A program made the position numbers and the translations under genes. From Mustelus asterias (Eukaryota): a stretch of 64,000 bases of DNA. The notes under the pieces are model-generated. The model saw only the letters and a program-made list of their open reading frames with translations. It had not been told where the DNA came from and ran no database searches. The stretch spans positions 62,001 to 126,000 of the forward strand of contig NW_027590385.1 in NCBI RefSeq assembly GCF_964213995.1. Direction: 5' to 3'. Positions 1 to 64,000 of this stretch are shown here, piece by piece (the stretch's first letter is position 1; each line of letters opens with the position of its first letter).

Positions 1-11324: not shown

Positions 11325-12600
11325 GCCTCCGCTGTTCACCAGATTCCCTGTCTCTTTCCTGCCCTCCGTCTCGTCTCTGTCTGAGATTCGACCCACTATG
11401 GTGGTGTCATCAGCAAACTTGAAAATCGAGTTGCAGGGGGATTTGGCCACACAATCTTTGGTGTATGAGGAGTAGAGTAAGGGGCTTGGAACACAGTCTT
11501 TTGGGTACTGGTGTTGAGGATGATCGTAGGGGAGGTGTTGTTACCTATCGTCACTGATTTTGGTCTGTGTGTTAGAAAATTCAGGTTCCAGTCGCAGAAG
11601 GAGGAGCCGAGCCCCAGGCCAGTAGTTTGGAGGTGCGTTTCATAGGAATAATGGTGTTGAAGGCTGAGCTGTAGTCAATAAATAGGAGTCTGACATAGGT
11701 GTCCTTGTTATCAAGGTGTTCCAGGGTTGAGTGCAGGGCCAGAGAGATGGCGTCTGCTGTGGACCTGTTGCAGCGGTAGGCAAACTGTAATGGATCCAGG
11801 CAGTCAGGGAGGCTGGAATTAATTTGTGGCGTGACTGTCCTTTCAAATCACTTCATGATAATGAATGTCAGAGCTACCAGACTATAGTCATTAGGGCCAC
11901 GCTGTCTGGCTTTTCTTTGGTACCGGGATGAGGGCCGTCTTCTTAAAGCAGATAGGGACCTCAGATTGGTATCAAGAGAGGTTGCAGATGTTTGCGAACA
12001 CCCCCGCCAGCTGATCCGCGCAGGATCTGAGTGCACGTCCGGGTACCCTATCTGGGCCTGTCACTTTCCGTGGGTTGACCATCGTGAAGGCTGATCTGAC
12101 GTCTGCAATGGTGACCTCCGATACATGTTCATCCAAGGCTTCCAGGCTGGAGGGCATGTTCTCGCTTTTCATCTCTTGGTCAAAACTGGGATTGAATGCA
12201 CTGAACTCATTCGGGAGGGGTGTGTTGGAGCCGACGATTTTACATGCCTTCATCTTGTAGTCTGTTATGTTTTGCACAACATGCCATAGTCGGTGCGGGT
12301 CTGTGTGGCTAGCCTGGGACTCTTGTTTGGTCCAGTAATGTCTTTTGGCATCTTTGATGAATCTCCTTAGATGATATCTGACTTCCTTGCATAAGTCAGG
12401 GTCGCCTGACTTGAACGCCTCAGACCGAGACTTCAGCAAACAGTGGATAGCCCTGTTCATACATAGTTTCCTGTTGGGGAATTGTTTCTTGGGCACATAA
12501 TCTTCCACACACTTACTAATGAAGTCAGTTACTGTAGCAGCGTACTGGTTCAGGATGGTCGCAGAGTTTTCAAATGCTGATCAGACCACTGACTCGAAAC
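11325..12600 (-). mobile_element. Degenerate Rex-Babar/L2-like LINE RT region
   Basis: Fragments [28 protein letters not shown] and IFKFADDTTIVG; several frameshifts. Confidence 0.8.
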
Positions 12601-13013
12601 AGCCCCGAAGGAGATAATCCGATTCCTCAGACCAACAGTTCACGGCTTTTTTTGACTGATTTCGTCAAACAATATACGTTTGCTATCAATGCTCATATAT
12701 ATTTTTGCTTCGAAATAGCTCTTTTATTTATATTTTCTCAATATTGTTACTGGCCACGGTTGTGAGTCTCGAATGCACCCCGACATTGAACCGAACTCGG
12801 TATCCCACTGCCATCTGGTGGCGGCGGCCTGGACTGCAAAATGCAGCTTTCTGTCACCTGTGAGTCAAGTTTACGTTTAACAGTTTCCGATCATAAATTC
12901 CAGTTTTTATTTATGCATTATTAGAATTTTAGATGTCACTCGGGGTGAAGAAGCTTATTTGATAAGTCCACCTCCTTCAGACAAAGACAACTATTGCACA
13001 CATCCGAAGCATG

Positions 13014-13092
13014 GACATTTTGTCACTCAGCCGCTGTCCTCAGCTGCAAAGACAGAAAGATAAGCGGTGAATTTAGAATGTATCTATAATGC
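13014..13092 (+). pseudogene. FR1 relic of a family B V segment
   Basis: GTCACTCAGCCGCTGTCCTCAGCTGCAAAGACAGAAAGATAAGCGGTGAATTTAGAATGT aligns to VTQSLSSDVKTEGETLTLNC of the V at 2485; contains a stop. Confidence 0.6.
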
Positions 13093-13364
13093 TAGATTTT
13101 ACTCTCTGAAAAGTGCAGCATTCTGAAAATATCAATTGAACCGGTTTTGTGCCTTCTTTCTCATAGGCAAAATAAACCAAATTAGTCTGTTCGTTCCTGA
13201 CTACATGCTGATTCAAAACCTCCAAACTTTCTCCAAAATCTTGGCGTTCTCTCGACTTCTTCGTGCCCAGGATTTGAACAGAGAACTCCAGCAATGATTT
13301 CAGCAGATTTAGCATCATTTTCCGGTATAAATACCGGCGGTATGAAGACAAAAGCAAAATTCTG

Positions 13365-13482
13365 TGGATATTGGAATCAGAAACCGAAACAGAAAATGCT
13401 GGAAAATCTCAGCAGGCCTGACAGCATCTGTGGGGGAGAGAAAAGAGCCAAAGTTTCGAGTCTCGAAGACTCTTCGTCAGAC
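13365..13482. mobile_element. Penelope-type terminal repeat fragment, second family
   Basis: AAAATGCTGGAAAATCTCAGCAGG..GTTTCGAGTC..GACTCTTCGTCAG; a related copy lies at ~55725-55830; hammerhead core on the minus strand. Confidence 0.6.
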
Positions 13483-13977
13483 CTTCGTCTCAACAGTATA
13501 AAGGTCGCGTTGAAAAAACTCCAATTTATATTTCTGGCTGTGTCTTGGTATGTACTGCAGTCAACCATGAATTCACTCAACAGCCAAATTCCAGCGTGCA
13601 TTAAACTGGATCCGCCAGCTGAGGACGCCAAAGAGACTCACCCAGCAACACATAGTCGGTTTTCTGGCTGAATTCGGGTTTTGTGTGCTGGTGAGCTGCC
13701 ATCTTGAACCGCTGCAGTCCCTGAGGTGTAGGTAAACCCACAGGGCTCCATTCACTGCTGTCCAGCTCTGAAATCATGAATTGGGAAACTAATGTACGCT
13801 CAGCTGTTTGGAATTAGTAAGAGACCAAATGATCTGACTGGATACCACCTTTTAATTCTCAGAAATGAACCAAACCGCAGAGGCATAGGACGTAACTCAA
13901 CATTAACTTAAATCTTTACTAAAACCATTTCAGGCTCAGCCCGCTCTGTTCAACTCAACCAATAACTTCATGCAAAC

Positions 13978-14029
13978 ATGTTGGTATTTGCTTTGTATTT
14001 GCTCCTCACAATTGCAGCTTTCTTAACTG
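13978..14029 (+). pseudogene. Orphan family A leader exon with promoter remnant
   Basis: GCAAAC-ATG, MLVFALYLLLTIAAFLT, 52 nt like the leaders at 1025 and 24806. Splice donor destroyed (ACACT) and no V exon found downstream. Confidence 0.65.
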
Positions 14030-14304
14030 ACACTTTTACAAATAACAAAATACTCCTCGTGCAGTCATGTGTTCTGTATTAACAGTATGTTTTCTCGATT
14101 TCTAAAGTGGTCTATCACATGATGATGTGAAGCATAATTATCGGATGGTAAAAGCACCGGGTTTCATCTGGACAAAACGGGCAATGGCAGTAACAGCGCA
14201 CTCTGGCTTCATTCAGCACCGTCCCGTCAACCCAGACAATGCACTGCATACGAGAAAGGAGGCAAACGCATCAAATATTTGCCGGTGACCGAATATGTTG
14301 CCGA

Positions 14305-14712
14305 GAATCATAGCAAAGCATTCCTACAGTTCAGAAGGAGGCTATTCGGCCAAATAACCTGCACCAACAACGATCCCACACAGGCACTATCCCCGTAACC
14401 CCGTGTAACCCCTGGTAATCTCCCTGATACTAAGGGTCAATTTAGCATGGCCAATCAACCTAACCAGCACATCTTTGAAGTGCGGAAGGAACCCGGCTCA
14501 CCTGGAGGAAACCCACGGAGACAGAGGGAGAATGTGCAGACTCCACTCAGTCACCCAAGGCCAGAATTGAACCCGGGTTCCTGGTGCTGTGAGACAGCAG
14601 TGGCCCAAGACCAGAATTGAACCCGGGTTCCCGGTGCTGTGAGACAGCAGCGACCCAAGAATGGAAATGGACCCGGGTTCCTGGTGCTGTGAGGCAGTAG
14701 TGCCAACCATTC
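14305..14712 (-). mobile_element. HE1-type SINE with triplicated tRNA-related segment
   Basis: CCCAAG..ACCCGGGTTCC(T/C)GGTGCTGTGAG repeated three times in 14554-14700. Confidence 0.75.
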
Positions 14713-15518
14713 TGCATCAGAAAGAACAAAGTTATTTTTCTCCTCCCGAATGTCGATAAGTTTTTTTTTTCATTTCTCAGTGAGTTCTGAATAATGTGAA
14801 TGTTGATTCTGTTTAGGAACTGAGGTGTGAACCATTTCAGAGAATATCCCTCTGAACGGACTCGGTAATTCATGGACTGGGATAATGTAATAGACCGTAG
14901 TTGCACTTAAGTTTTTTTTTCAAAATAAAATTATTAAATGGACTGAATTCGTGTTTAGAATAATGGCTCATAATTGGCCCCTATCCTGGTGAGCTGCTGA
15001 CTGGAAAACTTGTGTGCCCGCCATACGTTGTATCGAGTTCACTTCCATTACACCGAAGGAGAGCACCAGCATGTCCCAATCCCAATGATTGCAGCACAAA
15101 TCTCACGATGTCACAACTAAAATGAGAATTCGTGTTTGTTGTCACGTTTCTGTGTGTTGGATCGTGTGGTAGGTATTATTTTCTGGCCTGTTTCCCTGTC
15201 TAGTAACAGTACTACTTCTGAAACATTACATTGAATATACAACAAGCATTGAGGCATTTTGTGTTTGTGAAAGGTTAAATCGCCAGAGGGCGCTGTGTTA
15301 ACGCGTTTCCAACAGTTGTAAACTACAAACTACAGATACAGCCGCCACAGCCCCGCCCCGACCTGCCTTTGCTCTTCCGGTTATGAGCCATGTAGCCTGG
15401 CCTATTTTATTGACATATTGTTGAAGCAGCTCCCTCTTCGTCATTGGTGGGATTGGCAGTGCAGTGGGGAAGCAAAATGTATTTTTCATCCGACAGGGTG
15501 ACGGAATCAGGGAGCAGC

Positions 15519-15985
15519 ATGCAGAAGTACCCGGCACTGCTCCTCATCATTACATCATTCCTCAGTAAGTATCTCCTTTCTTGCAAAAGATATATTCTCC
15601 CCAAGTGCTCCAACCAAGAGTCAAAAGAGTCTCGTTCATTGAGATGATGCGATGCTGACAATACTTATGGTTTTCTGTCAGAATGGAGTCACGAAGCAGC
15701 AGTGGAACAATGGTACTCGGGAATGGCGGTGGAGGAGGGAAGCAATGTCACTCTAACCTGCAACATGAAGAGAAGCGATCGTCGAAGTTATGTGTTCTGG
15801 TACCGTCGTCGCTCTGGACAGCACCCACAATATGTCATTCGTATCATAGGAGCTAATGTAAAAAGAAACCTCGGTATCACTGCTCGATTCTCTTCAATGT
15901 TTGATGCTAGCAGCAAGATTACAGAGCTAACCATTAGCAACGCAATGTTCTCTGACTCTGCAGCATATTCCTGTGCTGTGAATCA
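15519..15985 (+). CDS. TRAV: TCR alpha/delta V gene segment, open frame (family C)
   Basis: Leader 15519-15564 MQKYPALLLIITSFL, GTAAGT..CAG intron, V exon 15682-15985 KWSHEAAVEQ..LTC..WYRRRSG..DSAAYSCAVN. RSS CACAGTG-24-ACCAAAACA (15986-16025). Confidence 0.88.
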
Positions 15986-16233
15986 CACAGTGCTTCAAAG
16001 ATAGAGCATGTCCCGTACCAAAACACACGGTGGCTTTCTCCAGTTCGTGGTCAAGGGAAGGTTGACAACAATCAACAGAATAGAAAGCTGGACCTTCCGC
16101 CAATCTGATCAACCTGAAATGTTAAAACATTGAACAATTTGCCCTCTTCACTTTTTGCCTTCACTCCTGAAGGCAGCAAATAAACCTGACAACCTGCAAC
16201 AATCTGATCTAGAAACATTTTGCGAACATCATG

Positions 16234-16308
16234 AGTGACATCATGGTCAACAATAATAATCAAATGGGGCTTGTGGGGGGTGGTGGATGGCAGGCGGTTG
16301 TCTAGGAA
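16234..16308 (+). promoter_or_regulatory. CRE-like decamer plus X-box-like motif upstream of a V relic
   Basis: AGTGACATCA (TCR V-promoter-type decamer) at 16234-16243 and GGTTGTCTAGGAA near 16296. The same motif pair occurs at 6201-6230. Confidence 0.35.
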
Positions 16309-16468
16309 TCCAGACTCCGCGTGCGAATCTCATCACGGCAGATTGTGGAATTTGATTGCAAAACGTCTGGAATTAAAAGGATAATTATTGTCTTTAGAAA
16401 CCCTTTTGGTGCACTGAAGCCCTCAAACGGCAGAGAAGAATGAAACTTACCGCCCTTAATTAGTGGGT

Positions 16469-16586
16469 AAGAGAGTGGGGAATCGGTTTTCTGCATCTGT
16501 AGACAATTTGAAAAGTGACAGGAATTTCGCCACCCATGGGCTGCGGCAGTCTGACAGCGCGGTGTATTACTGCGGAATGAGAGACA
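16469..16586 (+). pseudogene. 3' relic of a V segment (family E)
   Basis: KRVGNRFSASVDNLKSDRNFATHGLRQSDSAVYYCGMRD; RSS decayed; paralogous to the pseudogene at 28702-28974. Confidence 0.8.
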
Positions 16587-17672
16587 ATGACAAAAGCCAG
16601 AGGAAACCTCGGACACTGCTGCAGTCTGGCAAATGGAATGGGTGGCAGACGGGGAGAAAGCTGCACCTTCTGAACCTATCAGCAGATTGATGTGGCTTAA
16701 AATTAACCCGAATTATGAACAAGCTCATTGCAACAGGTGCAGCACTGGGGAAGGTTTCCTCTCTCCCAGACTCTGCCCAATAGACGCTGAACATAATGCT
16801 CAGATTTGTTTGGGGAATTTAAACCATTTCGGAAATTGTGGAAAAAAGCTGTGAAAGATATTGGTTTACAGCATGGAAAAATACGAAATGAAGATAAACA
16901 AATGAAAAGACGGTGAGTGGTTCAGAGTCAGAGACCGTGGTAGATATAGAGGCATAGATTGGGAGAGACAGGTAGCGATGCAGACAGATAAACATGAGGA
17001 AAGAGAATGATAGAAACGAGGGAGAGACATGGAGATAAATATTGGGACAAACAGGGGAAGAAATGAAGAAGAGAAAGAGGTGGGAAGGGAAACAGATGAG
17101 GATACGGCGAAGAGGCCGTGAGGGAAACAGATGCAGATATATGGAGACAATACAGAAGGAGGAACATAGAGAGACAAATGTGCAGAGATCACTAGAAACA
17201 GAGAGATAGACAGTGAGACAACCAAAGGGGCGCAGTGAGAAAAACAATGTCCGAAATGGAATCAGGAATTCAACAGGGAGAAATAAAAATAACATAATAT
17301 AATGCAGCCCATGGATAGGCCGAATGGCCTCATTCGATGCTCACCGATTCAATGATTGTCGATGCTTCATGTCCCAGCCATAACATTTAATTTTAGACAC
17401 TTGAACAGTGACCAGGTGCAGGATGATCAGAGACATCTGTAGATTCAAGCGTCGCTATTTCCGCTCCAACAGCATCCAGTGCAGCTGAAAGTCACCGCAC
17501 ATTCCACTCAACATTGAGCCTGTGGTAACCCCGCCCACAGCTTCCGTTTACTGCGATCACTCTGACCCGATTATGTGATTGGACAGATTGCTGCCACTGC
17601 TCCATTCCTCTCATTGGATCAGCAGTGCAGTGGGACGGGGATCTTTACTTCTGTTTCTGATAGAGGATTTCT

Positions 17673-18962
17673 AACTGGGGCGTGCTCCGACCGCCCTGCA
17701 GGAGTTGCCCGTCTTTTACCAGGACCTCCTCACTGTCTGGAACAAGGTCGCCTCGCGACGCAGCTCTCCCCCGTCAGGAGTAGCGGCTCTCGTGCGAGAG
17801 CCGCTGCTCAGGAATCCGCTCCTCCAGCCGTATAATTTCAGGTGGCTGGCGGAGAGGAGGGCTGTGGACGCCGGGGTGACCAGAATCGGGGACGTGCTCG
17901 ATGGCGGAGGAGCGGGCTGGATGAGTCCCCGCGTGCTGGCTGAGCGCGCGGGGACGTCCGTCCGGCGCGCGGCCAAAGCCATCCTAGACCTTAGGACGGT
18001 CGTGCTCGGCCCCGAAACTGCACGGAAACTGGAGACGGCGCAGGCGTGCGGTGGGATCCCGCCCGAGCGTTCCCCTGTTCGGGCGGATTTCCGCATTGGC
18101 CCAAAGTCTCAGCCCCCCCCCCCGGTGAGGTGCCCCACAGCCTGAGCCGCCTCGCGGAAATGTCCTCCGTGCCTTTTTCTACCGCGCGGAGGCGTTTCCT
18201 GTGCGGGCTGCTGCTGCACACCCTCCACTACTGCCTCCTCGCCTGTCGCCCGGATACACCTTGGCGGGCCTTGTTGCCGCCGGGCGGCGGAGGTCCCCGC
18301 TGGAGGTCCCTCTACGGAGGGATCTCCCCCAATTCCGTCGGGGACCTGGGGTGGAGGGTGATGCATGCAGCAGTTCCGCACAACCGTAGGATTCACTGGT
18401 TCACGGGCTCCGAAGACTGCCCTTTCTGTGGCCTTGTGGAGTCCGTGGACCATGTCTATGTTGAGTGTCTTAGGCTGCACTCCCTTTTTGTTTTCCTAAA
18501 GAACCTTTTGTTGATGTTTTGTCTGCACTTCAGTCCCACGTTCCTGAGCTACAGACACCCGGTGCGGAGAGGGGAGGGTCGGGATGGCGATCTCCTCGTG
18601 AACCTGCTCCTGGGCCTGGCGAAACGCGCCATTTACCGGTCCAGGCTGCGGGCGATCGAGGGGGCCGTCCATCCTGACTGTCTTCCCCTCTACCGCGGCT
18701 ACGTTCGCGGCCAGGTGTCCCTGGAGAGGGAGCATGCGGTGTCCACGGGCGAGGTTGACGCTTTCCGCGCCCGCTGGGCACCTCAGGGGTTGGGGTGCAT
18801 TATTGACCCTAATAATCACATTTTAATTTGATGTTTTTAAGTTTCCTTTGTACTTTGATTTCTGTTCGGGCTGTTCCCCCTCCTTTTTGGGGAGCTGCCC
18901 CTTTTACTTTGTCCTGATTTAATCTGAGTTTGTTTACTTGGTTTGGTTTGACCTAAAAAGAG
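17673..18962 (+). mobile_element. 5'-truncated Tx1-like non-LTR retrotransposon with TSD
   Basis: ORF2 C-terminus with CCHC knuckle (CPFCGLVESVDHVYVEC), one frameshift in the C run near 18112. TSD GA(T/C)AGAGGATTTCT at 17659-17672 and 18963-18976. Confidence 0.85.
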
Positions 18963-19008
18963 GACAGAGGATTTCTCTCACTACAGAGTTACAGACTCAG
19001 GAAGGATC

Positions 19009-19513
19009 ATGGGGATCCGGCTCTTTCTGATCCTCATCATTATCTCACTTCTCAGTAAGTATTTCCTTCCCAATAAAACTCCATTCTGCTCCTGACTGCT
19101 GTAACCCAGATGTTATTGTTATTAAAACAACAGTGACGACGTTGATAATAATTGCATCGTTTAATCTGAGGCTGACTCTGATTGTCATTATTGCTGTTAC
19201 TTCCGTTAGAATGGAGCCAGCAAGACAAAGTGGAACAACAGGATTCTGAAATATCGGTTAAAGAGGAAAGTAATGTCTCACTGACCTGCGCCTTGGAAAC
19301 AAGCAATTCCAGCCCTGATGTATATTGGTACAGTCAGCAGCCTGGGAAAGCTCCAGTGTACATGTTTCAGCTTATTGGGGAGAATGTGCAAAGGAGCACG
19401 GATCTCAATGATCGGTTTTCTTCTACATTTGATAGAAAGAACAAGACTACCGAGCTAACGATCAGCAGCACACTGATCTCTGACAGCGCCGTTTATTTCT
19501 GTGCTATGAAGCC
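19009..19513 (+). CDS. TRAV: TCR alpha/delta V gene segment, open frame (family C)
   Basis: Leader 19009-19054 MGIRLFLILIIISLL, V exon 19210-19513 KWSQQDKVEQ..LTC..WYSQQPGKAP..DSAVYFCAMKP. RSS CACACTG-24-ACAAAAACC (19514-19553). Confidence 0.9.
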
Positions 19514-19751
19514 CACACTGCTGCAGAGATATAGCGAATCTCGGACAAAAACCCCACACAGGCAGTTCCAGTCAGTGCCCAGTAGGGTGCGCTCACACAC
19601 GCGGGCAATTCAGTTTCCACAGAGAGAGTGACAGGAAGATTGTTCACATTGCAGCAAAGCACAACACTCAAAAATAGCAACTGGCGTGGTTCCGTTGCAC
19701 ATTTACATTTGTTAATGATCGTAACTTACATTTGCAATTGAAATAAGATTG

Positions 19752-20302
19752 ACATAGAACATAGAACATAGAACAGTACAGCACAGAACAGGCCCTTCGG
19801 CCCACGATGTTGTGCCGAGCTTTATCTGAAACCAAGGTCAAGCTATCCCACTCCCTATCATCCTGGTGTGCTCCATGTGCCTATCCAATAACCGCTTAAA
19901 TGTTCCTAAAGTGTCTGACTCCACTATCACTGCAGGCAGTCCATTCCACACCCCAACCACTCTCTGCGTAAAGAACCTACCTCTGATATCCTTCCTATAT
20001 CTCCCACCATGAACCCTATAGTTATGCCCCCTTGTAATAGCTCCATCCACCCGAGGAAATAGTGTTTGAACGTTCACTCTATCTATTCCCTTCATCATTT
20101 TATAAACCTCTATTAAGTCTCCCCTCAGCCTCCTCCGCTCCAGAGAGAACAGCCCTAGCTCCCTCAACCTTTCCTCATAAGACCCACCCTCCAAACCAGG
20201 GAGCATCCTGGTAAATCTCCTCTGCACTCTTTCCAGCGCTTCCACATCCTTCTTATAGTGAGGTGACCAAAACTGCACACAATATTCCAAAAGTGGTCTC
20301 AT
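19752..20302 (-). mobile_element. CR1-type LINE 3' fragment
   Basis: ORF2 C-terminus plus CATAGAA tail; nearly identical to the 3' end of the copy at 38.7-39.3 kb. Confidence 0.9.
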
Positions 20303-20384
20303 TTGACAGATCGTTTGACAGATCGATTTGACAGATCGATCTGAGATACAGTGACACCTTTTTTTTGGTTTTCGATACCTTTCC

Positions 20385-23300
20385 CAGCCTATCAGGATGA
20401 CTGCCTGTGCCACGGGAAGGTGAGGGCAGGAATGGAGTGAGGTGGAGGATGAATGTGTGGCTGAGGGACTGGTGCAGGGGGCAGGGATTCAGGTTCCTGG
20501 ACCATTGGGACCTCTTTAGGGGCAGGGGTGATCTGTATACAAAAAACGGGTGGAACTTGAATCACACGGGGACCAATATCCTGGCCGGTAGGTTGGCTAA
20601 GGCTACTGGGGAGAATTTAAACTAGATAGGTTGGGGGGAGGGGAGCTAGAAGAGTTGACTAGGATCAAGGAACTAATTGATGGGTGGGAGGATGCAGGGG
20701 TAAGGGGAATTACAAAATTAATGGGAGAGGAGAGGGTGCAAGTGAATGAAGGCGGTAATTTAGATAAGGGAGTAGAGGGAGAGGGTGTTCGCGACTCATC
20801 AAAGCGGGTCCAGATAAAAGCTGGAATAAGGACATTTTGCCTGAATGCACGAAGCATTCGGAACAAGGTGAATGAGTTGATGGTGCAAATCAGCACAAGT
20901 GGGTACGATCTAGTGGCCATTACAGAAACGTGGCTGAAAGGTGACCAGGACTGGGAGATGAATATCCAGGGGTATCAGGCGTTTAGGAAGAATAGACAGG
21001 AAGGAAAAGGTGGTGGGGTCGCGCTATTAATAAGAGATAATATCAGGGTAGTACTGAGGGATGACATAGGCTCTGAGGAACAAAACGTGGAATCATTATG
21101 GGTAGAGATGAGGAATAGTAGAGGGAGAAAGACACTAGTAGGTGTGGTATATAGGCCCCCAAATAATAATGTTGTGGTAGGGAGGGCTATAAACAAGCAG
21201 ATAAGGGATGAGTGTAAAAACGGAACGGCAATAATCATGGGGGACTTCAACATGCACATTGACTGGCAGACTCAAGTCGGTAAGGGTGGAATGGAGGAAG
21301 AGTTCTTAGAATGCTGTCGGGATAGTTTCCTTGAACAGCATGTTACGGAACCGACGAGGGAACGAGCTATTTTGGATCTGGTATTGTGTAACGAGGTAGG
21401 TAGAATTAAGGATCTTATTGTGAAGGACCCTCTTGGGTCTATTGACCACAATATGGTCGAATTTCTGATTCAGATGGAAGAGGAGAAAGTTTGGTCTCAA
21501 ACCAGTGTCCTCTGTTTGAACAGAGGGAAATATGATAGGATGAGGGATGAATTGGCTACGGTAGACTGGGAGAGCAGGCTGGCAGGTAGGATAGCTGAGG
21601 AACAGTGGAGGATTTTTAAGGAGATCCTTTTCAGTTCTCAGCAAAAATATATTCCAGCAAAAAACAAGGATTGTAAGAAAAGGGAGAACCAGCCGTGGAT
21701 AACGAAGGAAATAAAGGAGAGTATTAAAATAAAAACAGCTGCGTACAGAGTGGCCAAAAATAGTGGAGAAACAAGTGATTGGGAAAAATTTAAGAAACAA
21801 CAAAGAGAGACTAAGAAAGCGATAAAGAAAGGAAGGATAGACTATGAAGCTAGGCTAGCAATTAATATAAAAAATGATAGTAAAAGTTTTTATAAATATA
21901 TAAAAAGGAATAGAGTGGCTCGAGTGAATGTTGGACCCTTGGAGGACGAGAGGGGGGAGTTAATAGTGGGAAATGAGGATATGGCTGAGTCTTTAAATAA
22001 GTTTTTTGTGTCGGTCTTCACGGTGGAGGACACAAATAGTTTGCCAAATATTAACGATAGAGGGTTGGCAGCAGGAGAAATACTTAATACAATTAATGTT
22101 ACCAGAGAGGCAGTGCTGGGTAGACTAATGGGACTGAAGGTGGACAAGTCCCCGGGTCCGGATGGAATGCATCCCAGGGTATTGAAAGAAATGTCAGAGG
22201 TAATAGTGGATGCGTTAGTGATCATTTATCAAAACTCGTTGCATTCTGGGGTAGTGCCGGTTGATTGGAAAACGGCTAATGTTACGCCGCTGTTTAAAAA
22301 AGGAAGGAGACAAAAGGCGGGTAACTATAGGCCGGTCAGCTTAACGTCTGTAGTAGGGAAAATGCTGGAATCCATTATTAAAGAGGAGATAGCAGGGCAT
22401 CTGGATAGAAATGGTTCGATCAATCAGACGCAGCATGGATTCATGAGGGGAAAGTCGTGCTTGACGAACATGTTGGATTTTTATGAAGATGTGACTAGGG
22501 CGGTTGATGGAGGAGAACCGGTGGATGCGGTGTTTTTGGATTTCCAAAAGGCGTTTGATAAGGTGCCCCATAAAAGGCTGCTGAAGAAGATTAGGGCACA
22601 CGGAGTTGGGGGTAGTGTGTTAAAGTGGATTGGGGACTGGCTATCCGACAGGAAGCAAAGAGTCGGAATAATTGGGTGTTTTTCCGGTTGGAGGAAGGTA
22701 ACTAGTGGCGTGCCGCAGGGATCGGTACTCGGGCCGCAACTGTTTACCATTTATATAGATGATCTGGAGGAGGGGACGGAGTGTAGGGTAACGAAGTTTG
22801 CAGACGACACAAAGATAAGTGGAAAAGTGAATCGTGTGGAGGACGGAGAAGATCTGCAGAGAGATTTGGACAGGCTGAGTGAGTGGGCGAGGATATGGCA
22901 AATGGAGTATAACGTTGATAAATGCGAGGTTATACACTTTGGAGGAAATAATAACAAATGGGATTACTATCTCAATGGAAACAAATTAAAACATGCTACC
23001 GTGCAAAGGGACCTGGGGGTCCTTGTGCATGAAACGCAAAAGCCCAGTCTGCAGGTACAACAGGTGATCAAGAAGGCAAATGGGATCTTGGCCTATATTG
23101 CGAGGGGGATAGAATATAAAAGCAGGGATGTCTTGATGCACCTGTACAGGGCATTGGTGAGGCCGCAGCTGGAATACTGTGTGCAGTATTGGTCCCCTTA
23201 TATGAGGAAGGATATATTGGCATTGGAGGGAGTGCAGAGAAGGTTCACCAGGTTGATACCGGAGATGAGGGGTTTGGATTATGAGGAGAGGCTGAGGAGA

Positions 23301-23738
23301 TTGGGTTTGTACTCGTTGGAGTTTAGAAGGATGAGGGGGGATCTTATGGAGACTTATAAGATAATGCGGGGGCTGGATAGGGTGGAGGCGGAGAGATTCT
23401 TTCCACTTAGTAAGGAAGTTAAAACTAGAGGACACAGCCTCAAAATAAAGGGGGGTCGGTTTAAGACAGAGTTGAGGAGGAACTTCTTCTCCCAGAGGGT
23501 GGTGAATCTCTGGAATTCTCTGCCCACTGAGGTGGTGGAGGCTCCCTCGCTGAATATGTTTAAAGCGCGGATGGATGGATTCCTGATCGGTAAGGGAATT
23601 AAGGGTTATGGGGATCAGGCGGGTAAGTGGTACTGATCCACGTCAGATCAGCCATGATCTTATTGAATGGCGGGGCAGGCTCGAGGGGCTAGATGGCCTA
23701 CTCCTGCTCCTATTTCTTATGTTCTTATGTTCTTATTT
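20385..23738 (+). mobile_element. CR1-type LINE with uninterrupted ORF2 (APE endonuclease + RT)
   Basis: ORF 20631-23636 (1001 aa) with [25 protein letters not shown]. 3' end of SGNH-esterase-type ORF1 upstream; TTCTTATG tail. Confidence 0.95.
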
Positions 23739-24099
23739 ATTCCAAACACATTCTTGTATTTACTGATTTATGGGAGTTGTGCACATTTCACTTTTCTAGT
23801 CTTTAACGTAAGAATTTAAAGCTTTTTCTGACACCTTGTACATCCATTCAGAACCTCCCCAAGTCGTCTGCTCAGCTATTCAGTCCCACTTTCCATCCTC
23901 CTCACTGATGAAGATTTCGCTTTGTATTGAATCATTTACTAACCCTGGCACTCCTGGTGCGAGGCTGCTCGTACGCAGTATGGAATGGACATTCAGCTGC
24001 CCCTCTTACAGAGAAGCAAATTTATAGAATTTCTAATGTGACATTGTTATTGAGATGAAATCCTTGCAGATAAATCCTAGCTGTCACCTCACTGCGTGT

Positions 24100-24548
24100 G
24101 GTCGCCCCACGCACAGCTTTCCTGTGCTGTTCTCACTCTGACCCGTCTCACCTCTGCTGTTTTATTAGAGATTTTATTGGGGATATTGATCTTTGCTGCT
24201 TTTCCCTGTTTGGCACTGATTGGATCAGTCGTTGAATGGAGAGGCAAGATATATCTCCATGTCTGAAAGAGGATTTCACAGACTACAAAGTTATGAAGTG
24301 AGGGAACATCAAATGGAAATATATCAGACCATTCATTATTCCATCACCTCTTATGAAGTAGATGTTTCAAATCAACATTCATCCTCCTCCGCATCATAGC
24401 TGCTTCCCCAAACATGATTGATAACAAACTGTTTGTTATGTTGCTGTAAGAATGAATATTGTCATTCTCCATGTCAAAACAGAGCCACCAAGACTCAGGG
24501 GACCGGTCGTTGCCTGAAATGACGGCTGAAGAGGAAAGTAATCCCCTG
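24100..24548 (+). pseudogene. Decayed family C promoter/leader/FR1 relic
   Basis: AGAGGATTTC..ACTACAAAGTT matches the 5' UTR at 18966-18990. CCTGAAATGACGGCTGAAGAGGAAAGTAAT matches SEISVKEESN of the V at 19210. Confidence 0.6.
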
Positions 24549-24805
24549 TAGTGGGATGACCAAATTCACTTTGTTGCTTTCGTCCCTCCGCCAAGAGGAT
24601 GAATTGGAGATGAAGGAACTGTGAGTTCATTGCTTGAATTGGAAATCAAAGGAGCTTGAAGCCAATTGGATGTTATCTGATGATGTTTTCAGCAGTGTAC
24701 CAATCAACAGGGGCCCGGATATGACTCAACCTCTTCCCCCTCTTGAGTAAAACAACTTCAGCTTCAACCCGTTCTGGTCAAATCCACTTCCAGCTCTCTG
24801 CAAAC

Positions 24806-25731
24806 ATGTCTCCTGTTACTCTGTATTTATTCCTCATAGCGACAGCTCTTTTAACCGGTAGGTTCACAAGTTTCTCAATTCTGTGTTGTACATCATTCCC
24901 ACATAATATATTCTGTCAGGTGGTTCTCTCAATGCAAGGGGGAGGGGGTGGGTGATCAGGGAATGGATTGATCACAACATCGAAAAATTGTCATGATCCC
25001 GCTGGTCTCAACACTGAGCACTGTTGGGATTGGACACATTTCTCCCATGGAATGAGAGAGAATGAGTTGGGCTCAGATTGAAGCTCCTCTGATACCAGCG
25101 AATGATTTTGGCAAACACCACACTTCAAACAGACAGACCGTGAGCGGTTTCCAGTTACAGGGACTGAAGGCGAGGAACTGATCTCTTTAGAAAGAACAGA
25201 ATGTTTATGGTGGAAGTTTTATTTAATCGCCACAAGCACCTTCCCTTTCTAGCCGCTGAACTGTGAAATATATGTTTTGTTGTGCTGTGTGATTTCTTTG
25301 TGAGATTATTGTTCAAGATTACGGCAGATTCGAGGGGTGGGGGGGAAGGGGGGGGGGATTCGGGGGGGGGGGGCGCAGAGTGAAGTCGCATTGTTTAGAT
25401 TAATATTTCTTTGCTTTCTTACAGGAGACTGTGGAGGAGATTCTGTTTCACAGACACCGGCTGCAGTCACCGTTACTGAAGGAAATATTGTTCAGTTGCT
25501 CTGTAATTATACAGCTACAAGTACTAGCACTCCTTATTTATTCTGGTACCGTCAGTATTCCAATGGGTCCATGGAGTTTCTGCTGAGCAGCTCTAGATAC
25601 AGTGGCAACACAGAGATGTCCTCAGGGGACCGTTTTTCAGCGGAGTTCAATGATACAATCCGCACCGTCCCGTTGAAAGTGTCGAAAACAGAGCTGGAAG
25701 ACTCCGGGGGTTATTACTGCGCACTGAGACC
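24806..25731 (+). CDS. TRAV: TCR alpha/delta V gene segment, apparently functional (family A)
   Basis: Leader 24806-24857 MSPVTLYLFLIATALLT, V exon 25425-25731 GDCGGDSVSQTPAAVTVTEGNIVQLLC..WYRQ..DSGGYYCALRP. RSS CACAGAA-23-TCAAAAACT (25732-25770). Promoter has CCAAT and TGACTCA. Confidence 0.92.
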
Positions 25732-27262
25732 CACAGAAACACAGAGATGGGCTGAACCTGTTCAAAAACTCTCAGGGCCTCACGCAACATAACAGAGCGT
25801 GAGGCAACCATTGGATCAGAGTGAGTCTGAAATGGAACCTGAAATCGTGGTGATTTCTCAATCTTTTACTGAGAATATTTTTATGAATAACAAATATATT
25901 GCAAAATTAAAACACCGGGACACTTAAAAGAATGCGCATGATAATATTTGTAAATTGTAATGTCCCGAACTGTTTTATGTCGTAAACACAGCAGCTAATT
26001 TGGACTCAGCATATTATTTCATTCAGTAATATTGTAGTGCTCTGGCTGTGTCAGTCCCTGTGATTGGTGAACAGATATCGAACAGGATGTTTCTCTTGCT
26101 CTTTTTGGAAACAGTGACCATGTATCACCTCCACTTGAGAGGGAAGACGTACCCCAGATTTAACAGGTCACCGAGAGGCTGGCAGCTCTGACAGTGCAGC
26201 ATTTCTAAGCACTGCACTGTTTCCTCGGTAAGTTCCCGGAGTATTGTTCTGGATAGATTGCCGTTGTCCCCTGGAGTGGAAATAATCTCTGAAGGGACTG
26301 GAGAGAGTATTCGGGAAGTCTCAGGACGTGGTGACCACTCATTAACCCAATCTGGGAAAAACAAACTGAAATAACGAAAATGAAATTAAAAATAAACATT
26401 ATCGGTCCCCGTGGAAACAGAAAGACAATGAATGCAACCTCTACAAACAAGTATCCCTCGAAAAAAGAGAACTTACGTTTACTGATGTAACGCCTTTCAC
26501 AGGCTCCAGAAGTCAAATGGGACTTGCGAACCTCAGGAATGTCATTTCCAGTGTAGTCGGTGTGGTGATGTTACAAACGGTATCAGCGCAGCAGGCAGTG
26601 GGAATATTTAATTCTCAGTCAGAAATTCTCGTCACTCTGACCCTGGAGTAAAGGGATTGGGGAATCCAAATATGTGCCGGTTACATTGAACTTGTCGCAA
26701 ATTTGAACCAAATAATGGACACCTCTCTCTCTCTCTCTCTCTTCCTCTCTTTCCATCCATCCTCTCTCTTTCTCTTTCTGCTACATTGAGGAGCCATGTT
26801 GACGATCCATATTGTCCTAAACGCCTTCCTCAGACTACCCAATGACATTAGAATACAATGCTTTATAGAGTTCACTCGCAAACAATGGGTATATTCCCAT
26901 TACCATGACATTAATTGTATCGCAGCTTGATGTATTTCCATTCACTGGCTTCCAGCTCACCACCGATTGGTGGAGCAAGACCACAAAATGGCATGATTGT
27001 CTTTTGGAAGAATGAGTCAATATGGTTCCGTGCTGGATCTGCCTGACAGATTGGATTCTGCAGTTTGTTTTCTCCACTGCTGCTAGAAACAGTTAGATGG
27101 TGGTTTCATCTGAGGTTAACTTGATTTCCTCTGTGTGGTGTGTTTGAGAGGCTGACAGCTCAGTTAACATCTGGCCATAAAGCAATCTTCAATCGTCACG
27201 GGCTCATTCCTCCAGTGTAAGCCGGTTTTTGCACGAAGCTGGGTCTTCTTTCTATCACTGTG

Positions 27263-27725
27263 CGTCTGAACGCGCAGTAATAAGTGGCAGCATCAGTCTG
27301 GCTCAGGTCGAATATATTTAAACTGAGGAATTTGTTCGAGGCCTGGAGATCTACATAGAACCGACTTTTAAAAACATCTGCTTTATCTTCATAACCATCA
27401 GGATCTTTCCGCAGAATAAACACGGGCTGCGTGTCTGGAAGTTGTCGGTACCAGTACAGCCTATAGTCGCTCTCTGTGGTTTGATAGTCACAGGTTAAAG
27501 TCACGATCTCGCCTTCTCTCTTAACATCTGATGAGAGCGACTGGGTGACAGAATCTCCATGACTCAGATCTGAAATTAACAAAACAGAAAATGTCCAGAC
27601 GGGCAGATCATGAAAGAATGGTCTGGAACCAAGCTTGGGAAATGTGAGAAACGGTGCAATGTATTTTGCACATAATTACCTGTCAGGAATGGTCCCCACA
27701 TTACCCACATACGGAGCAGCCACAT
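27263..27725 (-). CDS. TRAV: TCR alpha/delta V gene segment, apparently functional (family B)
   Basis: Leader 27725-27680 MWLLRMWVMWGPFLT, V exon 27569-27263 DLSHGDSVTQSLSSDVKREGEIVTLTC..WYRQ..DAATYYCAFRR. RSS CACAGTG-23-GCAAAAACC (27262-27224). CRE-like TGACGTCG at 27953. Confidence 0.93.
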
Positions 27726-28662
27726 TGTCGCTGTCCGCTCTGTAGACGAGGAGCTGGGTGTTTGATTTCATCAAGTCTAATCCTTACCCTCAATAATCAG
27801 CTTCCTATCTCCAGATGTTCTCACTTCCGTCCCTTCTGTCCCCAGTGGAGCTCCGTGACACCCAGGTGGTGAGATAACAGACAGTAAACAGACACACAGT
27901 GAGCTGGATGGCAATCACTATCCTTACAGAGAAAATTTCGAGATTTAACGATTGACGTCGGGAAGAAAATGGACAAATGGGGTGTAGGAACGTGGGAACA
28001 GCTGTAGGCCATTCTGCCCTTCGATTCTGTTTTGTCATTCAGTTAGATCAGGGCTGATAAGCCTGAACGCCACTTTCCCGCGCTATCAGCATAGCTCTTG
28101 ATGAGATTATGCTCCATAAAGCTATTGATTCAACATGCTCAATAATTGACATTCCACAAAATCCGCTTATTTTCTTACTGTGACCCGGAAGCTAAGGAAG
28201 GCTAAATAGTTCTGTCATTGTTTTTTTTTAATACGTCCATTAGCCTTACTTTCAGGACAGTTTCAATCGTGATTCCAGTGAAAGTTTGTTCTGTGTGTGG
28301 GACATGGGTGCCACTGGTTGGCCAGCATTTATTGTCCATCGCTAGTTTAGGATCAACCACATTACAATGGCTCTGGTGTCACATGTAGGCCAGAGGTTTG
28401 CAGTTTTCCTTCCCTAAAGTACTTTAGTGAACTAGATTTTTAATTGTAGATTTTTTTTTATTGAAATAGGTCTGCAGAACTTTAGCTGAGCTTCTGCATT
28501 AATCGTCTAGGGATAATACCACCAGGCCATCGTCTCCCCTGTTGTGAATATCAGAAAACACTGAAAATGTATGGAGGCACTGCAGAGTGAATCATGCTGT
28601 ATTTAAAGAAGTTCAATGTTATTACCATTCTCTGCTCCGTTCACCCTGTGACTTTGCGGCAG

Positions 28663-28974
28663 TGTTTTGGTGCGGGGCTCCCTCTGGTTTCTGTCTCTGA
28701 GTCTCTTCCGTCCGCAGTAATACACCGCGTGGCCAGACAGCCGCAGCTCACGGATGGTGAAATTCCCATTGTTTTTCGACCGGTCAATAGATGCAGAAAA
28801 TCAGGTCCCCATGTCCTCTGCAAGGGAAATGTCTCCCTAATTCGAGACATAGTTCAAGAAGATGGGAGCTTTCTCTCGGTCCTGGCGGTACAATTGAATG
28901 TAATATGCACCAACTGCTCAGCAGTTGAACATAATGGTCACCGAGTCTCCTTCAAACGTCAAGCTGAATTGTGG
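28663..28974 (-). pseudogene. TCR V pseudogene (family E)
   Basis: PQFSLTFEGDSVTIMFNC*AVGAYYIQLYRQDREKAPIFLNYVSN*..MGT*FSASID..AVYYCGRKR with three stops. RSS CTCAGAG-23-ACCAAAACA has lost the essential CAC. Confidence 0.85.
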
Positions 28975-29244
28975 ATTGTGGTCGGTGTATACTCCATGGG
29001 CCGAATGGCCTCCTTTTGCACTGTATAGTTTCTATGATTCGGTGAAGTTTTGGGAACCGGAGTTCGAATTCTAACACGATAGACTAACTCAATTCAAGGG
29101 CAATTAGGGATGCCTGTAAAGGAGTAAAGAAAATACTATCTATGCAACTTTTCCTCACTTAAACGAATAGGTTTTGAGAAAGTTTGCACCCGATTTTGAA
29201 AGGTCGGGCCAATATGTAAACATTGCTATATCTTGCACGTGTGT

Positions 29245-29317
29245 GGGCCAGTGGCGCAATGAATAACGCATCTAGCTACGGATTAGAAGAGTCCAGATTC
29301 GACTCCTGGCTGACACA
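29245..29317 (+). pseudogene. tRNA-Arg(ACG) pseudogene
   Basis: GGGCCAGTGGCGCAATGAATAACGCATCTAGCTACGGATTAGAAGAGTCCAGATTCGACTCCTGGCTG, with multiple substitutions versus Arg-ACG. Confidence 0.8.
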
Positions 29318-29699
29318 TGGGCACTTTTCAACAATAGTTCATTAACTCCACGTTAGTTTCGATGAACAAAACGTGTTTTCAGTAACTTTAAACAAATGTT
29401 GACCAAATACAGTCAGCTTCTATGAAGAAATTTTTCCTGGGTGATTGTTTTTTTTAAAGTTGACTATTTTAAGAAAAGTTCCACTCAAAAACTTTCATCG
29501 ATTACTTTTAAACTAGTTTCTTTAAATGACGAATTCCCCTTAAATTGTGGTTGGTGCTGACTTGGTAGGCCGAATGGCCTCCTTCTACACTGCACGGGTT
29601 CTCTGGATTCTCTGGATTCATCGCAGTAACCGGCTCGTGAGACCGCGTCTGCAGCAGTGAAATCTGCAGAAATATAGAAATATCGAACGTTAAGGTGAT

Positions 29700-30955
29700 A
29701 TTGTAACTAATAGCGTCAGGGAACGGATCACATTGTAAACCTCGATCAGGTCACCCTTCAACCTCCTTATCTTGTCAAAGGCTTCACTGAAGTCCATGTA
29801 TATAACATCCACTGCCTTTCCCTCTTCTACCATCTTAGTCAGTTCCTCGAAAATCGCAATGAAGTTAGTGAGGCATGACCGCCCCTTCACAAAACCACGC
29901 TGTCTATCACTAATAAGTCCATTTGTTTCCAAATGTGATAAACCCTGTCCCTCAGAATATTTTCTAATAATTTCCTGGATTATCCCTGCTGCCCTTCTTA
30001 CAAGGGCTGCTGCCATTCTGGAACTATCCTTCAGTCCTCTGGAACTTCACCTGTAGCCAGTGAGGATACAAAGATTACTGTCAAGGCCCCAGCAAATTCC
30101 GCCCTTGCCTCCCTCAGTTTTCTGCGATAGATCCCATTAAGCCCTGGGGGCTTACCTACTTTAATGTTTTTTTAAGACGCCCAACACCTCCTCCTTTTCG
30201 ATATCGAGATGACCCTGAATATCTACTCAGCCAACCCTTGGCTCCTCACCTATCAAGTCCCTCTCTTTTGATGAATACTGAGGCAAGGTATTCATTTAGT
30301 ATTTGGGAGAAAGAGTCGAGAGCTTCAAGTTTGTAGGTGCCCAGATCACCAACAATCTGTCCTGGTCCCCCCACGCCGACACTATGGTTAAGAAAGCCCA
30401 TTAACGCCTCTACTTTCTCAGAAGACGAAGGAAATTTGGCATGTCAGCTACTACTCTCACCAACTTTTACAGTTGGGCCATAGAAAGCATTCTTTCTCGT
30501 TGGATTACAGCTTGGTATGGCTCCTGCTCTGCCCAAAGCCGCAAGGAACTAGAAAAGGTCGTGAATGTAGTCCAATCCATCACGCAAACCAGCCTCCCAT
30601 CCATTGAATCTGTCTACTCTTCCTGCTGCCTCGGCAAAGCAATCAGCATAATTAAGGATCCCACACACCGCGGACATTCTCTCTTCCACCTTCTTCTTTC
30701 GGAAGAAAGATACAAAAGTCTGAGTTCACGTACCAACCGACTCAAAAACAGCTTCTTCCCTGCTGCTGTCAGACTTTTGAATGGACTTACCTTGCATTAA
30801 GTTGATCTTTCTCTACACTCTAGCTATGACTATAATCGTACATTCTGCACTCTCTCGTTTCCTTCTCTATGAATGGTATGTCTTGTCTGTATTGCGCGCA
30901 AGAAACAATACTTTCACTGTATGTTAATACATGTGACAATAATAAATCAAATTAC
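29700..30955. mobile_element. CR1 fragments (minus) followed by a Rex-Babar/L2-like 3' end (plus)
   Basis: [25 protein letters not shown] on the minus strand. 30305-30955 matches 39990-40640. Confidence 0.75.
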
Positions 30956-30980
30956 AACATCTGACTTGGAGACAACGAAA

Positions 30981-31070
30981 GGGCTCGTCCACGATTTGAA
31001 CCCGGGACCCCTTGCATGCTCATCAACTGAAATTCCCTAAGCGCGAATCAGACCCCTGCACCAACGAAAC
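30981..31070 (-). pseudogene. Intron-containing tRNA-Pro(AGG) pseudogene
   Basis: Minus strand GTTTCGTTGGTGCAGGGGTCTGATTCGCGCTTAGGG[AATTTCAGTTGATGAGCA]TGCAAGGGGTCCCGGGTTCAAATCGTGGACGAGCCC; 72 nt plus an 18-nt insert at position 37/38. Confidence 0.75.
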
Positions 31071-31071
31071 T

Positions 31072-31232
31072 GATGTGGAGATGCCGGCGTTGGACTGGGG
31101 TAAGCACAGTAAGAAGTCTCACAACACCAGGTTAAAGTCCAACAGGTTTATTTGGTAGCAAATACCATAAGCTTTCGGAGCACAGCTCCTTCGTCAGATG
31201 GAGTGGATATCTGTTCTCCAACAGTGCACAGA
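31072..31232 (-). mobile_element. Penelope-like terminal repeat fragment
   Basis: Reverse complement of ~585-743. Confidence 0.8.
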
Positions 31233-31803
31233 AACTGCACATAAGCAAGCATTAAAATATAACTCATTTATCTTTCTCCAAAGCAGTTCTGACACCTCCA
31301 GTGAAAGACGAAATTGTTGAAAAAACTCACCGCATCAGCATTTGTGGACTTAAAGCTCCAGCGAAATATCCGCCCAATATTGTTATCTCGACTGTCTGCA
31401 GCTGGGGGCTTTTGTTTATAAAGTACACATGTTACAGTCAATATTTTAACCCAGCGACTTCAACATGTGACAACTCTGAGGCAGCCTTTGATATTTGATC
31501 ACTTTTGAAAGGTGTGGTCTGTCACAGTTAACTGATCTGGAACATTTAAAATACAGATTGATGGCCTTGTTCTCTTGGGAGATCTGCGGGTTTGTGTCAA
31601 TGGGATCGGGAAACGATTGGATTTGATCTGATATTAATATGAGTAAAAATATGTCAAATTTCTCAACATTGACAATGATTAACCTCAGTGAGGGAAAACA
31701 CTCAGACGGGGCCTAATTGTCACGTTCACTATGAGTAATTATTCTCTGAAGTTTAACCCCATGTGTTGTCCTGATAATGAATAATTGATCATCGACCTGT
31801 GCC

Positions 31804-32307
31804 AGATTTTGAATGAGGCCCGCGGGAGCCTCATTCACTGTGGCTCTCAGTGCACAGTAATACTCGGCGCTGTCTGTCACCTTCTAATCTTTCATGGACA
31901 AGTGAAAAGTGCTTTGTTTCAGGTTGAGATTCCCGCTGAAGTGTTCAAAGCCTGGAGCCGTATCGGTAAATGAGCGGCTCTGAGCAGTTAATGAGGAGTT
32001 CGGTGTGTGTACTGGCGGTACCAGAACAGGTAATGTTGTATAGTTGTACTCGGTACCGAGTAACTGCAGGGAATTGCTGAATCTTCACCCTCTGCTGCTT
32101 CAACTCCTGGTTCTGACTGGGACACTGAGTCACCGTCACTCATGTCTGAAAATAGACAACAGAAACGCAGCGGGTTAGAAGGAGTAACAACAACGGAATA
32201 ATCCCCTCGAGATAGAAATGGGGAATGAATATGGTGACTGGCGGATTTCACGCAGAAGTTCAAAATGACAAACCTGTAATCAGAGTAAGAAAGAGTTTCG
32301 CCCCCAT
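31804..32307 (-). pseudogene. TRAV: TCR V pseudogene (family F)
   Basis: Short leader 32307-32274 MGAKLFLTLIT. V exon from 32145 DMSDGDSVSQSEPG..PC..WYRQYTHRTPH*, then a frameshift and second stop, ending DSAEYYCALRA. RSS CACAGTG-23-TCAAAATCT. Confidence 0.88.
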
Positions 32308-32582
32308 GGTCCGAGTCTGAACACCAGAAACAGAGAGTCATCACTGCCTGCATCAGATCTGCAATTAGAGAAGTTGAAACAGTCAGTGGGATGTTATGAG
32401 GTCGAAGGTGACTCCATCTCTCCGCCCATTTTTACATCTTCAAACAGACGCTTACTTCCATTAGAAGGGGATCGTGATATTTCATAAGTGATCAGAGAGC
32501 GCCCTCCCGTGGACAGCACGGCCGCATATTGGAAACAGGTACACACACGGCCACCTGCAAAGACTGATACATATCTAGGTAA

Positions 32583-32810
32583 TAGAATCATAGAACCCCT
32601 ACAGTACAGAAGGAGGCCATTCGGCCCACAGAGTCTGTACCGATCACAAGCCCACCCAGGCCCTATTCCTATAACCTCATACATTTACCCCGCTAATCCC
32701 CTGACACTAGGGTCAATTTAGCATGGCCAATCAAACTAACCTGCACATCTTTGGACCGTGGGAGGAAACCGAAGCACCCGAGGAAACCCATTCGGACACG
32801 GGGAGAGCAG
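32583..32810 (-). mobile_element. HE1-type SINE, partial
   Basis: Homologous to 60595-60810. Confidence 0.75.
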
Positions 32811-33373
32811 ATACACACACGGCCACATGCAAAGACCAGCATGTATAAGGATATACAACCATATAGATATATGCTCAGACAGTGACATCAATTCTAACGT
32901 CCCTCGTTATAAATCCAGAATTATTCTGTAGATTTCTGACACATTAGTCTGAGTTGCTAACTATGGAAATACATGAATAACTCCAACTCCATGTTCACTA
33001 GAAGCCTCGTGAACCGCACAGAATCAACAAAATCATAGACACAGGGACAAGTAAACACAGTGATCGATTCTCAAACTGATCGGCTCAAACATAGACACAC
33101 AGACAATCACTAAGGAAGATAAACAAACAGATTAACGCAGCCACTGACACACTCAAGAGAAGTGCACTCACTGACAATCCCAAAAGCGTCCTAGCTCCAG
33201 AGTAACTTTCTGAACTGGAATTCCCGAGGGTCGTGTCAGTGCGGCAATATCGTGTTAGATATTCATTGCGATGGAACTGTCCATTTTAGCAACAGGAACA
33301 GCCAGAAATCTGTTTCTCATCAATGGTGGACACTTTTGGAGAGGAAGCAATAATGGATGTATTTATTTTTACA

Positions 33374-36045
33374 CAGTAAGAAGTTTAACAACACCAGGTT
33401 AAAGTCCAACAGGTTTATTTGGTAGCAAAAGCCACACAAGCTTTCGGAGCTCTAAGCCCCTTCTTCAGGTGAGTGGGAATTCTGTTCACAAACAGAGCTG
33501 ATAAAGACACAAACTCAATTTACATGAATAATGGTTGGAATGCGAATACTTACAACGAATCAAGTCTTTAAGAAACAAAACAATGCGAGTGGAGAGAGCA
33601 TCAAGACAGGCCAAAAAGATGAGTATTGTCTGCAGACAAGACAGCCAGTGAAACTCTGCAGGTCCAGGCAACTGTGGGGGTTACAAATAGTGTGACATGA
33701 ACCCAATATCCCGTTTGAGGCCGTCCTCGTGTGTGCGGAACTTGGCTATCAGTTTCTGCTCAGCGACTCTGCGCTGTCGTGTGTTGCGAAGGCCGCCTTG
33801 GAGAACGCTTACCCGAATATCAGAGGCCGAATGCCCGTGACCGCTGAAGTGCTCCCCAACAGGAAGAGAACAGTCTTGCCTGGTGATTGTCGAGCGGTGT
33901 TCCTTCATCCGTTGTCGCAGCGTCTGCATAGTTTCCCCAATGTACCATGCCTCGGGACATCCTTTCTTGCAGCGTATCAGGTAGACAACGTTAGCCGAAT
34001 TGCAAGAGTATGTACCGTGTACCTGGTGGATGGTGTTCTCACGTGAGATGATGGCATCTGTGTCGATGATCCGGCACGTCTTGCAGAGGTTGCTGTGGCA
34101 GGGTTGTGTGGTGTCATGGTCACTGTTCTCCTGAAGGCTGGGTAGTTTGCTGCGGACAATGGTCTGTTTGAGGTTGTGCGGTTGTTTGAAGGCAAGAAGT
34201 GGGGGTGTGGGGATGGCCTTGGCGAGATGTTCGTCTTCATCAATGACATGTTGAAGGCTCCGGAGGAGATGCCGTAGCTTCTCTGCTCCGGGGAAGTACT
34301 GGACAATGAAGGGTACTCTGTCCACTGTGTCCCGTGTGTTTCTTCTGAGGAGGTCGGTGCGGTTTTTCGCTGTGGCGCGTCGGAACTGTTCATCAATGAG
34401 TCGAGCATCATATCCTGTTCTTATGAGGGCATCTTTCAGCGTCTGGATGTGTCTGTTGCGATCCTCCTCATCCGAGCAGATCCTGTGTATACGGAGGGCT
34501 TGTCTGTAGGGGATGGCTTCTTTAACGTGTTTAGGGTGGAAGCTGGAGAAGTGGAACATCGTGAGGTTATCCGTGGGCTTGCGGTACAGTGAGGTGCTGA
34601 GGTGACCGTCCTTAATGGAGATGCCTGTGTCCAAGAATGCAACCAATTCCGGAGAGTAGTCTATGATGAGTCTGACGGTGGGATGGAATTTGTTGATGTC
34701 ATCATAGAGTTGTTTCAGTGATTGTTCACCATGAGTCCAATGGAAGAAAATGTCATCGATGTATCTAGTGTATAGCATCGGTTGAAGGTCCCGTCCGGTG
34801 AAGAAGTCTTGTTCGAACCTGTGCATGAAGATGTTGGCATATTGAGGTGCGAATGTGGTCACCATGGCTGTTCCGTGTGTCTGGATGAAGAACTGGTTGT
34901 TGACGGTGAAGATGTTGTGGTCCAGGATGAAGCGGATGAGTCGTAAAATTGCATCTGGAAACTGGCAGTTGTTGGTGCTGAGCACTGAGGCCGTTGCAGC
35001 AATGCCATCGTCATGGGGGATGCTGGTGTAGAGTGCCGAGACATCCATTGTGACGAGGAGTGCTCCTGGTTCAACTGCTCCATGTGTGCCGAGTTTCTGT
35101 AGGAAGTCCGTCGTGTCGCGACAAAAGCTGGGGGTTCTTTGTACAATGGGTTTCAGGATGCCCTCGACATAGCCGGAGAGCTTCTCTCACAGGGTCTCAT
35201 TGCCCGATACGATGGGACGGCCGGGTGTGTTTGCCTTGTTTATCTTCGGGAGGCAGTAGAGATCTCCAACGCGGGGAGTATGTAGGATGAGAGCACGGAG
35301 GGTGTTCTGTTGGTCCGGATCAAAGGTCTTGATCAGAGTGTTGAGTTGACGGGTGTGTTCTTTGGTCGGATCTGCAGGTAACTGTCTGTAGTGTTCCTCG
35401 TTGTTGAGTTGTCGGTACACTTCTTTGCAGTAATCCGTTCTGTTCAGTATGACGATGGCCCCTCCTTTGTCTGCTGGTTTGATGACAATGTTGCGGTTGG
35501 TCTTGAGAGCGTGGATGGCGTTACGTTGTGCTTGGGTGATGTTCGGGGCTACCTTGTGAGTGCGGCTGATGAATTTGGTGTTGACACACCTCCTGACGGC
35601 TTGGGCATACATGTCAAGTCGAGGGCAGCGGCCTTCCGGAGGAGTCCAATTCGACTCTTTCCTCTTCGGATGCACTGCGGATCTCTCTGTCGGCTGTTCC
35701 GGTTCATTGGCTGTCTCATTGTGTTCGTTGTTGGCCTCTTGGGGTTTGTGGAAGAACTCCCTCAGCCTCAATCGCTTGATGAATTCCTCTGTGTCTGCTG
35801 CGAGACTGATGGGGTCTATTTTGGTGGTGGGGCAAAAATTAAGCCCTTGGCTTAATTCATGTAAATTGAGTTTGTGTCTTTATATGCTCTGTTTGTGAAC
35901 AGAATTCCCACTCACCTGAAGAAGGGGCTTAGAGCTCCGAAAGCTTGTGTGGCTTTTGCTACCAAATAAACCTGTTGGACTTTAACCTGGTGTTGTTAAA
36001 CTTCTTACTGTGTTTACCCCAGTCCAACGCCGGCATCTCCACATC
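33374..36045 (-). mobile_element. Penelope-like retroelement (RT + GIY-YIG endonuclease), frameshifted
   Basis: ORFs 35771-35187 and 35048-33681 with MDVSALYTSIPH, RYIDD, NVVYLIRC..WYIGET. Inverted terminal repeats. TSD ATTTATTTTTACA (33361-33373 and 36046-36058). Confidence 0.92.
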
Positions 36046-36091
36046 ATTTATTTTTACAGCCAAACACATTCTGGATGTGTCCGTATCATGT

Positions 36092-36385
36092 TTAAAGTTT
36101 ATTTATTAGAGTCACAAAAGTAGGATTACGTTAATACTGCAATGAAGTTACTGTGAAAATCCCCTAGTCGCCACACTCCGCCACCTGTTCGGGGACACTA
36201 AGGGAGAAATTTAGCATGGCAATGCACCGAACCAGCACGTATTTCGGACTGTGGGAGGAAACTGGAGCAAATCCACACAGACACGGGAAGAACGTGCAAA
36301 CTCCACACAGAACCAAGCCAGGAATCGAACCCGGGTCCCTGGCGCTGTGAGGCAGCAGTGTGCCACTGTGCCACCGTGCCACCCC
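36092..36385 (-). mobile_element. HE1-related SINE variant
   Basis: tRNA-like head GGCACGGTGGCACAGTGG..GGTTCGATTCC on the minus strand. Confidence 0.75.
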
Positions 36386-37009
36386 GTGTGAGGTCGGTGT
36401 AGGTAAGACAGATTCCCCACCCATTCTCGAGGTTGTCAGATCGGATGTTCGGGACAACTCAAGGAAACTGCTTCAGGTATAGGTGATTCATTCTCCTCTG
36501 TTATATTCCACACTCTGTGGAAAGTTGTGGAGTTAATGTAGTTATATTAGATATGATTCCGAAATAGTGAGGAGATGCTTCATCCGATTAAAGTCGTTTT
36601 GCAAATTTGATATGAAATCAATTGCTTAAATAAATATATGTTTACATTGAAAACTATATTGGGAAGCTATATCCAATACTTCATGCCATCGAGTCAGGGA
36701 AACGTTGTTACTTAAAGCAAACTGTACAAGGATTCCACAGAAACTCCTTCTTCAAATGGGGATTGGACAATGACTTGAAAGGGAGAAAAATCAGCTTCAT
36801 GGAATGAGAGGAGGAAATTGAAATGAGAACAAAGAACAGTGCAGCACAGGAACAGGCCCTTCGGCCCACCAAGCCCGCACCGACACGTCAGTTTGGTAGC
36901 TCGTCATAAAATAATTGGCATAGGCATGGTGGGTCGAAGGGCCTCTTATTGTTCTTTGCCATTGCCAACCATTTTCAATCATTACAACAATCTGAGGTCC
37001 CTATCTGCT

Positions 37010-39275
37010 TCAGGAAGTGGAGATAGTGACCACAATTCGGTGTCTTTTGTTATTGCAATGGAGAGGGATAGGGCCGTACGGCAGGGCAAGGTTTACAATG
37101 GGGGAGAGGTAATTATGATGCGATTAGGCAAGAATTAGGGGCATAAGTTGGGAACAGAAACTGTCAGGGAAAGGAACTAATGAAAAATGGAACTTTTTCA
37201 AGGAACAAATACTGGGTGTCCTTGATAGGTATGTCCCTGTCAGGCAGGGAGGAAATGGCCGAGTGAGGGAACTATGGTTCACGAAAGAGGTGGAATGTCT
37301 TGTGAAAAGGAAGAGGGAAGCTTATGTAGGGATGAGGAAACAAGGTTCAGATGGCTCGATTGAGGGTTACAAGTTAGCAAGGAATGAGCTGAAAAAGGGG
37401 CTTAGGAGAACTAGGAGGGGACACGAGAAGTCCTTGGCGGGTCGGATCAAGGAAAACCCCAAGGTTTTTTACTCTTATGTGAGGAATAAAAGAATGACCT
37501 TGGTGAGGTTAGGGCCGGTCAAGGACAGTAGTGGGAACTTGTGTATGGAGTCAGTAGAGATAGGGGAGGTGATGAATGAATACTTTTCTTCAGTGTTCAC
37601 CAAGGAGAGGGGCCATGTCTTTGAGGAAGAGAAGGTGTTACAGGCTAATAGGCTGGAGGAAATAGATATTCGGAGGGAGGATGTCCTGGCAGTTTTGAAT
37701 AAACTGAAGGTCGATAAGTCCCCTGGGCCTGATGAAATGTATCCTAGGATTCTTTGGGAGGCAAGGGATGAGATTGCAGAGCCTTTGGCTTTGATCTTTG
37801 GGTCCTCGCTGTCCACGGGGATAGTGCCAGAGGACTGGAGAATGGGGAATGTTGTTCCTCTGTTTAAGAAAGGGAATAGAAACGACCCTGGTAATTATAG
37901 ACCGGTTAGTCTTACTTCGGTGGTTGGTAAATTGATGGAAAAGGTCCTTAGGGATGGGATTTACGACCATTTAGAAAGATGCGGATTAATCCGGGATACT
38001 CAGCATGGTTTCGTGAAGGGCAAGTCGTGCCTCACAAATTTGATTGAATTTTTTGAGGAGGTAACTAAGTGTGTTGATGAAGGTAGGGCAGTTGATGTCA
38101 TATACATGGATTTTAGTAAGGCGTTTGATAAGGTCCCCCATGGTCGGCTTATGATGAAAGTGAGGAGGTGTGGGATAGAGGGAAAGTTGGCCGATTGGAT
38201 AGGTAACTGGCTGTCTGATCGAAGACAGAGGGTGGTGGTGGATGGAAAATTTTCGGATTGGAGGCAGGTTGCGAGCGGAGTGCCTCAGGGATCAGTGCTT
38301 GGTCCTCTGCTATTTGTGATTTTTTATTAATGACTTAGAGGAGGGGGCTGAAGGGTGGATCAGTAAATTTGCTGATGACACCAAGATTGGTGGAGTAGTG
38401 GATGAGGTGGAGGGCTGTTGTAGGCTGCAAAGAGACATAGATAGGATGCAAAGCTGGGCTGAAAAATGGCAAATGGAGTTTAACCCTGATAAATGTGAGG
38501 TGATTCATTTTGGTAGGACTAATTTAAATGTGGATTACAGGGTCAAAGGTAAGGTTCTGAAGACTGTGGAGGAACAGAGAGATCTTGGGGTCCATATCCA
38601 CAGATCTCTAAAGGTTGCCACTGAAGTGGATAGAGCTGTGAAGAAGGCCTATAGTGTGTTAGCTTTTATTAACAGGGGGTTGGAGTTTAAGAGCCGTGGG
38701 GTTATGCTGCAACTGTACAGGACCTTAGTGAGACCACATTTGGAATATCGTGTGCAGTTCTGGTCACCTCACTATAAGAAGGATGTGGAAGCGCTGGAAA
38801 GAGTGCAGAGGAGATTTACCAGGATGCTGCCTGGTTTGGAGGGTAGGTCCTATGAGGAAAGGTTGAGGGAGCTAGGGCTGTTCTTTCTGGAGCGGAGGAG
38901 ATTGAGGGGAGACTTAATAGAGGTTTATAAAATGATGAAGGGGATAGATAGAGTGAACGTTCAAAGACTATTTCCTCGGGTGGATGGAGCTATTACAAGG
39001 GGGCATAACTATAGGGTTTTTGGTGGGAGATATAGGAAGGATATCAGAGGTAGGTTCTTTACGCAGAGAGTGGTTGGGGTGTGGAATGGACTGCCTGTAG
39101 TGATAGTGGAGTCAGACACTTTAGGAACATTTAAGCGGTTATTGGATAGGCACATGGAGCACACCAGGATGTTAGGGAGTGGGATAGCTTGATCTTGGTT
39201 TCAGATAAAGCTCGGCACAACATCGTGGGCCGAAGGGCCTGTTCTGTGCTGTACTGTTCTATGTTCTATGTTCTA
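37010..39275 (+). mobile_element. CR1-type LINE, 5'-truncated, frameshifted ORF2
   Basis: ORFs 37263-38330 and 38398-39192 with RT motifs; TTCTATG tail. Confidence 0.92.
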
Positions 39276-40642
39276 AGAAGACGACCATCATCCCGGTACC
39301 TAAGAAAAATCAAGCAGTGTGCCTTAATAACTATCCGCCGGTGGCTCTGACATCCATCATTATGAAGCGCTTCGAAAGGTTTGTCATGGCACAAATCAAT
39401 TCCAGCCTCCCGGACTACCTGGATCCACTACAGTTGCCTACCGCCGCAACAGGTCCACAGCAAGACGGCATTTCCCTGGCCTTGCACTCAACCCTGGATC
39501 ACCTAGACAACAAGGAGACACTCCTATTTATTGACTACAGCTCAGCCTTCAACACTATTATTCCACGAAACTCATCTCCATACTTCGTGGCCTGGGCCTC
39601 AGCACCTCCTTTGTGACTGGATCCTGAACTTCCTAACTCACAGACCACAATCAGTAAGGACAGGCAACAACACCTCCTCCACGATCATCCTCAACACCGT
39701 GCCCCACAAGGCTGTGTTCTCAGCCCCCTACTACACTCCTAATATACCTATGACTGTGAGGCCAAATTCCCCTCCTATTCGATTTTCAAGTTTGCTGACG
39801 AGACCACTATAGTGGGTCGGATCTCAAACAATGATGAGACAGAGTACAGGAATGAGGTAGAGAATCTGGTGAACTGGTGCAGCAACAATAATCTCTCCCG
39901 CAATGTCAACAAAACGAAGGAGATTGTCATCGATTTCAGGAAGCGTAAAGGAGAACATGCCCCTGTCTACATCAATGGGACGAAGTAGAAACGGTCGAGA
40001 GCTTCACGTTTTTAGGTGTCCAGATCACCAACTATCTGTCCTGGTCCCCGCATGCCGACACTATAGTTAAGAAAGCCCACCAACACCTCTACTTCCTCAG
40101 ATGACTAAGGAAATTTGGCATGTCAGCTACGACTCTTACCAACTTTTACAGATGCACCATATAAAGCATTCTTTCTGGTTGTATCATAGCTTGGTATGTC
40201 CTGTTCTACCCAAAACTGCAAGGAACTACAAAAGGTCGTGAATGTGCCCAATCTATCACACAAACCAGCCTCCCATCCATTGACTCTGTCCACACTTCCC
40301 TCTGCCTCGGCAAAGCAGCCTGCATAATTAAGGACCCCATGCACCCCGGACATTCTCTCCTTCACCTTCTTCCTTCTGGAAAAAGATACAAAAGTCTGAG
40401 GTCACGTACCAACCAACTCAAGAACGCCTTCTTCCCTGCTGCCGTCAGACTTTTGAATAGATTTACCTTGCATTAAGTTGATCTTTCTCTTCACCCTAGC
40501 TCTGACTGTAAGACTGCATTCTGCACACTCTCATTTCCTTCTCTATGAGCGGTATGTTTCGTCTATGTAGCGCGCAAGAAACAATACTTTTCACTGTATG
40601 TTAATACATGTGACAATAATAAATCAAATCAAATCAAAATCA
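39275..40642 (+). mobile_element. Rex-Babar/L2-like LINE, 3' half
   Basis: [11 protein letters not shown] and FKFADETT motifs; (TCAAA)n tail. Confidence 0.8.
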
Positions 40643-40726
40643 TACTTGGATCAGTATGTCTACAGCAGTCCCAATGAGTGTTGCAACATTTCAAGAGAGT
40701 CCCATTGGGTCCTATGGACGCCAGCA

Positions 40727-40799
40727 GTTTCTGTAGTGTAATGGTGGTTGCATTCGCCTCACACACAAAAGGCCCCTCGTTCAAAGCCATGCCGAAATA
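40727..40799 (+). pseudogene. tRNA-Val(CAC) pseudogene
   Basis: GTTTCTGTAGTGTAATGGTGGTTGCATTCGCCTCACACACAAAAGGCCCCTCGTTCAAAGCCATGCCGAAATA aligns to Val-CAC with many substitutions. Confidence 0.7.
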
Positions 40800-41689
40800 T
40801 TATTAAAATTTGTTCATTCAGGGTGAGGGAAGTTTACATGATTTTAAATTTGTTGTTAAACATTATCCGAAACTCGATATTAAAGACATGTTATCATTGC
40901 TCTGACCTCGGCCTCAAAATCTTTCAGCAAAATCAGAGATCTTGTATTTTTATGACGCAATGAGAGGAAATAGATGTTCCTGTTTTGACACCGTGGACAT
41001 ATCAGCAACTTATTCAGTCCACAGCAGAATTTAATGGCTTTGTTGATGCAGACTAACAAAGTTAATCATCATCTGAACCATGTCTAATAGCATTGTGTGC
41101 TCAAAAAGGCAGACACAAGTGAAACTGTAACTGAACTCGAGGAAATGACGCACATTGCGCGGAACCATTATTTTAACATCGTTCTTCAGAGGAAACAAAT
41201 AGGGAAAACCACTCTGACAGTTGAGGAAATCGAGAATTCGTGCGGATCTGCTGGACTTTCCTGCAGCTGAATGGGATTTAGACGTCTGAGTGTTTCATAC
41301 ACAGAATAAAGAGAGATCAAGTATAACTAACAAATCATTCTTAAATGATCTTTAAGTTATCTTTAAAGATATTTGATTTTGTTTAAAAGCTGATTGTGGT
41401 CAATCTCAATGAAGCACCGTGACATGTGTATTACCCAGTGATTCGATTCCTTTTGTTGGTCAGTCATGTTTGCAATTCAATGTTTCCGATTTCGGAGATA
41501 TTTCATTCAGAATGAGAAGATATGTAATTAATAAAAATATATTAATATTAAACATTGAACAACGAACAAATATTGGACAGAACTGGTTGAAATTATTCGA
41601 AGGAAGATGAGAATGATGCATTGATGATTGAGCAGAAATCATTGCTTGCTTCAATATTTGCCGGACGACCGCTGTTAAAGGTTGAACTT

Positions 41690-43245
41690 CAAGATAAGTT
41701 GAGAAATCAGGTGCCAGGTGTGCGAGCATCTTACATAATTGTCGCACTGTGCTCCTGGAGAGCCGCAGCCGGCGGCGGCACGTCGCCTCCGAGACAGCCT
41801 CAAATATATTTCTGGGCCTGTACCACCTTGCCCTCTCAACCTTTTTGAGAGACTGCTCACCCACCTCCTGGACCTCAGCGACAGCTCCCTGCTGTCCTTC
41901 CTGAGGGACTGGTATTGACTGCTCCTGCGGTGGTCTCCCCACACCCGCCGCCTCCTGAGCCACCTCCTCTTCCTCCTCATCCACCACCATAATGGCCAGC
42001 TCCAAATCTATTAATCTAAAATCCATCTGCACAATGGGGTTTGGAAAGACAAAGAATTACTGATTCGTGTCATTGGAAGCATCGACCCAGCACCACCCTA
42101 ATTCCTCACTTGGGCCAATACTCCCAGTTGTGGGTACTGTCAACACCACACAATCCATGGTGCCGGACGCGACCTGATTCGGTTGTGTGAAATTCCCATC
42201 ATGACAAATGCTGGCACAGATTATGCAGGTGAGTGTGCAGCTGTGGCACTGCGCACCCTTGAACAATTGCCATATGTGCAACTGCAGTATCCGTTACAGG
42301 CATGGTCAGTGTCACGGGGCAGAGGCAGAGTTAAATCATCACCGGATAGGTGCCCAGTGACAGCAGATTCCATGCAGTCGAAGTGCGAACCACCGCACCC
42401 CGGCCTGGAGCAGCAGCTGCTTGATGTGGTTAAGCCTCAGTCAGCACATGGTGCACTGGCCCCCCTCCCTCCCCCGGAAACACAGTACTCAGTGCAGTTC
42501 CTAACCACACCCCAGGTCCAGATAATACCACTGCACAGTGCCCTCAAGGGGAAGGCTGAGCAGCACTCCTTCAGAGCCCCTTTTCCACAAAGTTATAGCA
42601 GTGCCCTCTGGGGGAAAGCTGAGCAGAACTCATTCAGGGCCCGCCCACCTAGAGCTCTGAGAAAATAGAAGCCCCCCCCCCCACCCCAACACCAAATCCG
42701 CCTCCCCACCCCGCCACCCCAGGTATCACTGGTCCACCAGCCAGCACCGGAAGACAGCCAGGAGGAACCCCACCAAGCACCTCCAGTGCCTGCCAGCAAC
42801 ATCCCCCACATTCCTTTCGCTTCAGGTCCACAGCAGTCACGAAGCTTTGCAAAACACTGCTTCAGCCTTATTGGAATCATGGAGGTGACTCTCCCAGAAA
42901 AATCCAAGTGTGGCATTCGCGGGAAAGCTGGAATAATTCACGCTGGTTTAATCAGCGGGAGTTCAGATTAGAGTCTCCCACACTTTGTACAATGCAGAGC
43001 CCACCGGCGCGAATATCATTAAATCTCAGGGGGCGGGGCCTATTCGCAATGGGGGGTGGGCTGAATTCAGCGGGCCTCTGCGCATGCGCAGTGACCCCGC
43101 TCGCTCGCTGGCCAGCCCGGGACCCCCGCAGTGTTCCTCCCCAAAACCTCCCACGATCGTGGCCGCCCTGTCCATTTGCGGGCCAACCCCGAACCCCCAC
43201 GTCCCAGACCGATCTCCAATCTGGCTCCTTCCCACAGTGGGAATA
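41690..43245 (-). mobile_element. Probable PIF/Harbinger transposon remnant
   Basis: GC-rich segment; minus-strand peptide SEATCRRRLRLSRSTVRQLCKML resembles the N-terminal part of Harbinger nucleases. TIRs not resolved. Confidence 0.45.
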
Positions 43246-43889
43246 ATCTCTCTCTCTAACGACTCGGCCCAGATGTCTCAGAGTTTTAAAACCTCTCTTG
43301 AATCCTCTTTCTACGTTCTACGCTCGAAGAAACAGACCCAGCTGCTTCCATCTATCCACAAAACGGTACTTCTTTATTTCTGGTGTCATTCTCTTGAATC
43401 TTTTCCACCCACGCAGCCATACTTTAACATCCTCCCTGCAGTACAGAGTGCCGAACTAGAACAATGCTCTACTTGAGGCAGAATCAGTTTTTACAGCCGT
43501 GTAAATCACATTTTAACACATTTGTGCACATACATTAAGATAAACTCTTTATACTTTCCTCATTAGCAAGCACAGACGGTTAACATACGAAACAATCATA
43601 TTGGAAAGCAAGTCTCATACCGATATAAATCTAAGCCTCTGATCAACCTAGACAGTTCAGAGCAAACAAAGAAGGTTTTTATTTAGAGTGCAGTCAGTGT
43701 TGCAATGTTAGACATGGGGCAACCATGTTATGCAAAGCGATATCGCAAAAACAGCAATGTGAGACAAGGAGACCAATGTTTTTATCTTTCAAAGCTGTCG
43801 TCTGAGAAACAGCGATTGTCCCCAGGAAACAAAGAGAATGTCACACACTTCCTTATAGCCCTGTTCACAGTACTGGCCCTGTGATCTTT

Positions 43890-44440
43890 ACTGAGTTACA
43901 GACTGGATTCGAATTGATGGGTTCAGGATGGTCTACACATAGAATAACAAATAACTGGGAGTGAGTTACAGACCGGAATCCAAGCAATGAATCGAAGCAG
44001 AGGGTTTATATATAGGATAAGATACCCGGGAGTGTGTTACAGACTAGAATCTAATCAAGGGTTTGGTGTGGTTTATATATGGAATAACAGATACTTGGAA
44101 ATGAGTTCCAAACTGCAATCCAATCTCGGGGTTTGGGGTGGTTTATCTATAGAATAACAGATACCCATAAGTGAGTTAAAGACTGGGGTCCAATCGAGGA
44201 TTTTGGAGTGGTTTACATAAAATGACAGATACCTGGGAGTGAGTGACAGAGTAGAATCTAATTGAAAGGTTCATGGTGGTTTATGTACAGAATAACAGAT
44301 ACCTGGGAGCGTCATAAACTGGAATCTAATCGAGGGTTTCTGGTGGTTTATAGAACAACAGATACCCGGGAGTGAGTTACAAACTGGAATATAATCAAAG
44401 GTTTTCGAGTGGCTTAAATGTAGAATATGCTGGGAGTGAA
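43890..44440. repeat. ~70-bp minisatellite
   Basis: About 8 units of AGAATAACAGATACCCGGGAGTGAGTTACAGACTGGAATCTAATCGAGGGTT..GGTTTAT. Confidence 0.9.
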
Positions 44441-44478
44441 TTTGTACCTGTCTCACTTCCCAAATCTATCTTGTTGCC

Positions 44479-44969
44479 TTACAATGTTGTCTTAAGTGTC
44501 ACCTCCTCTGCTTCTGCTGAATATGTTACTGCACTTTGACCATCAGGTCCCTGTCCTCTGAGGAGTTGGTAGTCAGCATCTTTTGGTCGTTTCTTCAGGC
44601 TTGTGTATGTTGAATCTTGTACTGGAACCATCTGGGGAGTGTTAGGCTTAGTCTCATCTTGCCTTTGGAGGCTTGCAGCAGGCCCAGCCTCGGCCTGCTC
44701 TCTTATTGAGCCTGAGCTCGGCCCAGACTCGGCCTGAATTCTGAGGCTTGCAGCAGGCCCAGCCTCGGCCTGCTCGCTTAGTGAGCCTGCGCTAGGCCCA
44801 ACCTTATCCAGCCTTCTGAGGCCTGCAGCAGGCCCAGCCTCGACCTCCACTGTCAGTTGCGAAGACCGCTTTGGCCTGCCCTGCACCCGTTGGCCAGTGG
44901 CCTGGGCTTGCTCCTTGGTGTCAGGTTGAGTTCCAGGACTTAGCAAATCAGAGTAAATTCCTTCTTCTC
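44479..44969 (-). CDS. Receptor terminal exon: cytoplasmic tail
   Basis: Acceptor TTCCTCTTTGCAG; EEGIYSDLL..3x EAGPAA(S/G)[29 protein letters not shown]. Confidence 0.8.
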
Positions 44970-47900
44970 CTGCAAAGAGGAAAGATCAATTTCAGTGGAA
45001 AAAGAAACCTAAGAACAAGGAGCAGTTGGATGCAGTGAGCTTGGTTCTCGTCCTGTGGCACGATTATGCTGATCCTATCAACTCTATTCTCCACTCCACT
45101 CCCCGTTCTCTTTTAGAAAATGCCCGAAAATCTCTCAAACTCTGTCTTGAATCTACTCAATGAATGATCATCTACCGCTCTCTGGGTTAGAGAATTTCAA
45201 AGACTTACCACTCTGACTGAAAAGCCTGAAATTTGATCCCTTACCCTGAAACCGTGACCCCCATATTCCAGACTCCGCAACCGGGGGAGACATCCGGTAA
45301 GCATGTTGCACTTGAAACTGTGAGAGATCTGTATACGTTTCAAACAGATCACCTCTTACACTATTTGCTTCCAGAATACTAATCTCATATCAGCCAATAT
45401 CCCTCAGCCCAGGAGTCAGTAGCAAAATGATTTTCTCTGTATCGCTCGAATATGAGTTAATTCGGTAAGGAGACCAAAACTGTTCGCAGTATTCCAGCTG
45501 TGACAGTACCAATGTAGCTCTAACAAGAATACCTCACTCTAGGACACCAAATGCTTGTGTAAAAGAGGCAAACATGGGTTTCGGGCTGATTCCTGTGCCC
45601 GCCTGTTTGACAAATCTCCAGGCAAGGGAGATCGGGAGGCAGATTGACACAGAGACAGTCTGAGCATCTCCAAAATGATAAAATTACACTCAGTAATGTT
45701 TACAAATAAAAAATTCCCTCTTACACTGCCCCACAACCAAACATTCCGAACAGGTACAGCACGAGGTTAGGGACAGAATACATCTCCGTGTACATAGTTC
45801 CCATCAAACACTCCCAGGACAGGTACCGCACAAGGTTAGATACAAAGTAAAACTCCCTCCACACTGTCCTCATCAAACGTTCCCAGAACAGGTAGAGCAC
45901 AGAGTAAGATACAGAATAAAACTTGCTCTACACTGTCTCCATCAAACACTCCCAGGCCAGGTATAGCACAGGGTTAGATACAGTGTGAAGCTCCCTCGAG
46001 ACTGTCCCCATCAAAAACTCCCAGGACAGGTACCGGACGTGGTTACATACAAAGTAAAACTCCCTCTACACCATAAGACCATAAGACCATAAGACATAGG
46101 AGCGGAAGTAAGGCCATTCGGCCCATCGAGTCCACTCCACCATTCAATCATGGTTGATTTCAACTCCATTTACCCGCTCTCTCCCCATAGCCCTTAATTC
46201 CTCGAGAAATCAAGAATTTATCAATTTCTGTCTTGAAGACGCTCAACGTCTCGGCCTCCACAGCCCTCTGTGGCAATGAATTCCACAGACCCACCACTCT
46301 CTGGCTGAAGAAATTTCTCCTCATCTCTGTTCTAAAGTGACTCCCTTTTATTCTAAGGCTGTGCCCCCGCGTCCTAGTCTCCCCTGTTAATGGAAACAAC
46401 TTCCCTACGTCCATCCTATCTAAGCCGTTCATTATCTTGTAAGTTTCTATCAGATCTCCCCTCAACCTCCTAAACTCCAATGAATATAATCCCACGATCC
46501 TCAGACGTTCATCGTATGTCAGGCCTACCATTCCTGGGATCATCCGTGTGAATCTCCGCTGGACCCGCTCCAGTGCCAGTATGTCCTTCCTGAGGTGTGG
46601 GGCACAAAATTGCTCACAGTACTCCAAATGGGGCCTAACCAGTGCTTTATAAAGCCTCAGAAGTACATCCCTGCTTTTGTATTCCAAGCCTCTTGAGATA
46701 AATGACAACATTACATTTGCTTTCTTAATTACGGACTCAACCTGCAAGTTTACCTTTAGAGAATCCTGGACTAGGACTCCCAAGTCCCTTTGCACTTTAG
46801 CATTATGAATTTTGTCACCGTTTAGAAAATAGTCCATGCCTCTATTCTTTTTTCCAAAGTGTACGACCTCGCACTTGCCCACGTTGAATTTCATCAGCCA
46901 CTTCTTGGACCACTCTTCTAAACTGTCTAAATCTTTCTGCAGCCTCCCCACCTCCTCAATACTACCTGCCCCTCCACCTATCTTTGTATCATCGGCAAAC
47001 TTGGCCAGAATGCTCCCAGTCCCGTCATCTAGATCGTTAATATATAAAGAGAACAGCTGTGGCCCCAACACTGAACCCCGCGGGACACCAATTGTCACCG
47101 GTTGCCATTCTGAGAAAGAACCTTTTATCCCAACTCTCTGCCTTCTGTCTGACAGCCAATCGTCAATCCATGTTAGTACCTTGCCTCGAATACCATGGGC
47201 CCTTATTTTACTCAGCAGTCTCCCGTGAGGCACCTTGTCAAAGGCCTTTTGGAAGTCAAGATAGATAACATCCATTGGCTCTCCTTGGTCTAACCTATTT
47301 GTTATCTCTTCAAAGAACTCTAACAGGTTTGTCAGGCACGACCTCCCCTTACTAAATCCATGCTGACTTGTCTTAATCCGACCCTGCACTTCCAAGAATT
47401 TAGAAATCTCATCCTTAACGATGGATTCTAGAATTTTGCCAACAACTGAGGTTAGGCTAATTGGCCTATAATTTTCCATCTTTTTTCTTGTTCCCTTCTT
47501 GAACAGTGGGGTTACAACAGCGATTTTCCAATCCTCTGGGACTTTCCCTGACTCCAGTGACTTTTGAAAGATCATAACTAACGCCTCCACTATTTCTTCA
47601 GCTATCTCCTTTAGAACTCTAGGATGTAGCCCATCTGGGCCCGGAGATTTATCAATTTTCAGACCTTTTAGTTTCTCTAGCACTTTCTCCTTTGTGATGG
47701 CAACCATATTCAACTCTGCCCCCTGACTTTCCTGAATTGTTGGGATATTACTCATGTCTTCTACTGTGAAGACTGACGCAAAGTACTTATTAAGTTCCTC
47801 AGCTATTTCCTTGTCTCCCATCACTAGATTACCAGCGTCATTTTGGAGCGGCCCAATGTCTACTTTTGCCTCCCGTTTGTTTTTAATGTATTTAAAGAAA

Positions 47901-50900
47901 CTTTTACTATCATTCCTAATGTTACTGGCTAGCCTACCTTCATATTTGATCCTCTCCTTCCTTATTTCTCTCTTTGTTATCCTCTGTTTTTATAGCTTTC
48001 CCAATCTTCTGACTTCCCACTACTCTTTGCCACATTATAGGCTCTCTCTTTTGCCTTGATGCATTCCCTGACTTCCTTTGTCAGCCATGGCTGCCTAATC
48101 CCCCCTCTGATAACCTTTCTTTTGTTTGGGATGAACCTCTGCACTGTGTCCTCAATTACTCCCAGAAACTCCTGCCATTGCTGTTCTACTGTCTTTCCCA
48201 TTAGGCTCTGCTTCCAGTCGATTTTTGTCAGTTCCTCCCTCATGCGCCTGTAATTACCTTTATTTAACTGTAGAACCTTCACATCTGATTCTGCCTTCCT
48301 TCTTTCAAATTGCAGACTGAATTCTACCATATTATGATCACTGCTTCCTAAGTGTTCCCTTACTTTAAGATCTTTCATCACACTCTACACTATCCCCATC
48401 AAACACTCCTCGGACAGGTAAAGCACAGAACTCGATACAAAGTAAACCTTCATCGATACTGTCCCCCATCAAACACTTCTAGGACAGGTACAGCTCAGGA
48501 TTAGATACAGAGTACAACTTCCTCCATACTATCCCCCATCAAACATTCCCAGGACAGGTACAGCACGGTGTCAGATACAGAGTAAAACTCCCTCTACACT
48601 GTCCCCCATCAAACACTCCCAGGACAGCTACAGCACGGTGTTAGATACAGAGTAAAGCTCCCTCTGCACTGTCCCCATCAAACACTCCCAGGACAGGTAC
48701 AGCACGGTGTCAGATACAGAGTAAAACTCCCTCTACACTGTCCCCATCAAACACTCCCAGGACAGGTACAGCACGGTGTTAGATACAGAGTAAAGCTCAC
48801 TGTATACTGTCCCCATCAAACACTCCCAGGACAGGTACAGCACGGTGTCAGATACAGAGTAAAACTCCCTCTACACTGTCCCCCATCAAACACTCCCAGG
48901 ACAGCTACAGCACGGTGTTAGATACAGAGTAAAGCTCCCTCTGCACTGTCCCCATCAAACACTCCCAGGACAGGTACAGCACGGGGTTAGATACAGAGTA
49001 AAGCTCCCTCTACACTGTCCCCATCAAACACTCTCAGGATAGGTACAGCACGGTGTTAGATACAGAGTAAAACTCCCTCTACACTGTCCCTCATCAAACA
49101 ATCACCGTTGTACCGGCAGAAAACTGCTGACCTCCTCCTACCCACAGTAATGGACAGCAGTTTGTTAGGCAGAGTCAGACAGTTTTGGCGTACCCGCTGG
49201 ATTGAACCCCTACCTTGGTTTTGTCTCCTTTTCTTTTCATTTTTACCTAGACATAAGAGGCAAAATAAGAGAAAGTCAGTATCAGATGATATTGAGTCTC
49301 TGTTATCACTCCCTCCCTCTCCCCACTCTCTCCCTCTGCTGCCACCCTCCATCCCTCTCCTACTAAAACCCCAGTTCCAGTGCGAGATTCCCTCTTTGCC
49401 GCACAGCACCAGTGCGAGATCTCCTGTCTCTCACAGCCCAGTGTGACATCCCCTGTCCCTCACACCCCCAGTGCGAAATCTCCTGTCTCTCACACCCCCA
49501 GTGTGAGATCCCCTGTCTCTCGCACTCCCAGTGTGAGATCCCCTGTCTCTCATACTCTCGTGCGAGGTCCCCTGTTACTCATACCCCCAGTGCGAGATCC
49601 ACGACCTCTCACACTCAATGTTCGGGAAGCATTCTGGGATTAAGAGGAGATTGTTTGCTGCTATGAGAACAGACCCAACACTTAACTGCTCTGCTGATGG
49701 CACAGATAGAAGGTGATCAGCAAAGCCGCCGTATAAACTGCCAAGAAAATTGCAGTAAGAATAATCTTCACTTTCTGGTACTGAACTGAGGAAACATCTG
49801 TAAATAGAACAATATGGAGAAAGAGAGTCGTTCAATAGCAAATGACAACAGCAGGACATTCTCTCACATGCAGTGTGTGTGCGCTTGTGTGTCTGCGTAC
49901 ATTTGTGTGTGTGCATATGTGTCGCGTGTGCTGCCTTCTTGAAACGCTGCAGTCCTCGTACTGTGGGTTGATCCACAATGCCATCGTGATTGTTAAAATT
50001 GAGTGTCTCGCTGGGTTATTTCTGACAGCAGTTGAGAGTCAACCACATTGCTGTTTTTCGATTCACAGGTGGACCAGTCAGGGTAAGGACTGCAGTTTTT
50101 CTTCCCTAAAGGACAGTAGTGAACCCAACCATTTCCAAAAATGGTTTCATGCCACCAGCAGATTCTTAAATCCAGATTTTTGTTATTGAATACAAATACC
50201 ACTGTCTGTACGCGCGTGTGTGTGTGTCAGTGTGCGTACGCGCGCGTGTGTGTGTGTGTGTGTATGTATGTGTGTGCACATAAGTGTGAGAGTGTCTACA
50301 TGTGTGTGTGTGTACGTGCGTGTGTGTATGTGTGTGCGCATGCCGAGTGTGTGTATGTGTGTGTGTGTTTACATGTGCACATGTGTGTGTGTTTGTGTGT
50401 GCGCGCGCGTGAGTGTGTTTGTGTGTGTGTATAGCACAGGTCTGTGTGTGTGCATGCATATGTGTGTATGAATGAAAAAAAAAATCACACTCCGGATGTT
50501 GTGCCTCCTAGATGGTGGACAGATTGTGGGGAGTTAGGAAGCGAGTTAATTGACACAAGACTGCTTCATAGTGTCTGAGCAGTATCCTTCCTTATATCAT
50601 GACGCAGAATATATTACAGTGACAGTGGTAGAATTGATCATCAACCCGCAGGTTAGGGGGGGATTCAGTGTTGGTAACGTCACTGAATGGCAAGGATTTG
50701 TCCATGCATTTGAGATGTAGTAAAATGATAGGTTGTTACCTGGTAGAATTTTGATAGTGTTGCTGTAGCCACAAGTTTCTCCCAAATCAACAGTCTGCTC
50801 GACTCCTGCTGCAGCTTCCTTGCATTTATAAACCGTCTCTCCAAGCTGGGAATCGAGGGTGACATCCAAAATCATCCCACCAAACTGCAGCTCATGCCTC

Positions 50901-53900
50901 TGATCACTGATAACCTTTTTGTTCCCTCTGAACCACTCAACAGCCGAGCCACGCAAGCTGGAACACATCAGTTCCACTTTGCATGTCCCACTGCTGGGCT
51001 GCTTTCTCTCGAGGCAAATCTGCAGCTCCCCAGCAGTACCTAGTGTGAAAAAGAGATTCGTAACTCGAGCAGCTGGCTGCAAGCAAAGATCTATTTTTAT
51101 TCTCTCACAAGATTTGGGTGTCGCAGGCTGGAACAGCATTTATTGACCATCCCTAATTGGTCTTGAGAAGGTGGTGGTGAGCTGCCTTCTTGAACCGCGT
51201 CAGTCCCCGTGATGTAGGTATACCCACAGTGCTGCTCGAGAGGGTGTTTCAGGATTTTGACACAGCGACAGTGAAGGAACAGTGATATATTTCCAAGTCA
51301 GGATGCTGAGTGACTTGGAGGGGAACCTCCAGGTGGTGGTCTTTCTGTTACTCTTCTAGATGGTAGAGGTCGTGCAATTGAAGGGTGCTGTCGAAGGAAT
51401 CTCAGTGAGTTCCTGCAGTGCATCGCGTAGAGGCTACTCATGGCTGCCACTGTGCGTCAGTGGTGGAAGGAGTGAATGTTTTTGGAAGGGCTGCTTTATC
51501 TTTGGCCGTGTAGAGCCTCATGGGTGTTGATGGAGCTGCACTTACCAAGGCAAGAGCAGACTATTCCATCATACTCCTGACTTGTGCCTGATGGTGGGTC
51601 TGTCTTCACAAAGGAAGACATGAATAATGTACCAAAAGCTCTGAGAGAAACAAGTTTTAATGAAGTGCTGAAGGAAATCAGTATTAATAGGGAAATGGTT
51701 TGGGGGAAAATAATGGGATTGAACAAAGAACAAAGAAAATTACAACACAGGAACAGGCCCTTCGGCCGTCCAAGCCTGCATCGACCATGCTGCCCGACTG
51801 AACTAAAGCCCCCTATCCTTCTGGGAACCTTATCGCTGTATTCCCATCTTATTCATGTATTTGGCAAGATGCCCCTTAAAAGTCACTGTCGTATCTGCTT
51901 CCACTACCTTCCCCAGCAGCGAGTTCCAGGCACCCACCACCCTCTGTGCAAAACACGTGCCTCATACATCGCCTTTCAACCTTGCCCCTCGCAACTTAAA
52001 CCTATGCCCCCTAGTAATTGACTCTTCTACTGTGGGAAAATAGCGTCTGACTATCCATTCTGCCCCCTTCATGATCTTGTAGAGGTTGATCAGTTCGCCC
52101 GCTCAACATTTGTCGTTCCAGCTCGAACAAACTAAGTTTCTCCAACCTCTGCTCACAGCTAATGTCCTGCATACCAGGCAACATCCTGGTTAAAGGGTGG
52201 CAGGTAAGAAGATAGGATAGGATAGGATAGGATAAAGACAGCAAAGAATGACAAAAAGATTAATAAAGAGGGAGAATGAGAGAAAGTTATCGAGGAAAAT
52301 GAGAAATTGAAATATAGTATATAATGTAACAATTTCCACAGATACTTCAAAAAGAAAAGTCAACAAAGTGAGCATTGGTCCTATGGAAAGTATGTCTGGG
52401 GAGTTGAAAACAAAACAATAAGGAGATAGGAGATGAACTGAACCAGTATTTTAAATAAAGGTTGGTGGCACGGTGGTTAGCATTGCTGCCTCATAGCGCC
52501 AGGGACTCGGGTTCAATTTTGGCTTCGGGTAACTGTCTGTTTGGAGTTTGCACGTTCTCCCCATGTCTGCATGGGTTTTCTCCGGGTGTTCCGTTTCCTC
52601 CCACAGTCCAAATATGTGCGGGTTATGTTGATTGGCAATGGTAAATTGACACTCTGGTCAGGGGAATTAGCAAGGTTAATATGAAGTATGAGGGGAATAG
52701 GGTCTGGGTGGGATTGTGGTCGGTGGCAGACTTGATGCTCTCAATGGCTTCCTTCTGCACTGCAGGCATTCTATTCTATGAAATTTCTTCTGCACCCTCT
52801 CCAAAACCTGCACATCCTTCTGGTAGCGTGAAGACCAGAATTGAACACGATATTCCATGTGCAGCCTAACTAAGGTTCTATAAAAATGCAACATGACTTG
52901 ACAATTTTTAAACTCAATGCCCCGGCCGATGAAGGCAAGCATGCTGTATGCATTCTTGACTACTTTATATAAAACTACAGCACAAAAGAGGCCGTTCGGC
53001 CCCACAAGTTGTGCCGAACATATCCCTACCTTCTCGGCCGACCTATAACACTCCATCCTATTACGTCCCATGTACTCATCCAGGAGTCTCGTAAAAGACC
53101 CTATTGAGTTTGCCTCCACCAACACTGACGGCAGCCGATTTCACTCGTCCACCACCCTCTCTGTGAAAAAGTTCACCCTCACAGTTCCCCTGTACCTAAC
53201 CCCCAGCACCTTAAACCTGTGTCCTCTCGTAGCAGCCATTTCCACCCTGAGAAAAAGCCTCTGAGAGTCCACTCGATCTATGCTTCTCAACATCTTATAC
53301 ACCTCTATTAGGTCTCCTCTCATCCTACGTCTCTCCAAGGAGAAAAGACCGAGCTCCCTCAGCCTATCCTCATAAGCCATGCCACTCAATCACTGACCAA
53401 CATCCTTCTAAATCTCCTCTGCACCCTTTCAATCTTTTCCACATCTTTCCTATAATGAGGCGACCAGAACTAAGCACAGTACTCCAAGTGGGGTCTGACG
53501 AGGGTCTTATATAGCTGGATCATTATCCCCCGACTCCTAAACCCAATCCCTCGATTGATAAAGGCCAGCACACCATACGCCTTCTTAACCACCTCCTCCA
53601 CCTCCGGGGCCGATTTTAGAGTCCTATGGACCCGGACCCCAAGGTCCTTCTGATCCTCTACAGTACTAAGAGTCTTTCCCTTTATATTGTACTCCTTCAT
53701 CCCATTTGACCTGCCAAAATGGACCACTACGCATTTATCTGGGTTGAAGTCCATCTGCCACTTCTCCACCCAGTCTTGCATCCTATCTATGTCCCTCTGT
53801 AACTTCTGACATCCCTCCAGACTATCTACAACCCCACCAAACTTTGGGTCGTCGACAAACTTACCAACCCATCCCTCCACGTCCTCATCCAGGTCATTTA

Positions 53901-56900
53901 TGAAAATGACAAACAGCAAGGGTCCCAGAACAGATCCCTGGGGCACACCACTGGTGACCGACCTCCATTTAGAAAAAGACCCATCTGTACCCACTCTCTG
54001 CCTCCTCTGGGCAAGCCGTTCTGGATCCACAGGGCAGCAGCCCCTTGGATACCATGCCCTCTCACTTTTTCTAGAACCCTTGCATAGGGGACCTTATCGA
54101 ACGCCTTGCTAAGATCCATATAAACCACATCTACCGCTTTCCCTTCGTCAATGTGTTTAGTCACATTTTCGAAGAACTCCACCAGGCTCGTAAGGCACGA
54201 TCTGCCTTTGACAAAGCCATGCTGAGTATGCTTGAGCATACTAAACCTCTCTAAATGCTCATAAATCTTGTCCCACAGGATTTTCTCCATCAGCTTACCA
54301 ACCACTGAGGTTAGACTCACCAGTCGGTAATTTCCTGGGTTATCCTTATTCCCCTTCTTGAAAATAGTAACCACATCCGCAATCCTCCAATCCTCCGGCA
54401 CCTCTCCCGTCTCCATCGACCTTCTCCACCTGCGTTGCCACTTTCAGTGACTTGGATATCTGCACACCCAGATCCCTCTGCCTGTCAATATTCTTAAGGG
54501 TTCTGCCATTTACTGTATATTTCCCATCTATATTAGACTCCCAAAATGCATTACCTCACATTTGTCCATTAAACTCCAGCTGCCATCTCTCCGCCCAAGT
54601 CTCGAACCATTCTATATCCTGCTGTATCCTCTGACAGTCGTCACTGCGATCCACAATTCCTCCAATCTTTGCATCATCTGCAGACTTACTAATCAAACCA
54701 GTTACATTTACCTCCAAATCATTGATATATATTACAAGCATCAAAAGTCCCAGCATTGATCCCTGAAGAACGCCACTTGTCACAGCCCTCCATTCAGAAA
54801 CGCACCCTTCCACTACTACCCTCTGTCTTCTATGACCGAGGCAGTTCTGCAACCATCTTGCCAGCTGATCTCTGACCCCGTGCGACTTAACCTTCTGTAC
54901 CAGTCTGCCATGAGGGACCTTGTCAAAGGCCTTACTGAAGTCCATGTAGACAACATGCACTGCCCTACCCTCATCAATCATCGTCGCCACTTCCTCGAAA
55001 AACTCGATTAACTAAGTGAGACACGACCTCCCCATCACAAAACCATGTTGTGTCTCACTAATACGTCCACTTATTTTCAAGTGGGAGTAAATCCTGTCTC
55101 GAAGAATGCTCTCCAATAATTTCCCCACCATTGGCTGAAGGCTCACCGGCCTTTAATTACCTGGTTTATCCTTACTACCCTTCGTAAACAAAGGAACAAC
55201 GTTATCCAATCTTCTGGGACCTCCACTGTACTAGTGAGGATACAAAGATTTCTCTCAAGTCCTGAGCAGTTTCCTCCCTTGCATCTCTCAGTATTCTGGG
55301 GTGTTTCCCATCGGGCCCCGTGGACTCGTCTAATTTAGTGCTTCTCAAGAACCCAATATTGCCTCCTTTTTGGTCTCATCATGACGCAAACTATCTACAC
55401 ACACTTCCCCAGACTCGTCATTAAGCAAGTCCTCCTCTTTTGTGAAAACTGACGCAAAGTATTCATTTAATACCGCGCTCATTTCCTCTTTTCCTCCAGC
55501 TCCACGCATAGATCCCCTCCCCTGTCCTCCTCCAGGTCCCTTGCTTTCTCTTCATATATGCATTAAAAGGATTTTCCTTAATCCTGCTGGCCAATTACTT
55601 TATGTGACCCCTTTTAGCCCTCCTTACTCCTTGCTTGAGCTTCTTTCTACTTTTCTTGTATTCCACTTCTCCTTCGTGTGTTCCCATTCTCCTAGCCTTG
55701 ACAAATGCTTCCTTTTTCTCCAGCCAAAAGAGAAAATGCTGGAAAATCTCAGCAGGTCTGGCCGCATCTGTAAGGAGAGAAAAGAGCTGACGTTTCGACT
55801 CCAGATGACCCTTTGTCAAAGCCAAAAGACATAGAAAGTCAGAGATATTTATAGTGCAGGGTGAGGAAATGAAAGGTGAGTCATCGCCACAGGAACCATG
55901 AGCTTCCTTTTTTTCTCTTTGACTAGGCTCACAATATCTCTCACTATCCAAGTTTGCTGAAACTTGCCATAATTACCCTTCAGACTTATAGGAATGTGCC
56001 AGTCCTGAATTCCTACCAACTTGCAGTTGAAAACCTCCCACATGTCAGAAATTGATTTGCCCTCAAATATCTGCCCCAATCTATATTCTTCAATTGCTGC
56101 CAAATAATGTTGTAATTCGCCTTCCCCTAATTTAGCACCTTCACTTGAGGACTACACTTATCTTTATCCATCAGTACCTGAAAGCTTACTGAATTGTGGT
56201 CACTGTTCCCAAACTGCTCTCCTCCTGAAACGTCGTCACCCGGCCAGGCTCATTCCCCAATACCAGGTCCAGTACGGCTCCTTCCCGAGTTGGGCTATCG
56301 ACATAATAGTTCAAGTCATCCTCCTGGATGTGCCTTACAAACTCTGCCCCATCCACATCGCGAGCACTAAGTAGTCCCAGTCATTTTGGGGAAATTAATA
56401 TCTCCCTCCACAGCAACCCTGTTACTTTTGCACCTTGCCAAAATCCGCCTATATATCTGTTCCTCTGTCGCTGGCTTTTGGGGGGACTACAGTAAACCCC
56501 CAGCGTTGTGACTACACCCTTCCTGTTCCTGAGCTCTTCCCATGTTGCCTCGCTGTATGAGCTCTCTGAGGTGTCCTCCCACAATACATTTGTGATATTC
56601 TCCAGTAGTGTAACTCCCCCACCCCTTTTAGATCCCCCTCTATCCCACTGAAAACATCTGTATCCTGGAACGGAAAGCTGCCAATCCTGTCCTTCCCTTA
56701 ACCAAGTCTATAGTGGCAACAACATCATAATTCCAAGTATTAATCCAAGCCCTAAGTCCTTACCTGTTACACTTCCCGCATTGAAACAAATGTACATCAG
56801 TCCACCAGAACCTCTTTGATGAGCAACCACACTCTGCCTGCTCTTTCTCTGAATTTTACTGGACCTACTCTCCAGTCCTCCTTAAGTGGGCGGCATGGTG

Positions 56901-59900
56901 GCACAGTGGTTTGCACCGCTGCTTCCCAGCGTGATGGACCAGGGTTCGATTGCCTTCTTGGGTTACTGTCTGTGTTACACTCTTTCTAAAATGGTCTCTG
57001 GGGCCTTATAATCTTCATGTCAGAGTACATAACGGAACAGCCCTAGAGGGGGGTGGCACGGTGGCACAGTGGTCAGCACTGTTGCCTCAAAGCTCGAGCT
57101 TTAATTCCAGCCACGATCACTGTCTGTTTAGAGTTTGCACGTCCTCCCCATGTCTGCGTGGGTTCCTTCAGGGTGTTCCGGTTTCCTCCCACAGTCTGAA
57201 AGACGTGCTGGTTAGGTGCATTGATCCGAACAAGTGCCAAGTGCGGTGACTAGGGGAATTTCACCGTCACTTAATTGCAGTGTTAATGCAAGCCTTATTT
57301 ATGACTAATAAATGAACTTTTACTTTAAGTTAATTCACCTTTGCTTTGGTTCCTATCCCCTGCCAAAGTACTTTAAATCCTCCCGTGTGATACTAGCAAA
57401 CCTCCCGGTCAGAATATTAATGCCCCTCCAGTTTAGATACAAGCCGTCCTTGTACAGATCCCACCTGTCCCGTAAGAGATCCCAGTGGTCCAGATATCTA
57501 AACCCTGCCCCGTACACCAGTTGTTGAGCCACATGTTGAGCTGTACTACCTTCCAATTTCTAGCCTCATTGGTACATAGCGCAGGTAATAATCCTGAGAT
57601 TACAATCCTAGAGGTCCTGCTTTTTAACATTCTATCTAACTCCCTAAACTGCTGCAGGATCTCATCACTCTTTCTAAAATGGTCACTGGGGCCTTATAAT
57701 CTTCATGTCAGAGTACATAACGGAACAGCCCTAGAGGGGGGTGGCACGGTGACACAGTGGTCAGCACTGTTGCCTCAAAGCTCGAGCTTTAATTCCAGCC
57801 TCGATCACTGTCTGTTTAGAGTTTACACGTTCTCCCCTTGTCTGCGTGGGTCTCCTCCGGGTGCCCCGGTTTCCTCCCACAGTCAAAAGTTACAGAGTTA
57901 AAGGTTCTAACAGAGCAGAAGGAGGCCATTCAGCCCATCAAGTCTGCAAGGAACGCAATCCCACCCAGGCTCTATCCCCGTAACCCCATGTATTTAACCA
58001 AGCTAGTCCCTCTGACACTATGGGGCAATTTAGCATGGCCAATCCACCTAACCCACACATGCTTGGAATGTGGGAGGAAACCGGAGCACCTGGAGGAAAT
58101 CCACGCAGACACGGGGAGAACGTGCAGACTCCGCACAGACAGTGACCCAAGCCAGGAATCGAACCCAGATCCCTGGCGATGTGAGGCAGCTGTGCTAACC
58201 ACTGTGCCACCGTGCCGCGTGCAGATTAGGTTGATTGGCCATACCAAATTGACCCGAGTGTCAGTGGATTGGCAGGGTAAATATGTGGGGTCATGGGAAT
58301 AGGGTCTGGGTGGCATTGTGGTCGGTGCAAACTCGATCGGCCAAACGGCTTCCTTCAGAACTGTATGAATTCTGTGATTCTATGAAATAGGGACACCTTT
58401 GGTGTCATTTTCCAGTTCTTTGGACTCTGGACTGGTTCCTGCAGATTGGAGGGTAGATAATGTAAGCCCGCGATTCAGAAAATGGGGTAGTGAGAACAGG
58501 GTACTATGGACCAATGAGCCTGACATCAGTATTGGCGAAGGAGCTGGAGTCCGTTTATCAAGTATTTCAAAACTCAGCAGTTGGAAAACAGTGGTATAAT
58601 CAGGCAATGCCAGCATCTATTTACAAAGGAGAAATCATGCTTGATGAATCTATTGGAATTATTTGAGAATGTAACTAGTAGAGGAGAACTAGAGAAGGTG
58701 GTTTATTTGGACTTTCAGAAGGCTTTTAACAAGTTAGTGTCTTGAGATAGATAGAAAGCTGGTTAGCAGGCCGGAAACAGAGTTCGCATAAATGGGTCTT
58801 TTTTCGATTGGCAAGCAGTGAAGTGACTCGTGGACGACTGCAGGGATCGGTGTTGGGATCCCAACTGTTCACATAAAAGATTGATGATTCGGAAGAGGGA
58901 ACGAAATGTATTAGCTCCAAGTTTGCAGATGACAAATTATGGTGGGAGGGTGAGCTGTGAGGAGGATGCAGGGATTCTTTAACCTGATTTGGACAGGCTG
59001 AATGAGAATGAGTGCGCATACGCATGGCAGATGCAGTATAACGTGGACAAATGTGAGATTATCCACTTTGGTGGCAATAATAGGAAGACAGATTATTGTT
59101 TGAATGGTTGTAAACTGAGAGAGGTGGATTCTCACCGAGACCTTGGTGCCCTCGTGCATCAGTTGCCGAAAGTAAACACTGAGGCACTTAGCAGGCAGTA
59201 AAGAAGGCAAATAGTATGTTGGACTTCATAGCGAGAGATAAGAGTGTCGGAATAGGGATGTTTTATTGCAATTGTGTCGGGTGTTGGTGAGGCCACACTT
59301 GGAGTACTGTGTGCAGTTTTGGTGTCCGTATCTGAGGAAGGGTGTCCTTGCTATAGGAGGCAAGCACCAAAGGGTTACCAGGCTCATTCCTGGAGTGGCA
59401 GGTCCGTCATGTGAGGAGAGACTAAATCAGTTACGCTTATATTCACTGGGGTTTAGAAGAGTGAGAGGGGATCTCATAGGAATTATTAAATGGCGGGGGA
59501 GTCCAGAATTAGGTGTCGTACTTTGAGGATAAGGGATGAACTGATTAAGACTGAGGTGATTAAAAATGTCTTCACCCAGAGAGTGGTGAATCTGTGGAAT
59601 TCAATGTGACAGCAAGGAGTTAAGGCCAAAACGTTGTGTGATTTCAAGTTATTAGATATAGCTCAAGGGATCAAGGGATATGCGGGGGGTGGGGGGGGGG
59701 GAGGTGGTGGGGGGATGGTTGAGGGAGGGGGTGATCAGTTTCTGAGTATCTGACTGAGAAGATGAGTGGTTATGCTGTAGCAATGAGAGGCAAACATAAG
59801 AAATATTTCTAAAATCAACAAATGAGACGCCATCAAATCTGAATTTCAAATTGAGACTGAGGGTTTTTAAAGTCTTAATCAAAGGGATTTCAGGAAAAGG

Positions 59901-62569
59901 TGAGCAGATGATGTTTGATCCCAAAGTAGACAAGATCATGTTGAAAAGCTCAACAGTTTTGTACTGCCTGTCCTCAACTGCCTCACACTCAGACCCTTCC
60001 TCACACTCACACACACCCCTCTCACCCTCCTTCATACACCCTCTACTATATAAGCACCCTCCATCACAAGCTCACCACCTCCCCCTCACATTATCTCCCT
60101 CACACCCCCCCCACCCCTTTCCCTCACCCCCTTTCCCTCACCCCTTCTCCCTCACCCCCTCTCCTTATGCACCCTCACTTATACCGTCACCCGCCCTCAC
60201 AATCACACCCACCTTCGCACCCTGTCCTGCTTATACCTTCTCCTTCCCTCACATCCTTTCCTTCACACTCGCTTCCTCATGTGTATTCTCCTTCATACTC
60301 ACCCCCTCTGCCACACTCTCCCCTTCCCTCTCCCTCACACACTCTCCCTCACACTCACCGTTCCTCTCGCTCAGTCACATTCACTCACGCTGGTGCTCAC
60401 TCACAACTCACACCTTTTCCCTCTCATACCTTCTCCCACCCTCTCACCCTTTCCTGCACACTCGCCCTCCTCCGCACTTACGCCATCCCACGCCCTCATC
60501 CCCTCTCCCCCACACTCACCCTCTTCCCGCACTCTCGCCCCCTGCCCTCACACGCCCTCACCCCCTTCCTCATCCTACCACTCCGCACTCTTGAGTCATA
60601 GAAACCCTACAGTGCAGAAGGAGGCCATTCGGCCCATCGAGTCTGCACCGACCACAATCCCACCCAGGCTCTACCCCCACATATTTACCCGCTAATCCCT
60701 CTAACTACACATCTCAGGGACAATTTTTAACCTGGCCAATCAACCTAACCCACACATCTTTGGACTGTGGGAGGAAACCGGAGCACCCGGAGGAAACCCA
60801 CGCAGACACGAGGAGAATGTGCAAACTCCACACAGACAGTGACCCGAGCCGGGAATCGAACCCGGGACCCTGGAGCTGTGAAGCAGCAGTGCTAACCACT
60901 GTGCTACCGTGCTGCCCAAGTCATAGAGCTTTATAGCATGGAAACAGGCCCTTCTGCCCAACTAGTCCCTGCCACCCTTTTTTTTAACCACTAAGCTAGT
61001 CCCAATTACCTGCATTTGGCCCATATCCCTGTCGACCCATCTTACCCATGTAGCTGTCTGAACGCTTTTTAAAAGACAAAATTGTACCCGTCTCTATTAC
61101 TATCTTTGGCAGCTTGTTCCAGACACTCACCACCCTCTGTGAAAAACTTGCCCCTCTCGACAAATTTGTATCTCTCCCCTCTCACCTTAAACCTATGCCC
61201 TCTAGTTTTCCCCTACCTCTGGGAAAATATGTTGATTAGCTAACTGATCTATGGCCCTCATTATCTTATAGACCTCTATTCTCACCCCTAGGTCCTCCTA
61301 AGTCTCCTGCTCTCCAGGGAAAAATGTCCCAGCCTATCCAGCCTCTCCTTATAACTCAAACCATTAAGTCCTGGTAACATCCTAATAAATTATTTCTACA
61401 TTCTTTCTAGTTTAATAATCTCCTTTATGAAATAGGATGACCAGAACTGTACACAGTATTCCAAGTATGGCCTTGCCAATGTTTTGTACAAATTCAACAA
61501 GACGTCCCAACTACTGTATTCATTGGTCTAACCGAGGGAACCAAGCATGCCGAATGCCTTCTTCACCACTCTGTCCTCCCCCTCCTCTCCACTCACCCCC
61601 TCCCCCGCACTCTCACCGTCCATCACAGGTACCCTCCATCACAGGCACCCTCCATCATAGACACTCTCCATCATAGTCACTCTCCATCTCAGTAACCCTC
61701 TCTCACACGCCCCTTCCTCACGCATCCTCTGCCACTCCCTCTCTCTCAGGCCCTAATTCAATTGATGTGGTTCACTCCATCTTATCACTTTCTCACCTCA
61801 CATCCTCCCCTCACTCTCTCACCTTTGCTGAATCTCTCTGTGACTCCCTCCCTCTCAATGCCTCTTTCTCACTCATCCTCTCTCACTCCCTTCCTCCTAC
61901 TCCCTCTCCTCACTCACACCCCTTCCCAATTTCTTCCTTTCCTCCCTCACCACTGTCTCCCTCATTCACCCCTCCATCACTCAAAACTCCCTTCCTTACT
62001 ACTCACTCTATAACTCACTCACCACTTCTTCCCTGTCCTCCCTCACTCTACCCCTCACCCCTTCACCACTCCCTCCCTCCATCACTCTTTCCCTCCCTCA
62101 CTCACAACTCCCTTCTTCACTCACAATTCCCTCCCTCACTCACTCACCACTCCCTCCCTCACTCACTCACCAGTCCCTCCGTCAATCTTTCCCTCACTCA
62201 CTCCATTCCCTCTATGTATAACTCACTCACCAATCCCTCCGTCACTCTTTCCCTCCCTCACTCACCACTCCCTCCCTCACTCACCACTCCACAGTGACAG
62301 CAGGATCATGGTTCCCCACAGATTTCCATACACTGGATCCATTGGTTGATTCCTGCGGATTGGAAGGTGCAGAGAGATGGTGGACGAACGAGGCTGAGAG
62401 AATCTTCAGAAACTGCTGACGAATTGAATCCGTTCAGTGCAAGAATTGAAGGGTTTGGTCCAGAAACTTGCGATAGCATCTGAGACTTGGTCACTTCCTG
62501 AGAAAAGGTGTCAGCTGATAACATCCACAAAACCAAAATAGACGCCAGAGCACAAAATTCTTCTCGGAA
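44479..62569 (-). CDS. SLAM/CD2-like Ig-superfamily type I receptor with ITAM-bearing tail (5 exons; ATG exon not found)
   Basis: join(62569-62332, 51039-50740, 49797-49687, 49246-49214, 44969-44479). All junctions are GT-AG and phase-1 compatible, giving about 390 aa without stops. Confidence 0.75.
45730..49100. repeat. ~69-70-bp minisatellite interrupted by a CR1 insertion
   Basis: Unit CCATCAAACACTCCCAGGACAGGTACAGCACGGTGTTAGATACAGAGTAAAGCTCCCTCTACACTGTCC at 45730-46071 and 48383-49100. Confidence 0.9.
46072..48382 (-). mobile_element. CR1-type LINE, 5'-truncated
   Basis: ORF 47824-46160 with RT motifs; (CCATAAGA)n tail; flanked by CTCTACAC on both sides (probable TSD). Confidence 0.92.
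49214..49246 (-). CDS. Receptor juxtamembrane mini-exon
   Basis: Polypyrimidine tract and TAG acceptor, 33 nt (S)[10 protein letters not shown](G), donor AAG|GTAGGG. Confidence 0.7.
49375..49615. repeat. ~30-bp tandem repeat
   Basis: About 8 units of CAGTG(T/C)GAGATCCCCTGTCTCTCACACCCC. Confidence 0.85.
49687..49797 (-). CDS. Receptor transmembrane exon
   Basis: Acceptor TTCTATTTACAG; [37 protein letters not shown]; donor CA|GTTAAG (weak). Confidence 0.8.
50205..50470. repeat. Imperfect (TG)n microsatellite
   Basis: Directly visible. Confidence 0.95.
50740..51039 (-). CDS. Receptor Ig C2-set exon (SLAM/CD2-like)
   Basis: 300-nt phase 1-1 exon: [79 protein letters not shown], with the C-x5-C..W..YxC..C pattern. 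Confidence 0.85.
51590..59690. mobile_element. Nest of degenerate CR1 LINEs and HE1-type SINEs within the receptor intron
   Basis: Minus-strand CR1 pieces 51722-57660 (RT, APE, SGNH-type ORF1) with a second CR1 nested at ~52975-54418. SINEs at ~52460-52780, 56890-57310 and 57740-58380. Plus-strand CR1 at 58385-59680. Confidence 0.85.
59990..62290. repeat. C/T-rich low-complexity tracts with an embedded HE1-type SINE (60595-60916) and CR1 3' fragment (60920-61575)
   Basis: Directly visible; the SINE has intact A/B-box-like head on the minus strand. Confidence 0.85.
62332..62569 (-). CDS. Putative receptor exon: signal peptide + Ser/Pro-rich N-terminal segment
   Basis: Island of unique sequence between low-complexity tracts. 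CAG acceptor after a pyrimidine tract; [32 protein letters not shown]; donor T|GTATGG in phase with the C2 exon. Confidence 0.55.
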
Positions 62570-62579
62570 CTGACCACGA

Positions 62580-64000
62580 CAAAGAGAGAGAGAGAGAAAC
62601 AGAGTTAAAGCAACAACAGAAAGGGAAAGGGAGAAGGAGTAACAGAAAGAGGAACACAAAGGGAAACAGACAGGAGAGATGAAAAAGCAGCGACAAAGAT
62701 TGAGAAACAGAAATAGAGATAGAAAGAAACAAAATGGCAGAGAAACTCGTCGAGAGAAACAAATTAATACAGAAAGGCAAGCAGAGAGACGTGGGCAGAC
62801 AGAAGCAGAGGCCAAAAGAGAGAGACAGCTACAGAGAGAGAGAGAGAGACAAACAGGGAAACAGACGTGGGGGCCAGCAAAGGGAGAAAGAAACAGAGAG
62901 AGAGGGAGAAAGAAACAGAGATAGATAGAGAAAAACACACAAACACAGAGAAACAGAGAGAAAGGCAGAAAGAGAGAGAGAGAAAGAGAGAGGGAGAGCA
63001 ACGGAGACAGATAGAAGGAAACTGAGAGAGAGTGAAACAGCGGAAGAGAGAGAGGCAGGGAGAAAGAGACAGAGAGAGAGCGATGCAGGGAGAGGGGGGG
63101 GGGACGCAGGGAGAGAGAGAGAGGCAGAGAGAGAGAGAGACAGAGGGAGTGAAGCGGGGGTGGGGGGGGGGGTGAGAGGATAGAGAGAGAAGCAGGGAGA
63201 GAGAGAGAGCAAGGCAGGGAGAGAGAGAGACAGGCAGGTAGAGAGTGAGAGAGAGGGAGAGGCAGGTAGAGAGAGAGGGAAAGGCAGGGAGAGACAGATA
63301 GAGAGGCAGGGTGAGAGGGAGAAGCAGGCAGAGAGAGAGAGAGAGGCAGGGAGAGAGAGGAAGAGAGGCAGAGAGAGGGAGAGAGAGAGGCAGGTAGAGA
63401 GACAGAAAGGCAGGGAGAGAGGCAGGGAGAGAGGCAGGGGGAGAGAGAGGCGGGAAGTGAGATAGAGAGAGAGGCAGGGAGAACGAGAGAGGCAGGGAAA
63501 GAGAGAGAGAGAGTGGGACAGGGAGAGCGAGAGAGGGGGGCAGCGAGAGAGGGGGGCAGCGAGGGAGAGAGACAGGGAGAGAGAGGGGGGAGCAGGGAGG
63601 GAGAGAGAGAGACGGAAAGAGGCGGGGAGAGAGAAAAGCAGGGATAGCGAGAGAGGCAGGGAGTGAGAGAAAGACAAGGAGAGAGACAGAGGGAGACAGA
63701 TAGAGAGAGAGACAGGGAGAGGGAAAGAGAGGCAGGGAGAGAGAGAGAGAGAGGCAGGCAGAGAGAGAGAGAGGCAGGCAGAAAGAGAGAGGGGGAGGGT
63801 GAGAGAGGGAGGGGGTCAGGGAGAGAGAGAGAGAGAGAGGGAGAAGCAGGGAGAGAGAGAGAGAGAGAGAGAGGCAGGGAGAGAGAGAGGCGGGGAGACA
63901 GGGAAAGGCAGGGAGAGAGAGAGAGAGAAAGAAAGAGAGGCAGGGAGAGAGGGAGAGACAGAGGAAAGAGATAAGCAGGGAAAGAGAGAAGGAGAGAGGG
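62580..64000. repeat. (GA)-rich low-complexity tract
   Basis: Directly visible. Confidence 0.95.

What the first reader, a model, noticed from the sequence alone, without database searches (positions are those of the whole stretch)
44479..62569. Hidden SLAM/CD2-like receptor with its own ITAM, next to the TCR alpha/delta V array
Seen: five small minus-strand exons scattered through 18 kb of repeats splice in frame (62569-62332, 51039-50740, 49797-49687, 49246-49214, 44969-44479). They encode a signal peptide, a ~60-aa Ser/Pro-rich segment, one Ig domain, a 22-aa uncharged TM, a basic stop-transfer segment and a ~175-aa tail. Established: the C-x5-C..W..YxC..C pattern is that of the membrane-proximal C2 domain of SLAM/CD2-family proteins, which normally carry an N-terminal V domain and signal via ITSMs or Pro-rich motifs, not ITAMs. 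Inference: this may be a self-signalling lymphocyte receptor ending about 12 kb from the last V pseudogene. I recognise no orthologue, but cannot exclude that it is already annotated.
Basis: partly seen in the sequence, partly recalled or inferred. Interest (0 to 1): 0.9.

Follow-up and report, generated by a model that had tools for sequence, protein, structure and literature searches.

The report
Shark single-Ig receptor with own ITAM
A real shark gene beside T-cell-receptor V segments, already catalogued but unstudied, encodes a small one-domain surface receptor whose own tail carries an activation motif; the mucin-like front end proposed for it was a misreading.

Summary
The true first coding exon runs from ATG 62342 to 62285 (GTGAGT donor) and encodes a ~20-residue signal peptide. 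The gene is intact and matches, exon by exon, RefSeq model LOC144486687 of Mustelus asterias ("uncharacterized protein"): 319 aa without the 33-nt exon 4, 330 aa with it. Its family was found only in elasmobranchs (10 species; 7 loci in M. asterias), all unnamed. The product has one C2/I-type Ig domain with four paired-pattern cysteines plus a fifth, an uncharged TM, and a ~175-aa tail. The tail carries IYSDL, 25-aa repeats, a YxxL-x8-YxxL ITAM (kept in 8 of 9 species) and a conserved VTYSA..EEV end. There is no V domain and no ITSM, so it fails the SLAM/CD2 membership tests, although its nearest outside relative is a skate CD2/SLAM/CEACAM-like protein. Eight V-like segments lie at 1.5-32 kb, three of them with 23-bp-spacer RSS. 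First-stage notes report the same kind of gene on other pieces of this genome. No paper on the family was found.

The parts
62343..62569 (-). 5' untranslated part of exon 1 (transcript start not determined).
   Evidence: In the frame of the ATG it has two stops. It is homologous to the N-terminal extension of the Scyliorhinus torazame model P0031 (tblastn 45% over 104 aa). No RNA data could be laid.
62285..62342 (-). Exon 1 coding part: ATG plus signal peptide [19 protein letters not shown](G). Donor GTGAGT, exit phase 1.
   Evidence: Exact match to residues 1-19 of P0028 and P0029. Conserved MDPVYGN.. start in S. canicula and S. torazame.
50740..51039 (-). Exon 2: the single Ig domain (C2/I type), phase 1/1. 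Cysteines fall at family positions 28, 39, 45, 92 and 109.
   Evidence: exact match to P0028 21-119. AlphaFold2 gives mean pLDDT 81.4 with seven strands. Fold matches are to I-set/C2 Ig domains.
49687..49797 (-). Exon 3: stalk plus transmembrane helix (TM about 49765-49700, [22 protein letters not shown], no charged residue), phase 1/1.
49214..49246 (-). Exon 4: 33-nt cassette encoding the basic juxtamembrane segment (S)[10 protein letters not shown](G), phase 1/1. It is absent from RefSeq isoform X2 (P0028) and present in paralogues P0029 and P0030.
44479..44969 (-). Exon 5 coding part: 163 codons of cytoplasmic tail plus the TAA stop.
   Evidence: exact match to P0028 158-319.
44944..44955 (-). 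Membrane-proximal YSDL in EEGIYSDL.
   Evidence: Kept as IYSDL in all shark models and as IYSHV in Mobula and Hypanus. Absent in Narcine.
44668..44846 (-). Coding tandem repeat, 75-nt (25-aa) units, 2.4 copies ([21 protein letters not shown]). Copy number differs between paralogues and species.
44560..44607 (-). ITAM: [16 protein letters not shown] (YxxL-x8-YxxL).
   Evidence: Arises in 351 of 200000 shuffles of the exon-5 translation. Kept in 8 of 9 species whose tail was examined.
44500..44529 (-). Conserved C-terminal motif [10 protein letters not shown].
   Evidence: It reads VTFSA..EEV in Mobula and Hypanus.
43678..43683 (-). First AATAAA downstream of the stop: a candidate poly(A) signal, not verified. 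A second lies at 43378.

Best explanation
The minus-strand gene whose coding region spans 62342-44479 is an intact copy of Mustelus asterias LOC144486687. It belongs to an unnamed family seen here only in sharks and rays. It encodes a small type I membrane protein with these parts: a cleaved signal peptide, one ~90-residue C2/I-type Ig domain, a short stalk, an uncharged transmembrane helix, and a ~165-175-residue tail that is probably disordered. By their pattern the Ig-domain cysteines would form two disulfides, and a fifth ectodomain cysteine is left over that could link two chains. Proposed mechanism (inferred): the receptor is clustered by a still unknown ligand, or is constitutively dimerised. 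Src-family kinases then phosphorylate the two tyrosines of the tail ITAM (YTSL-x8-YQLL). A tandem-SH2 kinase of the Syk/ZAP-70 type docks there and the cell is activated, with no need for a DAP12/FcR-gamma-type adaptor because the TM has no charge. The conserved IYSDL near the membrane and the VTYSA..EEV end are probably further docking or sorting sites. Skipping the 33-nt basic exon 4 changes the juxtamembrane segment. Shown here: gene structure, identity with the RefSeq model, domain order, cysteine pattern, motif conservation and the neighbouring V segments. Inferred: expression, disulfides, dimerisation, ligand binding, phosphorylation and the direction of signalling.
For: Gene model: canonical splice sites and consistent phases. 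Every exon translation is an exact substring of a public protein. tblastn finds exactly five pieces and no second copy in the window.
Family: an exhaustive HMMER search with the exon-2 domain gave 23 hits at E<=0.001. Six are single-Ig proteins of sharks and rays, with E from 1.8e-32 to 4.6e-9. All are named 'uncharacterized'.
Architecture: orthologues go straight from signal peptide to this Ig domain.
ITAM: the regex is met and arises in only 0.18% of shuffles. It is kept in 13 of 19 models, plus P0037. Pfam ITAM PF02189 matches 2 of 10 members, best E 1.8e-5, and is precomputed for P0007.
TM: no charged residue.
Cysteines: five ectodomain cysteines in the Mustelus, Scyliorhinus, Mobula and Narcine models.
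Against: There is no expression evidence. The window's own tail does not reach Pfam's ITAM model even at E<=10. Heterodontus has D in place of the second ITAM tyrosine. Three of seven M. asterias models stop before the ITAM. In Mustelus and Scyliorhinus the first ITAM tyrosine also fits the ITIM pattern S-x-Y-x-x-L, so the sign of signalling is open. Stegostoma and Rhincodon lack the canonical B-F cysteine pair. No ligand is known. In CD2/SLAM/CEACAM proteins the ligand-binding domain is the V domain (recalled), which this protein lacks.
Confidence: 0.7

Rival explanations
1. It is a signalling subunit rather than a ligand-binding receptor. Like CD79a/b or CD3 chains, a small Ig domain plus ITAM would pair, through the spare ectodomain cysteine, with a like chain or with another recognition chain, and would only transmit the signal.
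Against: The TM has no acidic or basic residue for assembly. Ig_4 scores 16.6 bits against a cut-off of 30.1. No CD3 or CD79 chain appears in the PDB sequence searches at E<=10. The tail is about three times longer than those of CD3/CD79 (recalled). The ITAM lies within one exon rather than being split by an intron as in CD3/CD79/FcR-gamma genes (for this gene; the split is recalled).
Confidence: 0.2
2. It signals mainly as an inhibitor or a switch. The first ITAM tyrosine (S-T-Y-T-S-L) would work as an ITIM recruiting SHP-type phosphatases, or the ITAM would work in its inhibitory mode.
For: STYTSL fits S/I/V/L-x-Y-x-x-I/V/L in the Mustelus and Scyliorhinus models. The first-stage note s1-891473 raised the same point.
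Against: The residue at -2 is P in Heterodontus, Stegostoma, Narcine and Hypanus and at the first ITAM of Mobula, so the ITIM fit is not conserved, whereas the double YxxL/I spacing is. No ITSM is present in any of 14 tails.
Confidence: 0.1
3. One reading: a SLAM/CD2-family member whose V domain is replaced by a ~60-aa Ser/Pro-rich (mucin-like) segment, with an undiscovered upstream ATG exon.
For: The cysteine pattern C-x5-C..W..YxC..C is present. The nearest non-family hit, P0006 (E 3.4e-10; 29% identity to each of its two C2 domains), matches CEA, CD48/CD2, SLAMF6 and CD2 chains. The protein-atlas leads are SLAMF7 and SLAM-like clusters at 0.92-0.93.
Against: The Ser/Pro segment is a wrong-frame reading of the 5'UTR, and the ATG is at 62342. 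All orthologues go from signal peptide straight to the Ig domain. There is no ITSM or Pro-rich tail. No CD2/SLAM chain appears in direct PDB sequence searches. Descent from a CD2/SLAM/CEACAM-like ancestor by loss of the V exon remains possible (my estimate about 0.35) and is compatible with the best explanation.
Confidence: 0.03
4. This copy is a silent or decaying duplicate among seven near-identical loci, or a haplotig or assembly duplicate on a small scaffold.
For: There are seven M. asterias loci, several on small contigs of 248-941 kb. Three models lack the ITAM end. No RNA evidence was obtained.
Against: The window copy has no stop or frameshift in 993 coding nt, all splice sites are intact, and it equals a RefSeq model.
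Confidence: 0.1

Closest known systems
SLAM/CD2 family (CD2, CD48, SLAMF1-9)
   Same: The membrane-proximal C2-type Ig domain has the four-cysteine pattern C-x5-C..YxC..C (that this marks CD2/SLAM C2 domains is recalled). There is a weak sequence link through the skate protein P0006. The NTB-A C2 domain is among the tied best fold matches.
   Different: There is no V domain and no ITSM or Pro-rich tail, but there is an ITAM instead. The whole tail sits in one exon. The gene lies beside TCR-type V segments.
ITAM-bearing CEACAMs (CEACAM3, 19, 20)
   Different: CEACAMs have an N-terminal V-like domain. No direct sequence match was found. CEACAM3/19/20 are mammalian genes (recalled).
CD79a/CD79b and CD3 gamma/delta/epsilon
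   Same: One small Ig domain, a TM and an ITAM. An extracellular cysteine is available for dimerisation.
   Different: The TM is uncharged, the tail is long and repeat-bearing, the ITAM is not split by an intron, and Pfam Ig_4 scores below its cut-off.
NFAM1 (recalled: single-Ig, ITAM-bearing receptor of mammals)
   Same: The overall layout of one Ig domain, a TM and its own ITAM (recalled).
   Different: Not tested, because no NFAM1 sequence was available from the tools. NCBI names all family members 'uncharacterized' rather than NFAM1.
Teleost NILTs (novel immunoglobulin-like transcripts)
   Same: A lineage-specific, clustered multigene IgSF family with an ITAM or ITIM in the receptor's own tail (abstract of PMC3022915 in the listing).
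   Different: NILT domains are V-type, whereas this one is C2/I-type. No sequence link was seen.

Membership tests
SLAM/CD2 family | Ectodomain made of an N-terminal V-set domain followed by a C2-set domain | tested here: not met
   The window has only five coding pieces and none is V-like. Orthologues run from signal peptide directly into the single Ig domain.
SLAM/CD2 family | C2 domain with two disulfides (C-x5/6-C ... YxC ... C). The feature itself is recalled. | tested here: met
   The pattern is present in the window and in most members. The outer pair (positions 39/109) is invariant. The canonical pair is lost in Stegostoma and Rhincodon. Disulfide bonding itself was not shown.
SLAM/CD2 family | Tail with ITSM (TxYxxV/I) or, for CD2, Pro-rich motifs | tested here: not met
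   0 of 14 models have TxYxx[VI] in the tail. The single regex hit, in P0032, lies inside the TM.
SLAM/CD2 family | Significant sequence similarity to named members | tested here: inconclusive
SLAM/CD2 family | Location in the SLAM/CD2 gene cluster | not testable with these tools
ITAM-bearing immunoreceptors (a kind, not a sequence family) | YxxL/I-x6-8-YxxL/I in the cytoplasmic tail | tested here: met
   [16 protein letters not shown]. Arises in 351 of 200000 shuffles. Kept in 8 of 9 species with a tail.
ITAM-bearing immunoreceptors (a kind, not a sequence family) | Match to Pfam ITAM PF02189 | tested here: inconclusive
   The window's exon 5 gives no match at E<=10. 2 of 10 family members match, best E 1.8e-5. 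The match is precomputed for P0007.
ITAM-bearing immunoreceptors (a kind, not a sequence family) | Tyrosine phosphorylation and Syk/ZAP-70 recruitment | not testable with these tools
   Needs experiments.
CD3/CD79 signalling subunits | Charged or strongly polar TM residue for assembly with a receptor. The feature itself is recalled. | tested here: not met
   The [24 protein letters not shown] has no D/E/K/R.
CD3/CD79 signalling subunits | Ig domain matching Pfam Ig_4 (CD3) above its cut-off | tested here: not met
   16.6 bits against a cut-off of 30.1 for the window domain. 3 of 10 members match, best E 0.079.
Unnamed elasmobranch family (M. asterias LOC144486687, S. canicula LOC119971552 and others) | Signal peptide, single Ig domain with the WFRG/GG/VYKC/TCG motifs, uncharged TM, IYSDL, ITAM and VTYSA..EEV tail | tested here: met
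   Exon translations are identical to P0028, and the alignment of 10 members shows the motifs.
NFAM1 | Sequence similarity to NFAM1 | not tested
   No NFAM1 sequence was returned by any tool. The paper search 'NFAM1' + 'shark' gave 8 unrelated papers (listing only).

The most novel reading that the evidence does not exclude
The family is a passenger of the TCR alpha/delta V arrays. Its seven M. asterias loci would have been copied together with V-segment cassettes, so that an ITAM receptor gene sits repeatedly inside a rearranging antigen-receptor locus. It might then share that locus's chromatin opening and be expressed in the T lineage as a lineage-specific, self-signalling co-receptor. The window shows one such pairing: eight V-like segments, three with 23-RSS, 12-43 kb from the gene. 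Unchecked first-stage notes report the same pairing on at least three other pieces of this genome.
Probability: 0.15. Interest if true: 0.7.

Novelty: new variant of a known kind. Interest (0 to 1): 0.45.

Why it matters
Cartilaginous fish are the oldest living lineage with Ig/TCR-based immunity, and few of their non-rearranging signalling receptors have been studied. This gene adds a conserved receptor family shared by sharks and rays that signals through its own ITAM. Its ectodomain is reduced to a single CD2/SLAM/CEACAM-like C2 domain, and the family is expanded in Mustelus and lies beside TCR V segments. It offers a concrete candidate for studying how ITAM signalling was attached to IgSF ectodomains outside the classical CD3/CD79/FcR-gamma adaptors. 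It also bears on whether non-TCR immune genes travel with V arrays. For annotation, the practical gains are a corrected first exon, and evidence that the long N-terminus of the S. torazame model is probably a 5'UTR read-through.

Tried and rejected
RNA evidence. The look-up of sequencing runs on 44250-45000 listed 5 runs from 2 studies.

Direct sequence links to solved structures. The domain alone gave only obscurin, titin, myomesin and zinc-finger rows at E 0.15-4. The family profile gave low-complexity matches of the tail to protein A, plus myomesin and VEGFR2 Ig domains. I treat these as uninformative.

Foldseek against the PDB gave only generic Ig domains, with TM about 0.4-0.56.

Pfam gave no family above cut-off for any exon.

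Protein atlas. SLAMF7, allergin-1, CEACAM20 and FCRL clusters scored 0.92-0.93 for P0024. For the domain alone only generic Ig clusters and CEACAM-like clusters appeared, at 0.90-0.91. These are leads only.

V-domain exon in intron 1. Minus-strand ORFs there are retroelement fragments, and tblastn with family proteins found nothing extra.

C1-type (TCR/Ig constant-like) domain. Rejected: the best fold matches are I-set/C2 domains.

Literature. Seven searches found no paper on this family, and 'LOC119971552' gave 0 papers. I saw only the listings (titles and starts of abstracts), except PMC4079198, where I read six passages. I did not ask for supplements. Gene tables of shark genome or transcriptome papers may list these LOC ids, and I could not see them.

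Full report
WHAT IS IN THE SEQUENCE. I read the five proposed exons on the minus strand and translated each in its own phase. Each has an AG acceptor preceded by a pyrimidine-rich tract and a GT donor. The three internal exons are 300, 111 and 33 nt long and all enter and leave in phase 1. They encode an Ig-like domain, a stalk plus an uncharged transmembrane helix, a basic ten-residue segment, and a 163-codon tail ending in TAA.

THE FIRST EXON IS WRONG. Homologues returned by the searches begin MDPVYGN(L/V)[10 protein letters not shown] and run directly into the Ig domain. That sequence is encoded at 62342-62285, starting with ATG and followed by GTGAGT. Its 58 nt leave in phase 1, and the split codon with exon 2 gives the G found in the public protein. 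In the true frame that upstream stretch carries two stops, so it is 5'UTR. It is conserved as DNA: the Scyliorhinus torazame model P0031 carries a 107-residue N-terminal extension that aligns to it (tblastn 45% over 104 residues). That extension is most simply an over-extended ORF in that model. The "signal peptide", the "~60-aa Ser/Pro-rich segment" and the "missing ATG exon" therefore fall away. With exon 4 the coding sequence is 993 nt (330 aa); without it, 960 nt (319 aa).

IDENTITY. Each exon translation is an exact substring of a public protein. Exons 1, 2, 3 and 5 sit at residues 1, 21, 121 and 158 of P0028. P0028 is [quoted passage not shown], 319 aa, on a 387-kb contig. Exon 4 sits at residue 158 of the paralogues P0029 and P0030. 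So the window is from the starry smooth-hound, and the gene is already a RefSeq model without a name or function. Local tblastn with family proteins finds the five pieces and nothing more in the window. I never joined the exons into one sequence; searches were made exon by exon or with public proteins by id.

FAMILY AND SPREAD. The exhaustive HMMER search of 1.84 billion representatives with the exon-2 domain gave 23 proteins at E<=0.001. Six are single-Ig proteins of elasmobranchs, with E from 1.8e-32 to 4.6e-9. The other 17 are multi-Ig proteins.
- Cluster look-up and three word-indexed searches added members.
- There are seven loci in M. asterias: LOC144486687, 144480780, 144486041, 144485142, 144487169, 144481071 and 144480759. 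Three of them lie on one 20.4-Mb contig.
- The other species are Scyliorhinus canicula (LOC119971552), S. torazame, Heterodontus francisci, Stegostoma tigrinum, Rhincodon typus (a fragment), Mobula birostris, M. hypostoma, Hypanus sabinus and Narcine bancroftii.
- That makes ten species covering sharks and rays, and every entry is "uncharacterized".
- Nothing from chimaeras or bony vertebrates reached the thresholds. The word-indexed searches are limited in sensitivity and length range, and the exhaustive one used a single domain, so absence elsewhere is not proven.

THE PROTEIN. After a ~20-residue signal peptide comes one domain of about 90 residues. AlphaFold2 with the 11-row alignment gives mean pLDDT 81.4, pTM 0.76 and seven strands. 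The B-F cysteines are 47 residues apart, which fits C2/I-type rather than V-type.
- Foldseek finds only generic I-set/C2 domains such as NCAM2, titin and obscurin, best E 5e-4.
- In the family alignment the invariant columns include C39, W55, Y90 and C109.
- The outer cysteine pair (39/109) is invariant. The canonical pair (45/92) is replaced in Stegostoma and Rhincodon.
- Mustelus, Scyliorhinus, Mobula and Narcine models have five ectodomain cysteines. The odd one sits near the N-terminus in those sharks and near the membrane in the rays, which suggests but does not show a disulfide-linked dimer.
- The TM has no charged residue.

THE TAIL. Four tyrosines are conserved: EEGIYSDL next to the membrane, the pair in YTSL-x8-YQLL, and [10 protein letters not shown] near the end.
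- The ITAM pattern YxxL/I-x6-8-YxxL/I occurs in 13 of the 19 models examined, and in P0037.
- The six without it are three M. asterias models that end earlier (P0033-35), the two Heterodontus models (second Y replaced by D) and the Rhincodon fragment.
- By species with a tail examined, that is 8 of 9. Mobula and Hypanus carry two such motifs.
- In the window's exon-5 translation the pattern arises in 351 of 200000 shuffles.
- Pfam's ITAM model does not match the window's tail at E<=10. It matches 2 of 10 family members, best E 1.8e-5, and is precomputed for P0007.
- The first ITAM tyrosine also fits an ITIM pattern in Mustelus and Scyliorhinus, as first-stage note s1-891473 says. The residue at -2 is not kept in the other species.
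- No tail has an ITSM: 0 of 14.
- Between IYSDL and the ITAM lie 25-residue repeats (75-nt period, 2.4 copies, 86% matches). Their number differs among paralogues and species.

SLAM/CD2 OR NOT.
- The nearest protein outside the family is P0006, a skate V-C2-C2 protein named "HEPACAM family member 2-like". It scores E 3.4e-10 in the library search and is 29% identical to each of its two C2 domains, with the C-x5-C and YKC cysteines aligned.
- P0006 in turn matches CEA (7.8e-15), a CD48/CD2 chimera, SLAMF6 and CD2 chains.
- This supports a distant link to the CD2/SLAM/CEACAM group of C2 domains.
- Direct searches do not find those families, there is no V domain, and the tail has neither an ITSM nor Pro-rich motifs.
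- I therefore do not file it as a SLAM/CD2 member. Descent from such a gene by loss of the V exon is possible (my estimate about 0.35).
- CD3/CD79 membership also fails: uncharged TM, Ig_4 below cut-off, a long tail, and an ITAM inside one exon.
- NFAM1 could not be tested.

SURROUNDINGS. Local tblastn with three intact V ORFs of the window finds eight V-like segments: 1567-1939 (+), 2375-2846 (+), 10504-10938 (-), 15672-16001 (+), 19209-19559 (+), 25304-25789 (+), 27199-27675 (-) and 31800-32191 (-). The first and last are split between frames.
- Three have a CACAGTG heptamer. Two of those have a 23-base spacer and an ACAAAAACC-like nonamer; for the third (15.7 kb) the nonamer looks offset by about one base.
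- For the 10.5-kb segment, the best PDB matches that are not engineered antibody constructs are a TCR delta V3 chain (9.8e-18), entry 1tvd "T cell receptor" (1.5e-17) and a TCR alpha-containing scFv (3.6e-17).
- Antibody constructs score higher, so "TCR alpha/delta-type" is likely rather than proven.
- The gene's stop lies 12.3 kb from the last V-like segment. What lies beyond 64000 is unknown.
- Unchecked first-stage notes on other pieces of this genome describe the same kind of gene, three of them next to TCR V segments or relics (s1-894039, s1-894056, s1-894165, s1-891860, s1-891568). That fits the seven RefSeq loci, but I could not verify it.

WHAT COULD NOT BE DONE. No listed sequencing run is on record as RNA. 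Expression, the junctions and the exon-4 alternative therefore rest on splice signals, phases, conservation and the existence of RefSeq models, not on reads that I saw.

HOW IT MOST LIKELY WORKS. It is a type I receptor, possibly a disulfide-linked dimer, that signals by itself. The TM has no charge to recruit an adaptor, and the tail holds a conserved ITAM, which in known systems is phosphorylated by Src-family kinases and binds Syk/ZAP-70 (established knowledge, recalled). IYSDL and VTYSA..EEV are probably further docking or sorting sites. Exon 4 adds or removes a basic juxtamembrane stretch. I give 0.7 to this package; the gene identity is near certain and the signalling part is about 0.6. 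The rivals are a CD79/CD3-like signalling subunit of a larger receptor (0.2), mainly inhibitory use of the tyrosines (0.1), and a silent duplicate (0.1).

NOVELTY. The model is in RefSeq, so the gene is not hidden. No name, Pfam family or paper attaches to it, in seven literature searches (listings only, plus passages of PMC4079198). Self-signalling IgSF receptors with an ITAM are a known kind; examples are CEACAM3/19/20, NFAM1, FcgammaRIIA (the last two recalled) and teleost NILTs. This is a lineage-specific variant whose ectodomain is reduced to one C2 domain, expanded in Mustelus and lying beside TCR V segments. Interest is moderate.

Noticed in passing
window 1567-32191: Eight V-like gene segments in mixed orientation. 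Three have long open ORFs (10534-10938 -, 25304-25789 +, 27199-27675 -). Three carry a CACAGTG heptamer, two with a clean 23-bp spacer and nonamer (10.5 kb, 27.2 kb). Two are split between frames (1.6 kb, 32 kb) and are probably pseudogenes.
   Followed up: partly
window 46160-48381 (minus strand, intron 4) and 52676-56356 (minus strand, intron 1): Retroelement remains lie in the introns. One is a 554-aa reverse-transcriptase ORF (46160-47824) with an upstream 134-aa ORF. Intron 1 holds several broken RT and endonuclease-like ORFs. I did not classify them.
   Followed up: no
window 48383-49100, 45710-46071, 44003-44427: There are 69-70-bp satellite-like tandem arrays: 10.3, 5.2 and 6.2 copies. 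Two lie in intron 4. One lies just downstream of the stop codon, inside the probable 3'UTR.
   Followed up: no
window 62884-63998 and 60071-62290: Long GA/CT-rich low-complexity tracts flank the first exon on both sides. They give long spurious Ser/Leu/Pro ORFs and probably helped to mislead the reading of exon 1.
   Followed up: partly
P0031 (Scyliorhinus torazame model, 434 aa), residues 1-107: The N-terminal extension before MDPVYGN aligns to the window's 5'UTR, which has stops in Mustelus. The extension is probably a read-through of the 5'UTR in that annotation.
   Followed up: partly
P0033, P0034, P0035 (M. asterias LOC144487169, LOC144481071, LOC144480759): Three paralogue models end inside the repeat region, before the ITAM. 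Two from different contigs share the same ending (..AESGLVQAQ). They could be ITAM-less partners, decaying copies or cut models.
   Followed up: no
P0026/P0004 (Stegostoma) and P0003 (Rhincodon): The canonical B-F cysteine pair of the Ig domain is replaced (S and G) in both orectolobiform species, while the outer cysteine pair is kept.
   Followed up: no
P0008 against P0036 (Narcine bancroftii isoforms): Isoform X2 lacks the transmembrane segment that X1 has, which may indicate a soluble form made by exon skipping.
   Followed up: no
runs X2-X5: Four runs of one study hold 63-72% of the sampled words of 44250-45000, although two of them are very small (68 and 185 million letters). That would be unusual for shotgun DNA of a large genome, so they may be RNA or targeted data. 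Their kind is not on record and I could not lay them.
   Followed up: no
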